Positions 1 through 64,000 of a DNA stretch of 64,000 nucleotides are shown here, piece by piece (position 1 is the first letter of the stretch; each line of letters begins with the position of its first letter). The notes beneath the pieces were generated by a model. The model searched no databases. It had not been told where the DNA came from and saw only the letters and a program-made list of their open reading frames with translations. Position numbers and translations under genes: made by a program. Source of the DNA: a virus; the IMG/VR virus record IMGVR_UViG_3300045256_000294, positions 72,953 to 136,952 of that record; one strand, 5' to 3'.

Positions 1-522
1 TTCGCCGTGCTCGTCGATGATGAACTGCTTGTACTCTGGCGGCAGATAGGCGAGCTGGTGCCCGAACCAGGGGTTGTCGTTGTACTTGACCCACTCCTCG
101 CCGACCAGCACCGCGTCCTCCGGTGGATGTAGCTGGGTCCACCACGCGAACGGGTCTACGGCGAAGGCGACGTCGGAAATGTCGATGAACCAGCACCGCT
201 GGATGTTGCTGTGGAGGGTGAGGTAGTTGCGGAACGCGAAGAACCTCCCCTCATAGTTATTAGCGGTAGGTTGTACCGGCACTTTCTCGAACTTGAGGAA
301 TTCGGTCTGGAGTTTGTTGACCAGCTCGTCGGAGAGACAGTCGTGGAGGATGACGCCCCTCAGACCGATGTGCTTGTGGATGGTGCCGACGAAGGGGCGG
401 ATATACTCCGCTTGCTGATCGATGGTGAGGGCTTCGGTGTGGGCGGTGCCGCCGATTTTCTTGTGGGCCGAGTTCCAGGGGTCCTTACCACCAGAAATAA
501 CGGCCCCGAATACGACGTCCAT
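1..522 (-). CDS. Partial hypothetical protein, possibly glycosyltransferase-like; runs off the window edge
   Basis: ATG at 522 and open to position 1 (MDVVFGAVISGGKDPW...RFFAFRNYL...WFIDISDVAFAVDPF); DxxD-like motif; directly follows the large virion gene. Confidence 0.55.
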   Translation of the reverse strand, partial: MDVVFGAVISGGKDPWNSAHKKIGGTAHTEALTIDQQAEYIRPFVGTIHKHIGLRGVILHDCLSDELVNKLQTEFLKFEKVPVQPTANNYEGRFFAFRNYLTLHSNIQRCWFIDISDVAFAVDPFAWWTQLHPPEDAVLVGEEWVKYNDNPWFGHQLAYLPPEYKQFIIDEHGE

Positions 523-528
523 GGAAGA

Positions 529-3500
529 TCACACCTTAACCAGAGCTTTCTGAATCAGATCATCGCTCCAGAACAGCAACTCAGTCCACCAGTCGTGGAC
601 GCCGACGGACACCAACCACCGGCGATCTAGCTTGATCGCCCCGGCAGGCCAGATGGCGTTCGGCGGCACGTGTGGCGGGCGAGTCGCCGGGTCAGCCCAT
701 AGGATCGGCGAGGGCGTAATGCGAGTCACTTCGAACGGCGGCTTAGCCGCGAACGCATAGACGCCGATGTTATAAGTACGCCGCCCCGGTCCGTCCACCG
801 CCCCATGCAGGAAACTGATGTATTCGTCGCCCACACGCACCGGCGGGGTACCACCCCTCAAGTAGCCACCCAACCACGGCAGTAACTTATTCGTTTGATA
901 GATTTTCTCGGCCTTCCCCTCCCGCACCCTGATAATGATATGAGGGCTGATGGTGTAAGAACCCAGCAGCTCACCCTCATACTCGAAGAAGACCCAATTC
1001 TTTTCGATCGGGCCGGCATCCTCGTATTCCAGCTTCCACACCTTCACTGGTTGGTAATCGTCCCCCAGCACCATGATGCACTGCTTCGACGTCGCGTTGC
1101 CATCGCTGATCTCGATGAACGCGAACGACAGATGCAACTGACCCCGGAAGACGAACAGCCGCGGATCGTCAAAACCGCCATGCTGGTACTCCGGCGGCAG
1201 CACAATCTCCCTGGTGTTCTGGACCGTCAGGTCCTCTCCCAGCTCCGACATGTACATCCGGGCGGCCCGCCAGCCCAGCCGCGTAGCCAGGAGGTAGCGA
1301 CCCTTGTACCGGATGATGGACGAGTTGAAGTGCCCATCCAGCGGCACCCGGATCGACTGTTCCGGCCGGATCTCGCCTGAGTAGTCAAAGTAGGCCCGCT
1401 CCACCGCCCGGCTCCCTACCACAAGCTTCTTGCGGTCTAGATCAATCTTCTGGGGGGTGACGTGAGAGCCGCTATTAGAGAGATTCACCACCACCGGCAG
1501 GGTGTTCTGTAGCTGACCGATCGGGCCGCTGAAAGACATCGAGAACGGGCTACACTGTTGCACCGAAGCCGTGACCCCGTTCATCACCCAATAACCGTTA
1601 CTGCAGGATAGGACAGCGTTCCAGCCACTAGTCTGGACCACATACGTGCCGGTGCCCTGATCCTGCATCGAATAGACGCCCACGTTGGGGCCGTCGTAGA
1701 TGTGCAAGTAGAGCGTACCGGTAATAGCCTCGACACAACAGCCCGGACCGCCCCTCTGTGCAGCAATCTGGACCGAAGTCTGGCCGGTCGCTTGGGCGTT
1801 ATGGGCGTCGGTCGCTGTCGCCTGTGCAGTGTAGAATCCAGCGGCAGCATGGGGGTGACCGGTCGGGTTGTGAGTGCTTGTAGTACCGTCACCGAAATCG
1901 ATCGCGTAACTGTACGGTGGAGTACTACCGCTTGCCGTGGCCTGGAATTCAACGTTATGGTTGGCCGTCTGGGGCTGTGGCTCAGCTAGCAACTGAACCG
2001 AGAACCCGCCGGGCGGAGGCGGCGGTGGAACATTGCTAATCACCACCACGCTAATCTGACCCGTCGCCCTCTGCCGCTTCGAATCCTTAACCGTCACCGT
2101 CACGATCTTGACACCGGGGCTGGGGAAGGTCTGGTCAAAGGATTGGGTCGTCTGGCTGACGCCGCTGCCGCTCCACGACCAAGTGTATGGCGGGGTACCG
2201 CCGCTCACCTGAGCGTCGAAGCGGACCGTACCGCCGACCTCAACTCGGGTCGGGGTGGCGGTCGGCGTCACCGCCATCTGGGCGGTCGGCGGTGGGGCCG
2301 GGGGAGGTGGGGCGGGCGGCGGTCCACCACCGCCTGGGTCGCCAGTATTATAGCACCCAACTTGGACGTTGGGGCAGTAGAAGAAATCTTCCTGACAGCA
2401 CTCGTCCTTCTCAGGGGCCCGGGCCTTCCCGATGAACCACGGGTACTTACCCGGCCGTACCAGCCCATTCGGGCCGTACCACTTGACGACCTCATCGCAG
2501 GCCGGGATATCGGTGTTCTTGACCCAATTGAATTTATGGCGGTCGTAGTGCCGCTTGGTAACGCAGCCGGGCTGCGGCGTCCAGTGCGCGAGGTCAAGCT
2601 CATCAAACTCATCATCGACAAGCTCTAGGGTATAGCTCTCGATGAGCTTGCAATCGTCCAGGACCATCTGGGCCGCAGCGAACGACGTGTTCAGAGCACT
2701 CCGGTCGTTCAGACTCCCAGAATTAGGAGCTAGACGCACGCCCTCGACGCACACCTGACTGACAATATCAGAGCAGACCGAAAAAATCGCCTGCCGCTCG
2801 CAGTCAAGCCGGGCGGTGATGATCGGGCAAGTAGCGAACACACTGGTCTGATCGAGAGTACATTCAGTGATCCGTACTGTACTCTCGCCGGGCTTACCCG
2901 GCTGACCATCAGGCCCGCGCTGCCTCGACTTAATACAAAAGGTCCCTTCCCACGGCAGATTGTTTAGAAGGTAGATCGATCCGCAGACAATCCCGGTATC
3001 GGGATCATATTTGATAGTGTTTAGTGTCTTGCTCATATCGACCGGGAAACGACGGTCGAAAGACACCCTAGGCTTCTCAACCCCCAGCGGGTCAACCAGC
3101 ACCGTCACCACCGGCACACGATCTACCGTCGAGCCAATGGGAAGAGCCAGGACACGACTCAGGGCAATCGGGCAGACATTAACCGCCAAAGCACCCATGC
3201 TCTGCTTAACCAGCAGGTCACGTGTGGCCTGGAACGCTGCGGCCTCTGCCGGCAGCCCATGGTAGTATATCGCAAGGTATTGCAACTGGTCGTAGACAGC
3301 TACTTCACCCGGCTTTGGCTTGGTCCCGACCTTGGAGGCAACAAGCCCGTCGGTCCGCCGTGGTAGAGTGACCTTAAACACCCGCACCGATATGTCCGGA
3401 ACGTGATTGTTCGGCAGTTCGATGTCGGTGCGATCTCCCAGTAGCGGCGTGGGGGTGATGATCGAGAAGTCAAGTCGATTCTTCTCAATCTTGGACGGCT

Positions 3501-3966
3501 CGTAGCAGATCTCAGCCGGACCCGGCTTCCCCTCTCGGCCGCGGTCACCGACATCGCCTTTCTCACCCCGCGGTCCGGGGCAGACCTGCTTCATCAAGAC
3601 CTGGAATAACCGGCCGCGGTCCACTTCGATGCGAAGTGCGTCCTCACCTTCAGGCTTGAAACTGACGAACTTATCTGAAGAGCGGAAATAGTACCAGTAG
3701 GCGTCTCGGCCTGGAGCGATCTTGAGGGGTCGCAGGTCGAAGCCGGAGTTAACGAAGGCGCGGACCTTCTGGAGGCGGTCGAAGATGTCGGGGGTAACCA
3801 CCCCGTCATTGGTTTCGGTTACTGGAACCGGCGACTGTAGAAAACCACGCGAGATCCAGGAGTCCTGCTTGGCGGAGAATCGCCACCGGTTGCCATACTT
3901 GTCACATACCTCTGCCCCGTCTTCAGGCTTTCGCGGCAGTCGAGGTAGTTTGCAGACCGTCTGCAT
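529..3966 (-). CDS. Large multidomain virion-type protein: collagen-like repeats, Cys-rich segments, poly-Pro linkers, two PKD/Ig domains and a C-terminal GH130-like beta-propeller
   Basis: GPRGEKGDVGDRG and GPDGQPGKPG triplets; SGGTPPYTWSW and PPYSYAIDFGDG PKD motifs; FNSSII, DDPRLF, EKNWVFF and LRGGTPPV glycosidase-propeller motifs. Confidence 0.7.
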   Translation of the reverse strand: MQTVCKLPRLPRKPEDGAEVCDKYGNRWRFSAKQDSWISRGFLQSPVPVTETNDGVVTPDIFDRLQKVRAFVNSGFDLRPLKIAPGRDAYWYYFRSSDKFVSFKPEGEDALRIEVDRGRLFQVLMKQVCPGPRGEKGDVGDRGREGKPGPAEICYEPSKIEKNRLDFSIITPTPLLGDRTDIELPNNHVPDISVRVFKVTLPRRTDGLVASKVGTKPKPGEVAVYDQLQYLAIYYHGLPAEAAAFQATRDLLVKQSMGALAVNVCPIALSRVLALPIGSTVDRVPVVTVLVDPLGVEKPRVSFDRRFPVDMSKTLNTIKYDPDTGIVCGSIYLLNNLPWEGTFCIKSRQRGPDGQPGKPGESTVRITECTLDQTSVFATCPIITARLDCERQAIFSVCSDIVSQVCVEGVRLAPNSGSLNDRSALNTSFAAAQMVLDDCKLIESYTLELVDDEFDELDLAHWTPQPGCVTKRHYDRHKFNWVKNTDIPACDEVVKWYGPNGLVRPGKYPWFIGKARAPEKDECCQEDFFYCPNVQVGCYNTGDPGGGGPPPAPPPPAPPPTAQMAVTPTATPTRVEVGGTVRFDAQVSGGTPPYTWSWSGSGVSQTTQSFDQTFPSPGVKIVTVTVKDSKRQRATGQISVVVISNVPPPPPPGGFSVQLLAEPQPQTANHNVEFQATASGSTPPYSYAIDFGDGTTSTHNPTGHPHAAAGFYTAQATATDAHNAQATGQTSVQIAAQRGGPGCCVEAITGTLYLHIYDGPNVGVYSMQDQGTGTYVVQTSGWNAVLSCSNGYWVMNGVTASVQQCSPFSMSFSGPIGQLQNTLPVVVNLSNSGSHVTPQKIDLDRKKLVVGSRAVERAYFDYSGEIRPEQSIRVPLDGHFNSSIIRYKGRYLLATRLGWRAARMYMSELGEDLTVQNTREIVLPPEYQHGGFDDPRLFVFRGQLHLSFAFIEISDGNATSKQCIMVLGDDYQPVKVWKLEYEDAGPIEKNWVFFEYEGELLGSYTISPHIIIRVREGKAEKIYQTNKLLPWLGGYLRGGTPPVRVGDEYISFLHGAVDGPGRRTYNIGVYAFAAKPPFEVTRITPSPILWADPATRPPHVPPNAIWPAGAIKLDRRWLVSVGVHDWWTELLFWSDDLIQKALVKV

Positions 3967-3974
3967 CGGTTACG

Positions 3975-4433
3975 TTACCCCATCGGAGTCTCCAATATCT
4001 TTGTCGTAGTTACAGCATGGCGAACGTACCGCTCCCGCTTGGCCATCCGACGATCGTTACATTTCCCAGACTCTGTATAGACCTGACGGATGGCAGCCGC
4101 CAGAGAGTCGAACGAATCCGGGGCAGCGATCTCCCACTTCCCGAACTCGGTGCGCAGGCTAAAACCTTCGAGCTTAATAATGCCGTCAACCAGAGAAATG
4201 ATGAGCTTGATAGGACCGTAGACTTCGACAAGCCAGCAGAAGCCAATCGCTCCGCCTACGAAGAAGTGTACCATCCTGCTATCGAATCCCTCCTCACGAA
4301 GGAATTCATGAATCACGAACTCAAATATGCTGTCTGACGTCGGCGAGGAGTTGGTCAAAGAACCCAGGGTCGGCGAGTTCGTAGATTCTGATGATTTTGT
4401 CTTGGGTATTTTCACGGTGCAGACTTGGGTCAC
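3975..4433 (-). CDS. Hypothetical protein, divergent member of the 'LADP' family (true start probably GTG near 4317)
   Basis: IHEFLREEGF N-terminal helix and WEIAAPDSFDSL motif. Confidence 0.5.
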   Translation of the reverse strand: MTQVCTVKIPKTKSSESTNSPTLGSLTNSSPTSDSIFEFVIHEFLREEGFDSRMVHFFVGGAIGFCWLVEVYGPIKLIISLVDGIIKLEGFSLRTEFGKWEIAAPDSFDSLAAAIRQVYTESGKCNDRRMAKRERYVRHAVTTTKILETPMG

Positions 4434-4752
4434 CGAATTCTGTCAGTAACGTGAGTTTGTACACACCATTCTTATAGATTCCAATGCAGATGGGTGGGCG
4501 GACTACCTTGTCACTGTTGCGGAAATGATTCTTGTAGTCGTACTCGCTATCGATATCCTGGCGGAATTGGAGACGTAGGCGGCACTCGAACCCAACATCA
4601 CGGAGGAAGCCCAAGATAGCTCTGGTCGCTTCTGTTGGCTTGAGGTAGTCATCAACAGCAGCTTGCCCTTTCCGTCTTTCGAGGGCCTTGAGCAACCAGT
4701 TGCTGAGTCTGATCCACACTCGTTCGAGACGATCGGAAACCCAATCAATCAT
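4321..4752 (-). CDS. Hypothetical protein, 'LADP' family
   Basis: ATG at 4752; ILGFLRDVGF near the N-terminus; ends YELADPGFFDQLLADVRQHI. Confidence 0.6.
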   Translation of the reverse strand: MIDWVSDRLERVWIRLSNWLLKALERRKGQAAVDDYLKPTEATRAILGFLRDVGFECRLRLQFRQDIDSEYDYKNHFRNSDKVVRPPICIGIYKNGVYKLTLLTEFGDPSLHRENTQDKIIRIYELADPGFFDQLLADVRQHI

Positions 4753-5089
4753 AATCAACTCGAAGGTTGAAACTGCAGCGTTTGTTGACGATGATGCGAA
4801 CGTAGTACGTCGTCCCGCCGACGAATTGGGTGTTATCACCCCATGAGGTCAGATAGTTCGGTCCAGGGTCATCGTTGACGCCCATATCGATGAGTGTACC
4901 ATCTGCGTTATAGAACGTCGTCGCGATGCTCGTCGGAGCGGTACTTCGTGAATTATCAAAATGCGACCTTCTCTGTTGTCTCTGTCATAGAATGATTTAT
5001 GCCAAAAATCCCTGCGAAGCAATTCAGGTATAGGGAAGAGTCCCCACCGTCCTAAAAAGATATAGGATAGACATTAAACATGTCTTCCC

Positions 5090-5725
5090 GTAGGACGTAT
5101 AGCCACGCTACCCGTCTCAACCCTTTTCAGGCGGAGACAGGCGGGACTGACGAGTCGTAGGCAAGCTCCGGCAACTAACTCTTATTGTGGGGTTTTTGTG
5201 CCGGTCGAAATCCTACTCCCATGACTCTGCCGTCGTCACTCCTGTCCCCAGGAGCCGGACACTCTACCAGGTTCGGTGTCCTCAGAGTCTTCGAGTTACA
5301 AAGGGAGACACTACCACTGTCGATGCTTCCAGATTGCCACACGCCTGTTGCGGGTGCACACATTCTGCAGGTAGCGCAAGTAGTTGACGATGGCATGGCG
5401 TGTCGGGTCTGATGTTACACCGAGTAGTTCCAGGAAGTCCCCCCGTGCTTACGGTCAGTCAGCTGGTTCGGCCACAGGTATCCTGCCCCGCGTTATGCGG
5501 CCGGGCCGTTACTTTCAGCCGATGGCTCCATACCAAAGGCGGTCAGGACGCAAGCGACCCGTCTGAGACGGAATCGGGAGGGAGACAATAAAGCTCCCTC
5601 AGTCAAGAACGGCCCTGAAAAACCGCGTCCTGATTAGCTGACCTAGTAAAAGGTTAAAGGCCGTGGCAAACTGAGCCACTATAGTCCAGAGGTTATCTGG
5701 GACGGCCTGGAAACCGTCTGCAACT
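5090..5725 (-). ncRNA. Candidate large structured non-coding RNA
   Basis: No convincing ORF; many nested stems and a crossing stem pair (5503-5510/5608-5615 with 5543-5551/5625-5633); GTATTTAAA motif on the minus strand at 5733-5725. Confidence 0.4.
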
Positions 5726-5930
5726 TTAAATACAGCTACCGACAGACACGTTAGAAATGGAACTGTTCTGGCAGGCTGGAAAAGCTTCCTCAATCTCGGT
5801 CCATAGCCCATCGTAAGACAGCACCGAACTGCTTCACTAGATCATCCAGAACCACGGGGCTGTTACGGCGCCAACCACACACAGGAGACAGTGAACATAG
5901 TGTCACCCACTCTTTGCAGCGATAAGTTCA

Positions 5931-7040
5931 TCACACTTCGGACTCTTCCACGGCGTAAAGTTCGTCGCCCTCATGAACGACGTCATCGTGGGCCTTGTCC
6001 AGGATAGCCGGGTCCAAGCCCTGGACGCCCTTCTTATCGACATCCAACCATGCCTTAAACAGATTCCGGTGCGGTTGGGCCGTCACCTCCCCAGGTTTCT
6101 TATCAAGCCTTTGAGTCATGTCCCACCAGCGCACACTGGCAGCACCCAACTCCATCAGCCAATCCTTGGCCTTCCGCTTCTCCTCCTGTGTATACTGACG
6201 TTGCAGAGCCACACGAATGATGTTCCCCTTGCACTCAGCAGCGGTCTTATCGTTCAGATTCTCGTCCAAGAACGTATGGAACTGCGGCGGAGCCTTCTCA
6301 CCAGGAAAGAACTTCTCACCAGCCTTCCACAAGTTCACGAATTTGTGCGTCCCCGTGTCCAGATCATAGACGTAGAATCCGTGAGCAATATCACCCTCAT
6401 CGAACTTGAACGGAATCAAGCTACCTGGGTAGAAGACCGCCGGTTGCTCCACCCCGTCACCAAGTTGCTGCCTAGAGTGGAAGTGACCAGTATAGATCTT
6501 CCTGAACTTGGAATACTCGAAGTTCACAATCGACCAGTCCTTCAGGAGGAAACAGGTATTAAGAGACGCCCCGCGAACCCCGATGTGGGTCAGCAGCACG
6601 TCCCCCTCCTCATACTGATCCTCCAACCGCCGCAACACCTTCATATAAGACTTCTCAAAGGTGATGAACGGTAGTATCCAAAACCTCTTATCCTCCAGAG
6701 TCAGGAGTTTCACGTCGTCGATATAAGTGAGATATTTCCGCATAGGGGCCACGCTGTTGATCCGCCAGGAGTGGCGGAGGAACATGTCGTGGTTGCCGGG
6801 GAAGGTGACCCACTTCTGGTCGTACTTCTGGGCCGCTTCCTCGTGGAAATCGACGGCCTGCTGCAGGACATTGATCGCTAGATTCTCACGGTTGTGGAAG
6901 AGGTCACCTAGGACCACAATCACGTCGATGTTCGCTGCCTTGGCATATTCCCGCACGACCCGACAGGCGTAGTTGATATCACCGTCCCGGCCCGGTACGC
7001 CGCGGTGGATGTCGGCTGTGAAGATGACCTTTTTCGACAT
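5931..7040 (-). CDS. sbcD: SbcD/Mre11/gp47-like metallophosphoesterase nuclease
   Basis: ADIH, LGDLFH, PGNHD, THIG, GHFH and YPGS metallophosphoesterase motifs. Confidence 0.9.
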   Translation of the reverse strand: MSKKVIFTADIHRGVPGRDGDINYACRVVREYAKAANIDVIVVLGDLFHNRENLAINVLQQAVDFHEEAAQKYDQKWVTFPGNHDMFLRHSWRINSVAPMRKYLTYIDDVKLLTLEDKRFWILPFITFEKSYMKVLRRLEDQYEEGDVLLTHIGVRGASLNTCFLLKDWSIVNFEYSKFRKIYTGHFHSRQQLGDGVEQPAVFYPGSLIPFKFDEGDIAHGFYVYDLDTGTHKFVNLWKAGEKFFPGEKAPPQFHTFLDENLNDKTAAECKGNIIRVALQRQYTQEEKRKAKDWLMELGAASVRWWDMTQRLDKKPGEVTAQPHRNLFKAWLDVDKKGVQGLDPAILDKAHDDVVHEGDELYAVEESEV

Positions 7041-7166
7041 GACGTTTCACCCCATATTTCCTTGTTTCAGAACACGTCCACATACCTGCCCCTTCCGTAT
7101 CCATCCCGCCCCCGATATATCTCTCTCAGTGACCCCCTCAAAAATATTGGAAGGGAGGGCCACGCT

Positions 7167-7706
7167 ATGTTCCACGCCGAACTCATCTCGATGTCTCGTG
7201 GGCAGTCCTATGACCAAGTAGACATCCTGGAATCTCGACACGGCGACTTCGAGAAATACGGTATCCAGAAACCGTTCGGAGAGCGCACCGTGGCATTCTT
7301 CACCCAGCAGGGCCAGCTAGTCCTAGCCCACCCCTGGGGTGTGCGAGTAATCCACCTGGACAAGAAGCCGCGGAGGGGTAACAACGAGAAGTGCTTCGAT
7401 TTTGACCGCATTATCCTGGATGGCGACATTAGCTACCAGAACGGAAACTACATTGACGACGGGTGCTTCGCAGAACTTGGGGTGCCGGACCTCTTCGAGG
7501 ACCCCGGCGAGGTCATCGACCAAGTGACATTTTCCTGCAGCCAAGGGGTCTTCATCACCCACGACGCCAACGTCGTCAGCATCTTCCAGCATTTCCCCCG
7601 CGGCACCCGCGGCGTTACCAAGACGGTCCACGTGGCAAGCGTAGGAGAACTGCAGAAACTCGTAGTCCCCCAGCCTCAGGCCAAAATTCGCCGCCGGAAG
7701 AAGTAA
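7167..7706 (+). CDS. Hypothetical protein
   Basis: GGAGGG RBS before ATG 7167; phage-like codon usage; stop abuts the next gene. Confidence 0.6.
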   Translation: MFHAELISMSRGQSYDQVDILESRHGDFEKYGIQKPFGERTVAFFTQQGQLVLAHPWGVRVIHLDKKPRRGNNEKCFDFDRIILDGDISYQNGNYIDDGCFAELGVPDLFEDPGEVIDQVTFSCSQGVFITHDANVVSIFQHFPRGTRGVTKTVHVASVGELQKLVVPQPQAKIRRRKK

Positions 7707-7708
7707 TC

Positions 7709-9076
7709 ATGATTAAGCTCATCATCTTCGACCTCGACGGCGTACTAGTTGACGCGAGGGAGTTACATTACGACGCCCTCAACATGGCACTGGCCACCAT
7801 CGGCCGGCAATACGTCATCGAGCGTGATGAGCATCTCCTCTTCTACGACGGGTTACCCACCAACAAGAAACTCGCCAAACTCACGGCCGAGAAAGGACTC
7901 CCTGAGTCCGAGCACAAACGGGTCTGGTCTCTCAAACAGGACATGACCCGCACCCTCATCAACAAATTCAGCTACGACGACCAGAAATGCGATCTCCTCA
8001 AGAAGCTTAAAGCTGCGGGCTACACTATCGCTGTGGCTAGCAATTCAGTCAGGGACACTGTGAAAATGTTCCTACTGCGAACCGGGATGATCGAGTTCGT
8101 TGATTTCTACTACTCGAACCAAGATGTGCAGCAACCGAAGCCCCACTCCGAGATCTATCTGCAGTGCATGCTGCGGGCGGGGGTGAATCCAAGCGAGACT
8201 CTGATCGTAGAGGACTCACATATAGGGCGACTAGGGGCTAAAGCATCTGGCGGCCACGTTTGTGCCGTCCGCAACCCCGGCGACGTCATCTATATCCGCC
8301 TCCACGAGGAAATCCAAGCCGTGAACAGTCACGACACCCCATCCAAGTGGCAGGGTGGAAACCTCAACGTCCTCATCCCTATGGCTGGTGAGGGCAGCCG
8401 CTTCGCCAAGGCTGGTTACACCTTCCCTAAGCCACTGATCGAAGTCCGTGGCAAGCCCATGATCCAGGTCGTCACCGAGAACCTGAACATGGATGCCAGG
8501 TTCATCTACCTGGTGCGGAAAGAGCACTACGAGAAATACAACCTCAAGTACCTGTTCGCCCTGATTGCTCCGAACCACGAAGTGGTTCTCGTAGACAAGC
8601 TCACAGAAGGTGCTGCCTGTACCACCCTACTGGCCCGCCAGTTCATCGACAGCGACGATCCGCTTATCATCGCCAACTCCGACCAGTTCGTCGAGTGGGA
8701 TTCAAACGAGTTTATGTACTCGATGGTCGGTGACTATATCGACGGCGGCATCCTCACTTTCGAAGCGACCCACCCCAAATGGAGCTACGTCAAGCTGGAT
8801 GAAAAGGGCCTCGTCTCAGAAGTGGCCGAGAAGAAGGTCATCAGCAACAAGGCTACCGTAGGCATCTACTACTGGAAAAAGGGCAACGACTACTGCCGCT
8901 ACGCCGACCAGATGATCGCCAAGAATATCCGCACGAACGGTGAATTCTACGTCTGCCCGGTTTTCAACGAAGCCATCGGGGATGGCAAGGTAATCAAGAC
9001 CTTCGACATCAAGAAAATGTGGGGGCTGGGCACACCCGAAGACCTCGACTACTTCCTGAAGAACCACCATGGCTGA
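7709..9076 (+). CDS. HAD phosphatase fused to a sugar-phosphate nucleotidyltransferase
   Basis: FDLDGVL, SNS, KP and VEDS HAD motifs, then IPMAGEGSRF...PKPLI and WGLGTPEDL NTP-transferase motifs. Confidence 0.9.
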   Translation: MIKLIIFDLDGVLVDARELHYDALNMALATIGRQYVIERDEHLLFYDGLPTNKKLAKLTAEKGLPESEHKRVWSLKQDMTRTLINKFSYDDQKCDLLKKLKAAGYTIAVASNSVRDTVKMFLLRTGMIEFVDFYYSNQDVQQPKPHSEIYLQCMLRAGVNPSETLIVEDSHIGRLGAKASGGHVCAVRNPGDVIYIRLHEEIQAVNSHDTPSKWQGGNLNVLIPMAGEGSRFAKAGYTFPKPLIEVRGKPMIQVVTENLNMDARFIYLVRKEHYEKYNLKYLFALIAPNHEVVLVDKLTEGAACTTLLARQFIDSDDPLIIANSDQFVEWDSNEFMYSMVGDYIDGGILTFEATHPKWSYVKLDEKGLVSEVAEKKVISNKATVGIYYWKKGNDYCRYADQMIAKNIRTNGEFYVCPVFNEAIGDGKVIKTFDIKKMWGLGTPEDLDYFLKNHHG

Positions 9077-9379
9077 TCCTACTAACAAGTACACTGTCCT
9101 TCAGCGAGACACCTACAACGGTGGCTACTCGCAATGGCACGGCCACAACAAGGACGTGATGATCGGCTCATTCGATAAGCATAATGCCCACGGGCCGTCT
9201 CTGCCTCAATGCCGCGGTTGTTGCACGGCGATTTTCTGAAAGTGGGTTTCAAGAACTTCGACCACACGATCATTCCGGCCCCACCCTACGAACCGCTTCA
9301 CATTCACGATTCCTGGATTTTCGTAAGGGGGCAGAAAGATGTTCAAGATCTCACACCGTGGCAATCTACGGGGTCCTGA
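9069..9379 (+). pseudogene. Internally deleted, frameshifted gene remnant, probably a phage SAM methyltransferase
   Basis: N-terminus MADPTNKYTVLQRDTY..IGSFDKHN joins out of frame to C-terminus GDFLKVGFKNF..HDSWIFVRGQK; the central core is missing; family assignment is from memory. Confidence 0.45.
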
Positions 9380-9794
9380 CTCTAGCCTTGAGAATAAACC
9401 GGAGCACGTAGCCTCCCTGGTCCAACAAGGATATCAGGTCGAAGTGGACGTGCGGACGAGCCCCGACGGACGACTGCTGTTCCTGGGCCATGATGAGCCG
9501 CAGTACGCCATCCCGGAGTCGTTTCTACAGCTGCCGGGGCTGTGGTGCCACGCTAAGGACTATGGCGCTTTGCAGCGGTTGGCCTCCCTCAACGTACACT
9601 ACTTCTGGCACGACATCGAGGATTTGGTGTTGACCTCGCATCGTGTGCCATGGGTTCACCCGCGGATGGAGCTTGAGCGGTTCCCGCTTGAACTCATCAA
9701 ACGGTCGGTGCTGGTGCTCCCGGAAAAGTCGCCAACCAACAAAGACTATGTGAAGCGGTGCTGTGCCGTCTGCACCGACTACGTGTTGGAGTGA
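9339..9794 (+). CDS. Short glycerophosphodiester-phosphodiesterase-like (PLC/GDPD fold) protein
   Basis: ISHRGN, EN, VEVDV, LGHDEP and WCHAK motifs; usual partner of HAD/NTP-transferase genes. Confidence 0.8.
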   Translation: MFKISHRGNLRGPDSSLENKPEHVASLVQQGYQVEVDVRTSPDGRLLFLGHDEPQYAIPESFLQLPGLWCHAKDYGALQRLASLNVHYFWHDIEDLVLTSHRVPWVHPRMELERFPLELIKRSVLVLPEKSPTNKDYVKRCCAVCTDYVLE

Positions 9795-9798
9795 TCCC

Positions 9799-10518
9799 GT
9801 GAAACGTACTGCCGTGTGTCTGTCGGGTCTGGTACGAACTTTCGAACAGACCCATCAGAACCTCCATGACCAGCTTCTTGTCGTTAACCCAGACTTCCAA
9901 TTCGACTTCTTCCTGTCCACCTGGGCCAACGCCGACTCCCGCAAATCCACGCAGAAGATCCGGCTGGAGCAGTGGGGCCATCCCGTCGAAGAACTCATCC
10001 CGATTAACCCAACTCCAGTAGACCGACTCAAATTCATCTACAAGCCGGTAGCGATCAACGTCGAGGAGAAAAGGACATGGGATGTCACAAAGTATACCAG
10101 TAATAAGGATAAATTGGCCAGTCCTGAGGCGTGGCTGGGGATGACTTACAAAATCGCCGACTGTGATCGTCTCCGTCGTCAATACCAGGCACAGATGGGT
10201 TTCATATACGATGTTGTGATTCGCTGCCGTTTTGATATTCTCTTGCCTATCCCGATCACCCTGGATCTCGATCCGGCCAAGTTGTACGTCCCCAAGATGT
10301 GGGCTCCATCCTACCGGGAGCAACCGTGAACCAATGACATGTTCGCCATTGGTTCCGACAAGGTGATGGAGATTTACGCGGGGGCTCACGAGGCTACTGA
10401 CGCTCTGTTCGACCGTGGGGTCATTTTTCAGCCTGAAATTCTGCTCCATAACCATCTGGCCGAGCACGGCGTGCCGGTTGAGGTTATGGACTTCGATATG
10501 ACGATTCTCCGCAATTAA
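9799..10518 (+). pseudogene. Glycosyltransferase-like gene interrupted by one in-frame TGA at 10327-10329
   Basis: AVCLSGLVRTF..FLSTW..YDVVIRCRFD; the same frame continues P*TNDMFAIGS..PEILL to TAA at 10518. Confidence 0.65.
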
Positions 10519-10589
10519 AGCAAGTCAGGGGTCTTGCCACACGTCGGTGATTCCCCCCACGTATTAAACCGGGAACCACCGAGGAAGCT

Positions 10590-13487
10590 ATGTTCAATCT
10601 GGAAGCCATCGACGACCACTTCCCGAAGCGTGTGGATGGCCAAGCCTCCTATCGCGAGGGCCAAAAGAAGGCTATCGAGTTCGCCCTCAATGCCTTCAAC
10701 AGCGGCAAGCGGGTCGTACTAATTGAGGGGCCGACCGGCTCCGGCAAGAGCGCCATCGGCATGACCCTGGCCGACATGGTGCCGCGGTCCTACTACTTGA
10801 CCGGTAGCAAAATCCTGCAAGACCAGTTGGTCGGAGAATTCGGCGATCAGATCGTCGAACTCAAGGGCCGCAATGCCTACCCCTGCACCTTCTACCCCCG
10901 GTTCGGGCCGGAGATGGTCCGCCGCGGCATCTGGAAGCAGCAACAACTCGATACGCATCTCAAGAAGAACCACAACTGTGCAGACGGCTTCTGCAAGTCC
11001 AAGAGCGGCAGGCAGGGCAAGAAGCAGCAGTGCCTCAAGTGTTTCACTCCTGGTGGGCCGCACGGCACCGGTCGGCCCAGCGGCGACCTAGAAGTGCTAC
11101 CCCTGGGAATGCGATACAGTGCCTGCCCGTACTACGAGCAGGTGTACAAGGCCCTCGCTGGCCGCAAAGTGACGATGAACTTCTCGTCGTTCCTGTTCCA
11201 GACGCAGATGACCAAGCGGTTCGACGAGCCTCGCGACCTGATGATCGTGGACGAGTGCTTCCACCCCCACACCCGAATCCAGACGGAGGCCGGTCTGATT
11301 CCCATCGGGAAGCTAGTCAACGAGCAGATGGTAATACGTGTGGTAAGCTTCAACTTCATGACCAAGGAAATTGAGTATAAGCCAATTGCCCGCTGGCTCC
11401 GTCGCGGCAAGCAACAGACTTATAAAGTATTAGTCGGCAATCGAACGATGTATCCGACCGCCGACCACAAGATCTTTACGCCCTATGGCAAGAAGAAGCT
11501 CATCGACTTGAAAGTAGGCGATAAGGTATATGTCCGTCAGACAGAAATCACCCCGGACCAACAGCAACTGGTATTGGGGTCGTTGCTAGGGGACGCGAGC
11601 CTGCAAGTGGTCGAGTCCAAGAAAATTGGGAAGAAGTATATCAACAAGGCCACCAGGGGGCGGGTGCGGTTCCGTCACGGTCCTAAGCAGTTTAATTACC
11701 TCATGTGGAAGCATAAAATTCTTGGTCCGCATGCCGGGACCGCTCCGAGTCTTAAGCCATCCGCCGGCTATACCAAGACGACAGCTTCGTTTAGCACTAG
11801 TTGTGATTTCTATGATGTCATCGAACCCACCATCATCAATGGCAAGAAATCACCGAACCCGGTATGGCTGAGCAAAGTGGGAGCAATGGGTTTAGCAGTC
11901 TGGTACATGGATAATGGTGGAATCAGTAACCAAAGTGCCAGATTCAACACCCATGGTTTCGACCTCGCTGCGAACAATCTACTGGCCGGATGGCTACGTT
12001 CTACGTGGGGTTTAGAGTGCGAAGTAAAGCCAACCGTCAAGAACGATCAGACTCTCTACTACATCCAACTTGGGCGGGAGAGTACCAGGTTGTTGATGCG
12101 ACTGATCTCTCGTTATATTCCGCCTTGTATGCGGCACAAGTTGATAAAGTACGTGCCGCACGAACCACAGACTGGCTATGCTTTGCGTAACCCACACCGT
12201 AAGTTAGACCTAGAACGCAGTAATACGCCTCTTCTAGATTTGCAGGTCGCAGTTCAAGAGACTGATTGGGAGGGTTACGATTCAACCGTCGAAACTCAAG
12301 TCTGCCGCGAAGTGTCTGAGAGCGTGATCCGATCGATTGAACCATACAAGGAAACCGTTACCTATGATTTGGAAGTAGAGGATAATCACAACTACTTCGC
12401 CGGCAATACACTAGTATCCAACTGTCACAACATCGAGTCGCAGCTGATGGACTTCGTGTCCCTCTCCATCAGTGACGCCCACCTGCAGCAGCACGGAATT
12501 GTCCTGCCGAAATTGGAGACGCCGGAGGAGTATGCGGTGTTCTTCGAGGACTCGAAGCTACACGAGGCCCTGCTTAAGGTCTATAACGACGCCAACGAGC
12601 AGGACCAGATATGGCTGGCTGACGAAATCTCGCGGACGCTCAAAAAGTACAAGATGTTCCTAGACCACATCCAGACCGAAGGGTCGGTGTGGGTGAGCGA
12701 GTACGAGTCGTCGCAGAGCGGCCACAACAAGGTGACCCTCAAGCCGGTCTACGTGCACAACATGGCCAGCGAGCTACTGTTCCAGTATGCCCATCGGGTG
12801 GTGTTGATGTCGGCCACCATCCTGGACGTGGACGTGATATGCAAGAGCCTAGGTATCCCGCGAGAAGAAGTGGCGGCGGTTCGGCTCAAGAACCGTTTCC
12901 CGGTCAAGAACCGTCCCATCCACATCCGGCCGGTTGCCAAGATGACCGGCGGAGCCGAGGGGATGAAGAAATGGGGTCCGGCTCTCGTCGAAGGCGTCAA
13001 CCAAGTCGCCGACGAGTACCCGGATAAGCGTGGTATCATTCATACCCACAACTTCTCTATCGCCAAGCTGCTGCGAGAGAACTGTGACCCCGGGGTGAAG
13101 CGGCGGTTCCTGTTCCAGGATGAGTTCAACAACGACAAGAAGGCGATGCTAGCCGCCCACGCCAAAAGCCCGGACTCGATCTTGGTGGCTCCGGCCATGC
13201 ACGAGGGGATCGACCTGCATGGCGACCTGTCGCGGTTCCAGGTGATCTGCAAGGTCCCGTACGCCAACTTCTATGACAACCCACAGTTGGCGATGCGGGT
13301 AGAGGCCGACTGGAAATACTACATCTGGATCACAGCCCTCAAGCTCGTTCAAAGCTATGGTAGGAGTGTTAGGTCGGACACCGACTACGCCGACACTTAT
13401 ATTCTAGATGAATCTATCAATAAATTCATTCGGGACGCTAAGAACATGCTCCCGGATTGGTTTCTTGAAGCCATTAAGTATGAGTAA
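10590..13487 (+). CDS. DinG/XPD-family SF2 helicase containing one intein
   Basis: GPTGSGKS Walker A; LKGRNAYPC; DE|CH Walker B split by the intein; MSAT, EGIDL, KVPY, QSYGRSVR. Confidence 0.9.
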   Translation: MFNLEAIDDHFPKRVDGQASYREGQKKAIEFALNAFNSGKRVVLIEGPTGSGKSAIGMTLADMVPRSYYLTGSKILQDQLVGEFGDQIVELKGRNAYPCTFYPRFGPEMVRRGIWKQQQLDTHLKKNHNCADGFCKSKSGRQGKKQQCLKCFTPGGPHGTGRPSGDLEVLPLGMRYSACPYYEQVYKALAGRKVTMNFSSFLFQTQMTKRFDEPRDLMIVDECFHPHTRIQTEAGLIPIGKLVNEQMVIRVVSFNFMTKEIEYKPIARWLRRGKQQTYKVLVGNRTMYPTADHKIFTPYGKKKLIDLKVGDKVYVRQTEITPDQQQLVLGSLLGDASLQVVESKKIGKKYINKATRGRVRFRHGPKQFNYLMWKHKILGPHAGTAPSLKPSAGYTKTTASFSTSCDFYDVIEPTIINGKKSPNPVWLSKVGAMGLAVWYMDNGGISNQSARFNTHGFDLAANNLLAGWLRSTWGLECEVKPTVKNDQTLYYIQLGRESTRLLMRLISRYIPPCMRHKLIKYVPHEPQTGYALRNPHRKLDLERSNTPLLDLQVAVQETDWEGYDSTVETQVCREVSESVIRSIEPYKETVTYDLEVEDNHNYFAGNTLVSNCHNIESQLMDFVSLSISDAHLQQHGIVLPKLETPEEYAVFFEDSKLHEALLKVYNDANEQDQIWLADEISRTLKKYKMFLDHIQTEGSVWVSEYESSQSGHNKVTLKPVYVHNMASELLFQYAHRVVLMSATILDVDVICKSLGIPREEVAAVRLKNRFPVKNRPIHIRPVAKMTGGAEGMKKWGPALVEGVNQVADEYPDKRGIIHTHNFSIAKLLRENCDPGVKRRFLFQDEFNNDKKAMLAAHAKSPDSILVAPAMHEGIDLHGDLSRFQVICKVPYANFYDNPQLAMRVEADWKYYIWITALKLVQSYGRSVRSDTDYADTYILDESINKFIRDAKNMLPDWFLEAIKYE
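11256..12422 (+). mobile_element. LAGLIDADG intein (389 aa) in the helicase DECH motif
   Basis: Starts CFHPHTRI; LGSLLGDAS and WYMDNG endonuclease motifs; ends TYDLEVEDNHNYFAGNTLVSN/C (Ser instead of the usual penultimate His); lower GC than the flanks. Confidence 0.92.
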
Positions 13488-15021
13488 GCGAATCAAATTC
13501 AATTGTGCACGCTGTAAAGCTGAAACATCAAAAACAGCTTCGAATTTCTACAAACAAAAGAAACGTATCGGTCAGTCACTATGTGCGACTTGCGCCAAAC
13601 AGGTGGGGGTTAATAAAACCAGAGCCATAGCCGCGTTAAGACATCCGGTAACCAATGAAAGCCGGGTGACCGTCACATGCAGCTGTGGAGCAACGCGGGA
13701 AGTTTCATTTCGTCAGAGCAAGACAGCGAGCAAGTGCTTGTCATGTGCTAGCAAATCACGATATGCCTCTCATAGATCGACATATCTTCAAAATGCTGCT
13801 GAACGTTCCGGTGATCCAACATTTTCCGCAGTTGTATCGCGTGGGATGGCCACTATCCCGCCAGAAGCGAAGAGCCGAAATGGTGCAATAGCATCGGCTG
13901 CTCTGTGGAATGATCCAGGTCGCCGTGCGGCTGAATCTATGAGACGACAGACAATAGCCTGGCGGGATAGATTGAGTCAGTCACTTAGGGGTGTTAATAC
14001 ACTAACCACTGACGAATTTGTGGCTAGAGCGGTTAAGGTGCATGGTGGTAAATATGATTATTCACTAACGAATTATACACACAGCAAGTCATCGATTATT
14101 ATTATTTGCCCAACACATGGGCAATTTATTCAATGCGCTGCCGATCATTTGTATCACGAGAATGGTTGTCCTAATTGCTATTCGCCAATATCCAGGCCAC
14201 ATAGTCAGATTAACGATTACTTGGAGTCACTTGGCCACTTCGTAAGTGTTAATGATCGTTCTCACGGGTTTGAGATTGATTCATTGGTAGGGAATTTTGG
14301 AATTGAGTATCATGGATTGTACTGGCATTCATATTCACGTTTAGAAGACAAGAAAAGTCGTTATCGACACCATGATAAGGCAACCGTAGCAGCCGCCAAA
14401 CACATTAGACTTTATCAAATTTTCGAACATGAATGGCGCGATCGACGTCCGATAGTCGAGTCAATGATTGCGAATGCTCTGGGTCATACTATACCAATAC
14501 ACGCTAGAGAATGTGTTGCAGTTGAATTAGATGATTCATCCGAATTCTTTGAATATAATCATTTACAGGGGTATCGTCCCGCTTTGTTTAGCTTTGGCTT
14601 ATATCATGGCAACGAATTGATGATGGCCATTTCAGTATCGCGACATCATCAATTCGAATTCGAATTGATTAGAGCGGCGACGATCAGAGGCTACCGAATT
14701 AGAGGTGGACTTAGTAAACTTCTGACCTTTTGTCAACGCAGAACTGGAATGCGGTCATTGATGACTTATGCCGACAGACGTTTTTCAACAGGGAATTCGT
14801 ATTTGCAATGCGGTTTCAAAATGCTATCTATAACTAAACCAAATTATTGGTATACGAAGAATGGTTTGGTTTTCAGCCGTCAGCAATTCCAAAAATCGAA
14901 ACTTAGTTCTATTCTGGCAGCGTATGACGATAGTAGTTCAGAATCAGTGAATATGTTTAATAACGGTTATCGCCGATTTTGGGATGCAGGGCATTGTAAA
15001 TTAGTTAAAACTTGGCCTTAA
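13480..15021 (+). CDS. Hef-like free-standing homing endonuclease: Zn fingers, DUF723-like repeat, PD-(D/E)xK domain and a C-terminal GNAT/Mom-like domain
   Basis: VHGGKYDYS..ICPTHGQF; FEIDS..GIEYHGLYWHS; IFEHEW; NHLQG..GGLSKLL..TYADRRFSTG..FWDAG; markedly AT-rich. Confidence 0.8.
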   Translation: MSKRIKFNCARCKAETSKTASNFYKQKKRIGQSLCATCAKQVGVNKTRAIAALRHPVTNESRVTVTCSCGATREVSFRQSKTASKCLSCASKSRYASHRSTYLQNAAERSGDPTFSAVVSRGMATIPPEAKSRNGAIASAALWNDPGRRAAESMRRQTIAWRDRLSQSLRGVNTLTTDEFVARAVKVHGGKYDYSLTNYTHSKSSIIIICPTHGQFIQCAADHLYHENGCPNCYSPISRPHSQINDYLESLGHFVSVNDRSHGFEIDSLVGNFGIEYHGLYWHSYSRLEDKKSRYRHHDKATVAAAKHIRLYQIFEHEWRDRRPIVESMIANALGHTIPIHARECVAVELDDSSEFFEYNHLQGYRPALFSFGLYHGNELMMAISVSRHHQFEFELIRAATIRGYRIRGGLSKLLTFCQRRTGMRSLMTYADRRFSTGNSYLQCGFKMLSITKPNYWYTKNGLVFSRQQFQKSKLSSILAAYDDSSSESVNMFNNGYRRFWDAGHCKLVKTWP

Positions 15022-15200
15022 TGGACTGGTTCATAGAAGCCATCAGCGTCCGAGAACGAGTGCGAATGCATCGAGTTCGGCCCCGGTGTGGACAATTTCG
15101 TCGGCGGGTTAGACCCAATAGATCCGGTCTACATCGAGATCGCTGACCCTAACTAGTTTGATCGTCTGTTGGACCTACTTCGCCACCGAGGAGTGATTGC
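15021..15200 (+). pseudogene. 'LADP' family remnant
   Basis: Reads ...PVYIEIADPN*FDRLLDLLRHRG with a TAG inside the motif. Confidence 0.45.
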
Positions 15201-15883
15201 CGACGCCGCGGCTGACTCCCGAACTTCTGGACATAAGTCTGGTGAATGATGTTCTTGGCGGCAATGTAGCCGTAGGTGACGTGAGGGATGCATGGTTGAC
15301 CGCCCGGCATGATTGGCAATGCCGGCATACCCAGCTTCTCGCGGATATGTGCCATAGCCGGGCACCGCACTTCTTCGGCAATTAAGATTGGCCCCTTTGG
15401 ATCGGCCTCGTCTTTGTAGAACGCCGCCTGCAGCACCCGCAATTTATGGGTGTACTGGATAGTACACCGCACACCCTTACCGTTTGGCTCGAAGAATCCG
15501 GTTTCCATAAGCGTCTGGGTAGGGTTTGGGCCGAGGGCTTTAGTAAGTTCAGGCCCCATAGAGACGGTGATGTGAGCCTCGCCCACGTGGGTCATCTTCC
15601 GGCCTGGGTTAGGAATGATGCGGGCTTCTGGTGGGATACGTGATTTCTGAGCAGATGGGATGACCAGACCGCCTTGTCCTTCGACGAAATAGGCGATCTG
15701 GTCACGTGACAGGTAGCGAATCATCATCCTGACCCGGCCAAGCGGGACAGGAATGTACAGGAAGTTGGGCCTTGATGGGTCACCGGTCCCGTAGTTGAGC
15801 GTTTCAGGCTCACCCGTTCCCAGCGAGTTCTGTAGGTTGCCCAGCCACGCCGTTGTCGCTTCCGTGATTGATGACAATCTCAT
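15149..15883 (-). CDS. 2H phosphoesterase family protein (two HxT motifs)
   Basis: EAHITV and IPHVTYG motifs; likely start MRLSSITE at 15883. Confidence 0.7.
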   Translation of the reverse strand: MRLSSITEATTAWLGNLQNSLGTGEPETLNYGTGDPSRPNFLYIPVPLGRVRMMIRYLSRDQIAYFVEGQGGLVIPSAQKSRIPPEARIIPNPGRKMTHVGEAHITVSMGPELTKALGPNPTQTLMETGFFEPNGKGVRCTIQYTHKLRVLQAAFYKDEADPKGPILIAEEVRCPAMAHIREKLGMPALPIMPGGQPCIPHVTYGYIAAKNIIHQTYVQKFGSQPRRRQSLLGGEVGPTDDQTS

Positions 15884-16172
15884 AGTCGCCCGGCTGCAAG
15901 TTGAGGGTGACGGGAGTGCCGTCCTTGAACTCACCCTGTATCTTTTCACCCATCTGGGAACCGTAGGTGCACTCTATAGAGTACCTACCATCCCCGCCGG
16001 TGACCAGCAGGTTCGTCTGGAGAGCCATTACCACGGGCATGCCGATGTCAGGGGTGTCATCCGGAGCGTCGACCGGGCAGATGCTGGTAGTCACGTCCAA
16101 TTTGAGCGACTCACCATCCCCTAACATCCAGGTCCATTTCTGACCTCCGGACCGCATTAACATGATACGCAT
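15810..16172 (-). CDS. Hypothetical protein
   Basis: AGGAG RBS, ATG and 120 codons. Confidence 0.55.
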   Translation of the reverse strand: MRIMLMRSGGQKWTWMLGDGESLKLDVTTSICPVDAPDDTPDIGMPVVMALQTNLLVTGGDGRYSIECTYGSQMGEKIQGEFKDGTPVTLNLQPGDYEIVINHGSDNGVAGQPTELAGNG

Positions 16173-16201
16173 CGGTGTCTCCTGTTGGATGGTTCTCTGT
16201 G

Positions 16202-17182
16202 TCAGCGGAGGACTCCGCCGTAAATGGTGTTGACTGTATCCAGGGGAGGGGGTAGTGGCGGTGCCTTGTATTGGAGTTTCTGGGCCTCTATGGTGTTGTG
16301 CAGGAGCATCGTCACCGTCATTGGACCAACCCCACCCGGAACCGGGCTGTAAGCGGCAACGATGTCGTAGACGTCACGCCGCACGTCGCCTACGATCTTA
16401 CCGTCTACCCGGTTGATGCCGACGTCCACCAAGACGGTCTTGGTGTTCACCATGTTGGGGGTGATAAAATCGGGCTTGCCAACTGCTACCACGATGATAT
16501 CGGCGGACTGGCATACGTCCTGTAGTCGTTGCGGTGGTGTCCGGTCGTGGCAGATGGTGACCGTGGCGTTGGCTTCCTCTTTGTCCTGGATCAACAGAGC
16601 CTTAAGCGGCTTGCCAACCACGTCAGAGCGGTTGATGATGACGACCTTCTTCCCCTCGATCTCGACGCCCGATCGTGTCAGAAGTTCTTGTATCCCGTGT
16701 GGCGTGCAGGGGATGAATCGGGGGCGGCCCTGGAGCAGCAGGCCAGTATTGACTGGGTTGAAGACGTCTACGTCTTTAAGAGGGTCGATGCGGTCGAAGA
16801 TCTCGAAGTTGGTGATATTCAGTTCCTTTGGTAGTGGTAACTGCACTAAGATACCATGAACATTGGGGTCCAAGTTGAGGTAGTCGATAGTCCGGATCAG
16901 GTGTTCCCGCGGGTCCGACCAGTTCTGGATGCCGTTCTCGAAAGGGCGGAGTACGAAGCTGTTGATCCCCACTTCGGCACAGGCTTCGATTTTCTTCTTG
17001 ACATAAACCTTGCTGGCCGGGTCGTCTGAGCATAGGACTACGGCTAGGGTTGGTGGTACCGATGGTGGCTTGGGCTTGTTGTGATTGTAAGGCGTCCAGG
17101 CCGACTTCCTCGCCGAGAGCATCACCTTCATTTCGTGGCGGATTTCAGCCGAGATGTGGTTGCCATTCAGGATCTGGGCCAT
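16202..17182 (-). CDS. folD: Bifunctional methylene-THF dehydrogenase/cyclohydrolase
   Basis: ASKVYVKKK, GILVQLPLP, KDVD, PCTP, VVGKP, DVGIN and SPVPGGVGPMT. Confidence 0.95.
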   Translation of the reverse strand: MAQILNGNHISAEIRHEMKVMLSARKSAWTPYNHNKPKPPSVPPTLAVVLCSDDPASKVYVKKKIEACAEVGINSFVLRPFENGIQNWSDPREHLIRTIDYLNLDPNVHGILVQLPLPKELNITNFEIFDRIDPLKDVDVFNPVNTGLLLQGRPRFIPCTPHGIQELLTRSGVEIEGKKVVIINRSDVVGKPLKALLIQDKEEANATVTICHDRTPPQRLQDVCQSADIIVVAVGKPDFITPNMVNTKTVLVDVGINRVDGKIVGDVRRDVYDIVAAYSPVPGGVGPMTVTMLLHNTIEAQKLQYKAPPLPPPLDTVNTIYGGVLR

Positions 17183-17240
17183 TTTGACTCCTAACGGTGT
17201 TACGGGGGCTCGTATTTAATGCACAACACGGAGTCCCTCC

Positions 17241-19151
17241 ATGCTTGAGATCGAGAAAGTAGCCTGGAAGAACTTCCTCTCATATGGGGATTATACCACT
17301 ACACTCGAAGTCTCAAAGCTTGGCCAGTGTCTCATCACTGGCGAAGTCGAGGACGAGGAAGAGAAGGAAGCCTATAACGAGGGCTTGGGTAGTACTATCC
17401 GCAAGTCCAACGGTGCCGGCAAGACTACCATCATCAGTGCGATGCAATGGATCCTGTTTGGCCGTACCTCGCACTCCCACGCCCCCGGCGATCAGGTCGT
17501 CAACTACTTCATCGGTAAAGACTGCTGGGGCCAAATCACCTTCAAAAACGGCGACTCCATCACCCGTACCCGCAACTATGAAGGACACAACGAACTCATC
17601 TATGTTCGGGACGGCGACGAAACCCGGCTGAACTGCGACACCCTTGGCACGTCCAAGATTCAGCAGGGCCAACTAGCCAAAGCATTCGGCCTAGATTGGG
17701 AGATCTTCTGCGGGTCCGCCTTCTTCAGCCAGTACAGCAAGCCATGGATGGAGATGGCGGATCAGGCTCGGAAGAAAGCCTTGGAACGGCTTCTGCACGT
17801 AGACCGCTTCGCCTACTACGCTGACGTCGCCAAGAAGAAGTCTGAGAAACTCGACACCGCGGTCCAGCGGCTCAACGGGCAGAAGTCCAATCTTGAGCGA
17901 GAGATCGAGCGTCTGGAAGCCGAAATCGGCCGTCTTGAAGAAGCGTCAGCCACCTTTGGCACCAAACAGCAAGCCCGTAGCCAGCAGGCCCTAGAAGCCG
18001 CTGCTCACGAGGACGACAAGAAGGCCCAGATCAAACTCCCGGACCTCGACAAGCTCAAGGCCAAATGGGAAGTCGTCGCCAAAATCGAAGCGAAGATCCG
18101 TGAGCAGCAGACCCAAGCCGCCACTTATCGCGATCAGGCCGATGACATTAATGACGAGGCCAACCGGCTGGACGGGCAGATCTCACGGCACGAGTCCAAC
18201 GCTGCCGCCATCGAGCAGAAAGTGAAACTGTGGCACGATCGCGGCGGAAAAGTCTGTACTTCTTGCGAACAACCGATCACCCACGAGCATATCGGCAACA
18301 AAATCGAACCTCTGGTTGCCCAGGCTACCAGTGAACGGGAGAAAGCGGAGACACTACGCAAGCAGCAAGAGGAAATCAGAGCACGGGCAGTGGTGGCTCG
18401 CGAAAAGTACAAGAAGGCTCTCGCAAATGTCAAGCAGGCCGAGGACCTCCTGGCCTCCAAGAAACCCACCATGACCCTACAGGACGCCGAGAGCATCTAT
18501 GACCGATACAAACAACATGAACGAGAGGCCGGGCGGCTCCGCAAGCTTGCCGAAACGATCCTCACCGAGGAGAACCCCCACCAGACTAGCATCGCCATCG
18601 CCAAGGAACGGATCGAACAGTGCCACGCTGAGATCGCGTCCCTGGACGGTGACATTGCTCGCCAGGAACTCCTCAACAAGCACTTCTACTACATCTATAA
18701 GGCGTACAGCGACCGGGCCAAAATCAAGAGTTTCGTGTTTCGCGACCATGTGCCGTTCATTAATGCTAGGCTACGCCACTACCTGGACGTGTTCGGGCTG
18801 GACATCAAGCTAGAACTGACCGAATCTCTGGGGATCAAGAGTAACCTATGGGGTTACGAGTTTGAGAGCGGCGGCGAGAGGAAGCGGACCGACGTGGCCT
18901 TCATGTTGGCTACTTTCGACTTCCACGAGCACATGTTCGGCCGGCAGTGCAATGTACTGGTGATGGATGAAGTTGATGGGCGGTTGGATGATGACGGGAT
19001 CGAATCGCTCATTAACATCATCAAGAACGACCTTGCCAACCGTGTCGAATCTATACTCATTATCTCGCACCGGGAAAATATGAAAGATACGTTCCCGCGG
19101 GAGATCAAGGTCCGCCGCAAAAACCGATTCAGCCGGCTAGAGGTCATATGA
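17241..19151 (+). CDS. sbcC: SbcC/Rad50/gp46-like ATPase
   Basis: KNFLSYG; NGAGKT Walker A; coiled coil with CTSC zinc hook; SGGE signature; VMDE and IISH. Confidence 0.92.
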   Translation: MLEIEKVAWKNFLSYGDYTTTLEVSKLGQCLITGEVEDEEEKEAYNEGLGSTIRKSNGAGKTTIISAMQWILFGRTSHSHAPGDQVVNYFIGKDCWGQITFKNGDSITRTRNYEGHNELIYVRDGDETRLNCDTLGTSKIQQGQLAKAFGLDWEIFCGSAFFSQYSKPWMEMADQARKKALERLLHVDRFAYYADVAKKKSEKLDTAVQRLNGQKSNLEREIERLEAEIGRLEEASATFGTKQQARSQQALEAAAHEDDKKAQIKLPDLDKLKAKWEVVAKIEAKIREQQTQAATYRDQADDINDEANRLDGQISRHESNAAAIEQKVKLWHDRGGKVCTSCEQPITHEHIGNKIEPLVAQATSEREKAETLRKQQEEIRARAVVAREKYKKALANVKQAEDLLASKKPTMTLQDAESIYDRYKQHEREAGRLRKLAETILTEENPHQTSIAIAKERIEQCHAEIASLDGDIARQELLNKHFYYIYKAYSDRAKIKSFVFRDHVPFINARLRHYLDVFGLDIKLELTESLGIKSNLWGYEFESGGERKRTDVAFMLATFDFHEHMFGRQCNVLVMDEVDGRLDDDGIESLINIIKNDLANRVESILIISHRENMKDTFPREIKVRRKNRFSRLEVI

Positions 19152-19693
19152 GCCAGATGCCGTACAACACTCGCGTGGAACCGGTCGAGGTCTACCTGGA
19201 GAATATTCCAGGGTTCAACTCGATTAAGTTCCACAAAGTACCCGGTCCGGTTTTCCTCGACCACGCCATCAAGAGCCACGCGGTTCGCACTCACCGTTAC
19301 ACCCTGACCGAGATGGAGGAGGCTCTGCGGAAGGCTACCGGTCGAGTCTACGTATACAAGTGCATGCGGACCTACGAAGATGTCCAAGAGGACAAGTACA
19401 CACTGATGTGGTTGGCAGTAGAAGTGCCACCAGCCCAACTGTTCAGCCATTTCGATATCGCAGCTGGGGTAGTTATTGACTCCGGCACCATGAAGCCTAT
19501 GCTCAAGGCTGATTTCCTCCTGAATATCGAGGACTACAAGTCGCTGGCTAGCTCCTGGGGCATGGATGAGTTGGCCAAGCAGCTTGGCGAATTTATCATC
19601 AAAGCGATCGCCACCCGCGACTACGACGGGAAGCCAGAGCTACCCAATGAGTGTCCTAATTCTGTCGATTCACATCCCACACCGGCACAGTGA
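19148..19693 (+). CDS. Hypothetical protein
   Basis: ATGA overlap with the sbcC stop; 181 codons. Confidence 0.65.
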   Translation: MSQMPYNTRVEPVEVYLENIPGFNSIKFHKVPGPVFLDHAIKSHAVRTHRYTLTEMEEALRKATGRVYVYKCMRTYEDVQEDKYTLMWLAVEVPPAQLFSHFDIAAGVVIDSGTMKPMLKADFLLNIEDYKSLASSWGMDELAKQLGEFIIKAIATRDYDGKPELPNECPNSVDSHPTPAQ

Positions 19694-20396
19694 CTACTGG
19701 CGGAAGCTTCAGCCCTTATTCGTGTCCGAGAGTGCCGGTGATTATGAGTACGGGGTTATCGTCAATGGTGGCGACCCCAAGCTCTATCCAAACTCTGTCT
19801 TGCATATTCCGACTAAGGTGTCGCACTCCCAGGGTGTTAAGCACGTCCTGGATATCTTCCGAGCTCATCGGCACCGGTTCACCCATTTCCTGCTGTTAGA
19901 CAGTGATTGTTGGCCGGTCCGTCCGGATTGGATCGATGTGCTGAACAACCTGATGGGTGACAAGTACCTGTACGCGGCCCCGATACGGGTAGAGAACTTC
20001 GACACCTTTCCACATCCATCCGCCTTTTATATGAAGGCCGAGTTCCTGGATCAGGTGAACTTCGGTTTCGACAGGACCGCGAATCTGCTTGGGGTAGGGG
20101 TGTCGGATGTGGCGGCGGCGATGCCGCAGTACCTGAACGACCAGCAGATCTGGTATCCGCTCATTAAGACGAACTACTTGTCGCCTCATCCGCTCTACGC
20201 CACTGTCTACGGTGACCTATTCTATCACCATTGCGCGGGGTCGCGGGGGCTGGGCTTCCGTGCGAACAGCTTCGGTTTTTACGGGCACATCTTCACCAAG
20301 AAGACCCATCGAATTATTTATAACCAAGTAACAGCCCATCTACTCCAAAATCCGCGGGGCTTTGTGGATGATCTTCGCGGCATACGTCTCCGTTAA
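19647..20396 (+). CDS. Putative glycosyltransferase (GT-A-like)
   Basis: SHSQGV..FLLLDSDCWPV DxD motif; PHPS; YGDLFYHH. Confidence 0.6.
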   Translation: MSVLILSIHIPHRHSDYWRKLQPLFVSESAGDYEYGVIVNGGDPKLYPNSVLHIPTKVSHSQGVKHVLDIFRAHRHRFTHFLLLDSDCWPVRPDWIDVLNNLMGDKYLYAAPIRVENFDTFPHPSAFYMKAEFLDQVNFGFDRTANLLGVGVSDVAAAMPQYLNDQQIWYPLIKTNYLSPHPLYATVYGDLFYHHCAGSRGLGFRANSFGFYGHIFTKKTHRIIYNQVTAHLLQNPRGFVDDLRGIRLR

Positions 20397-20418
20397 ATCT
20401 AGACAGGAGAACATCTAT

Positions 20419-20680
20419 ATGGTTGACAAAGTTTGTTCCGCGTGTCTGGTACCGAAGGCTCTAACCGAATCCCATCGCTTGTTGTGAAGCGTCTCAGTAC
20501 GAATTTCTGTCGATAGACAATACCGATGGCGGGGGGTATGACCATCGTCGTAAGATCGGGGGCGGTGGGCGAATATACAGTTGGCTGATTTCGAACGATT
20601 TTCATAACGGCTTCAGAACACTGTGCCACAACTGTAATATGGCGTGCGGACTGTACGGTCACTGCCCGTATGATTCCTAA
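20419..20680 (+). pseudogene. Internally deleted HNH endonuclease remnant
   Basis: RBS then MVDKVCSAC; out-of-frame C-terminus FLSIDNTDGGG..RTLCHNCNMACGLYGHCP. Confidence 0.65.
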
Positions 20681-20718
20681 AGCCGATCAACCGGGCTGGC
20701 GACCTCTGGGGGTAAACC

Positions 20719-21318
20719 ATGCGGCCACCACGTAAGTCTAAGCTGGATACCTTCTTCAAGGGTCCCGCTATCGACTCCTACACGATCGACCGGATCAAGC
20801 ACGTCTCGAACACCGAGGTCGTCCGGCGTCTGCTCATCAAGTATTTCATGGACAAGGGGTTCACAGAGTCTTTCGACCGCCAGATGTACCCGGCTCTGAT
20901 CCAAGACCTTCCGAACGTGATCCCGGTCCTGTCGCCAAAGCTGGAGATTGTGCCGCACGCGAACGAAATCGACACATCACAGGGCCGGGCCGTCCTTGGC
21001 TGGAACCTGTTCGTGCTTGGCAACCAGCGGATGTACCTGGGCGAGACATACCACAACTCTCTACATGATCTAGCTCGCCAGATCCGCACGGGTGTGATCC
21101 GCGTCCCTGAGTCTGGCTTCCACACGGCCCGTCGGCAGACGACGCCACGGCGGGTCATCTCGTTCATCACGCGGGTACTCGGAACGCACGAGGCGGGCTA
21201 CGTGGACCTGAACCCCGGCACGCGGCCTATCCGGGCTCCAGGCGAACCGTACGCTGCCAAGCAGACGCTGGCGGGTATGCCGCAGCAGTTCTTCAGCCGC
21301 AGCGGTTTTGGGACCTAG
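20719..21318 (+). CDS. Hypothetical protein
   Basis: 199-codon ORF with typical codon usage. Confidence 0.7.
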   Translation: MRPPRKSKLDTFFKGPAIDSYTIDRIKHVSNTEVVRRLLIKYFMDKGFTESFDRQMYPALIQDLPNVIPVLSPKLEIVPHANEIDTSQGRAVLGWNLFVLGNQRMYLGETYHNSLHDLARQIRTGVIRVPESGFHTARRQTTPRRVISFITRVLGTHEAGYVDLNPGTRPIRAPGEPYAAKQTLAGMPQQFFSRSGFGT

Positions 21319-21447
21319 AATTGGCAAGAGAATCATATCGTGCTGGTGAACCTCGCTAAAGGGAAGTTCTCAAACGACGAAATCCGGACCGTTCTGACGA
21401 GATTTGCCATCCACCATTGCTACGGAACGTAAGGGTGTTGTTGTGAT

Positions 21448-21812
21448 ATGCAGACTAGAACGATCCTGGCGATCATCGCCAATGAACTCAGCGAACTTGG
21501 GTTTGATGTCGCTTCCAGATTAGACGGATATGGAGGGCGAGAGTTTTCGTGCTAGTTGGTAGTAATCCGTATTTTTACAAACGCCATATGTCAGATCCAG
21601 CTGGCCTAGATGAACTAATCAGACGCCTCTCGCTGCCGAGATGAACGTCATGGGCTAGCCATCCACCTGGAAAGAGCAAGATTTATAATGACCGACAGGC
21701 TCGCCACAGCAGGGGGTGATTACTGGACTTTTGAACTGGCCGACCTGGATTGTATTGAGAAGGTCGTCGGTCTGTTCAAGAGGATGTTCCCCCTACCACA
21801 AGTGAGGAAATG
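21448..21812 (+). pseudogene. Two consecutive 'LADP' family remnants
   Basis: MQTRTILAIIANELSELGF (broken frame) ..HMSDPAGLDELI; then ..WTFELADLDCIEKVVGLF. Confidence 0.5.
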
Positions 21813-22610
21813 ATGGCAACTACCCGGCTACTGTCGGCAGAGGACATTTACGACGTCTACGGTCTTGAATGGGTGCTCAAAGCCCGCCAGGGGCAGGACC
21901 TGGACGCGGAAGATCGCTCCATGATCTCGTTCCGTCTACAGGAAATCCGCAACATCTACGTTGCCGCCTGCAAGTCTCGTATCCGGGCTGAAGCACGGTT
22001 CCTGGGGATCGACCTGGAAGGCGACACCTTCTCGTTCGAGTACGTCCTCAAGGAAATCAAGAACAACATCGGCAAGGCGATGGAGCAGAACGCCGAGAAG
22101 ATGATGCGGGGTGGCGGCTTCAACCTGATGGGCCACATCCTGAACGCCCACAAAGCGGCCGGTGCCGACCTGACCGGTATCGACACGGCCCGTTTCGGGG
22201 TGGGGGCGGCAACTGCCCCGCCGCCTAAGAAGGACGTGGACCCGAACTGGTTCATGGACACCAAGAAGCACGGCGGGCGGGTGTGGGAAGACCCGCGATG
22301 GGCGGAAATCGCCAAGGCGTTCGTGGCGATCGAGGAAGCCCACGGAGACGACGAGATCATCCGGTCGATCGACCGCATCAACCAACTGCAACACAACTCC
22401 TTCCATGTCCTGATCGACCTGCAGACCGGACGGATGCTGACCGACTACACCAACCAGACCGACGACCGCGAGGCCCGAAAGCGTCTCCAGGAGGTCCTCA
22501 ACATGAAACTGGAAGCCACCAGTGTCGAGGACTTCAAGGACCGCATGTCCGCCGATGTCCGGAAACTCCTGCGCAAGTACCGCGGCTCAACCACACGGGT
22601 GGCGAAGTGA
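21810..22610 (+). CDS. Hypothetical protein
   Basis: GAGG RBS; 266 codons; strong codon bias. Confidence 0.75.
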   Translation: MMATTRLLSAEDIYDVYGLEWVLKARQGQDLDAEDRSMISFRLQEIRNIYVAACKSRIRAEARFLGIDLEGDTFSFEYVLKEIKNNIGKAMEQNAEKMMRGGGFNLMGHILNAHKAAGADLTGIDTARFGVGAATAPPPKKDVDPNWFMDTKKHGGRVWEDPRWAEIAKAFVAIEEAHGDDEIIRSIDRINQLQHNSFHVLIDLQTGRMLTDYTNQTDDREARKRLQEVLNMKLEATSVEDFKDRMSADVRKLLRKYRGSTTRVAK

Positions 22611-22900
22611 CAGACGCAGTGAAAAAGGTTCTCGACAAGAACTACGCCAAGTGGAAAGTGTCACCTGGGGGTGTGGTAGTGGTCCTATCCCACCCCTGGT
22701 CGTACACCAACACCAGAATCCACGTCAATTGTGACGCTTTCGCAAGGTCCAGAGTGACGAGATTCTTCTGTTCCCACCAGATTATCCGGACGACCCTGAG
22801 TTGATTCGTATCAGCGATCTAGCTGACTCAAAGCTATACCACAAGGTCCTTGGTTATTTCAAGAAGCCACCAACATCTGTACTCACACTCCATTTAATAT
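22607..22900 (+). pseudogene. Frameshifted 'LADP'-like remnant
   Basis: GTG overlapping the upstream stop; after a frame change reads IRISDLADSKLYHKVLGYF. Confidence 0.4.
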
Positions 22901-22962
22901 TCGTCAGGATCAAACATTTCAAGGTACTTAACGAGCACGCCCGCCATCAACAGGGGCTCAAC

Positions 22963-23322
22963 ATGCCTAATTGGAATCTCTCGGCGACAATCGCTTTCAG
23001 GAGTGGCCAGTGGACCTCGATTGAACTGGTCAAGGACGAACTTGGCTTCCGTTCGTCCGGCCCGGTTGGGATGCTCGCCCTGCCGGAATTCTGTGAAATG
23101 GTCGAGCAACTTGGCCTCAAGGCTCACGGCTACTTCTCTTCCAAGAAAGTGAAGATGGTCGTCTACCGGCTGAGTATCCAGGACGGGAAGGATGTGCTGA
23201 TGGTATCTGGTGGAACCATGGGGCACAACAAGTTCGGGAAGCATCACCTTGGCAAGATCATGTTCCACGATGACGACTTCTGCGGTAGTCTACCAGTCGT
23301 GTGCGAAGCGGGATCGTCCTGA
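22963..23322 (+). CDS. Hypothetical protein
   Basis: AGGGG RBS before ATG 22963. Confidence 0.55.
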   Translation: MPNWNLSATIAFRSGQWTSIELVKDELGFRSSGPVGMLALPEFCEMVEQLGLKAHGYFSSKKVKMVVYRLSIQDGKDVLMVSGGTMGHNKFGKHHLGKIMFHDDDFCGSLPVVCEAGSS

Positions 23323-23555
23323 CGTGTCTTCTCAACAAGAGGAGACAACCATGGGCTGTCTGGCGACGCCGATTTCCAAAGAATAGTTCGAGGAGCCACC
23401 GAAGTGTGCTGCCATCGGCGTGGTGGCGGAGGATGTAGCAGGAGTGTTCATTAGGCCACGACGTGTGGACCTTCTCGAAGTCCTAGAATCCTTCCACAAA
23501 CAGGCCGATGGTAGTATTCGTAATGTGTATCCTCCGATAGAACAACACCCGACCG

Positions 23556-23696
23556 TCACTTCTTCTTGTCGGCCACCTTCTTCACCGCGGGCTTCTTGGC
23601 TGGTGCTTTGGCCGCGGACTTCTTCGCGACTGGCTTCTTGGTAGGGGCCTTGGTGACCAGCTTCTTCGACACAGCCGGTTTCTTCGACGTAGCCAT
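23556..23696 (-). CDS. Histone H1-like Lys/Ala/Pro-rich 46-aa peptide
   Basis: GAGG RBS; MATSKKPAVSKKLVTKAPTKKPVAKKSAAKAPAKKPAVKKVADKKK; too short for the ORF track. Confidence 0.8.
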   Translation of the reverse strand: MATSKKPAVSKKLVTKAPTKKPVAKKSAAKAPAKKPAVKKVADKKK

Positions 23697-23815
23697 CAGT
23701 GCACATCCTCAACAGGGGACAAAGGGTTCAGGCGGGCAGTCAACAGCCCGCCTACGTACGCTTCGGAATCTCACAGACTGAAACATACGGTGCAGACATC
23801 AGCCGAGGGACCCCT

Positions 23816-24571
23816 ATGCGACTAACTGAGCTACACCGATTCCAGTCGCCGTTTCTTGACGGAATCATTGCCTTGTACCACACCGAAAGTGCGGTCAGCG
23901 AAGAAACTCGTCAACTATCATGGCCACAGGAATGGGCTGACGAAGTAATACGGAGTCCTCGCTTCCAACGCTGGATGGAGTCCCTGGGGGTGACCGGACC
24001 GATCGGTAAACCCATGCAGGGCGGCGTTGGCCGAGCCTACCCTGTAGGCAAGAACCATATCGTCAAATTCACCACCGACCAGAAAGAAGCCCAGGCAGCG
24101 GCCATCCTCAAAGGTCACGACTCGCCGCACGCAGCCGACATCTACGGCGTCCACCGGATCAACAGTTTCGACCACAACGGCAGGCGGGTCAACCTGTTCG
24201 CTATTGTCATGCAGCGGCTGAACACGGGAGTGGGTGCGAGGATGAGAGCAGCCGGTAACGCCGTCTACCAGTATCTCGATGATAACAGTGGTTTCATCGA
24301 AGACGTGGATGCCGTCATCAACGTCGTGATGGCCAAGTATGTGGACCCGAAGCTGCGGGCTGATGACGGGATGAAGTTCGCAGTGACGAAGGTGGTGAAC
24401 GCCCTACATGACGTGCAGAAGAGGACGGGTGTGCTGTCCCAGGATCCTCACGGCGGAAACGTGGCCTTCAAGGGTCGGGAGCCTGCCTTCTTCGACTTCG
24501 GGCGGTCCAGTGTGAACTATGACCACCCGAAGTCAAAGGGTGCCCGAATCACGGCTCTCCCAGAGTCGTGA
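23816..24571 (+). CDS. Protein-kinase-like fold protein
   Basis: GGVGRAY G-loop, IVKFT lysine, QDPHGGNV catalytic loop, FFDFG; start MRLTELH. Confidence 0.75.
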   Translation: MRLTELHRFQSPFLDGIIALYHTESAVSEETRQLSWPQEWADEVIRSPRFQRWMESLGVTGPIGKPMQGGVGRAYPVGKNHIVKFTTDQKEAQAAAILKGHDSPHAADIYGVHRINSFDHNGRRVNLFAIVMQRLNTGVGARMRAAGNAVYQYLDDNSGFIEDVDAVINVVMAKYVDPKLRADDGMKFAVTKVVNALHDVQKRTGVLSQDPHGGNVAFKGREPAFFDFGRSSVNYDHPKSKGARITALPES

Positions 24572-24818
24572 TCTTGGCTTCTGGCAGTAGCAAGTCTTTG
24601 TCCTTCCAATAACGTTGGTCCACCCCAGCCGTCTGCATCAGGACTTTCCAGGCGGCTCGCTGATTCTTGGGGACCATGCCGTAGCTGTCCAAGGCAATCC
24701 CATATGGGGCCAGTTTTGGGTTCAGTTCAGCGGGGTTCTGGTGCTGGACAATCACCCGATAGGAGGTCCCGGTGGGGACTCCAAGGTACAGGTCCAGCTT
24801 TTCGAGGTCGTGGGGCAT
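24549..24818 (-). CDS. Hypothetical protein
   Basis: 89-codon ORF downstream of the sigma-like gene. Confidence 0.55.
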   Translation of the reverse strand: MPHDLEKLDLYLGVPTGTSYRVIVQHQNPAELNPKLAPYGIALDSYGMVPKNQRAAWKVLMQTAGVDQRYWKDKDLLLPEAKITTLGEP

Positions 24819-24882
24819 GATCGTTTCAATGCAGCACCGCCCGCGGAGAGGTCACAGCGGGCGGTAGCATTGTAGCAGGTTG

Positions 24883-26319
24883 TTAATTCGGCACGAAGTC
24901 GTTGTAGTGCATGTGGACGCTGATCGTCTTCTTGTGGACGTTCACCGCTCGCGTGGTGATGCCCAGGAATTCGGCGATGTGGTTGATCTTGGGCGGACCG
25001 TCGCCGTACTTAGTGGTGAACCGGACGGAGATTTCGCCCTGGCCGGACAGGATGTCGAACACGTCTTTGCAGTGGCCGTCGGGGATGGCGTCCCGGATGG
25101 CACGCATCGCTTCCGAGTTGTCCACGATGTCCACGTGGTTATCCGGATCCATACGCTCTCCTCCGATGGTTCGGTGGCTGATCTGGGAAATCGTGAAGTC
25201 GCTGCTGTCCTGCTCTTCGGTCGGGTTGGCGAAGTTGTCCATCACACTGACGTGTTCCGGACGGTAGACCTTCACCTGAAACTGCTGCAGGAGCTTGCCG
25301 CCCTTCGGCGGTTCTTGCATCTGAGCGATGATCCACTCGCTCTTGTTCTTACCCGCGGGCAACCACTCTTGATAGAGGGGCATCGGGGTAGCGTCGGGGT
25401 TGACCACTACTTCGATTGTCTGTTCGGTGGCCCGGATAAGTACGCCGTACAATTCGCCTTTGGCCTTGAGTCTGGCGAATTCGGCGGTGAACTCCGGCGG
25501 GGTGGTCAGGCCGCAAATCTTGATGTTGTAGGCCCCGTTCTCCGGCTCGATCCGCTCGCAGTAGTTGTAGTCAACCTCCATTTGGTTGCACAAGCTCAGG
25601 ATTTCCTGAGTGAGCAGCCAGTCGGTGTTGCCGACGATCCCCTGCGGCTCCTTGTTGTGTTCTTTCCGCTTATTTTCGTTGATCTGTTGGCGGAAGTAGT
25701 TCCACACGAACTCGCCGAAGAATTTCCGCAGTTGCTTGTCGTCATCGACGATGGCTTGCGGGTTCTCGTACTTCTTGGCCCCGGCGATCGCGAAGATGGT
25801 GGACTTGTAGGTCGGGGCGGCGAAGCCGTCCGGCATGTCCGCGTAGCTGGCCTGGAAGTCCTCGATGGTGATGTACTTGTCGTTGTTCCGTACCCGTTGC
25901 TGCAGAGCCTCGATGTCGCCGGGGGAGTCGATTTCGACGCACCGGCAGTTCGGACAAGGGGTCTGGATGCGGTCGATGGCTTTGGGCTTGGCCCGCTTGG
26001 TCGTATAGGTGGCGGAGCCGCAGGCCCGGCACTCGAAGGTGTACTTGCGGTGGTAGAAAAGGTCCACGACACCCCGCCAGATGGCGACCCGCAGTTCTTG
26101 CTCGGCGATCTCCCGGTCATCGGCGTAGTCCGCCGCGATGGTGACCGAGAGTTCCTTCATGAACTTGATCTTGTGCCGCTGCATGTCCGGGTGGGCGGAG
26201 ATCCTCCGCACGAGTCCCTCGATATGTTCCCGCTGGTCGGCGGTGAGACCCTTCATGGTGATATTGGCGAGGGAGCCACGAAGGTACAGTTCGGGCATCT
26301 GTCGAACGTTAGCCATCAC
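24883..26319 (-). CDS. Large sigma70-like transcription factor with a Zn-ribbon insertion
   Basis: Region-2-like AEQELRVAIWRG / FVWNYFRQ interrupted by CRAC..CPNC; region-4-like HTH INHIAEFLGITTRAVNVHKKTI. Confidence 0.65.
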   Translation of the reverse strand: MMANVRQMPELYLRGSLANITMKGLTADQREHIEGLVRRISAHPDMQRHKIKFMKELSVTIAADYADDREIAEQELRVAIWRGVVDLFYHRKYTFECRACGSATYTTKRAKPKAIDRIQTPCPNCRCVEIDSPGDIEALQQRVRNNDKYITIEDFQASYADMPDGFAAPTYKSTIFAIAGAKKYENPQAIVDDDKQLRKFFGEFVWNYFRQQINENKRKEHNKEPQGIVGNTDWLLTQEILSLCNQMEVDYNYCERIEPENGAYNIKICGLTTPPEFTAEFARLKAKGELYGVLIRATEQTIEVVVNPDATPMPLYQEWLPAGKNKSEWIIAQMQEPPKGGKLLQQFQVKVYRPEHVSVMDNFANPTEEQDSSDFTISQISHRTIGGERMDPDNHVDIVDNSEAMRAIRDAIPDGHCKDVFDILSGQGEISVRFTTKYGDGPPKINHIAEFLGITTRAVNVHKKTISVHMHYNDFVPN

Positions 26320-26470
26320 TCAGAACTCCTGGTAGGTTGCGATTTATTAGCCACTTGAACGTTATACCGGTCTTAGGGATACCATGAACGTTTACGGGAC
26401 ATTCATTGTATTGGGTCCGGCTAGTGCGACCCACCCTATTCACCCCGATATCTGTGGCAAGGGAACCGTC

Positions 26471-27256
26471 ATGGCTCAATATTGCGATTCCCAGAAGCTA
26501 GAGCGGAACTGGTTCCACTGGCTCCTGTCGTCGCGGGTGCCCACCCTCGAACACTATCGGAGTATCGGACTCCTCTGGACCAAGGTCATCGGAGTGGTCA
26601 CCGACGATGAAGGTTCTCCACTCCATCGTCACGGGAAGGTCCTCCCCGATCCCTCTTATCCAGTCCGGGCTCACTGCATCGCTCTCGCGACCCCCATCTA
26701 CTTCAACAGTCACGACGGGCAAGTACAGTCAACCGGTACCGTGTTCCAGGATGGCAAGCCATTGCGTCAGGCTCTGCCGCCAACCGAGATCCTGAACCTC
26801 CTTTCTGACGACTCGTTGCACCGTCTAGGGGACCCCCTGGTGCAACTAACCAAGGTCATCCCCAGCCTACAAAGCAAGGGGTACATCCGCGAGATGTCCA
26901 CGAACACGACTTGGCACGCCATGCTGGAAGATGTTAACCGCATCTGCCACGGCATCGCGATGAAATTCAAGCCGAGGAACGAGGACGAGCACGCGGAACT
27001 GACCAACGAAGCCGTCTACCAAGTGATGAAGAAGCTGGCTGAGTACAAGCTGGTGTACACTCCCGGCCGGGCACCGGTCTTCAACCTGCTGACAACCACC
27101 ATCCACCGTGTTCTCTACTCCGTGATGAACAAGCGGAAGCACCAGCGGGAAGGGCTTGGCCGAATCCTGGCCGAAGCCGAGGCCGGCACCCTTCCGGAAA
27201 CTCATCGCAGCTTGCGAGTGCAGAGCGGTCATCGCCGAACCATTAGAACACGGTGA
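26471..27256 (+). CDS. gp55-like late sigma factor
   Basis: RICHGIAMKF..AELTNEAV..PVFNLLTTTIHR..KRKHQ resembles the T4 gp55 core; carries an N-terminal insertion. Confidence 0.55.
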   Translation: MAQYCDSQKLERNWFHWLLSSRVPTLEHYRSIGLLWTKVIGVVTDDEGSPLHRHGKVLPDPSYPVRAHCIALATPIYFNSHDGQVQSTGTVFQDGKPLRQALPPTEILNLLSDDSLHRLGDPLVQLTKVIPSLQSKGYIREMSTNTTWHAMLEDVNRICHGIAMKFKPRNEDEHAELTNEAVYQVMKKLAEYKLVYTPGRAPVFNLLTTTIHRVLYSVMNKRKHQREGLGRILAEAEAGTLPETHRSLRVQSGHRRTIRTR

Positions 27257-27552
27257 TTCTGGCCTGTCAAGGTCGGTAGCCACCACCGTTCAAACACTTT
27301 CGGCCAATCTTCGCCATGTCGGCATTCCTGGTGTGGTAGGATTAGCCATATCAATAAAACACATCGGCACGTATTTGAAACACATTGTGTATATCGAAAG
27401 GTTCGCCGCCTAAGCTTGTTCAGGCTCTTATCAGGACGTCCCGATCACCATGTCTTGAACGCCAATCGTCGTTTTAGTGTCAATGTATTAAAAGCTAACG
27501 GGTATCGGGAGTACCGTACCAGTGTCGTGCGACTCCACAACTGCAGGTAATC

Positions 27553-27828
27553 ATGACCACGTCCGACCCGCGTTTGCGGAAAGTCAGGACTCCTTTGGCC
27601 AGCCCGGAGGCCCGCAAGTTACTTAAAGACCACAAGGAAGCTATCGTCATCACCGTCAATCCGGACATGAAGGGTGACGGCGAAGTTAACTTGGCGGTCT
27701 ACACCAAGCTGGCCAACGAGGGGGGCGTGTTAGCCACCTACCTCGAACAGGTTTTGAAGAACCTGATGCGGACACGAAATGACAAACAAGCACATCGTAC
27801 GGGCAAAGCCGCCCCAACTGGTGCGTAA
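27553..27828 (+). CDS. Hypothetical protein
   Basis: 91 codons overlapping the next gene. Confidence 0.55.
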   Translation: MTTSDPRLRKVRTPLASPEARKLLKDHKEAIVITVNPDMKGDGEVNLAVYTKLANEGGVLATYLEQVLKNLMRTRNDKQAHRTGKAAPTGA

Positions 27829-29827
27829 GCGGATCCAAGTGGTCTTGCCGAAGAACGTCTCTGTCGTCATCAAACCCAGCCGAGCCCAGGTTGTCAACCT
27901 CAAAGACCTGAGGAAACAGGTCCCACAACCGGCGAAGCCTATACCACAGCCCAAAGTAGAACCGGCCCAACCACAGAATCTGGCAATGCCGGCGGCCGCG
28001 ATCGCCCGACAAAAGCTCATCAAGAGTCGGCGATCGCAACAGGGACGTAAGAAAACCGAAGTCAAGTACGTCAGCCGGGACATCAACCCCGAATCTATCA
28101 ACCGCATCGCATTGCTACGAAACGCGGGGAGGGGGAAGCTGTTGATAATCGTGGGGAACGGCCCATCCATCCTCGAAGCAGACCTGGGCAGGCTCCGCAA
28201 CAACCCCCGCATCCAGATTCTGACCGTCAACAAGCCCGATGCCCGGCTCTGGCCCACAGACTTCTGGGCCTTCTTCGACTCATCCCAATTCCGACGCCAC
28301 GAAGAATTGTGGAACGGCTACAGTGGCCTCATCTTCAACAGCACCGCCATCAAACGGCAGAAGTCCACCAGTATGCAGTTCAGGAATAAGGGTGGCAAAG
28401 GATGGAGTCGTGACCTACTATCTGGAATCCATATCGGCCGCTCGTCCGTCTACGCCAGCATGCAAATCGCCAGTTGGATGAACCACGAGCACGTCTACAT
28501 CTTCGGGTGCCTGCCAGACGGAGAGAAGATTCTAACTGGCAGGGGTATGGTCGCCATCGATGCCCTAGGGCCACTCGACCAAGTTTATACTACTCAAGGT
28601 TTCAAACAGTTGACAGGATACCAAAGACGCTGGTATGAAGGCACGCTGGTGTCGCTCACCACCAGGATGAATAATATTCCTCTAAATGTTACAGAAGAAC
28701 ATCCAATACTGGTTGAACGTCAAGGACAAGAGTCATTTGTGCGGGCTGGGGATATTGGCGTTGGTGATATAGCAATCTATCCGATTGACCAAAGTGTTGA
28801 AGAGGATCGACATAGCACAGACTTCTGGTGGTTAGTGGGTGTCTACGCTGCTCAAGGATATATTAGACCGGTTCGTGACAAGTACAAATACGCAGTGATG
28901 TGCTTGGGCCGTCACGAAGCTAGTTTCCAGCAAAAAGTCGCTAAGACTGCCGCCCTTTGTCTTGGATGCAGGACCACTGGAGACAAGCGCAATCGCTCGA
29001 CCACCGAGCTTGTCATTAATAACGACTATTTCGGGCGATTCGTTGCCGAACATGTAGGCCGTGGTTCTACTACTAAATTTCTTAGCCCCACAGTGATGCG
29101 GCTTCCCCCCGACAAACAAGCCGCGTTTGTCGCAGGGTATTGTGAGGGTGATGGTTCTCTGTTCGTAAAAAATAAACTCGGCAAACATGAGTGCACATTC
29201 TCTACGGCATCGGAAAGTTTGGCCGAGTGTCTCCAGAAGCTTTTACTCAGATTCGGAGTTATATCGTCTCTGGTGAAATCTAAGCGCCCATCCGGATTTG
29301 ATCGCTCCGGTTGTGGTCAATATGGGGTCCGTTATCATGTCCATGTTATAGGGGCGGTTCTTGACAGCCTTGCCAGTCGTTGTGGATGGACAGTTACCAC
29401 GAGCAAGAAAAGACCTTTATTTGATACTGAGATTTTGGATGGGCGGCTTCGCGTTCGGGTCAGGAGTGTGTCCCACACATCGTACGTTGGTTATGTCAAC
29501 AACATCGAGGTGAAAGGGCCGCACACCTATAGTTCTCGTCTCCTCATGACACACAACTGCGACATGAACCCCGACGGTATCAACGGAAAACTCCACTTCT
29601 ACGGGCAGAACCCAGACGTCGATCAAGAACAGCGGAAGCAACGGTTCGCCAAGGAAGCAGTATTCTACGATCAGGCTGCTGACATCATGACCCCGGACGA
29701 GCGGCTGAAATTCACCTTCTGCTCGGCTTACAACAAATGGCCATTCGTCGAGAAGTATGGGCGTCTGGACCATCGCGAAGCAATTGACCACATCTTGAAA
29801 CATGCTGAGCAGCTAAACAAATCCTGA
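27779..29827 (+). CDS. MAF/MptE/GT42-like (GNGPS) protein with a basic N-terminal extension and an intein
   Basis: LIIVGNGPS, ILTVN, SSVYASMQIASWM, VYIFG|CDM..HFY. Confidence 0.7.
   Translation: MTNKHIVRAKPPQLVRKRIQVVLPKNVSVVIKPSRAQVVNLKDLRKQVPQPAKPIPQPKVEPAQPQNLAMPAAAIARQKLIKSRRSQQGRKKTEVKYVSRDINPESINRIALLRNAGRGKLLIIVGNGPSILEADLGRLRNNPRIQILTVNKPDARLWPTDFWAFFDSSQFRRHEELWNGYSGLIFNSTAIKRQKSTSMQFRNKGGKGWSRDLLSGIHIGRSSVYASMQIASWMNHEHVYIFGCLPDGEKILTGRGMVAIDALGPLDQVYTTQGFKQLTGYQRRWYEGTLVSLTTRMNNIPLNVTEEHPILVERQGQESFVRAGDIGVGDIAIYPIDQSVEEDRHSTDFWWLVGVYAAQGYIRPVRDKYKYAVMCLGRHEASFQQKVAKTAALCLGCRTTGDKRNRSTTELVINNDYFGRFVAEHVGRGSTTKFLSPTVMRLPPDKQAAFVAGYCEGDGSLFVKNKLGKHECTFSTASESLAECLQKLLLRFGVISSLVKSKRPSGFDRSGCGQYGVRYHVHVIGAVLDSLASRCGWTVTTSKKRPLFDTEILDGRLRVRVRSVSHTSYVGYVNNIEVKGPHTYSSRLLMTHNCDMNPDGINGKLHFYGQNPDVDQEQRKQRFAKEAVFYDQAADIMTPDERLKFTFCSAYNKWPFVEKYGRLDHREAIDHILKHAEQLNKS
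28508..29557 (+). mobile_element. LAGLIDADG intein (350 aa)
   Basis: CLPDGEKI..VTEEHPI..FVAGYCEGDG..VNNIEVKGPHTYSSRLLMTHN/C; lower GC. Confidence 0.9.
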
Positions 29828-29886
29828 TACGTATTGTAGAATCCGTATCACAACGCGGGGGGCGGCCGGCAGGCCGTATTGTAGCT

Positions 29887-30270
29887 ATGTCGGCAGTCTA
29901 TGTTGGGTCGAGCCTGCATAACGCCCAGCGAGTCCGAGAGGTCCAACAACGGTTTCGTGATGTAGGGATCGACATCACTTACGACTGGACCACCCACGGT
30001 CAGATCTTCGACGAAGCCCTCCTAGCCGAAGTCGGGGAGCTAGAGGAGAAAGGCGTCCGAGACTGCGACGTCTTTTTCATGCTTCATCCCGCCAGAAATG
30101 GCACTCACTATGAGATGGGCCTCGCTAAGGGGCTCAATAAACTCATCGTGATGGTGGCAGAGCAAGAAGTTGAGAAGAAGACCTTCTACTACACCAGCGG
30201 CATCGTCAAGTTCACCAACCTCGATGAAGCTATCGAATTCGTCAAGCTAACCCTGAGAGAAAGACCATGA
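29887..30270 (+). CDS. Nucleoside 2-deoxyribosyltransferase / dNMP N-glycosidase (NDT/Rcl family)
   Basis: VYVGSS, VRDCD and GTHYEMGLAKGLNK with the catalytic Glu. Confidence 0.8.
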   Translation: MSAVYVGSSLHNAQRVREVQQRFRDVGIDITYDWTTHGQIFDEALLAEVGELEEKGVRDCDVFFMLHPARNGTHYEMGLAKGLNKLIVMVAEQEVEKKTFYYTSGIVKFTNLDEAIEFVKLTLRERP

Positions 30271-31013
30271 GTGGCATCTTCAACCGCCTCGAACTGGACG
30301 TGATGCAGGCCAACGAACTCAAGGAGAGCGTCGAGCTAGCCTTCAAGTATAAGTTCCCCGCGATCGTCGTACATCCCGGCCTCGCCTCCGACGCTCTACG
30401 AGCCCGCGGTGCCGTCCGCGGCCAGTTCAAGATCATCACCCCGGTGGATTGGCCCAAGGGCGATAACTTCGGCATCGTGAAATTCCGCGGCCTGTCTCTC
30501 GACGCAGTAGAGACCGACGGGTTCGAGATCATGCTCACCGGCGGAAAGTCGGAGGGCGACACCAGGAACGAGGCCAAGGCCCTCACCGAATTCGTCAAAA
30601 GGCAGATCTCCGACCAAACGGAGGTTCGGTTCGTGCTAGGCAGCTTCATGCGGGACAACGACAACCTCGCTGCCCTGTGCCGGGGGCTCTTACACGTTCG
30701 TACTCCTACCCTAGTTCGCACCGACACCCAACTCAAGCTTCAGGTGTCCAAGGCGAACACCGAAGAGCATAACCGGGTGGTTAATCTCATCCGCAGCATC
30801 GTCCAGGTGCCGGTGAAGGTGGCCGGCAATATCGCCGGGGTGCGGTCGGTGACCGGCTGCCCCGACGCCGCCCGGTACGCGGTGAACCTATTGCAGGCCC
30901 GCACGATCATCAAAGAGTTCCAGCAACAGCCCGGTGGCTTGCGAACTCTCCTAAACAGCCCGCCGCCGGACAACCCGGCCGAAGTGGAGCAAGAGGATGA
31001 TGCTACCGTGTGA
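30267..31013 (+). CDS. DeoC (deoxyribose-phosphate aldolase)-like TIM barrel, catalytically divergent
   Basis: IVVHP, TPVDWPKG, DGFEIML, VRFVL and VKVAGNI follow the DeoC pattern; the FIKTSTG Schiff-base Lys position reads LVRTDT. Confidence 0.65.
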   Translation: MSGIFNRLELDVMQANELKESVELAFKYKFPAIVVHPGLASDALRARGAVRGQFKIITPVDWPKGDNFGIVKFRGLSLDAVETDGFEIMLTGGKSEGDTRNEAKALTEFVKRQISDQTEVRFVLGSFMRDNDNLAALCRGLLHVRTPTLVRTDTQLKLQVSKANTEEHNRVVNLIRSIVQVPVKVAGNIAGVRSVTGCPDAARYAVNLLQARTIIKEFQQQPGGLRTLLNSPPPDNPAEVEQEDDATV

Positions 31014-31320
31014 TGCCTGCGGGAGCGAGCAAGAATTCGACGCGGGCAATGATTATATCTTCTGCACCCGTTGCGGCCACTCGATCCCTGTAACCATGGA
31101 AACGGTACACATCGGTGAGAAGTTAGGGGAGGCCCTCCTGCTACCGCCGCCACAGGTATTAGAAGAAGGAACGGTCGTCATTATTGACCATGAGGATCAC
31201 GTCTGGCACAATGAAATCGCCGTCATCTGTGGTGTTAAACACAAATTCTACCGCCTGGAATTCGGCGGTAGAAAAACCTGGGTCCCCTGCGAGTGGGTGA
31301 AAGAACATGAACCTCATTAG
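30997..31320 (+). CDS. Zn-ribbon plus SH3/KOW-like small protein
   Basis: CDAC..CTRC; GTVVII..YRLEF..WVPCEWV. Confidence 0.6.
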   Translation: MMLPCDACGSEQEFDAGNDYIFCTRCGHSIPVTMETVHIGEKLGEALLLPPPQVLEEGTVVIIDHEDHVWHNEIAVICGVKHKFYRLEFGGRKTWVPCEWVKEHEPH

Positions 31321-31678
31321 CGAAATGGAGGAACTCGGCCAAGACGCCGACCTCCTGACCCGCAGCGACCCCTGGCTCGAACAGGAGCGGGTCCGCCTGT
31401 CCGAAGAGTTAGAGAAAGTTGCCACCCACCTACGGGCCGTGCACGTAGCCCAAAAGATCAAGCGGCAACTCCAGCAAAAAAACCTCGTCGCCGTCCAGCA
31501 ACTCCTACGGGACGCCGACGGTGAGGTCAAGAACATCATCGTCCGGATCATGAACCTACCGGACGCCCTGTCGATGCTCTCGACCTCAGACACCCTGGAC
31601 GAACTGAACGTCGCCGCCCAACTCCACGGGTGGAAAGAGGACGGTTACGATCTGGTGGCCAGCGCAGCCCTCCGATAA
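31307..31678 (+). CDS. Hypothetical helical protein
   Basis: Overlapping operon gene of 123 codons. Confidence 0.65.
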   Translation: MNLISEMEELGQDADLLTRSDPWLEQERVRLSEELEKVATHLRAVHVAQKIKRQLQQKNLVAVQQLLRDADGEVKNIIVRIMNLPDALSMLSTSDTLDELNVAAQLHGWKEDGYDLVASAALR

Positions 31679-31703
31679 GGTCTATACCCACCCACAGTCC
31701 AAT

Positions 31704-31727
31704 CGGGCCAGCCGGAAGGCTGGCCCG
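31704..31727 (+). promoter_or_regulatory. Perfect 10-bp hairpin with a GGAA loop just upstream of ATG 31736
   Basis: CGGGCCAGCC-GGAA-GGCTGGCCCG. Confidence 0.5.
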
Positions 31728-31735
31728 GCCCATTT

Positions 31736-32011
31736 ATGGAGCCAATAGTCTATCGTGTCATCGAGGCTACACCCAACGATAAGGGCATTTCTCTGCTCCT
31801 TAGTCAGGATGGGATCGAAGACCCAGAGGCTGACATCGTATTGGTGTGGCGGGATGACCAAGACGTCGAATGGGCACACTGGAAAGAACAAGACCACAGA
31901 GTCGATGCTCTATCCTGGCGATTCCCGCTAGACTCGTCAGACGACGAAACGCACGTGTTGGTCAGTAACAACAAACTCTGGAGCAACAATAATGCAACCG
32001 CGGAAATTTAA
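31736..32011 (+). CDS. Hypothetical acidic protein
   Basis: 91 codons overlapping the purZ start. Confidence 0.6.
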   Translation: MEPIVYRVIEATPNDKGISLLLSQDGIEDPEADIVLVWRDDQDVEWAHWKEQDHRVDALSWRFPLDSSDDETHVLVSNNKLWSNNNATAEI

Positions 32012-35000
32012 CATCGTGACGGACGGGGCCTGGGGCTCGTGCGGCAAGGGCCTCATCACCACCGCCCTCGCCTGGAAGCACCGGCCACAAATCATCAGCA
32101 CCACCAACATGGCGAATGCCGGACACTGCCAGACGGCTGACACCTACGTTATTACCGATCGTGGGCTGGAGCGTCTAGGGTCTGTCGTCCTCAATAGGAC
32201 CGCCTCCCAAACCGTGAACATGGACGGGAACTTTGAGATGGTGTCGCATCACCACTATGATGGCGTACGGCACATCAACGAGATCGCCCTTCAAAACGGA
32301 GTGAAGCTCCGGTGCACCGATGCCCATCGCTATTACGTCTGGGACATCCAGAACGCGGCGTTCAGATGGGTGGCCAGTAACAACCTCAACGCCGACCACC
32401 ACATCTTTCTCTTCCCCAAGGAGGTTGCCTTCCCGAACAACAAACTCCTACCAGACCGGTGGTCGATGGAGCCTCTTCCCAACCGCACCATCATCACCCT
32501 ACCGCCGGACTCGACCAAGACGGACGTGCGATTCGCCGAATACTTAGGGCTGCTGGTGGGTGATGGGTATTACGCCGGTCTGCAGAAGATCTCAATCGCC
32601 TTCCACAGCGATCGACTCGACGTGGCTGAGACGGTGGCCGACCTGTATCGCGACATGGGTATTACGGCTGTCGAACTGCGGCGAGTACCGGGGAAGAGAT
32701 ACTCTACCCTTACCACCCGCCAGACCTCCGGCTTGAATGAACTGTTCAAGATCGTGGGCCTTGATAGGGCCACCAAGTCTGCCAAGAGGACGCCATCTGG
32801 CGTCCTACGGTCCAACAAGTTGGTCATTGCCGCCTATCTCCGTGGTCTGTTCGATGCGGACGGCTCGGTTAAGAAGGACCGCGTGCAGCTCACCAATTGC
32901 TCACGGGTCGTTGTGGAAGACGCCCAGCAGATGCTCTATGTTCTTGGTATCCATTCATGTCTGAGCGTCTATCACTGTGACCGCCCCATCAAATCAGGCG
33001 TCCGGCTCCCACAATTCATCCTGTCAGTCTCCGGAAAGGCAGACCTGATGGCCTTTCACCGCACGGTCGGTTTCCTGTCACGGGTCAAGACGGAGCGTCT
33101 CCTGGGACTTGTCGGCCAGACTGAGGAGCAAGGTCTAGTCCTACCCCTGTCACTGCAGCTGCGGCAAAAACTGCGACAATCTGGGCTGGCGGGCCGAACC
33201 AACACCCGCACCGCTTCGGTGGTGGAAAAACTCGCTAACAGCACCGATCCGGAAATTGTGCGTCTCGTTGATCTGTGCCGAGACTATCACCCCGTACGCA
33301 TCAAGTCGATCCGCTTACACTGCGATCAAGCTGAGGTGTTCGACATTACCGTTCCCGGTACTCACAGCTATTTGGCCAACGGGTGTGTGTCGCACAACAC
33401 CGCCGTCTTCACCGACGGCCGGACGTTCGTGGCTAAGGCCCTCCCCTCCGCCACCATCCTCACCAAGTGGCTCACCGACTACCAGCCGCAGATCGTCGTC
33501 GGCCCCACCGCCGCCTTCGACCTCGACCAGATGATGAAAGAGATCCATGAGTGCGGGGTTAACCACTCCCTGACCATCCACCCGCGGGCCGGCGTCATCA
33601 CCGAAGCCCACAAGCTGGCCGAGAGCGGCAACGGCGAAGGCTCAACCAAGCACATCGCCTCCACGATGCAGGGCTGCGGCGCCTTCCTAGCCGACAAGAT
33701 CCTCCGCAAGAAGGGACTCCGGCTCGCCCGCGATTACCCCGAACTGAACAGCTTTATGGCGGACTACCTGCCGCGGAAGCTAACCATGCTGGGAGCCGAG
33801 GCCGCTGCCCTCGAAGGACTCAGCCTGCCGGAGATGCTCTACCGGCTAATGACCCGGCACGGCTACACCATTCTGCACGAAGGGAGCCAGGGCTTCTCCC
33901 TCGACATCAATCACGGCTCCCACTACCCCCAATGTCACCACATCGATACTCTGGTTCGCGTCCGTACCGGCGATGGTGTTGTGGAAACGATCCGGTTGCA
34001 AAATGTGGATGTCTCCAGACACACCGAGATCGAGGACATCGGTGGATGGGTGCGTTTGCACAAATCGTGGGAGAATCTCGACCCGGAGCCGATGCTTGCC
34101 ATCGTCGCCGGACAGAATTTGCTTATGGTGACCGCCGGGCACCCGACCATCATTGAGCGTGATGGGGTACGGGTGGAGATTAGGGCCGACGCGGTTCGCC
34201 CCGGTGATCGCGTCTATACACCCACCCCCAACCGTCCTGTCGCTAACAAAGCCCTTGGACGCTCGCTTGCGTACGCGGTTGGCTATTTTCTGGGTGACGG
34301 ATGGATCAGCGGAGAAATGCGGCCGGCGGCTCACCGTCCTACAGCCGGCCAGAAGAAAACCACAGAACTCGCCCGCTACCGAGCACGCAAACAAGACATG
34401 GTCGTCGAAACGCCGACACACCGGATGGCAGCAGCCCGCAAGACTCAGATGTTGGGTGTGATCTTCTCGTCGCAGGATTTTTACCGCCTACCTGGGCATC
34501 TTGACCGTCTCAGTCTGACGCATCACATGCGGGCGACCAAGAGCAAAGCGTTCCGGCTCAACGTCTGGTCATCCGATTTCGCACGTCAACTGGACTCGAT
34601 GGGCATCAAATCCGAACTCGCCCCTAACAAACGGTTGATGCCCGACTATCTGGACTACGACGACGTGACCTTAGCGATGATCTTGGCCGGTTATATTGAC
34701 TCTGACGGGACCGTGACCAAGACCGGCCGCGTCGTCTTCGAGGTTACGTCGTTGTGCCTGTGCCAGCAGTGGCAGCGCTGGTTGCATTCGTTGGGCATTA
34801 AGTGCTCGATCCGTCCCCGAAAGAAGTATGGAACACACTATAGCACACACACCACGACCGACCACTGGTTGATGTCGATCGTTTTCCACAAGAACCAGAC
34901 CGAACACCCGGTATACCAGACTCTGCTTGCCGAATCCGCCAAGGCCGCAATTCGCCTGCGGCCTCAGGCTCGCTGCTGGGATCGTGACGCAACCCATGTC

Positions 35001-35630
35001 CGTTCGGCTTTCTCCGGCGGTCTGTCGAAGGTTACGAGAATCGTCCGACTCGGTTTGCGGCGGGCTTGGGACGTCACTACCGACACCGGAACTTTCCTGG
35101 CCGGCGGCATCTTAGCCCACAACTGTACCAGCCGTGGGACAACCGGCATGCAGAACATGGCCGACATGGGGATCAGCCACTTCGAACTCGGCGACGTCTA
35201 CCTCGTCATCCGCCCATACCCGATCCGGGTGGGCAACGTGATCGAGAACGGCCAACAGGTCGGCTACTCCGGCGACTGCTACGACGGCCAGGAGGAGATT
35301 ACCTGGGAGCAGGTCGCCAAGGAGTCTGGCATGCCGGATGACGTGGCAGCGAGCTTGCTCAAAAAGGAACTGACGACGGTGACCAAGCGACTCCGCCGGG
35401 TATTCACCTTCTCTGACCGGCAGCTTCGGGAAGCGGCCCTCATTAACGGGGCCACCAAGATCGCCCTCAACTTCGCCAACTACATCGACTACTCGGTCGC
35501 CGGCAAAAACCAGTACGATGAACTCACCCCCAAGGTGAAGGACTTCATCGCCCGTGTTGAGGACGTGACCAAGCTGCCGGTCACCGTGGTGGGGACCGGG
35601 CCACAGGTGGACCACGTGGTACTCCTCTGA
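31992..35630 (+). CDS. purZ: PurZ-like N6-succino-2-amino-adenylate synthetase (PurA paralog), about 391 aa after splicing of two inteins
   Basis: GAWGSCGKG (Ser where PurA has the catalytic Asp), NMANAGH|T, IASTMQGCG, EGSQGFSL, YPQ|CTSR, RPYPIRVG, ELTTVTKRLRRVF and LNFANY (in place of TKLD). Confidence 0.8.
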   Translation: MQPRKFNIVTDGAWGSCGKGLITTALAWKHRPQIISTTNMANAGHCQTADTYVITDRGLERLGSVVLNRTASQTVNMDGNFEMVSHHHYDGVRHINEIALQNGVKLRCTDAHRYYVWDIQNAAFRWVASNNLNADHHIFLFPKEVAFPNNKLLPDRWSMEPLPNRTIITLPPDSTKTDVRFAEYLGLLVGDGYYAGLQKISIAFHSDRLDVAETVADLYRDMGITAVELRRVPGKRYSTLTTRQTSGLNELFKIVGLDRATKSAKRTPSGVLRSNKLVIAAYLRGLFDADGSVKKDRVQLTNCSRVVVEDAQQMLYVLGIHSCLSVYHCDRPIKSGVRLPQFILSVSGKADLMAFHRTVGFLSRVKTERLLGLVGQTEEQGLVLPLSLQLRQKLRQSGLAGRTNTRTASVVEKLANSTDPEIVRLVDLCRDYHPVRIKSIRLHCDQAEVFDITVPGTHSYLANGCVSHNTAVFTDGRTFVAKALPSATILTKWLTDYQPQIVVGPTAAFDLDQMMKEIHECGVNHSLTIHPRAGVITEAHKLAESGNGEGSTKHIASTMQGCGAFLADKILRKKGLRLARDYPELNSFMADYLPRKLTMLGAEAAALEGLSLPEMLYRLMTRHGYTILHEGSQGFSLDINHGSHYPQCHHIDTLVRVRTGDGVVETIRLQNVDVSRHTEIEDIGGWVRLHKSWENLDPEPMLAIVAGQNLLMVTAGHPTIIERDGVRVEIRADAVRPGDRVYTPTPNRPVANKALGRSLAYAVGYFLGDGWISGEMRPAAHRPTAGQKKTTELARYRARKQDMVVETPTHRMAAARKTQMLGVIFSSQDFYRLPGHLDRLSLTHHMRATKSKAFRLNVWSSDFARQLDSMGIKSELAPNKRLMPDYLDYDDVTLAMILAGYIDSDGTVTKTGRVVFEVTSLCLCQQWQRWLHSLGIKCSIRPRKKYGTHYSTHTTTDHWLMSIVFHKNQTEHPVYQTLLAESAKAAIRLRPQARCWDRDATHVRSAFSGGLSKVTRIVRLGLRRAWDVTTDTGTFLAGGILAHNCTSRGTTGMQNMADMGISHFELGDVYLVIRPYPIRVGNVIENGQQVGYSGDCYDGQEEITWEQVAKESGMPDDVAASLLKKELTTVTKRLRRVFTFSDRQLREAALINGATKIALNFANYIDYSVAGKNQYDELTPKVKDFIARVEDVTKLPVTVVGTGPQVDHVVLL
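32127..33398 (+). mobile_element. LAGLIDADG intein 1 in purZ (424 aa)
   Basis: CQTADTYV..LGLLVGDG..LRGLFDADG..VFDITVPGTHSYLANGCVSHN/T. Confidence 0.93.
33933..35123 (+). mobile_element. LAGLIDADG intein 2 in purZ (397 aa)
   Basis: CHHIDTLV..VTAGHP..VGYFLGDG..LAGYIDSDG..AWDVTTDTGTFLAGGILAHN/C. Confidence 0.93.
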
Positions 35631-35854
35631 TGACCTTCTACAGCGACAATGCAACCTTCGCTTCGAACGCAGCCCAGGCCCTGGTGAACCGGGGGCTGGG
35701 CTTCACCTTTTACAAATCTCCCGGCAATGGACACGGTGAATTCGCATTTCACGTTATGGATGATAAGGCCATAGACTTGATCCGCTATATGGGTGACCAT
35801 TGGGCGGTGTCCCTCTACGAGGTCCATGATAAGGACCAGCCCAACAGGGACTGA
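35630..35854 (+). CDS. Hypothetical protein
   Basis: TGATG coupling to purZ. Confidence 0.6.
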   Translation: MTFYSDNATFASNAAQALVNRGLGFTFYKSPGNGHGEFAFHVMDDKAIDLIRYMGDHWAVSLYEVHDKDQPNRD

Positions 35855-35884
35855 CTTCGGTAGCTATGGAAACCCGGAGCTACC

Positions 35885-36682
35885 ATGCTACTCGATAAAC
35901 TGAAAATTGCAGCCTACCTGGATGAAGCCGGCGAGGATATCCTGTCCGCCTGCTCAGTTCTGGCGGAACACAAGTTCAATTACGTCGTCCTCCGCCACGC
36001 CTGGAGTGGCAATATCCTCGACGTCAACGATCAGACCTGTGCCAAACTCCGCAAGACTCTACAGGATCACAACCTGAGCGTGGTCGCTCTGGTGACTGAC
36101 CTGGGTAAAGTTGAGACGCCACAACTGATGCGGACGCCCAAGGAGAAGATCGAGCGTCTGTTCAATCTGGCCACCTACTTCCAGGCCAGTATGGTGCGGG
36201 TGCACTGTGGGGTCAAGTCGCGTAACCAGGACGAGAAGGCGATTGAGTCCTGGATGCAGATGATCACCGAGAAGTGTCTGATCTCGACGACAATTCCGCT
36301 ATATGAAGTAGTGGATGAGAGCGTCTACCGCGAGCCGCCAGAGGTCGCCAAATTACTATCGGCGAACCGACGCTGGAAGCTGCTGTACGACCCCGTTCAG
36401 CTTATCATCAAGCAGAACCAAAACCCATTTTTGCGGTATTGGACGTTGTTGAAGGCGTTCATAGCCGCTGTGGATCTTCGTGATTTCAAAATTGGTCACG
36501 GCTACAAGCCGGTTGGTCTTGGCGATGCCCGGATGAAGCTAACGGTTGACGAGGGGCTGGGCGGCACGTATAAGGGCTGGTATTTCTTCGAGCCCTCTCT
36601 TGGCCGTCGCTACGCTTCCGCGGTAACTAAGGCGGATACTTTCAAGCTCGCTCTAGGAGCACTTGAAAATATCATGGCTTGA
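35885..36682 (+). CDS. Xylose-isomerase/AP-endonuclease-2-like TIM barrel with divergent metal ligands
   Basis: AYLDEAG, LYDP, VDLRD, VGLGD and FFEPSL follow the sugar-phosphate isomerase pattern, with His ligands replaced. Confidence 0.65.
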   Translation: MLLDKLKIAAYLDEAGEDILSACSVLAEHKFNYVVLRHAWSGNILDVNDQTCAKLRKTLQDHNLSVVALVTDLGKVETPQLMRTPKEKIERLFNLATYFQASMVRVHCGVKSRNQDEKAIESWMQMITEKCLISTTIPLYEVVDESVYREPPEVAKLLSANRRWKLLYDPVQLIIKQNQNPFLRYWTLLKAFIAAVDLRDFKIGHGYKPVGLGDARMKLTVDEGLGGTYKGWYFFEPSLGRRYASAVTKADTFKLALGALENIMA

Positions 36683-36720
36683 ACCCAGGGCAAAGTTTCG
36701 AGTAACACAAAGGCAAAACC

Positions 36721-36933
36721 ATGGTTGCGAACATCAACGAAGCGGTCGAAGCGATCAAGCGGGTGGGCGGGACGAACGCCCGCATTGTCCCTATGCCTGG
36801 GCAGGATGTGAACGGACGCCAACAGGTCGAAATCCGCGAGGGCACCTCATGGTATCCTGTGGTGACCGGGGTCAGCAGGAAGATGGCCGAAGACATCATC
36901 GCACAGGCTGTCAACAAGGTGATTCTTGGGTAA
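36721..36933 (+). CDS. Hypothetical small protein
   Basis: 70 codons; TAATG coupling to the next gene. Confidence 0.65.
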   Translation: MVANINEAVEAIKRVGGTNARIVPMPGQDVNGRQQVEIREGTSWYPVVTGVSRKMAEDIIAQAVNKVILG

Positions 36934-37379
36934 TGATGCCTGAGCAGCGGAAGATAAAGAGTGTCACCGAACTCGCCAAATATCGCGTGGGCGATACGGT
37001 GTGGTGGGTTATTCTACGTCCGCTGCAGGCCGGCCTCACTCGTGGCCTGCCGGAACACGACGAGTGGATGAAAAAACACCACCCCAAAGTCCTCTATGAA
37101 TGGGGGCCTGGGAAAATCGTGTGGGGAAAGGCACTACTGCCGAAACTACAACACGTCGATTTCGGCAACATTGTACCGCTCCTCACCAGCAAAATCCTTG
37201 TTGACCAGTTCCCGATCTGCGACATTCTCCGCAGTCGTGACACCGGAGAGTTCTTCTACTCCAATGCCGATGACGAGTGGATGCCAGAATCGTACTTGCT
37301 AACCACCAAGATCGCCGCGGACCGTGAACGGACCCGCATCCTCCGGTTGTTTCAAAAGTGGATCGACAACAACAAATGA
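36933..37379 (+). CDS. Hypothetical protein
   Basis: Coupled ATG; YRVGDTVWWV. Confidence 0.65.
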   Translation: MMPEQRKIKSVTELAKYRVGDTVWWVILRPLQAGLTRGLPEHDEWMKKHHPKVLYEWGPGKIVWGKALLPKLQHVDFGNIVPLLTSKILVDQFPICDILRSRDTGEFFYSNADDEWMPESYLLTTKIAADRERTRILRLFQKWIDNNK

Positions 37380-37741
37380 TCTGGTCATCGGATCAAGGCG
37401 ATCCACCATACTACACCCCTGTCGCCAACGGTGTAATCGAGCAATTGCTCGGAAACAACTACTTCGTATCTGCCTATTGGGACCAAACCAGGGCGGAGGG
37501 GATGCAGGTAGTAATCGACATCTCCTTACCACACGGCATCTTCTCAGAATTCCCCGGAATGACCATTAGCCGCGTTGTCTGTGGTCCACCACCCACAGCC
37601 ATTACCGCAATTGGTCGGCACCGGGAAGCTGGGCTATACCTTGATGCCGTCGACCCTGAATCGTTCCAGAAGTTGAATCGTTTTCTCAAAGCTGCTGGTC
37701 GTCACGATCCTTCTGGTTCCGCATCCAAGTCGCCTGCATGA
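37376..37741 (+). CDS. Hypothetical protein, 'LADP'-like
   Basis: ATGA overlap; C-terminal LYLDAVDPESFQKLNRFL. Confidence 0.55.
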   Translation: MIWSSDQGDPPYYTPVANGVIEQLLGNNYFVSAYWDQTRAEGMQVVIDISLPHGIFSEFPGMTISRVVCGPPPTAITAIGRHREAGLYLDAVDPESFQKLNRFLKAAGRHDPSGSASKSPA

Positions 37742-38513
37742 TCGGGGTATCAACCCCAAGCCGACGAGCACCGATCATCATATTGGCGAGGTCCTTCGGC
37801 AGACACTTCCCGCCAAACCCGAACTTCCCGTCGTGCCCCGGCACCTGAGTGTGCGATTGGGTGATCCGACCGTCCGCCAGTATCGCCTCCCGGCAGTGCT
37901 CCCAATCGAGTTTACCGGCGTCGGCGATTTTGCGAAGTTCATTGAACAGACCCACCTTCACGGCCCAGATCACGTTCATCGACAGCTTCACGTACTCGGT
38001 TTCTGCTGCCGACATCACATACACCGGCACTCCGGCGAACCGCTCCTTGCACATCGCTTCGAAATCGCGAGCCGCGTTCATCGACTTCTGGTCCGGAGCC
38101 CAGCCGATGAGATTGCGGGACGGAGTGTACGAGTCGATGAGGCTGAGTCGTTCCGTGAGAAATTCAGGGTGGTGGATGATGGTCAGGTCTGGGTAGATTT
38201 TGGTCATCTCGCCGGTGAAGCCCATCGGAATGGTGGATTTGATGACCACCACCCCACATTTGGGGAGTTCGGCGAGTTTCTTGAAGACGCTCTCTATGAT
38301 GTCGGTGTCGCACTCATATGATCCCGGCCGGCGGTTGGTTGGTACTGCGATGAATACATAATCGCAGGCGGCGGTTTCTTCGAGGGAGTGCACGCTGCGG
38401 TTGGGGTCGGCGTCGTGAATCTTGATGTCGGCCACGTATTCAGACCAGACCTTGGCGTGAGCTTTCCCTACTACTCCGTGGCCAATGACCCCGAACGTTG
38501 GTTTTTTGGTCAT
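37686..38513 (-). CDS. Short UDP-glucose/GDP-mannose dehydrogenase family protein lacking the C-terminal domain
   Basis: GVIGHGVVG, IAVPT, IKST, PEFL and GFGGKCLPKD. Confidence 0.85.
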   Translation of the reverse strand: MTKKPTFGVIGHGVVGKAHAKVWSEYVADIKIHDADPNRSVHSLEETAACDYVFIAVPTNRRPGSYECDTDIIESVFKKLAELPKCGVVVIKSTIPMGFTGEMTKIYPDLTIIHHPEFLTERLSLIDSYTPSRNLIGWAPDQKSMNAARDFEAMCKERFAGVPVYVMSAAETEYVKLSMNVIWAVKVGLFNELRKIADAGKLDWEHCREAILADGRITQSHTQVPGHDGKFGFGGKCLPKDLANMMIGARRLGVDTPIMQATWMRNQKDRDDQQL

Positions 38514-38548
38514 GATAGATACTCAATCTCGAACAGGAGTTCTGGGCG

Positions 38549-39010
38549 ATGGGAAAGAAGAGCCGCCAGAAGAAAGCCCGTCGGAACGAGCCACACCCAA
38601 CGATCTTTGTCCTTGATGGAACCATCCAGCACTTCCCGGATGGTTCTATGATGGAACTATATACTGGCGTGACACCGGATGAGTGGCAGGAGATCGTCAT
38701 CAGCAGCGTCCAATTCAAGATCTTCCTGGACTGTCTCAAGGATGTAGCCTGCCCACTTCTGCACGAGGTCTGGACCAAGGAAGATGAATGGTATCGACTG
38801 ATGCTGGAACACAACATCAGCCGGATGCGGAACCTCGATCCCATGATCTTCCTGCCGATCGACCAGGACGAGATCAAGCGGAAATTCGAAGACAAGATCC
38901 GCACACAGTCGATCGAAGTCGCCGCGGATATCAAGAAGTTCCGTGATCAGCACTACTCATTCCTGGGAGAGCGGTCCGACCACAGCAGCACCGACGTGTC
39001 GGAGCTATAA
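38549..39010 (+). CDS. Hypothetical protein
   Basis: AGGAG RBS; 153 codons. Confidence 0.65.
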   Translation: MGKKSRQKKARRNEPHPTIFVLDGTIQHFPDGSMMELYTGVTPDEWQEIVISSVQFKIFLDCLKDVACPLLHEVWTKEDEWYRLMLEHNISRMRNLDPMIFLPIDQDEIKRKFEDKIRTQSIEVAADIKKFRDQHYSFLGERSDHSSTDVSEL

Positions 39011-39043
39011 CCCAAAACTAAAGTGGACTTCTTAGGGGTGCAT

Positions 39044-42000
39044 ATGTCCACTGACCCATTCAGCGATATCGCATTCCAGCAGGAGATCGGACAGCCGACC
39101 TTCGCTGAACTCATCTATACAAAAGTGCGAGAGGGCAAATCGTTCCCGCCCTCCACGGCAACCGTGGAAAACTCGGTCAACCGGCTCGCCTTCGGCAAGC
39201 CGGGGCCGTACCGCGATATCGATGCCCAGACCCCGCCGAAGATCGTCACTACCCCACCGAACCCAACGCGGCGGCAATACAACTTGTCCGGGACTACTAC
39301 GCCCCAGACGGCCCAAGCCCTCAAAGCCCAGAAGATCCAGGCTGACTTCCGCAAGTTAGTCACCAACCCCGGCACGGACGACCAGATTAAAAATCTGATC
39401 CGCAAGCAGTCGGGCGACCCGGTCCTCAACGCCCCATTTGACACCGTATACGACATCGTCAACCTTGGTGCTCCAATCGGGCTGCCGGTCCCATACGCCG
39501 GTTTGGTCTTCTCCGCCAACGATCCCAACGTCATCTGGGCGGGCGGTAGCGGCAACAACCCCATCGCCGGTGGCCTGTATGCCGTGCCCGTGACACGCGG
39601 CTCGGACGGCCACATCACTGCTGTCGGGTCAGCTACCAGGATCATCGACGCTCCCAACATTGATGGCGGTGTGGCTTACCACCCCTCTGGTGTTCTGTTT
39701 GTGTGTGGTTGGCCCAGCAACACCCTACACCAGTACAAGCCGGGATCGACGGCACCAGACAAAACCACCAATTTGAGCTCTCTCGGTGTCCAGAGTTCGG
39801 TAGGCAGCATCGGCTTCGTACCAATCGGTTATCCCGGTGCCGGAAATTGTTACATCGTGACTTGGCCTGCGGGCGCGACCTACCGGCTCGATCTGACTCC
39901 CGACGGTAACGGATTGTTCAACGTGGGACCGGCTGCGGCGATGACGGACCAGGTTCCTGGTGGCCCGGAAGGATTCGTCTACGTACCTTTGGGTTCGGCG
40001 CTGTTCCCGAACCCCAGCATGATGGTAACGGAATATTCAAGAGGGCAAGTGTCGGCTTATGAGCTTGGCACTGCCGGACAGCCAGACATCTCCACTCGGC
40101 GGATCTTTCTGACCGGTCTGGCTAACGCTGAAGGGGCGGCGGTTGACCCGCTCACCGGCGACTACGTGTTCTCGACATTCGGCGGTTCCAACCTATTCTT
40201 CCTGATCCGTGGTGGATTCGTCCCGCCGAACCCCGGCACACCGCCGGCATGCAACAAAGTCGTGAACTCGACCTTCGATAATGATATCGCTAGCTGGACC
40301 CCAAGTTCTGGGGCAGTGTTCTGGGAATCTGTTAGAGGACGGCTACGGATCAACGCTCAGAACGCCTACGCCACGCAGATCATCACCGGGCTGACACCGG
40401 GTGCACAGTACACCATCAACTTCAAGGCATTCTTCAGCGGTAACGGAGTCGGCACTGTCGGCTATTCGACGGTTGGTACCGGCCAGTATCTGTTCAGTGG
40501 GAATAACGGGGAACTGAAGAGCTTCACTATCGAAGGCGGCTTTGTGCCAGCCAATGGCCAAGTCCAGATCGATTTGGTCAACAACGGGTTGAACACCATC
40601 GATTTCGATGACGTGTTCCTTTGTCTCGTTGACCCCACCGGCGACGACGGCACCACCAACCCGCCATGCAACAAGATCGCCAATGGCTTTTTCGACACTG
40701 GCGTCCAGGGTTGGACCGCTGCCGGACCCAGCGATACTTTCCTATGGGACGGAGCAAATAGGCGGATGACCATCCTCAACGGACTTACTTACACCGCCAT
40801 CACAGGACTGACTCCCGGCAAGAAGCTGAATATCTCGCTCAAGGTATACTGGCTCAGAATCCCAAGTGCACCACCTGGTTTCAGTCTGCCTCCAGATACC
40901 GTTACCTGGGAAGTAGAAACGCAGGTGCGGGCTGATATCGTCAACGGCCCGCAATTGGCAGCCAAGACCGTCTCTGGCACGCAGAATAGCAATCAGAGTG
41001 TAGTCTATGACGTCCAGGTCACGGTGCCCCCAAGTGGTATCATCTACTTCTGGGTCTGGAACAAGAACTACAGCGAACAGGTCCCCAATAGCCCCAATGT
41101 CCAGATGTTCTTGTCCCCAATCCAGGTGGACAACATCATTATCTGCGAAGTTGAAGACACCGAGGGGGCTTGCACTGACCCGATCACCGGAGTACGGACC
41201 CTAGTCCAGTGGAACGGCATCCCCAGGCAGCCACTCAACGTCTTCAACATATTGTTGCGGTTGGTCTATCGGAACATTAACGATCCATTCTCCAAGATCA
41301 CTAGTGAAGTTCTTGCCGTCGCCGATGGACGGCTAGGAACCGTCACGCCCGCAAGCTGCTCAACCGGCAACACTGCCGACTTCTGGAAGCAGGACGGCGA
41401 TAACACCGGCCAGCCCCAATCGCTCATCACCGCACAAGGACTTCAGGGGATCACCTCCAGCATCACGGCCGGGCAGTTCGCCAGTGTAGCCGACCGCGAG
41501 AACTTCTTGTGGTCGATCCCCGGCAACACCGGCGGGACCCTGCAGGATGCTCTGGTGTCGCTCTTCGACGACCCGACTCCGCCAGCTAATCACGTGCTGG
41601 AGTCGGTCGAGATCCTAGCTCTGATGCAGGTCCTGAACCAGACCGGCTTATCTGGTGTCTCGGAAATTCTGGATGTGACGGGATCTGCGGCTGTGCCCGG
41701 TGAGCAGTCACTGATCTCGGTGCCACTGATCCCCGGTGGATCGCCGCCAACCGGGGACCCGCAGCTAGACACCAATGGGTTTACCTCGTATTGGCGGTCA
41801 TCGCCAACCCCAATCAGCATCCCAAGTCCACCGGGGCAGCATTACGTCACGCTGGGAGCAATCGACCTACCACTGTCGTTGCCCACAACCCAGCCACCAT
41901 ATGCCAACTTCTCGGTGCCGGCTAGTAGCCTCTGGCTCCGGCACTATTACGCCACTAATACCAATAACACTGCATTCCTGCAGGCGTCACTCTTCGTCAA

Positions 42001-44761
42001 TGGCAACCTGATCGGCAGCAGCAATGTGCAACTACCTGCTGGTATCCCGCCAAACGATGAGAGCTTTGAGGCCACCAACGGCAATATCTTCGGTGCACTG
42101 CCGACTGTGGCCGCTCCGATCACCAGCATCGTGATGCGGTTCCGGGTCATTGTGAGCATCTCAGACGAGTCGGGTGGCATCCCCAGAATTGATCTCGCTA
42201 TCCGGCAACTGGCCCTGGTCAGCATTGGTAGTCTCACTGGTGACTCGACCTGTCCCGGCCCATTCCAAATCAGCCCCGATCCCGGCTTTAGTCTGGATCT
42301 GGTGTTGCGGTACGTCAACAACAGCAATCAGGCCCGCGAATTCCGCAAAACCTTCTTGCTGACCGCACTACACCAAGTGAGTGTCGGGTTCCCGACCTCA
42401 CCGAAGTGGGACGCCCAGACCGCAACTGGTGGCGGCATCTTGGGGTCTATAGCCCGCTGGGAATCGGCCAAGTTCGTACTTGATGCCGTGGATGGCAGCG
42501 GGTTGGATCAGTGCACAACCCCGTTGGAGTTCGTGACGACCGGTACCGGCCGGTTCAATTTCAACAAGTTCAGGCTCCGGGGTCGCGGTTCGGCGATCGC
42601 CGCCTGCGATGCCAAGCTCGTGGTGACCGAAATCAACAAAGGCGTGGCCGTCAACGAAATCCAGTCAATCATTCTGCCCAATCCATCGGGTGGACACTGG
42701 GCCTTGACGTTCAATTTCGCTGGCACCACTGCAACCACCACCAACATCCCGTGGGATGCTACCGCAGTACAAGTCCGCAACAAGCTCGAAGCTCTGTCGA
42801 ACATCGGTGCGGGGAATGTCGAGGTCACTGGCAAAGGCACACCGGACGTGCCGTTCAACATCAAGTTCATCGGCACCATGGGCGGTCGTGACCTCCGACC
42901 GCTCGTGGCTGATGGTAGCGGCCTGACAGGGGCTTCCACTGCCTTCGCTATTAAGGTGAGTACCGGTACCCGGAACGAACGGCAAACTATCACCAAGACC
43001 GCCGGGGTGAACTCGGGTCTGCTAGTAACCTTCAGCGGCATCCAATCTCAGCCAATCGCCTTCAACTCATCCCTGAACGAGATGCAGGCGATCTTAGAAG
43101 GGATCTCGACCATCGGGCCGGGCAACGTACTGGTCACCGGGGCCACAACCAATCGGGACGCCGACTACCAAGGCCCCTGGTACGTTGATTTCGTTGGTGC
43201 ACTGGCAGGCCAAAACGTCCCCACTTTCAACGTCCAGACGACCGGCTACTCGGCTTCTACCAACTGGCAGGGCGGAACCGGTATCAACGACGTACAGAAG
43301 ATCATCGTTTCGGCCGTGGCTGGCTCCTTCAAGCTGGTTGTAACCAAGCCTGGGGCGATCCCTGATGTGACTGGCTTCAACGCCCAGACCTCTAGCTTCG
43401 TCGGTGGAGTCAGGATCACTTGGACACCTAATCTTACTCCTGGTTTAAACATCACGATCGATGATTCAGCGGATGGCGTTACCTGGAATCTCAACACCAG
43501 ATCTGTAGGAGCCAGCGTCAGTGAGGTCAACTATACTGCCCTGCCAACGGGTCAGCAGCGGCTCTTCAGGGCTCGGTTCACGGATGGCACGAATTTCTCG
43601 GCGAACTACGCCACCGATGACGCTATTGCTGGAGATGGTTCCACTCCGGCTCCTCCGCCGCCCGCTCCGCCGGCTCCTCCGCCGCCCGCTCCGCCGGCTG
43701 CCGGTAGCAGCACTACTGACCCGATCGACGTAAACGCCGAGGCTCAGCAGATCAAGCAGAAGATTCTGGCGGTAGCTGGTTGGTTGGATGGGAATGATCT
43801 GGTGGTGACCAGACTCCCAGATACCCCAGGTGCACCTGATCTCAACCAGTGGACCATCGAGTTCACTGGCGATTGGGCCAAGCAGAACATCCCACTGGTG
43901 GGCGTCCAAGATGTCAACCTGCGGGGTGCCAGTGTGATCGTCCGCGAAACGTCCAAGGGTTCAGGCTCCGGCGAGCGGCAGAAGATCAATATGTTCAAGG
44001 CGGCGGGTGGCACCTACCGGCTCAAGGTGACCGTTAACGGCGTAACCGGAACCACCGTGCTCATACCGTGGGATGCGTCGGCTGAGAGCGTGCAGTTGGC
44101 TCTCCAGGCCCTACCGCTCTTCCCGTTGCCAGACGACATCAGCGTGAAGGACGCCGAGATCCGTGAGCCGGATGTTGTGAACTCCTTCATTGTGAGCTTC
44201 AACCGTCGTTTCGGTGACGTGCCACTCATCGAGACGGTCAACAATCTGCAGTGCAACCCACTGACTCTGTCGGCAGTTGGCCCACCACCATACGATTACA
44301 AGCTACCGGAATGTGACGAGGAGATCGAGAATCTCTTCTGCTCGCCTGGGGCACTGCTATGCCGCCCTGGGGAAGGTGACCCAGAGGTCCCGGAGGAGAC
44401 CTGCTGCGATCCTATTACCATCCGTGATTCGGCCAATTACTACCGTGAGGTGGTACTGCAGCGTGATCTGTTCGATCCGAATTCGCACACGACATCAGGG
44501 AAAGCTCTGACCATCAAGGATATGGCGGTTCTCAAGGGTCTACGGCCGTCACAATATAACGCTTACCTGCGTGATTTCTATACTGGTATCCTGCGGCCGG
44601 TGGATATGACGACTGCTGTCGATACCAAGATGAGTGTACTCCTGGTCGGTGTGGACATCGACACCAAAGCTACTAGGGAGAGGTTGAGTCGCGAACTAAA
44701 GCGGCGGCCGGGCGTCCTGCCGTCGCGGATGGTCTGGTCCAATCCAGCACTACAGGGGTAA
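39044..44761 (+). CDS. Very large virion/tail adhesin-like protein: beta-propeller, two CBM-like domains, 'NEIQ/NERQ' tail repeats, FN3-like domain and poly-Pro
   Basis: Propeller repeats (IDGGVAYHPSG, PEGFVY, AEGAAVDP); CNKV.NSTFD..W and CNKI.NGFFD..W; repeats of NExQ..GG.F.L..T..IPWDA.A..V...LEALSNIGAGNV; APPPPAPP. Confidence 0.75.
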   Translation: MSTDPFSDIAFQQEIGQPTFAELIYTKVREGKSFPPSTATVENSVNRLAFGKPGPYRDIDAQTPPKIVTTPPNPTRRQYNLSGTTTPQTAQALKAQKIQADFRKLVTNPGTDDQIKNLIRKQSGDPVLNAPFDTVYDIVNLGAPIGLPVPYAGLVFSANDPNVIWAGGSGNNPIAGGLYAVPVTRGSDGHITAVGSATRIIDAPNIDGGVAYHPSGVLFVCGWPSNTLHQYKPGSTAPDKTTNLSSLGVQSSVGSIGFVPIGYPGAGNCYIVTWPAGATYRLDLTPDGNGLFNVGPAAAMTDQVPGGPEGFVYVPLGSALFPNPSMMVTEYSRGQVSAYELGTAGQPDISTRRIFLTGLANAEGAAVDPLTGDYVFSTFGGSNLFFLIRGGFVPPNPGTPPACNKVVNSTFDNDIASWTPSSGAVFWESVRGRLRINAQNAYATQIITGLTPGAQYTINFKAFFSGNGVGTVGYSTVGTGQYLFSGNNGELKSFTIEGGFVPANGQVQIDLVNNGLNTIDFDDVFLCLVDPTGDDGTTNPPCNKIANGFFDTGVQGWTAAGPSDTFLWDGANRRMTILNGLTYTAITGLTPGKKLNISLKVYWLRIPSAPPGFSLPPDTVTWEVETQVRADIVNGPQLAAKTVSGTQNSNQSVVYDVQVTVPPSGIIYFWVWNKNYSEQVPNSPNVQMFLSPIQVDNIIICEVEDTEGACTDPITGVRTLVQWNGIPRQPLNVFNILLRLVYRNINDPFSKITSEVLAVADGRLGTVTPASCSTGNTADFWKQDGDNTGQPQSLITAQGLQGITSSITAGQFASVADRENFLWSIPGNTGGTLQDALVSLFDDPTPPANHVLESVEILALMQVLNQTGLSGVSEILDVTGSAAVPGEQSLISVPLIPGGSPPTGDPQLDTNGFTSYWRSSPTPISIPSPPGQHYVTLGAIDLPLSLPTTQPPYANFSVPASSLWLRHYYATNTNNTAFLQASLFVNGNLIGSSNVQLPAGIPPNDESFEATNGNIFGALPTVAAPITSIVMRFRVIVSISDESGGIPRIDLAIRQLALVSIGSLTGDSTCPGPFQISPDPGFSLDLVLRYVNNSNQAREFRKTFLLTALHQVSVGFPTSPKWDAQTATGGGILGSIARWESAKFVLDAVDGSGLDQCTTPLEFVTTGTGRFNFNKFRLRGRGSAIAACDAKLVVTEINKGVAVNEIQSIILPNPSGGHWALTFNFAGTTATTTNIPWDATAVQVRNKLEALSNIGAGNVEVTGKGTPDVPFNIKFIGTMGGRDLRPLVADGSGLTGASTAFAIKVSTGTRNERQTITKTAGVNSGLLVTFSGIQSQPIAFNSSLNEMQAILEGISTIGPGNVLVTGATTNRDADYQGPWYVDFVGALAGQNVPTFNVQTTGYSASTNWQGGTGINDVQKIIVSAVAGSFKLVVTKPGAIPDVTGFNAQTSSFVGGVRITWTPNLTPGLNITIDDSADGVTWNLNTRSVGASVSEVNYTALPTGQQRLFRARFTDGTNFSANYATDDAIAGDGSTPAPPPPAPPAPPPPAPPAAGSSTTDPIDVNAEAQQIKQKILAVAGWLDGNDLVVTRLPDTPGAPDLNQWTIEFTGDWAKQNIPLVGVQDVNLRGASVIVRETSKGSGSGERQKINMFKAAGGTYRLKVTVNGVTGTTVLIPWDASAESVQLALQALPLFPLPDDISVKDAEIREPDVVNSFIVSFNRRFGDVPLIETVNNLQCNPLTLSAVGPPPYDYKLPECDEEIENLFCSPGALLCRPGEGDPEVPEETCCDPITIRDSANYYREVVLQRDLFDPNSHTTSGKALTIKDMAVLKGLRPSQYNAYLRDFYTGILRPVDMTTAVDTKMSVLLVGVDIDTKATRERLSRELKRRPGVLPSRMVWSNPALQG

Positions 44762-44841
44762 TACAGTGCGACCATAATGGTGTCTGGTATAACGATTCTG
44801 ACCTCGTATCCTGAACAAAATCAGAAACCAGGGGTCTAAAA

Positions 44842-45132
44842 ATGTCAATGTCTGATATCAGAATCCATCGGGACGTCCCTTCGATCGACGGCTTCTTGCA
44901 GGTGCCGCCGAATAAGGAGAGGAACAAGAACAAGGGTCAGCGGATCGATAACACAATCAACCTCACACCGCCGCTGGGGACCATAGTGCGGCTGACCGGC
45001 GGTTCGGGCCGGCAACGTGGGTCCAAGACCGGGGCCCAGGAGTTCTTCCGGCTCGACGGCATCCGTCCGGACCAGTGGTACGGCACAGATGGTGTGGACC
45101 CGATGGATAGCCTGCGTACAGATGAAGATTAA
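44842..45132 (+). CDS. Hypothetical protein
   Basis: 96 codons after an AGGGG RBS. Confidence 0.6.
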   Translation: MSMSDIRIHRDVPSIDGFLQVPPNKERNKNKGQRIDNTINLTPPLGTIVRLTGGSGRQRGSKTGAQEFFRLDGIRPDQWYGTDGVDPMDSLRTDED

Positions 45133-45161
45133 GCCATATTGCGGCTAGATGGTAGAAGCGA

Positions 45162-45191
45162 GTGACCGGCGGCTGCTGCCCCGCCGGTCAC
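45162..45191. terminator. Strong 11-bp hairpin, putative terminator
   Basis: GTGACCGGCGG / CCGCCGGTCAC directly after a stop codon; weak U tract. Confidence 0.5.
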
Positions 45192-45225
45192 CCTTATATA
45201 ACCAACCTCGTGGAGGAGGAAGGTC

Positions 45226-45759
45226 ATGTCTGCTTGTAAGTACGGGGGCTGTTCTATCTGCTGATCGACGCACTTGCGATGAGTGCAAAACCGCAAGGCA
45301 TTAAAACGTAGGAGCTATGCCCGACGCTCCGAGAAAATCCGTGAACACAATCGCACCTACGAACGAGAAGACGGCCACCTATCGGCACAATCTCCGAACG
45401 TACTTTTGCTACGTCATCCAGAATGTCAAGGCGAAAAGAGACAAACACCGCAATCCGAATCGATCGACGAAAGAGTTTGCTGTCGATATCATTTTGTGGT
45501 CGATTTGTGGCATCAACAACGTGGACGGTGTGCGATTACTGGAATGGAAATGCTCCATCGGCCGGACGATTTATGCAGTGCTAGCATTGACAGACGGGAC
45601 AACTCGCGGGGCTATTTTCCGGACAACGTACATCTTGTGTGTCGGTGGGTTAATCTAGCTCGCGGTAAATTCACGTTAGACGAATTCACAAAGGTCTTGG
45701 ATGGACTACGCCATCAATTCACCACTCGACCCGAACAAACCGTTCTGTCTCTATGCTAA
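45226..45759 (+). pseudogene. Decayed HNH endonuclease
   Basis: C-terminal LWHQQRGRCAITG..SIDRRDNSRGY..NVHLVC..VN; the N-terminal part is spread over several frames. Confidence 0.65.
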
Positions 45760-46366
45760 CTGCGAAGTTTTATATGAGGGCCGAGCATCTTCGACTCTTG
45801 AACGTGGCAATTACCTCGTCGTCTACAAGAATGACCGTAGTGTCTCCATCCACGGAGCTACTATCGTCATGCCACGCAACTATATGAGGGCTGGCAGCAA
45901 ACTCCGCGAAGTGGGCAACCAGATCCTTTTCCAAAGGAAGGGCGAGACAGTCTGCATTAAGATCAACCACATTCACTTCCTAAACTACCTCGACGATTGG
46001 TCAGAATCGAAGATCGTGATTTGTCGTACAGAGAAGGAATTAGCCAAGAAGATCTTCGATAACTGGTCTGATCTGTTCGACGACAACTTCGAGATCGTCG
46101 AGATGGAGTTCGGCACCGATCTGGGGCCTATCGATCTAGCTGGTTTCACTCCTACGGCTGACTATATTGTGGAAGTCAAACGGAAGAGGGCTAGTCTTAA
46201 GGACGTAACCCAACTACGTCGCTATGTCGAAGCCATGGAACACCGTGGCCGTCCGTGCCGTGCTTTCCTGGCCGCACCTGAGATTGCGAAGAATGCTATG
46301 AAGTATTTGGAGAAGCATAATCTACAGTTCCTTGAAGTGAATTTCGACGGGCAGCGGGAGGGGTAA
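45701..46366 (+). CDS. nucS: NucS/EndoMS mismatch-specific endonuclease
   Basis: CEVLYEGRASSTL..KNDRSVSIH; EKEL; GPIDL; VEVKR; QLRRY; AAPEI. Confidence 0.85.
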   Translation: MDYAINSPLDPNKPFCLYANCEVLYEGRASSTLERGNYLVVYKNDRSVSIHGATIVMPRNYMRAGSKLREVGNQILFQRKGETVCIKINHIHFLNYLDDWSESKIVICRTEKELAKKIFDNWSDLFDDNFEIVEMEFGTDLGPIDLAGFTPTADYIVEVKRKRASLKDVTQLRRYVEAMEHRGRPCRAFLAAPEIAKNAMKYLEKHNLQFLEVNFDGQREG

Positions 46367-46394
46367 GCCCCTTCACACGTTCTTCTTGAAAGCT

Positions 46395-47654
46395 TCACGA
46401 GGTGCCTCCGCCAGTGGCCAGCTTCGGATTAAGAGCGTAGACGATTTGGAGGACTTTCTGTTGGGCTGCCTGGAGCTTAGTCGCCAGATCCGGTGGAGCT
46501 TTTCCGCTCTTAGAAATGGCCATCAGTTTCTTCCACGTCGCCAGGGACGTTGCCATGTCCTGGTAGGTCAGTCCAGCCACCTGCAGACGGTTATTGATTT
46601 CAGAAGTGAGCCAGTCAGTCATGTACCGTACGGCAAGCTTGGCCGCACGTTCGTTGTAGCTCTTCAACTCCGAATTCTGATTCTGCATCTGGGCGTGGCC
46701 TGGATTGGCGATCGCTGTACGCAGGTTGCTGAAAAAGTCCCTGAACCCTTCTTCCACCGGCCGCTGTTCGAAGCCACGGACGAACCTCTTGAGCCAGTTG
46801 ACTTCCTGGACGGGGGTAGTGCTGGCGTAGCCCAGACGCCGCATCAGGTTCGAGGCGACGAACTTCAAGTTGGACTTGACATCTCCTTCGTTCAGGAGGG
46901 CCACGGCAAGGGCGTTGAAGACGTCTTCCGTGGCCGGGACCGGTGCTGGGGCGGTCCCGCCCTGCTTAGCCGCACGCTGGGCACGGAGAGCGTCTATCTT
47001 GCCCTGCAACTCACGGATGCGGGCCATCGACGCTTCGCGGGCGGCGGCGTTCCTGGTCAGCATGTCCTGGAGTTCGGCCTGATTCCTCTGGACGGCCTGC
47101 CCCTGGGACTGTGGTTGGGCCAGGAGAGCCGGGTCCATCTGTTGAGTACCGGTAGCAGCACCTTGGGCCGGAGTTCCGGGGGCGGCTTGCTGTGCTTGTG
47201 CCGCGGGGCCCTGTCGCGTCTGTTGGTACGCCTGCTGCTGGCCGGGTGGTTGGCCCGCCCCCTGAACCGTTTTAGCCTGGATCTGCTGTTGGACGCTGGG
47301 GTCTTGCAGGTTGAAGATGGTGAACAATTCCTGCCACCAGTTCTGGTCCTGCTGGAGTGGAGTCTGGAGTTGCCCGGCCTTGGTGATAGACTCCTTGACT
47401 TTGGCGATACCACCCTTGTTGTTGGCGACGAACCAAAGCATTGTTTCAAGGTCGGTGGATGGTCCGGGCGTCATGAAGTTCTGTAGCCGGCCGATGGCCG
47501 CGTTGACCATACCGTTGAGTCGGTTGGCCCCAGCCTCAGACAACACGCCGCTGCCCACTACCGATTCAACGAATAGATAGGAGGCTGGCAAAGCCCCAAA
47601 CCGGTGACGGCTCAAGGGATGCCCAGCGTCGTGTACAAGATTGCTGAGTTTCAT
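46395..47654 (-). CDS. Gln/Ala-rich protein, probable virion/internal protein
   Basis: MKLSNLV start; QQQ low-complexity region; AAAGATA motif just upstream. Confidence 0.65.
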   Translation of the reverse strand: MKLSNLVHDAGHPLSRHRFGALPASYLFVESVVGSGVLSEAGANRLNGMVNAAIGRLQNFMTPGPSTDLETMLWFVANNKGGIAKVKESITKAGQLQTPLQQDQNWWQELFTIFNLQDPSVQQQIQAKTVQGAGQPPGQQQAYQQTRQGPAAQAQQAAPGTPAQGAATGTQQMDPALLAQPQSQGQAVQRNQAELQDMLTRNAAAREASMARIRELQGKIDALRAQRAAKQGGTAPAPVPATEDVFNALAVALLNEGDVKSNLKFVASNLMRRLGYASTTPVQEVNWLKRFVRGFEQRPVEEGFRDFFSNLRTAIANPGHAQMQNQNSELKSYNERAAKLAVRYMTDWLTSEINNRLQVAGLTYQDMATSLATWKKLMAISKSGKAPPDLATKLQAAQQKVLQIVYALNPKLATGGGTS

Positions 47655-47674
47655 ACTTCTATCTTTGCGAGATA

Positions 47675-48121
47675 GTGATGCAGATCCCGTTCCTCGTTCT
47701 GAGCTATGGAGACTTCGCTAAGTCCAAAAAGCTGTTCAGCTACGAACGGGACGGCGTACACACCCTACCCATCTTCACTGATGCTTCTCGTGCTATCAAA
47801 TTTGCGGAATCGATGACACAGACTCTCCGCCGGCAATTCAAAGACAAGCGGACTTTGAGTACTCAACTCTGTAATGACCCAAAGCGGGCTCTGCAGATGT
47901 TCGAGACAATTACCGCCTACTGCCCAGATCTGATGCGGGTGATTATAGATCCACATCCGCCGGTCCGAGACGATGAAGCTCTCACCGACCTGGAGAATCT
48001 CTCCTGGGTCGAGAATTTCCAGGATATCGATGACGTCCTGGAACAACTTCAGGATTGGGTGTCTGCCGACAAGGAGGCAGACTCTATCACAAAAGGCGAG
48101 CCGGAATCGAACGGCACGTAG
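47675..48121 (+). CDS. Hypothetical protein (LPIFTD motif, SseB-like)
   Basis: TLPIFTD..VIIDP. Confidence 0.55.
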   Translation: MMQIPFLVLSYGDFAKSKKLFSYERDGVHTLPIFTDASRAIKFAESMTQTLRRQFKDKRTLSTQLCNDPKRALQMFETITAYCPDLMRVIIDPHPPVRDDEALTDLENLSWVENFQDIDDVLEQLQDWVSADKEADSITKGEPESNGT

Positions 48122-48225
48122 CCTTCCGTCTCCTCGTAGTAAACCGGGGCTTTCTTTACCGGCTTGGCAGTCGGGGCTGGGGCCTCGTCTGTCGGGGGAT
48201 CATCTAGTGGGATCTCTTCTTCCAT
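48049..48225 (-). CDS. Small acidic 58-aa protein
   Basis: GAGGAGG RBS and AAAGATA motif upstream; MEEEIPLDDPPTDEAPAP... Confidence 0.55.
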   Translation of the reverse strand: MEEEIPLDDPPTDEAPAPTAKPVKKAPVYYEETEGYVPFDSGSPFVIESASLSADTQS

Positions 48226-48356
48226 TGGGAACCTCCTCGCATTATCTTTCGAGGGCGGTGGTGTGGGTTACCTAATGACTGCTCGTGGGATAAATAGCTA
48301 CGGCGACTACCAGTCATACCTATTGGTCCGCCGCAAGCCCTCCACGCTACGCTACT

Positions 48357-48758
48357 ATGTCGGAGAAGTTCATGCCTATTAACAACAAGGCGGTATCCTC
48401 CTGGGTCCGCCAAGCTCGCTACAGGGCCAAAAGGTATTCAATCCACAGCGACCTGGATGTCAGCGATGTGCAGGCGATCCTGAAAGCGTCCGACGGGGCT
48501 TGCCGATATTGTGGAAAGGAGGGCCAGACATTGGACTGCCCTTTTCCACTGAAAACCGGTGGTCCGAACGTCCCCGCCAACGTGGTCCCCTGCTGCAAGA
48601 AGTGCAAGTCCGCAAAGAACAACAACGATGTAGTGTGGATGTTCTCGTCTGGCCTCCTGACCGAGGTCCAGTACATGGCCATACTACAGGAATTGTTTCA
48701 ACGTCGTGGGGGTGATAAAATCAAGGAGCACGTCCGCCGGGCGACTGGCATGGAGTGA
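48357..48758 (+). CDS. HNH-like protein, probably nuclease-dead
   Basis: CRYCG..TLDCPFPLKTGG..NVVPCCKKCK; DH changed to DC and CN changed to CK. Confidence 0.65.
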   Translation: MSEKFMPINNKAVSSWVRQARYRAKRYSIHSDLDVSDVQAILKASDGACRYCGKEGQTLDCPFPLKTGGPNVPANVVPCCKKCKSAKNNNDVVWMFSSGLLTEVQYMAILQELFQRRGGDKIKEHVRRATGME

Positions 48759-49012
48759 TTATGGCGAAGGCCCCATACCCTGGATATAGTCCAACATTTC
48801 AGGCGGTGGACAAGACCGGCGGGTACGACCGCACCTGCATTGTAGTAGAATTGTTGTCGGACGGGCGGCTGGATGCCACCCAGCTTGCCTATGTCCAGGA
48901 GCAGTTAGAGGTGACTCTGGCTAGGGTACTCCCATCTGTCATCGAGAAGTCTCAAGTAATTACGCCCGACCGTTTCGACCCGATGCTCCGTGAAGGTCTG
49001 CGTGTTTCTTGA
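48755..49012 (+). CDS. Hypothetical protein
   Basis: Overlapping operon gene. Confidence 0.6.
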   Translation: MIMAKAPYPGYSPTFQAVDKTGGYDRTCIVVELLSDGRLDATQLAYVQEQLEVTLARVLPSVIEKSQVITPDRFDPMLREGLRVS

Positions 49013-49114
49013 GAAAGTGAGAGTGTTCGAGAGCTCTTCACAAGTATTTAAATGCTCGGCGGATTCCATTCTGGAGTTTACCGAAGCCTGTCGCTGTGCC
49101 ACACAGGGGGTAGC

Positions 49115-49990
49115 ATGACCGACGACGATCTTCCTGAAGGTGGAGACAACGACATGTCAGACACAGCGACCATCGAAGCCAACTCCGGTGGGCGGGTGCG
49201 GTTCCAAATCGGAGCCGAGGTTCGGTACGTGCAGATTGACGGGACTATCAGCCCGGACGTCTACCTCATCGACCAGGAGCGGAGCGACCGCAAGGGACAC
49301 ATCTCTCTGAAGGAGAAGCTGGCCGACGAAGGAGACAAGAGGACTCCCCGCGTCGTCCGCGTACATCACCGCCGTATTCTTCCACTCAACATGGACGGTA
49401 AGGCAGTGGTGATCGAGTCCCAGGGCAAGCACTGGTGCCTGTGCCCCGACGACGGGATGGCCATCGAAGTGTCCCCCGGTAACACCGAGACGGTCTGCCC
49501 GAAGTGTTCGAAAACCTTTACCTTTCACTGGATCGGAGTACGACCGATGGCTGACGCGACGAAGACCAAGGAACCCAAAGCCGAGAAGGAGCCGAAGGCG
49601 GAGAAGGCAGAGAAGGCCGCTCCCAAGCCCAAGGCGGAGCAAGCCCCCAAGGAGCCCAAGGCCGCGAAGGAGCCGGTGCTGGTGGACCTCACCGCCCTGG
49701 CCAAGCACAAGCACGTCGAACTGTGGACCAAGAGGAACGTCAAGTTCGACCACGAGCGGATCGACGTTCAAGCCCACGTCCTGCTGTTCACCGGCGACAA
49801 CCCCCGAAAGCTCTGCTTCAACACCTACAACGGTGCCTTGGGGAAAAAGGCCCCCGAACTGCCGGTCGAGGCGTTCCTGGCGAACGAGACCCTCAAGGGG
49901 GCCAAGAAGGACACCCCGTGGTTCCCCATCCCGGACCTGGAGAAGGCCCGGACCAAGCTCAGCAAGGACGGGTACGAGCAACACAAGTGA
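49115..49990 (+). CDS. Hypothetical protein with a Zn ribbon and KEPKAE repeats
   Basis: CPDD..CPKC; KEPKAEKEPKAEKAEK low-complexity linker. Confidence 0.7.
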   Translation: MTDDDLPEGGDNDMSDTATIEANSGGRVRFQIGAEVRYVQIDGTISPDVYLIDQERSDRKGHISLKEKLADEGDKRTPRVVRVHHRRILPLNMDGKAVVIESQGKHWCLCPDDGMAIEVSPGNTETVCPKCSKTFTFHWIGVRPMADATKTKEPKAEKEPKAEKAEKAAPKPKAEQAPKEPKAAKEPVLVDLTALAKHKHVELWTKRNVKFDHERIDVQAHVLLFTGDNPRKLCFNTYNGALGKKAPELPVEAFLANETLKGAKKDTPWFPIPDLEKARTKLSKDGYEQHK

Positions 49991-50094
49991 CCGCCGGGTT
50001 GAAGCCGCTGGCCGCGGTAAACCGCCTCACCGGGGGGTAGTTCGCCGCGGCCAGAGACTACATAACTAAACCGCACCCTTGCAATAGAGTGCAC

Positions 50095-50295
50095 ATGCTA
50101 GTCCTATCTCGCAAGAAAAACGAATCAATCGTCGTCGGTGGCAACATCAAAATCACCGTCATCGAAATCGCCCCCGGCAAGGTCCGGTTAGGCGTCGAGG
50201 CTCCCAGGGACGTACCCGTACATAGGCTAGAAGTCTACGAGGCCATCCATGGAAAGCCCAAGCCCCCAGAAACTACCCGTCCCGAAGGAAGTTGA
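50095..50295 (+). CDS. csrA: Carbon storage regulator CsrA/RsmA
   Basis: MLVLSRKKNESIVVG..KVRLGVEAPRDVPVHRLEVYEAI. Confidence 0.95.
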   Translation: MLVLSRKKNESIVVGGNIKITVIEIAPGKVRLGVEAPRDVPVHRLEVYEAIHGKPKPPETTRPEGS

Positions 50296-50533
50296 GCAAC
50301 TCACCTACGAGTTGTTCGTCCTCCGGCGAATGCTACAGCAACTTCCTGGTAAAACCGGGGAGTTGATGCTTATCCAGTACGACAAAGTAATCGCCGCCAT
50401 GAACGAACGCGACCGCGTATTCCGAGAGAAAGTCACCGGGCTCGTCGATGACGCCATCCTGGAAGTGAAACTCCAGGAGTTCGACCTCGAAGCCACCCGT
50501 CGAGAACGTGACGAACTAAGAGACCAGTCCTGA
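50249..50533 (+). CDS. Hypothetical coiled-coil protein
   Basis: Ends KLQEFDLEATRRERDELR. Confidence 0.65.
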   Translation: MESPSPQKLPVPKEVEQLTYELFVLRRMLQQLPGKTGELMLIQYDKVIAAMNERDRVFREKVTGLVDDAILEVKLQEFDLEATRRERDELRDQS

Positions 50534-50665
50534 GCCCCCGTAGGCCCGTCCTTGGCCTCCCGCCACTTCATCCGACCTCGCGGCCATCTCGCCCGATAAA
50601 CCCAAAGGAAGGCAGAAGAAAGCTCTACGTAGATATTCCGACACTCCACCCGGAGTCTCGGAATT

Positions 50666-51019
50666 ATGGATCTGACCAAGAAGTGCATCCTCGTCGCCGG
50701 AGGCAGCGGATTCCTAGGCCAGCACGTCATGGTTGGCCTCACTGAACGTGGACTTATCAATACCCCACTCGGTCGCATGAATGGAGACGCCGACCCCAAC
50801 CAACCCGGCCAGCCCAAAGGCACCGCCGTCACCTTCCGCAGCAAGCTGTGTAAGTTCACAGGGAAGATCAACTGGAACTCAGCTTACCCCGACAGCCAAC
50901 CACGCCGCTACCTCGACACCCAGCGGGGCAAAAACGAGTTCGGCTTCCAGGCCACCCCCAGTTTGGAAGAGGGTCCGGCGGCGACCATCGAATGGGATAA
51001 GAAAAAGAGGACATCATGA
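50666..51019 (+). pseudogene. fcl: Internally deleted GDP-L-fucose synthase (Fcl-like)
   Basis: N-terminal ILVAGGSGFLG joined to C-terminal KINWNSAYPDSQPRRYLD..FGFQA..LEEG..TIEW; only 117 aa, catalytic core absent. Confidence 0.8.
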
Positions 51020-51423
51020 TCGTCAAGGCCCCGGTCAGTCTCGGCGAGCTAATAGACAAAATCAGCATCCTGAAAATCAAGCAAGCTCGGATCAAGGACC
51101 CAACCAAGCTCGCCAACGTGAATTTCGAGCATGACGCCCTCTACGCCCTGTTCAACGACATCTACGAGAAGCTTCCAGCCGGCCAGCAACCAGCCCTAAT
51201 TGATCTATCGGTCAAGCTCAAGAACATCAACGAGAAAATCTGGGATATCGAGGACGGCATCCGCGAGTGTGAAAAGAACAAGGACTTCGGTCCTAACTTC
51301 ATCGTGTTTGCCCGCGGTGTCTACCACAACAACGATGAACGGGCCGCCCTCAAGCGAAAGATCAACGACCTAGTTGGTTCCCAAATCGTCGAAGAGAAAT
51401 CCTACACGGACTACAAAGGATGA
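51016..51423 (+). CDS. DUF6165-like protein
   Basis: PVSLGELIDKISILKIK..WDIED..ARGVY..NDERAALKRKIN..EEKSY. Confidence 0.75.
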   Translation: MIVKAPVSLGELIDKISILKIKQARIKDPTKLANVNFEHDALYALFNDIYEKLPAGQQPALIDLSVKLKNINEKIWDIEDGIRECEKNKDFGPNFIVFARGVYHNNDERAALKRKINDLVGSQIVEEKSYTDYKG

Positions 51424-52139
51424 AGAAACTCGTGGTTATGGTGTCGGTGTATAATGCCGGGGATTTCATCGAGAATCGACTCGATAATCTCCAAAAAAGC
51501 ACTATGGCCAAAGACACCGAAGTCTGGGTTGTCAACGCCAACAGCCCAGACCCACGCGACCACGCCATCCCACACAAGTTCGACGTCAAGTACGTGAAAC
51601 TCCCTGAGAGGGTAGGGGTATACGCGGCTTGGAACTACATTATCAAGAATTCAAAGAGCGTCTACCTCACCAACGCCAACGCCGACGACCTCATCGCTCC
51701 CAACGGCTACGAGACACTAACCAGGAACCTCGATCAAGTCAAGGCTTGCGACTTCAGTTACCCATCTTGGTTCACAACTGACACCCCCAACCTCACCTGG
51801 GAAGATGTGAGAAAAGGGAAAGCAGCTGCTTGTGACAAGTCCGGCAAACCCGGCCAGTATAAAGGGAACCTGGATGACGGCGGTGTCGGCCATTTCCCCA
51901 TATGGCGGCGAGCACTCCACGACAAGTTGGGGCTGTTTGATGAAGAGTTCAAAGCTCTGGGCGATGCCGATTGGTGGGCACGCTGCTGGTGGGTCGGCAA
52001 AGCCGATTTCCACTGGCATAAAGAGTACCTAGCCTGCTACCTATTCCGCAACGGCGAAAACCTCTGGCATCGTGAGGTCAACGAAGTCGAATGGCAACGC
52101 TACCACACAAAGGTCGCCAGCTACCGAAAGCCGGTCTAA
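51420..52139 (+). CDS. GT2 glycosyltransferase
   Basis: VSVYNA..VVNANS..YAAWN..NANADD..GLFDEEF..GDADWW. Confidence 0.85.
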   Translation: MKKLVVMVSVYNAGDFIENRLDNLQKSTMAKDTEVWVVNANSPDPRDHAIPHKFDVKYVKLPERVGVYAAWNYIIKNSKSVYLTNANADDLIAPNGYETLTRNLDQVKACDFSYPSWFTTDTPNLTWEDVRKGKAAACDKSGKPGQYKGNLDDGGVGHFPIWRRALHDKLGLFDEEFKALGDADWWARCWWVGKADFHWHKEYLACYLFRNGENLWHREVNEVEWQRYHTKVASYRKPV

Positions 52140-53125
52140 ACATCAAGAAGCCAATCGTCCAGCAACAGCGAATAACCAACCCCTGCCGGCCCCATACGTC
52201 CGGCGGAGCACAAGTGACTATCCCACATTACAACGGCGACGAAGACTACACCAAAATCGCCCTGATCCAGCCAGCATCCTGGGGCGACAACATCAACAGC
52301 ACCTTGATGTTCAAACCGCTCAAAGACCACTATGGCTCCATGGTCCTCGACGTCTACACCGCCGAAAGCTACGCCTCCGCCTTCTTCAACAACCCCTACA
52401 TCAACCGACTCATCGAGTTCCCGGCCCCCACCAAAGAGAAAGCCCTCGATCTCCTCAACGTAATCCCACCCCTGGTCCAGGGAAGAGGCTACGACAAAAT
52501 CTTCTGTCCACACCCCATGATTAACGGGGACAAATGGACCAGTATCCGCCACGGCGAGCTAGGCACCAACCTCATCAACGCCTGGGTACGGGCACTTGAA
52601 GAGACAGACATCGCGTTCGCCCTACCGCTAGAGACGATTTTAGTTCTGACCCCGAACGAAGTGGCGAACGTCGACAACTTCTGCTCGCGGGTGAACATGA
52701 ACTCCCGCAACATTCTCATGGAAGTCGAGGGACTTTCGGGGCAGACCTACTGGAACCACCACTGGACTGAACGAGTAGGAAAATACCTCCTACGTGGCGA
52801 TACCAACCTGTTCCTGTCGCGTCGAGCATCAGGTTCGGACGTGGCTGCTCTGGAACGGCACGCCCCCGGCCGCATCCACTTCGTGGGCGGGCTCAGTATT
52901 CGGGAATGTGCTGAACTGTTTAACCGCTGCGACATCTTCTTCAGCGTCTCGTCCGGCCTGTCAAACGCTTGCAACACCAACTGGTGCAAGAAGGACGGCA
53001 AGTGGATCGAGACGGTCAATTCAGACGCCGTGTCCAGTGCTCCAATTCGGCGAGAGGGCAAGATCTTCTGGACCGATAACAACCTCGACCACTTCATGGA
53101 TATGCTGGCGGAGCACGGGATCTGA
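52091..53125 (+). CDS. GT9 (heptosyltransferase-like) glycosyltransferase; start uncertain
   Basis: SWGDNI..NNPYI..LSIRECAELF..FSVSSG. Confidence 0.75.
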   Translation: MATLPHKGRQLPKAGLNIKKPIVQQQRITNPCRPHTSGGAQVTIPHYNGDEDYTKIALIQPASWGDNINSTLMFKPLKDHYGSMVLDVYTAESYASAFFNNPYINRLIEFPAPTKEKALDLLNVIPPLVQGRGYDKIFCPHPMINGDKWTSIRHGELGTNLINAWVRALEETDIAFALPLETILVLTPNEVANVDNFCSRVNMNSRNILMEVEGLSGQTYWNHHWTERVGKYLLRGDTNLFLSRRASGSDVAALERHAPGRIHFVGGLSIRECAELFNRCDIFFSVSSGLSNACNTNWCKKDGKWIETVNSDAVSSAPIRREGKIFWTDNNLDHFMDMLAEHGI

Positions 53126-53931
53126 TGTTGATACACCACCTAGACCAAACCATCAAAGTCATCCCGCGGTTCGGGCTGGGTAACCGCCTTATGGCTATAG
53201 GCTCCGCTCTCCGACTGCAGAAATTGGGCTACTTCAGAACAGTCCGCGTTCAGTGGGAAGCCAGTGGTGATCTAAATGCTAACTTCTCAGACTTACTGGA
53301 AATCGACAATATCGTCCAGTCTTCCAAAGACCCGGACGACATCTACGTCGGCTTCCCCAATAAGCACAGAATCCCAAACCACGACCGGGTAACAGTCGAG
53401 GCGTGCGACATCTTCACAGTTGAGGATGACCCAACCGACCCGAACATCATCAACAAGGAAATCGCCGCTGTCTTCAACCAAATTCGCTTCAAGCCATATC
53501 TCTACGCACTCGCTGACAAGTATGATGTAGCTGGAAGAACTGGACTTCACTGTCGCCGCAGCGACTACCCATTCTCGCGTCCACCGATCAACACAGGTAT
53601 CATCCCAAAATATCATGAGGTGCTAGACCACGGGTTCGCCGCCAACATTAAAACCACATACCCAGGCCCCTACTTCCTGGCCAGTGATTCAGCCAAGACT
53701 GACGCTTATTTCATCGAACAGTTTCCTGGGATCATAACAGTCCCTAAGAAGCACTATCCAGAATGGTCAGTAAGGCCGCTAGAGACAGTGATCGAGGGCG
53801 TGGTCGATATGATTCTGTTGTCACGCTGCCGGATCTTGGTTGGAGACAGCCCAAGCACCTTCAGCACCGTTGCAGCCTGGCTGGGCGGTATCGAAAAAAT
53901 GATCTGGCAACGGCCATGGATAACACTATGA
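53125..53931 (+). CDS. Fucosyltransferase-like (NodZ/GT23/GT11-type) protein
   Basis: GLGNRL, GLHCRRSD, FLASDS, DMILLSRC and STFS. Confidence 0.75.
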   Translation: MLIHHLDQTIKVIPRFGLGNRLMAIGSALRLQKLGYFRTVRVQWEASGDLNANFSDLLEIDNIVQSSKDPDDIYVGFPNKHRIPNHDRVTVEACDIFTVEDDPTDPNIINKEIAAVFNQIRFKPYLYALADKYDVAGRTGLHCRRSDYPFSRPPINTGIIPKYHEVLDHGFAANIKTTYPGPYFLASDSAKTDAYFIEQFPGIITVPKKHYPEWSVRPLETVIEGVVDMILLSRCRILVGDSPSTFSTVAAWLGGIEKMIWQRPWITL

Positions 53932-54869
53932 TCCATTTCGTATACGCCGGTGACCCAGACAGCGGAGCCATTCACGCCCCGCTGTGTATTACCAACCGCC
54001 TCTACTACTACCTCAAGGCCCGTACAGAAGTCAAGTTCTGGAGATGGGACGCGACCGACGACATCCCACTCGGACCCAGCGACATCTTGCTGGGACACCC
54101 TAACCATAACCCAGACACGGTAATCCAGAAAGCATTCAGAAAGCACTGCCGGGCCAAGTGTCTAATTTTCCCGCTCCACACTCGCCGAACCACAGATAAT
54201 CTCCCATTCGACCCACTGGTGAGGCGGGCTGATAAAGTCTTCTCTATCTGTGGGCCGTACTGGTACGACACACTCCCTGGCACCCCTTTCGCCCATTGGC
54301 AACCCAAGATCACTCGCCTGGATATGGCTATCGATCCGATTGCTTATCCTTACGTGAAGGGTGAATTCACTACCCATCGGCAATTGTTATATCTGGGCTC
54401 CGCTACCCCAAACAAGAATCTGCCATTTTTAGTGGCGATCATGAAGGCGATGCCCGACATCACCCTGCACTGGTACGGCGGAGAAGGCCGGCATCAGTTA
54501 GCCAGACTCAGGAATGTCCGGACCACTGGCTGGGTGTCTCTCGATAGGGCACGAGCCGAGGAGATCACTCGGAACTGTGACATCATGGTATCAACCAGCG
54601 ACTCTGACGCTAACCCAACCACGCTCCTTGAGGCGATTGCTTGGGGGCTGGTTACGGCCTGCACTAAAGAATCTGGTTATTACAACGATCCCTTGTTCAC
54701 GGAGTTGCCACTCAACAATGTGCCCTTAGCCGTCAAAGTTTTGCGTGGGTTGCTGGCCATACCGGACCTAAAGGAGCGGAGCTTGGCTAGTCGCCGCGAG
54801 ATCGAAACCAAGTATACCTGGGACATCTTTTGTGAGAAAGTGTGGGACGGTATCAAGGGGTATCTGTGA
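53928..54869 (+). CDS. GT4 (GT-B) glycosyltransferase
   Basis: LLYLG..NKN..DANPTTLLEAIAWG..YTWD. Confidence 0.8.
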   Translation: MIHFVYAGDPDSGAIHAPLCITNRLYYYLKARTEVKFWRWDATDDIPLGPSDILLGHPNHNPDTVIQKAFRKHCRAKCLIFPLHTRRTTDNLPFDPLVRRADKVFSICGPYWYDTLPGTPFAHWQPKITRLDMAIDPIAYPYVKGEFTTHRQLLYLGSATPNKNLPFLVAIMKAMPDITLHWYGGEGRHQLARLRNVRTTGWVSLDRARAEEITRNCDIMVSTSDSDANPTTLLEAIAWGLVTACTKESGYYNDPLFTELPLNNVPLAVKVLRGLLAIPDLKERSLASRREIETKYTWDIFCEKVWDGIKGYL

Positions 54870-55585
54870 TGAACGAGACAACCTGGGTTGGTGCTCCTGA
54901 CGACGTACGCACTGGCAACGACGCCCTCGACGCCATCCGCCAAGAGAACGACGCCCACTACTACGATCCAACCTATGGTGTTGTACGGGTACCTCTAGAC
55001 CGCTGGCGGAAAGCCCAAGGCTACGAGTCACGGGGCTGGCTGCACTGCTGGGCCGACCAGGATGACGACAGATCAGCTGAGCACGCTGCCCTCTTCGACG
55101 GCTACAAGGATCTCAAACAGGACTTGGGACACGTGTGTGAGGTTGGTTGCGGGCCGTTCACACAACTCAAGCGGATCATTGAAGGCCGGACGGCTTCGCG
55201 GGTGACGCTCCTTGACCCTCTATTGAAGTCATATCAACGACTGAGACACTGCACCTACAAGACCGGGAAATTCAAGGGGCTACCAACCATCCTTAGACAG
55301 AAGATGGCTGAATCGCTAACTGATTTCGCTGTGTTCGATACGATCGTCTGTATCAACGTCCTGGAGCACGTGATGGATGCTCCACAGGTTCTGGAGAATT
55401 TGAGGAGGTCGGTGAAGGCTGGCGGGACAGTGGTGTTTGGTGAGAAAGCTTTCGATGCCTATGATCCGCACTACAATTTCGATATAGGTCACCCAATCCA
55501 CCTTAAGCGCCCACTTCTGGATGCGTTCAAGAAGAACTTCACAGTGTTGTTTGAGAACGGCAACTACTTTATCGGGACCCGCTAG
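54869..55585 (+). CDS. Class I SAM-dependent methyltransferase
   Basis: CEVGCGP, LDPL and FDTIVCINVLEHV. Confidence 0.85.
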   Translation: MNETTWVGAPDDVRTGNDALDAIRQENDAHYYDPTYGVVRVPLDRWRKAQGYESRGWLHCWADQDDDRSAEHAALFDGYKDLKQDLGHVCEVGCGPFTQLKRIIEGRTASRVTLLDPLLKSYQRLRHCTYKTGKFKGLPTILRQKMAESLTDFAVFDTIVCINVLEHVMDAPQVLENLRRSVKAGGTVVFGEKAFDAYDPHYNFDIGHPIHLKRPLLDAFKKNFTVLFENGNYFIGTR

Positions 55586-55629
55586 TATTTAAGTGGATTT
55601 CGGATCTTGACACAGAACAGCAGGTGAGT

Positions 55630-56082
55630 ATGCCACTCCCGACAGAGGTGGTGATTCACACTGATAGCGGGTGTGGTCGTGGCGACAAGGCCGACGGCTG
55701 GGCTGCTGTCCTGTTGTTCGGTGCCTCAAGCTGGATGAACGATTAGAAACGTAGGGGATGGGCTCGCAAGGAGGGTGAGCTTAAGAATCCCGACCCATGG
55801 AAACTGATCGACAAGGAAGTCGCTCGTCACTTGAGTTTGACACTCACCTGGGTTCGCGGTCACGACGGCCATGAGCATAATGAACGGTGCGACGTACTGT
55901 GCACCGAAGCTATAGCGAGGTTGCGACATGAAAATTCTCCTGCGGGGAATGGACTACAAGAACGTCCAGATGGTGACAGTCCAGATGGAAATAGGACCTC
56001 CACGACCGGGGTTTGTGAAGGTGTTCGACCATCTGGACCAGGAACTGATGAATGTGGAGCGGCTACAACTGTTCCTGGATGA
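55630..56082 (+). pseudogene. rnhA: RNase HI remnant with an internal deletion and TAG at 55744
   Basis: IHTDSGC..GWAAVL joined directly to WMND*KRRGW..KNPDPW..WVRGHDGHEHNERCD; the TNNRMEL/TDS core is missing. Confidence 0.8.
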
Positions 56083-56179
56083 CAAGTCCGGACTGTACGA
56101 GTTGGCCTTCGTACATAAGGGCGAGGAACGCACCGCTACTCTTGTCAACCTGGAACCATGCAACAATACCATGACCTAG
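55928..56179 (+). CDS. Hypothetical protein
   Basis: 83 codons overlapping the thyA start. Confidence 0.6.
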
Positions 56180-56988
56180 TTCGCCTCGTCCTCAACAAGG
56201 GTATCCGTGAAACGACCGGAGCCGTACTCCAGTCTACCCAAAACAACGTCGATGCCCTGACCGTTTTCGGTGCACAGACCCGGTTCGACCTGTCGGCCGG
56301 GTTCCCACTCCTCACTACCAAGCGTCTCCCCTTCAAAGCCATCCTACACGAGTTAGTGTGGTTCCTTAGCGGCGATACTAACATCAAGTATCTCAAGGAC
56401 AACGGCGTCACCATCTGGGACGAGTGGGCAGACGAGAACGGCGACCTTGGTCCCGTCTACGGCAAACAATGGCGGTCCTGGCCCGGCAAGGACGGCCAGA
56501 CCGTAGACCAGATCGCCAACGTCATACGCGGCATCAAGGAGTCGATCACCAATTTCAAAGCCCGGACCCGGCGGCGGCTCATAGTAACCGCCTGGAATCC
56601 GGCCGAAGTCGAAGACATGGCCCTGCCGCCGTGTCACTGTCTGTTCCAGTTCAACGTCCTAGGCGGTAAGCTCTACTGTCAACTATACCAGCGTTCTGCA
56701 GACCTGTTCCTGGGTGTCCCCTTCAACATCGCCAGCTACTCCTTGCTGACAATCTTGATGGCCAAGAGTCTTGGTCTGGAACCGGGCGAATTCGTTCACA
56801 CTTTCGGCGACCTGCACATCTACCTGAATCACATCGAGCAGATACAGCAACAGTTGAAGCGTGAACCGCGTCCCCTACCGACGCTAAGAATCGACCCCAA
56901 CATCGACATCCTTGCCCTGCGGGCGGAGCAGATCACTCTCCACGGATACGACCCGCACCCCACCCTGAAGGGAGAAGTAGCGATATGA
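56158..56988 (+). CDS. thyA: Thymidylate synthase
   Basis: FPLLTTK, IWDEWAD, GPVYG, MALPPCH, YQRSAD, GVPFN and GDLHIY. Confidence 0.97.
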
Positions 56989-58115
56989 AGAAATCCATCA
57001 TAATCGCCATGACTCCAAGTGGCGTCATCGGCAAAGGCAACGGCCTCCCCTGGCCACGCCTCCCCGGAGATCTACCGCGATTCCGCCGTCTCACCATGGG
57101 CAAACCCTGCATCATGGGGCGGAAGACCTTCGAGAGCCTGCCCAAGGTCCTCGACGACCGTATGAACATCGTTGTATCACGCAGCGGCTTCACCGCCCCC
57201 GGCGTGAATGTCGCGTCCAGCATCCTGGAAGCGTGGATCAGGGCTGACGAGAGCGGTAGCGACGAAGCTTTCGTCATTGGCGGCAGAGAGATCTTCAAAC
57301 AGGCCATCCATTCCTGTGACCGCCTATACCTCACCATTCTTGATCGCGAGTTCGAAGGCGACACCAAGATCGAATTCAGTGACTTCAAGAACTGGGCGAT
57401 CACCAGCCGCGAGTACGTGGACGGTCCGATCCCTTACCAGAACCTCATCCTCGATAGGATTCCACCTATGCCGTCATGTTTTCTCACTCTGGAACGACTC
57501 GACCACAACTTCCTGCCAGCACCACGCTACGGCACGGCCTTATCAGCGGGAGTTGACTTCGCTGCCTGCCTCACTCGACCCTGCATGGAAGTCGCACCAG
57601 TCAGCGGCGACAAGAAGAAGTTCTGGGTGTCGCCAAACAACGACAGCCAAACCTGGGTTCGGCACGACCATCAGCCCGGCGAAATTCCACCAGAGAAACA
57701 CGCCGACCTCGCCCTGCTCCTTTATCCCGGAGAGACGGTCCTCGTGCCCCTGGGCTGGAAATGCTCGTTCGACATCAACTGCGTCCTCAAGCTGCACCCG
57801 CGATCCAGCGTCGGGTTGAAGGGAATCGTCCTGGCCAACGGCACCGGCATCATCGACCCCGACTACCGCGGCGAACTGTTCGCCGCCCTCGTCAACCGCA
57901 CCGACAAACGGATCACCGTCAAGCACGGCGAACGGATTGTCCAGGGTGTCCTAACACGGTTCGTCCAAGGCATCGTAGTCGAAGGGGAAGTAGACAAGAC
58001 AGCCCGCGGTGAGGGCGGGTTCGGCTCAACCGGGCAAATAGCCAATGACCTACCGTCCACCCCCGGTATCGCCGCCATCAAACAGGCAGTGGTAGAGGAT
58101 CCTCCGCTCGAATAA
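56985..58115 (+). CDS. Dihydrofolate reductase-dUTPase fusion
   Basis: DHFR part: [28 protein letters not shown]. dUTPase part: [31 protein letters not shown]. Single open frame. Confidence 0.92.
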
Positions 58116-59355
58116 GTGACTGAGCCAAAAGCAACCGCATGCGGGACAACCACACCGGGTGCCCGCAGCGGTTCATCTCCTCCCGCGGGTCCTTCACCAA
58201 ATCAAACAGGTACTCCTCGTCGCCGCACAACCAATACTTAAGTTCGGGAGTCCGAACCATTCGCAGACGAGGCATGTGCCCGATCATCGACAACACCGCA
58301 CTATTCACCGGCTCATCACTCTTGACAGCTTTTAACAAGGACCTCCCCTGTATCCCCTGCGGCATTCCAACTCCACAAGCCGCCAACACCGTCGGCACAA
58401 TATCGATCGATTGCACCAAATGTTGATAGGTCGTAGCCGCCACATCCGGCAGCTTCATCAACAAAGGGACCCGCACATTTCCGTCAAATGCGAACATCCC
58501 CTTCGAGAACAGACCATGGTCCCCCAAAATGTCACCATGGTCCGACGTGTAGACCACAATAGTATCAGGCCCCAGGCTCTTGGTGAGCCGGCCCACACAG
58601 TCATCGATCCACGACACTGACCCGTAATATTGAGCCTTAAGCTCTCGCCACTCCTCATCAGTTAAGATGTGGCCATTCTGGTTCACTATCCGCTGAGCCG
58701 GCACCGACATCTTTTCCCGCGTGTACAAGCGGCTGAACTCGTCGGGGGCAGCATAAGGTGGGTGGGGGCCGTGGAAGCCGACAACGCACAGGAACGGTCG
58801 GCAAGTACGTTCCATGAAAGAGACTGCGCGGTGGGTGATAACCTCCTCGTGGTGCAATTCACGATCGCTAAGCCGTCCAGTCCAAGTCTTCCCGGCCATC
58901 GGTCCCCAAAACTCTTTCTCAACCCTAGACTTGGCCGTCGCGAAATAGGTGGTGAACGATTTCATCCAGTCTTCAAATAGGAACGATTCGTCGAAACCGA
59001 AATGGATAGCTCGTTTAGTAGCTTGATCCCGGCCGTCGAAATGGAGCTTGCCGAAGTAACCGGTGTGGTAGCCAGCGTCCCGGAGATAGTTGCCGAGGGT
59101 CTTCTCGTTTCGAGGCATGTCGATGCCGTTCCACCATACCCTATGGGCGGTGGGGTAACGGCCAGTGAAGATAGAGGCCCGACTTGGTTGGCACTGAGGG
59201 GACTGAACGAAAGCGTTGGAACAACGGACGCTCTGGGCAGCCAGAGCGTCGAGATTCGGGGTGTGCACCCAGGGGGTTTCGTAACCTACGGCGTCAGCCC
59301 GTTGCTGGTCGGTTATAATAACGAGGACATTAGGCCGACTAGTGTGGTGTAACAT
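58078..59355 (-). CDS. Type I (formylglycine) sulfatase
   Basis: PNVLVIITDQQR, CQPSRAS..TGRY, GKLH, PHPP, TSDHG, K, VPL and LFDL..DP.E. Confidence 0.92.
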   Translation of the reverse strand: MLHHTSRPNVLVIITDQQRADAVGYETPWVHTPNLDALAAQSVRCSNAFVQSPQCQPSRASIFTGRYPTAHRVWWNGIDMPRNEKTLGNYLRDAGYHTGYFGKLHFDGRDQATKRAIHFGFDESFLFEDWMKSFTTYFATAKSRVEKEFWGPMAGKTWTGRLSDRELHHEEVITHRAVSFMERTCRPFLCVVGFHGPHPPYAAPDEFSRLYTREKMSVPAQRIVNQNGHILTDEEWRELKAQYYGSVSWIDDCVGRLTKSLGPDTIVVYTSDHGDILGDHGLFSKGMFAFDGNVRVPLLMKLPDVAATTYQHLVQSIDIVPTVLAACGVGMPQGIQGRSLLKAVKSDEPVNSAVLSMIGHMPRLRMVRTPELKYWLCGDEEYLFDLVKDPREEMNRCGHPVWLSRMRLLLAQSLIRAEDPLPLPV

Positions 59356-59357
59356 TA

Positions 59358-59470
59358 GTGAACTGCCCTACCCTCAGAGAGGTAGCGGCTTCGGGTTTCA
59401 CTGAGAACTACTTCCTTGCGGAAGGCTGACGCTTCTCTCCACTTGCACCCCGTAGTTCCTACGGTTCTTC
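59358..59470 (-). mobile_element. IS200/IS605-family (TnpB) right end / omegaRNA-like remnant without tnpB
   Basis: Minus strand reads ACCGTAGGAACTACGGGG..TGGAGAG..CGTCAG..GTAGTTCTCAGTGAA..GAAGCCGCTACC-TCTCTGAG-GGTAGGGCAGTTCAC; ends in TCAC; frame encodes the TnpB-tail-like TVGTTG. Confidence 0.7.
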
Positions 59471-59907
59471 CGGTCTCGACAACACGGGGTCTAACGACGG
59501 AAGTTGAGGTGGATTGCCTCCTCTGTTCTCCAGAGAGTCACAGATTTCCTGCTCAAGCTGCTGTTCCCGCCCCTGTTCCTGGTTCTGTGCCCGTCGTGGC
59601 CTTCCTTCGCGTTCTGACCGCCCACCCGGCCCGATGGCCGGACACGGGCACAAGGGGCAGGAAAGGGCCACGGGAACGCAAGAAGAAGATGTCGGTGTTC
59701 TGGAAAACTGTGCTAGGACCAGGGCTGGATGAACTGCTCCCAGCGGGCGGTGAGGACGGTGGCCAGGGGGAGGGTGTCCTGGAAGATGGCGGCCGGCCCG
59801 GCGGACGTCCACAACCAGGGCGTCCCTGGTCGGGCCCAGGTCGTACCCTGCTCCGGCGGGGTTTACCTCTCACCCTCCTGCTACCACAGACTTGCAGAAA
59901 GGACTAT

Positions 59908-61002
59908 ATGCGAAATAAAGACGGCAAGAAAGTCTACAAAGTGAGTCTACCAGCCACCGCCCTCCGGCGACTGGCCAAGGTGACTAACCCCAACTCCGAC
60001 CGAATCGCATTCGGAATCCACACCGTCCAAGAAGTCCAAACGAACTCCGGCCCCGGCATGCTCGTCAAGGGCACCGAAGAAGCCAGCCATTGGGCCGATC
60101 CCAAGTACACAGAATTCCTGGTTGATGTCGGAAAAATCAAATCCGACAAAGGAGTTGGAGTGTGGTGTTTCCACTGGCGAGAGATGTATTGGGTCCGTGC
60201 AGTCCGACCAGACAGGCAAGCCGCCCAGACCTACGGCAAAAGGGGCCAAGGGCGGATCATCCAGTACATCTTGCTCCCCGTCGAACTCAACAATCGCGAG
60301 TTAAACATGACCCTACTCGACCACCTGAACTTGGGCGGGTGCATCCGCCACAACCCAACAACCAAGAAAATCACCCTGGTACGCGACAGTCTGCTATCCA
60401 AGATCCCCTGCAGCGAACAAGACCTCAACGACCTCAAACAGCACGGCTTGGTAGTCGGCAGACAGGATGGAGACGAGACGGTCTACCGACGGGCCGACGT
60501 AGAAACCAAGATCACCCAAGCAGACCGTGAGATCTTCCGAACCCTCGTGAGACACTGGAACGACACCGACGGCGAACTCCCCGGTAACTGCAATTACCAG
60601 ATGCTCTTCGACCTGTGTGACAAATTCAGCGTGCCCAGACCAAAACGCGTCGAGAAGTCCCTCAGCTGGACCGATCCTGAGGACATCAACGACACCGACA
60701 TGTTCCCCATGCTCGTGTCAGAAATCACCCAACTGCTCAAAGAGCAAATGGGAGGGTGGTACCACATTCGCCCCGACAACACCAGCGGCGAGATCGAGAT
60801 TATCGTCTGTAAGGAGAAGTTCTACACCGATGATATCGGCTCCAGGGAAGTCGGCCGCGTCATCATCAACAGCAAGACCGCCCAACTCACCTGCAGCGGC
60901 GTGGGCAGGCCCCTCGTCCTGGAACTCACGGACCCGGCCTGCTTCGACAAGATGCACGAATGGTGCCAGAAACTACAGAGGAAGAACCCATGGAAATCCT
61001 AG
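59908..61002 (+). CDS. Hypothetical protein with a C-terminal 'LADP' module
   Basis: AAGGA RBS; ends VLELTDPACFDKMHEW. Confidence 0.7.
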   Translation: MRNKDGKKVYKVSLPATALRRLAKVTNPNSDRIAFGIHTVQEVQTNSGPGMLVKGTEEASHWADPKYTEFLVDVGKIKSDKGVGVWCFHWREMYWVRAVRPDRQAAQTYGKRGQGRIIQYILLPVELNNRELNMTLLDHLNLGGCIRHNPTTKKITLVRDSLLSKIPCSEQDLNDLKQHGLVVGRQDGDETVYRRADVETKITQADREIFRTLVRHWNDTDGELPGNCNYQMLFDLCDKFSVPRPKRVEKSLSWTDPEDINDTDMFPMLVSEITQLLKEQMGGWYHIRPDNTSGEIEIIVCKEKFYTDDIGSREVGRVIINSKTAQLTCSGVGRPLVLELTDPACFDKMHEWCQKLQRKNPWKS

Positions 61003-61307
61003 AACCCCTACACGAAGAACTGTTCCGGATGATCCGGACGCGGCTCAATGCGTGGTTCTATCTCGCCACCACCGCCACCACTATCGCAGTCTGGGACCAG
61101 CGGGGCGACAGGGACCGCAACATCGGTACCTTCTACGTCTCGCTCTCGAAAGCCACCATCAACCTGAAAGCCTACGGCCCACCTCACCTGCTTCCGACTC
61201 TCACCGTGGCTCTGGCTGACCCAAACTGCCTGGAAATCGTAGAAGACTGGATCGTGAAGTTCACCACATACTTCGCGGAGAATCAATGCACACACTCGAC
61301 CCGATAG
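60990..61307 (+). CDS. 'LADP' family protein
   Basis: VALADPNCLEIVEDWI. Confidence 0.65.
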   Translation: MEILEPLHEELFRMIRTRLNAWFYLATTATTIAVWDQRGDRDRNIGTFYVSLSKATINLKAYGPPHLLPTLTVALADPNCLEIVEDWIVKFTTYFAENQCTHSTR

Positions 61308-61591
61308 CCGAAATCCTCAAAGAAGACCTCCCACACAACGCCAACATCTACCGTCAGGACACCGAGCATTCTGAGTACCTGATCGTGGAACTCTGGCCCA
61401 AGAAGTACATTGTTCACCAGGAGGACGCCCATCCGCAGAAATTCGAGTGCCGGATTGCCAACAATCAATTGGTGATCCACAGGATCAAGCACCCGAACAC
61501 CATCACCGGACCGTCCTTCTGTTTTGAGCTAGCAGACCCCAACTGCTTCAAGCAGATATACACCTTCTTCGCCAAAGAGTGCCTGCTATGA
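61286..61591 (+). CDS. 'LADP' family protein
   Basis: FELADPNCFKQIYTFF. Confidence 0.65.
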   Translation: MHTLDPIAEILKEDLPHNANIYRQDTEHSEYLIVELWPKKYIVHQEDAHPQKFECRIANNQLVIHRIKHPNTITGPSFCFELADPNCFKQIYTFFAKECLL

Positions 61592-61823
61592 GCAAACTCC
61601 TCTGTACGTACTGCTGCAACTGACCCGTTGGGTCTACACCGTGACGGAGCTACAATTTCACCAAATCATCTGCGAAATCCTCCCATGACAACTTCCTGAT
61701 ACGGACCAGGTTTATAAGTGAGGACATAACTGGGTCACACTCTCGCAACCGCATCATCCCGCTTGGCGACCCGGACTGTTTCGAGAATCTGACAACGGTG
61801 ATCCTAGGTTGGTTCCGTAGCTA
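61588..61823 (+). pseudogene. 'LADP' family remnant
   Basis: Broken frames ending IIPLGDPDCFENLTTVILGWF. Confidence 0.5.
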
Positions 61824-61827
61824 AGGC

Positions 61828-62100
61828 ATGGACCCGAAAGAACTACTTTCCCGTATCCACGACAACCAGCAGAAGTTGGAGAACTGTCCACGGCACGATT
61901 TCCAGCCAGCCCTTAACTCCCGCAAGTACCGCTGTAATAGGTGCGGGGGTGAAATCGATGTCGCCAACTATTACTGGTATTACACGGGACTCACACATGG
62001 CCGGGCAAGTCAATCAACTCCGGGCGAAACGGGAGCCGAAACCCCTCTACGTCAAGAAAATCCGCTACATCGGCATCAAGAAGCTAGTGGAGCGACCTGA
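61828..62100 (+). CDS. Small Zn-binding protein
   Basis: CPRHDF..CNRCGG. Confidence 0.6.
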   Translation: MDPKELLSRIHDNQQKLENCPRHDFQPALNSRKYRCNRCGGEIDVANYYWYYTGLTHGRASQSTPGETGAETPLRQENPLHRHQEASGAT

Positions 62101-62581
62101 ACCGTACAAAATCACCTACATGGAGAACTACTACCCATTCCGCGGCGAAAGTGATCGACTCAAAGACTCCCTCCGCCGAGTCACCAGCCGCCGCAAGACC
62201 ATCAACATCCAGATCGCCGCCACCCACGAAATCCACCTAGCCAAGGCAACGGTCACCGACTCACTAGACGTAACCGACGACCCCAAGGTAGACATCGCCG
62301 CCCTCGTCAACATCTACGGCGGCACCCGCCAACTACTCAAGAACCGGCCCTCCGGCTCCAGCATCTACATCCACGGCGAGGGAACCGCCTACTTCGTCCT
62401 CACCTGGAAGCAGGCTATGGAAGCCACAAGGACCCCCAAAAACAGCAAGAAGCAACGAAAACGAATGCGTTACCCCACCGAAAACTTCTCGCGGATCGAG
62501 GAAGGCTGCAAAGCCTACTACCTTCAAAAAGCCAGCCCCGAAGAATTCGCCGCGATCATGGAAGCCCTCAAGAATGGATAA
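61997..62581 (+). CDS. Hypothetical basic protein
   Basis: ATG at 61997; 194 codons. Confidence 0.65.
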   Translation: MAGQVNQLRAKREPKPLYVKKIRYIGIKKLVERPEPYKITYMENYYPFRGESDRLKDSLRRVTSRRKTINIQIAATHEIHLAKATVTDSLDVTDDPKVDIAALVNIYGGTRQLLKNRPSGSSIYIHGEGTAYFVLTWKQAMEATRTPKNSKKQRKRMRYPTENFSRIEEGCKAYYLQKASPEEFAAIMEALKNG

Positions 62582-62900
62582 ATGAGTTGCATCGTCAAGT
62601 ACAACATCCTTCACCCGGGCAGATAGCTACCACCCCGCTGAATGGTTCCTGGTTCGAGTTGGACTGTTTGGTTTCTTATATGGAGTCCCCGGCTCGGACA
62701 GAGGCTATCCGGAGGAACCCACCAACGCAAACAACCCCATCCCCTCCTCGACGCACTCGCAGAAGTGACACACCCCAAAAAGGTGAAACGACGAGGCAAC
62801 TCCCCAAAACCCGTATTAACCAACGCCCGCCAGGAAACACCCACCTATCCAAGCTTATCCGCCGCCCAAAGCCAATGGAGGTCCCAACCAGAAGCCCCAG

Positions 62901-63074
62901 ATGTTCACAACACACGGACCAAACGGACAAACCGTCCAAAGCAACAACCTCACCGACCTACAAGACCAGTTAGACCAACTAGAAAACCTCCAACGCGAAC
63001 GCCGCCGACAAACCAGACAAGGACCACTCCAAATCTGGAGACTCGTCAAACACATACTCCTCAGCCAAGACTGA
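62901..63074 (+). CDS. Small hypothetical protein (57 aa)
   Basis: MFTTHGPNGQTVQSNNLTDLQDQLDQLENLQRERRR... Confidence 0.4.
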   Translation: MFTTHGPNGQTVQSNNLTDLQDQLDQLENLQRERRRQTRQGPLQIWRLVKHILLSQD

Positions 63075-63359
63075 CCAGAAAGGCCGCAACACCCGCCACC
63101 CAAAAGTAGCAAAAAGTCACCAGCGCTGCGGCTCCACCGAATTGACAGGGAACCCCGGGTCGGATTTCTCGTATCTGAGGGCCATGACCCCCGTTCCCAA
63201 TTTTCGAAAAATCACCGGGTCCCCGGCCAAAATGCGAAGGGTCCCCCACTTTCTCCGCGGCCAAATTTCCCAAACACCCCTCTATCCCCCTTTCCCAGCT
63301 TCCCCACCATCCCAACTAAACCACGAGAACCAACACCACTAAACCACAGGAACCTCTGC

Positions 63360-63418
63360 GAGGGGGAATAATTCCCCTAGGAAATCCGCTGAGGGGGAAT
63401 AATTCCCCTAGGAAATCC
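63360..63418. repeat. Two identical 28-bp direct repeats, each with an internal palindrome
   Basis: GAGGGGGAATAATTCCCCTAGGAAATCC at 63360-63387 and 63391-63418. Confidence 0.9.
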
Positions 63419-63458
63419 CGCATATTTCCTTCTGAATATTCTTTGCCAGAGAGACACC

Positions 63459-63558
63459 TGACCCTATAGTAGGGGACCCTACTATTATACCCGACCAATA
63501 CTTAGGCCCAACGAATGACCCTATAGTAGGGGACCCTATACCCGACCGTCCAACGAAT
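63459..63558. repeat. Imperfect tandem repeat with a 23-bp identical core
   Basis: TGACCCTATAGTAGGGGACCCTA at 63459 and 63516, each followed by TATACCCGACC and CCAACGAAT. Confidence 0.85.
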
Positions 63559-63708
63559 TTATCCGCCTCTTTCGGGGCGAGTTGCCGGCCGAACCGCTCG
63601 TTATCCCGCTCCAGGGCCTGAATTTCTCGGTCCCGGCCCTCCTGTCGCCGGAGCGGGATTCCCGTCGCGGACGGCTCCTAATCAGATGCGGGTGAGGGGC
63701 TTGCCCTT

Positions 63709-63999
63709 TCACGAGATGGCGGTGTTGAACTTGGAGGACGAGATCATTGATTGGGTGTTTATCGCTTGGTCTGGGGTCGGCTCGCCGTGGAACTGGTCAA
63801 GCGCGGTGGACGGTGGGGCTGTGTAAGCTTCGAAGTCGAGGATGTGTCCGGCGGTGTCGATGTCGGTTCGCGGGAGAAAGGCGGCGGGTGTGACGATCCG
63901 GTCGCCCTGGATAGGGTCGCTGATGAAGATGGCGGTCCAGTAGCGGTGGGCGACGAGGGTCTTTTTAGCGTCGAGGGGGGTCGCTCCGGGGGTTGGGGA
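63709..63999 (-). CDS. Partial hypothetical protein (C-terminus), convergent with the upstream block
   Basis: Open frame ..LDAKKTLVAHRYWTAIFISDP.. to TGA at 63709. Confidence 0.5.
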   Translation of the reverse strand, partial: SPTPGATPLDAKKTLVAHRYWTAIFISDPIQGDRIVTPAAFLPRTDIDTAGHILDFEAYTAPPSTALDQFHGEPTPDQAINTQSMISSSKFNTAIS

Positions 64000-64000
64000 T

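Follow-up and report, generated by a model that had tools for sequence, protein, structure and literature searches.

Among the described systems closest to the locus reported here, that of the small Z-genome phages phiVC8/VP2, SH-Ab 15497 and S-2L combines the synthetase PurZ with DatZ, with MazZ or DUF550, and with DpoZ. The PurZ0 actinophages Wayne and Ghobes lack DatZ and MazZ and have DmtZ and DutZ instead (Poubanne et al., NAR 2026, PMC12884076); DmtZ belongs to the NDT family, splits dAMP and transfers the deoxyribose-5-phosphate to the Z base, 2-aminoadenine (PMC12884076). Membership of DmtZ is defined by monophyly with the Wayne and Ghobes proteins, by the residues Tyr6, Asp12, Pro57, Asn77, Glu103 and Trp124, by adjacency or fusion to DutZ, and by specificity for dAMP. 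In aquatic viromes, too, dZ contigs show an enrichment of NDT-M2 and NDT domains; these NDTs act on nucleosides, and are reported not to lie near the synthase and to co-occur with DatZ and PolA (Yang et al., 10.1101/2025.10.22.683976).

We have analysed a window of 64,000 nucleotides (positions 72,953 to 136,952 of IMG/VR record IMGVR_UViG_3300045256_000294) from an uncultured phage of ~360 kb that encodes a DnaE-type polymerase. It contains a co-oriented cassette of five genes, all on the + strand, for an NDT-superfamily protein, a DERA-fold barrel, a small ORF, PurZ and a sugar-phosphate-isomerase-like barrel, and the region is probably a Z-genome cassette. Its synthetase resembles that of the PurZ-DatZ system in having Ser for Asp13, F295/Y298 and T262, and in belonging to the same clade, but the window lacks DatZ, DUF550, MazG and a neighbouring PolA, whereas DatZ lies directly 3' of purZ at 32 of 33 classical-type loci, most of which also have DUF550 and PolA. 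The window PurZ differs further in scoring under the NCBIfam cut-off, in carrying two inteins and in its large, DnaE-encoding genome. With the PurZ0-DutZ-DmtZ system the locus shares the absence of DatZ and MazZ, the presence of NDT-superfamily and dUTPase-family enzymes and, as we would interpret it, the removal of dA at the monophosphate level; it differs in that its synthase is PurZ-type and its NDT, a member of a different family, is neither fused nor adjacent to Dut, but coupled to DERA-fold and isomerase-like barrels, partners that are absent from the text of PMC12884076 and from the 2025 preprint. The NDTs of Yang et al. are likewise PF05014-type, statistically tied to predicted dZ contigs and proposed to remove dA (10.1101/2025.10.22.683976), but the NDT of the window is encoded two genes before purZ (the small ORF aside) and excludes DatZ, which sets it apart from those proteins as described.

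A preliminary description of this DNA had suggested that the locus might be a new route to a Z genome. Its assignment of the synthetase to the PurZ type, the absence of DatZ and MazZ, and the synteny have all stood, and a plain DERA role appears doubtful. The novelty of the route has not stood: Z synthesis with an NDT-family dAMP glycosidase/transferase as partner has been described before (DmtZ, NAR 2026, PMC12884076; NDT preprint, 10.1101/2025.10.22.683976). New here are the jumbo phage with its own DnaE, the partners of DERA fold and of isomerase-like type, and the presence of inteins.

A PurZ-type synthetase interrupted by inteins

The synthetase gene is a single ORF of 1212 aa (31992-35630), an adenylosuccinate-synthetase paralog matched in Pfam by Adenylsucc_synt (1.1e-20), LAGLIDADG_3 (8.3e-28, in two stretches), Intein_splicing (1.8e-13) and Hom_end (3.5e-7), and in NCBIfam by intein_Cterm (2.6e-11). 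The earlier reading of a PurA paralog with two inteins is borne out. Extein 1 (31992-32126) includes the P-loop GSCGKG and runs up to NAGH, where intein 1 (32127-33398; 424 aa, LAGLIDADG) splits NAGH|T, a motif made whole when the intein is removed in silico. Extein 2 (33399-33932) separates it from intein 2 (33933-35123; 397 aa, LAGLIDADG/Hom_end), which is inserted at YPQ|C, and extein 3 (35124-35630) carries PIRVG and the ATP-type motif LNFANY. Both insertions have the features by which inteins are recognised, namely Cys1, a block B TxxH, a terminal HN followed by Cys, Ser or Thr (here Thr at +1 after intein 1 and Cys after intein 2) and a LAGLIDADG endonuclease. Inteins occur in 14 among the 148 representatives examined and both window sites recur, that of intein 1 being filled in 4 of these 14 and that of intein 2 in most of them.

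After removal of both inteins the protein has 391 aa, and the motifs quoted in the preliminary description (GSCGKG, NAGHT, and LNFANY over TKLD) are present and align as it claimed. The P-loop GAWGSCGKG has Ser at the position of PurA Asp13, where E. coli reads GDEGKG; this Ser is found in 149 of 153 aligned rows, the window included, whereas Asp13 is 99% conserved across the PurA clade (NAR paper, PMC12884076). LNFANY aligns over the guanine-specifying TKLD of E. coli. According to a preprint, 12 residues separate PurZ from PurA and two of them, F295 and Y298, contact the adenine of ATP; the window has 7 of the 12 in the PurZ state (S14, P233, Y244, W252, T262, F295 and Y298). The ATP-type pair F295/Y298 (phiVC8 numbering) and T262 are the same in the window PurZ and in 14/14 close relatives, while E. 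coli PurA has K, V and G at the positions of F295, Y298 and T262 respectively.

The NCBIfam PurZ model NF038379 gives the intein-bearing ORF 168.2 bits and the intein-less orthologs P0001, P0015 and P0021 194-208 bits, below its cut-off of 300, while Bm1 PurZ, taken as a control, scores 320 bits. The archaeal-type PurA model NF003295 scores the extein and intein-less orthologs about equally, at 169-212 bits against a cut-off of 368, and TIGR00184 (PurA) gives 89-136 bits against 395.55. Intein-less orthologs, of ~390 aa, are 62-93% identical to extein 3 among the best 120 of 897 matches, and one of them, P0001, is matched by PHROG 1211, '2-aminooxy adenylosuccinate synthetase', at 3e-61.

In trees rooted on non-archaeal Asp13 PurA, the spliced extein falls with PurZ and outside both PurA and PurZ0, upholding the earlier identification. 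The window's group (100/99) shares a clade with the validated-type PurZ of VP2, SH-Ab 15497, Bm1 and PMBT28, and PurZ0 lies outside; support for the joint clade was 99 in FastTree, 98 in a quick IQ-TREE run and 100/90 in a careful one whose bootstrap had not fully settled. In the careful tree the window PurZ forms a separate deep sub-branch and the backbone within the PurZ clade lacks resolution; among the references used, every assayed PurZ falls outside that sub-branch. Canonical PurA (TIGR00184, NF002223, NF003295) was rejected, the scores being under the cut-offs and both Asp13 and TKLD being absent. PurZ0 was likewise rejected: PurZ0 phages keep a (T/S)M.D motif in the alignment and form a separate 100/100 clade, and the window has neither that motif nor the GSEAKG P-loop. 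Motifs and trees together support a protein of PurZ type that is neither PurA nor PurZ0.

The partners of purZ

The cassette opens with an NDT-superfamily protein of 127 aa (29887-30270), a probable (d)NMP N-glycosidase or transferase. PF05014 matches it at 28.2 bits (E 2.2e-6), just under the cut-off of 28.8, and its AF2 model (pLDDT 94.8) has the NDT fold, with NDT, BcmB, MilB and DNPH1 as the top Foldseek matches in the PDB. Against solved proteins the family profile finds BcmB (1.5e-6), BlsM (5e-6) and MilB (3e-5) over the motif P-x-x-x-G-T-H-x-E-x-G; MilB, BcmB, BlsM and DNPH1/Rcl share this nucleophile motif and the fold, but at 16-20% identity, and their substrates are CMP or hmCMP (in antibiotic pathways) or, for DNPH1, dNMPs. 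Y5, E76 and E53 are invariant in 25/25 NDT sequences, Y5 and E76 being the catalytic Tyr and Glu. BLAST of the window proteins against the DmtZ-DutZ protein of Preamble gave no match for the NDT, and hhalign to DmtZ was weak (E 0.0066, probability 5.7%), although the motifs YD..WT and PAR are common to both; their PHROGs differ. We infer that dAMP may be the substrate, but the earlier suggestion of dAMP cleavage was too strong, its best solved sequence matches being CMP N-glycosidases.

The stop codon of the NDT gene overlaps the start of the next in an ATGA. This second gene encodes a DERA-fold (DeoC-like) TIM barrel of 248 aa (30267-31013) without a match in Pfam (DeoC, PF01791, included), NCBIfam or PHROG, and its family profile, run against the sequences of the PDB with E values as high as 10 allowed, found no DERA. 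Its AF2 model (pLDDT 91.1) has only deoxyribose-phosphate aldolases as top Foldseek matches (E ~1e-12, the best 7.8e-13; TM 0.70-0.80; 14-20% identity), and DeoC clusters of the ESM Atlas match it at TM 0.72-0.79. The protein resembles DERA/DeoC in its TIM barrel, in strand order and in retaining residues equivalent to D16, K201 and (as Glu) D102, but its family is without a sequence-model match and has Arg in place of both K167 and K137. When the register is taken from the order of strands in the model, together with a local hhalign match, itself weak (E 0.3), of the helix that follows, R121, R151 and K184 occupy the places of DERA K137, K167 and K201. At the Schiff-base position K167 (E. coli DERA numbering) 53 of 54 family members have Arg and one has Lys, Arg is found in 53/54 at K137, and the K201 counterpart is kept in 53/54, the exception being the one protein that has Lys at K167. 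The preliminary description had the DeoC-like protein handling deoxyribose-5-phosphate; the fold agrees, but with Arg in place of the Schiff-base Lys plain DERA cleavage of deoxyribose-5-phosphate appears doubtful.

Between this gene and purZ lies a conserved small ORF of 123 aa (31307-31678), whose Pfam match is weak and spurious; a 61.6% identical ortholog occupies the same place in the 354-kb relative G001. The run described earlier also ends, 3' of purZ, in a xylose-isomerase-like TIM barrel of 265 aa (35885-36682), a member of the sugar-phosphate isomerase/epimerase family. PF01261 (AP_endonuc_2) matches it at 27.6 bits (E 2.9e-6), under the cut-off of 31.1, but its orthologs in G003 and G005 pass, and PF01261 clusters of the ESM Atlas give a feature score of 0.96 and TM 0.86.

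Conservation of the cassette and exclusion of DatZ

The cassette is collinear in G001 (98% complete), with identities of 40% for NDT, 66% for the DERA-fold protein, 62% for the small ORF, 74% for PurZ and 50% for the TIM barrel. We surveyed 79 IMG/VR loci with a PurZ relative, taking neighbours within 8 kb. A DERA-fold gene is present in 23 of the 79, and in 20 of these 23 an NDT-superfamily gene lies directly upstream of it (a short type in 17 cases, a distinct long type in the other 3); the small ORF occurs in 16/79, each time between the DeoC-like gene and purZ, and the TIM barrel stands immediately 3' of purZ in 17/79. The complete cassette, its order unchanged, is present at 14 of the 79 loci, and the proposed synteny of NDT, deoC and purZ is borne out.

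No match to HD, HD_3, YfbR-like, MazG or DUF550 was found on the entire 136,952-b contig, extending the earlier remark that DatZ and MazZ are missing from the window. Because the contig represents only ~38% of the genome (CheckV), such absences were tested in complete relatives, and DatZ, MazG and DUF550 were likewise missing from those rated 98-100% complete; for G002-G014 the absence of DatZ is known from a single screen, with PF01966 at E 0.01, which was negative. Among 79 loci and 28 whole records, none combines DatZ with the NDT/DERA-fold pair. DatZ is found in 32 of the 79 loci, none of which has an NDT or DERA-fold gene, and DatZ-like proteins are encoded by 0/14 records with the pair, 5/10 large records without it and 4/4 classical phages (0/14 vs 9/14, Fisher p = 0.0006 with kinship ignored). 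dUTPase shows the opposite trend, at 11/14, 2/10 and 0/4 respectively. The pattern is not clean, since 24/79 loci have neither DatZ nor the pair within 8 kb, and neither is present in G021 (100% complete); many of the records surveyed are fragments.

Alternative explanations

The PurA paralog might not be a dZ enzyme at all but a diverged adenylosuccinate synthetase or other purine-nucleotide synthase, yielding for example a ribonucleotide or some other purine substituted at position 6, in a phage whose DNA has ordinary adenine. The scores under the curated PurZ cut-off and equal on the archaeal PurA model would fit this, as would the ranking of solved relatives by sequence (P. horikoshii PurA at 4.6e-22, then phiVC8 PurZ at 4.6e-19), the lack of an assayed reference in the sub-branch, and the absence beside the window PurZ of DatZ, MazZ, DUF550 and also a PolA-type DpoZ. 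In either form we think this decidedly unlikely, given Ser at Asp13, the F/Y pair in place of TKLD, T262, W252, Y244 and P233 in the PurZ state, and a position nested with validated-type PurZ, apart from Asp13 PurA, at support of 98-100. Large relatives without the cassette, moreover, have DatZ-like and in some cases PurB-like genes, as expected for a Z pathway.

A genuine PurZ could also stand beside a module that has nothing to do with adenine exclusion, the NDT, DERA-fold and TIM-barrel proteins serving general deoxynucleotide salvage or catabolism, for instance by cleaving dCMP, dUMP or modified dNMPs that come from the breakdown of host DNA, with reuse of the sugar phosphate, and lying near purZ merely through clustering of nucleotide-metabolism genes. 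The kinship of the NDT with the CMP/hmCMP N-glycosidases BcmB, BlsM and MilB points this way, and in G014 some 180 kb separate the pair from purZ, its neighbours being an RNase T-like exonuclease, ThyX and a dCTP-deaminase-like gene; in G013 too it is distant from purZ. Yet the pair occurs solely in PurZ-encoding records, in a sample of PurZ-bearing records only, and never with DatZ; at L093, the sole small locus of classical size without DatZ, the pair takes its place beside purZ, one for one. Two distinct NDT lineages have been recruited to one DERA-fold partner, and the published DmtZ, of the same superfamily, uses dAMP, and we regard a salvage role for the module as unlikely. Less credible still, to the point of being distinctly improbable, is that the NDT works mainly as a DmtZ-like transferase that joins the sugar phosphate of dAMP to free Z base, the module being an additional source of dZMP and not a sink for dAMP, with both barrels running synthetically or as non-catalytic partners. 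DmtZ has such a dual activity, and a DERA-fold protein without the usual catalytic lysine agrees with a function different from aldol cleavage; but free Z base is known only from the breakdown of dZMP or Z-DNA, BLAST, hhalign and PHROG comparison found no specific kinship with DmtZ, and the exclusion of DatZ is explained no better than by a dAMP sink.

A proposed pathway

On balance we favour, with some reserve, a Z-DNA cassette in which PurZ has NDT and barrel partners instead of DatZ, a reading drawn from homology, active-site motifs, folds, gene order and the exclusion of DatZ. The two LAGLIDADG inteins, sited in catalytic motifs, would have to leave PurZ first, after which the spliced enzyme would most likely join dGMP and aspartate, with ATP. 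Adenylosuccinate lyase and kinases would convert the product to dZTP, and 2-aminoadenine would replace adenine in the phage DNA. An enzyme of dUTPase-like or NUDIX type, with its gene in another part of the genome, could first reduce dATP to dAMP, from which the NDT enzyme would strip the adenine, or whose base it would exchange for Z as DmtZ does; the freed deoxyribose-5-phosphate would then be processed by the DERA-fold and isomerase-like barrels. The translationally coupled NDT and DERA-fold proteins and the isomerase-like barrel would thus stand in for DatZ and MazZ/DUF550. We infer these substrates, the direction in which each sugar-phosphate step runs, and that virion DNA contains Z.

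Outside the cassette the window encodes ThyA (56158-56988, + strand; Thymidylat_synt 5.2e-109), followed by a single ORF for DHFR fused to a dUTPase domain (56985-58115, + strand; DHFR_1 1.2e-41, dUTPase 7.4e-19), which the preliminary description had omitted. In this thymidylate context the domain may be an ordinary Dut; it is a possible accessory dNTP diphosphatase, and is 30-45% identical to the dUTPase parts of proteins from PurZ0 phages.

Organisation of the cassette

The most economical explanation of the region at 29887-36682 is that it is a cassette for making a genome that contains 2-aminoadenine (Z), and we consider this reading probable, with the substrates of the enzymes and the presence of Z in the DNA both being predicted. 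PurZ would convert dGMP to dSMP, and the adenine-exclusion task that DatZ performs in the classical Z phages would fall to an N-glycosidase of the NDT family and its DERA-fold partner.

The IMG/VR record that carries the cassette (G000) is linear and 136,952 bases long, the window forming its second half; since CheckV rates the record as 38% complete, the genome should measure about 360 kb. All real genes across 26384-37741 lie on the plus strand. The cassette opens with an NDT-superfamily ORF (29887-30270, +, 127 aa), the stop of which overlaps the start of a DERA-fold ORF (30267-31013, +, 248 aa) as ATGA, and continues with a conserved small ORF (31307-31678, +), the synthase gene (31992-35630, +) and a xylose-isomerase-like barrel of the sugar-phosphate isomerase/epimerase type (35885-36682, +). 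A scan of 29000-37500 for promoters and terminators returned nothing above chance level. The same five genes, without inteins, are present in G001, a relative of 354,091 b that is 98% complete and collinear with the window. Three other plus-strand ORFs inside the cassette, at 30997-31320 (with weak zinc-ribbon matches), 31736-32011 and 35630-35854, have no counterparts in G001, in which the genes on either side are almost contiguous, and may be lineage-specific inserts or non-genes.

Besides Adenylsucc_synt, Pfam recognises in the synthase ORF (1212 aa) a domain for intein splicing, Hom_end and a pair of LAGLIDADG domains. With Cys1 and the HN|T and HN|C junctions taken as cut points, two inteins of 424 aa and 397 aa and three exteins (31992-32126, 33399-33932 and 35124-35630, +) result, and the exteins give a protein of 391 aa after in-silico splicing; orthologs without an intein are abundant and about 390 aa long. 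Inteins occur in 14 of the 148 representatives examined, always at the same two sites, and a single one of these representatives has both sites occupied. A further LAGLIDADG intein (Pfam LAGLIDADG_3, 1.8e-13) lies in the gene directly upstream of the cassette (27779-29827, +, 682 aa); the G001 ortholog of that gene lacks the insert, which appears as a gap between two tblastn segments.

A word-indexed protein search, which drew up 1312 candidates, recovered 897 synthase homologs at E <= 0.001; the top 120 of the 897 share 62-93% identity with extein 3, and many of them are encoded on contigs between 300 and 439 kb long. When representatives clustered at 50% identity were searched exhaustively, 2550 passed E <= 0.001, and 282 of these E <= 1e-30.

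Affinity of the synthase

We aligned 153 sequences, comprising the spliced extein, 12 close orthologs, 128 intein-less representatives, named phage proteins (VP2, SH-Ab 15497, Bm1, PMBT28, Archimedes, Preamble, Galactica, Goodman, vB_BpsS-140 and MaF61) and two Asp13 PurA. Serine occupies the Asp13 position in 149 of the 153 rows. The window synthase has the P-loop GSCGKG and LNFANY at the position of E. coli TKLD; the corresponding motifs are GSTGKG and LNF(A/C)NY in validated-type PurZ, GSEAKG and (T/S)M.D in the PurZ0 type, and GDEGKG and TKLD in E. coli PurA. A 2025 preprint (bioRxiv 10.1101/2025.10.22.683976) gives 12 positions that told PurZ apart from PurA, and reads F295 and Y298 as contacts to the adenine ring of ATP. 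The window synthase carries the PurZ residue at seven of the 12, including S14, T262, F295 and Y298; E. coli PurA has none, and shares with the window only a Trp at position 12.

Trees rooted on the Asp13 sequences, and built without archaeal PurA and S-2L PurZ, agree with one another: PurZ0 splits off first, followed by a clade uniting validated-type PurZ with the window's group, supported at 99 by FastTree (144 rows) and by IQ-TREE at 98 in a quick run (46 rows) and at 100/90 in a careful one. Within this PurZ clade the window's group is a deep branch of its own (100/99), and the backbone of the clade has no resolution. The NCBIfam scores weigh against simple PurZ membership: on the PurZ model the ORF and its intein-less orthologs reach only 168-208 bits, short of the cut-off of 300 that the Bm1 PurZ control exceeds at 320 bits, and the archaeal-type PurA model scores about equally. 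As to the nucleotide used, a sentence in the Results of PMC12884076 attributes an ATP preference to PurZ0 and a GTP preference to PurZ, which is opposite to the preprint's reading of F295 and Y298 and to the motifs found here, where PurZ0 keeps the guanine-type Asp. We have followed the preprint and the motifs, by which the window synthase would be the ATP user.

The NDT-superfamily and DERA-fold proteins

The NDT protein (29887-30270) scores slightly below the Pfam NDT cut-off. In structure, its model (pLDDT 94.8) resembles NDTs and DNPH1 as well as the CMP N-glycosidases BcmB and MilB, and a profile of the family (25 members) finds BcmB (1.5e-6), BlsM (5e-6) and MilB (3e-5) ahead of true transferases, in matches that span a common P-x-x-x-G-T-H-x-E-x-G motif. 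Both catalytic residues, Tyr and Glu, are unchanged throughout the family. The protein could act on a nucleotide other than dAMP.

The DERA-fold protein (30267-31013) matches no sequence family, and its family profile found no DERA among PDB sequences. Its model (pLDDT 91.1) nevertheless has only deoxyribose-phosphate aldolases as its leading Foldseek matches (E ~1e-12, TM 0.7-0.8), with which the ESM Atlas agrees. Neither global hhalign nor MAFFT --add produced a usable alignment with E. coli DeoC, and the sole alignment obtained was a weak local match (E 0.3) over the helix after strand 6; because sequence alignment failed, the residue equivalences lean on strand order in the model. For the register we used the known E. 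coli DeoC motifs, D16, D102, K137, K167 in IKTSTG, and K201, to which the weakly based strand-order register assigns D11, E87, R121, R151 (VRTDTQ) and K184. R151, K184 and R121 occur together in 53 of 54 family members, the remaining one, from locus L093, having K, V and S. Arginine at the strand-6 position in these 53 means that, if this weakly based register holds, the canonical Schiff-base lysine is missing. The lysine left at one of two neighbouring positions is compatible, on the model, with a relocated catalytic lysine; the protein may also be no aldolase. Complex prediction for the NDT and DERA-fold proteins gave no answer (score 0.00), which is evidence neither way.

Mutual exclusion of DatZ and the NDT/DERA-fold pair

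G001 gave no HD, MazG, DUF550 or YfbR-like match, apart from an HD_3 match (12.4 bits, E 0.023) that was tried as DatZ and rejected, as the DatZ profile does not recognise it; that profile found nothing at E up to 1 in six-frame translations of G000 and G001. A pattern scan of IMG/VR then supplied 79 distinct loci with PurZ relatives, searched with our own profiles over 8 kb each side, for which counts are not independent because some loci are near-identical copies (e.g., L047, L048, L071 and L078). A DERA-fold gene lies within 8 kb at 23 of the 79, and at 20 of these 23 an NDT-superfamily gene stands directly upstream of it; 17 of them belong to the short type seen in the window and three to a distinct, long type of ~210 aa, with Nuc_deoxyri_tr2 and NDT Pfam matches under the cut-off. 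All five cassette genes occur in unchanged order at 14 loci. DatZ is found at 32 loci, DUF550/DUF5664 at 22 and PolA at 26; DatZ accompanies NDT or DERA-fold genes at none of the 79, and 24 have neither within 8 kb. Among the small classical-type loci (L084-L116) DatZ is present in 32 of 33. The exception, L093 on a 38-kb contig, lacks DatZ and has, at L093:6335-9203, a long NDT gene followed by the DERA-fold gene just upstream of its PurZ relative (30% identity), from which a 122-aa ORF separates them; its DERA-fold protein is alone in having Lys on strand 6 and Val on strand 7.

Twenty-eight records were also searched in full: 14 with the NDT/DERA-fold pair, ten large ones without it and four classical phages. 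A DatZ-like protein was found in none of the 14, in five of the ten (E 1e-19 to 1e-23) and in all four classical phages (PF01966), giving Fisher p = 0.0006 for DatZ against the pair, uncorrected for relatedness; HD hits in G011 and G014 did not match the DatZ profile. Five of the 14 pair records are rated 98-100% complete, and the DERA-fold gene adjoins purZ in 12. The exclusion has gaps: both DatZ and the pair are absent from one record (G021), and many records are fragments. Two complete phages of 370-395 kb, G014 (L126, 190000-198000) and G013 (L127, 206000-212000), have a long-type NDT/DERA-fold pair far from purZ. In both, the distant pair adjoins a dCTP-deaminase/dUTPase-like gene; that of G014 is also beside ThyX and an RNase T-like exonuclease, and that of G013 about 2.5 kb from a NUDIX gene.

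The five large records with DatZ-like HD proteins (G015, G017, G019, G020 and G024, loci L121-L125, 257-436 kb) lack the cassette, and therefore the classical DatZ solution seems to exist in phages of jumbo size as well. A PurB-like lyase accompanies DatZ in four of the five, G017 being the exception; such lyases occur in 6 of 29 records and were not found in G000, G001 or G002. PF18909 (DUF5664) matched nothing anywhere, and is uninformative because the classical Z phages also score nothing, though jackhmmer with SH-Ab 15497 gp40 finds the protein there; PF04447 (DUF550) gave one weak hit in the four classical controls, so its absence from jumbo records is weak evidence. Local jackhmmer is the better control, and all 22 of its DUF550/DUF5664 loci are classical.

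Polymerase and dUTPase genes

To our knowledge, Z-DNA phages to date are small sipho- and podoviruses only. In known Z phages, DatZ/MazZ or DutZ/DmtZ is paired with a polymerase of the PolA or PrimPol type. G000 and G001 both have DNA_pol3_alpha (DnaE) domains spread over separate open frames, which in G000 precede the window at G000:C1:60075-63551 (-); a PolA-like match on the contig reaches 23 bits. A dUTPase was found in 11 of the 14 pair records, in two of the ten large records without the pair and in none of the four classical phages. In the window its context is a thymidylate module (56158-58115, +), in which ThyA is followed by a 376-aa ORF joining DHFR (residues 4-145) to dUTPase (245-350); the G001 ortholog is a dUTPase alone (184 aa), and complete relatives have a second, higher-scoring dUTPase elsewhere.

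A possible route for adenine exclusion and its precedents

In the fullest version of the proposal, the NDT-family glycosidase would strip adenine off dAMP, after which the DERA-fold enzyme, its catalytic lysine putatively moved from strand 6 to strand 7, and the isomerase-like barrel would irreversibly remove or reroute deoxyribose-5-phosphate. We hold this complete three-enzyme destruction of dAMP to be a tentative prediction. It is similarly doubtful, though conceivable, that the whole picture applies, namely a widespread lineage of 350-440-kb phages with their own fractured DnaE, fully Z-substituted DNA and a hitherto undescribed, DatZ-independent adenine exclusion by three enzymes.

The preliminary description had suggested NDT and DeoC-like proteins in place of DatZ/MazZ as a new route to a Z genome. 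According to PMC12884076, PurZ0 actinophages convert dATP to dAMP with DutZ, after which the NDT-family DmtZ breaks dAMP down by hydrolysis and is able to transfer deoxyribose-5-phosphate onto the Z base; the preprint (bioRxiv 10.1101/2025.10.22.683976) ties NDT domains to dZ-enriched virome contigs. Because this logic and this link are already published, the idea is no longer new in kind. Our search of the literature, which extended to the main texts of these two sources, found nothing relevant on PurZ with jumbo or huge phages or with an aldolase, the only aldolase mentioned being E. coli DeoC as an assay reagent. The supplementary tables and figures of PMC12884076 and Supplementary Fig. S8 of the preprint catalogue NDT-bearing PurZ genomes, and the lineage or the NDT-next-to-PurZ arrangement could already be among them. 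Within the literature so covered, several elements appear to be new: the setting in DnaE-encoding jumbo phages; an NDT partner for a PurZ-type, not PurZ0-type, synthase; an NDT family showing no particular kinship with DmtZ; a tightly coupled DERA-fold protein with a shifted lysine, as placed by a register on weak alignment; and the isomerase-like barrel and two inteins.

If the proposal is true, 2-aminoadenine genomes reach a large and environmentally common group of jumbo phages (897 close synthase homologs, on contigs up to 439 kb), and a DnaE-type polymerase copies Z-DNA, which would make it the first C-family polymerase known to do so. There would also be a third way of excluding adenine, centred on a previously unnoticed NDT/DERA-fold pair that replaces DatZ one for one. 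This pair offers a clear and cheap biochemical test, and may provide enzymes of use for the in-vitro production of Z-DNA; the predicted relocated-lysine DERA fold and an intein-gated PurZ would be of separate interest for enzyme evolution.

Occurrence and neighbouring genes

Four public runs hold the whole of 29887-36682 and are labelled as hot-spring or microbial-mat metagenomes, labels that are no proof of habitat; all four are marked as possible assembly sources and so are not independent support. Downstream of the cassette, a UDP-glucose/GDP-mannose dehydrogenase-like gene (37686-38513, -) has no ortholog that we found in G001. A cluster of genes at 51420-55585 (+) and 58078-59355 (-), which comprises glycosyltransferases of the GT2 and GT1 types, a SAM methyltransferase and a member of the sulfatase family and may act on DNA, the virion or the host surface, is kept in G001.
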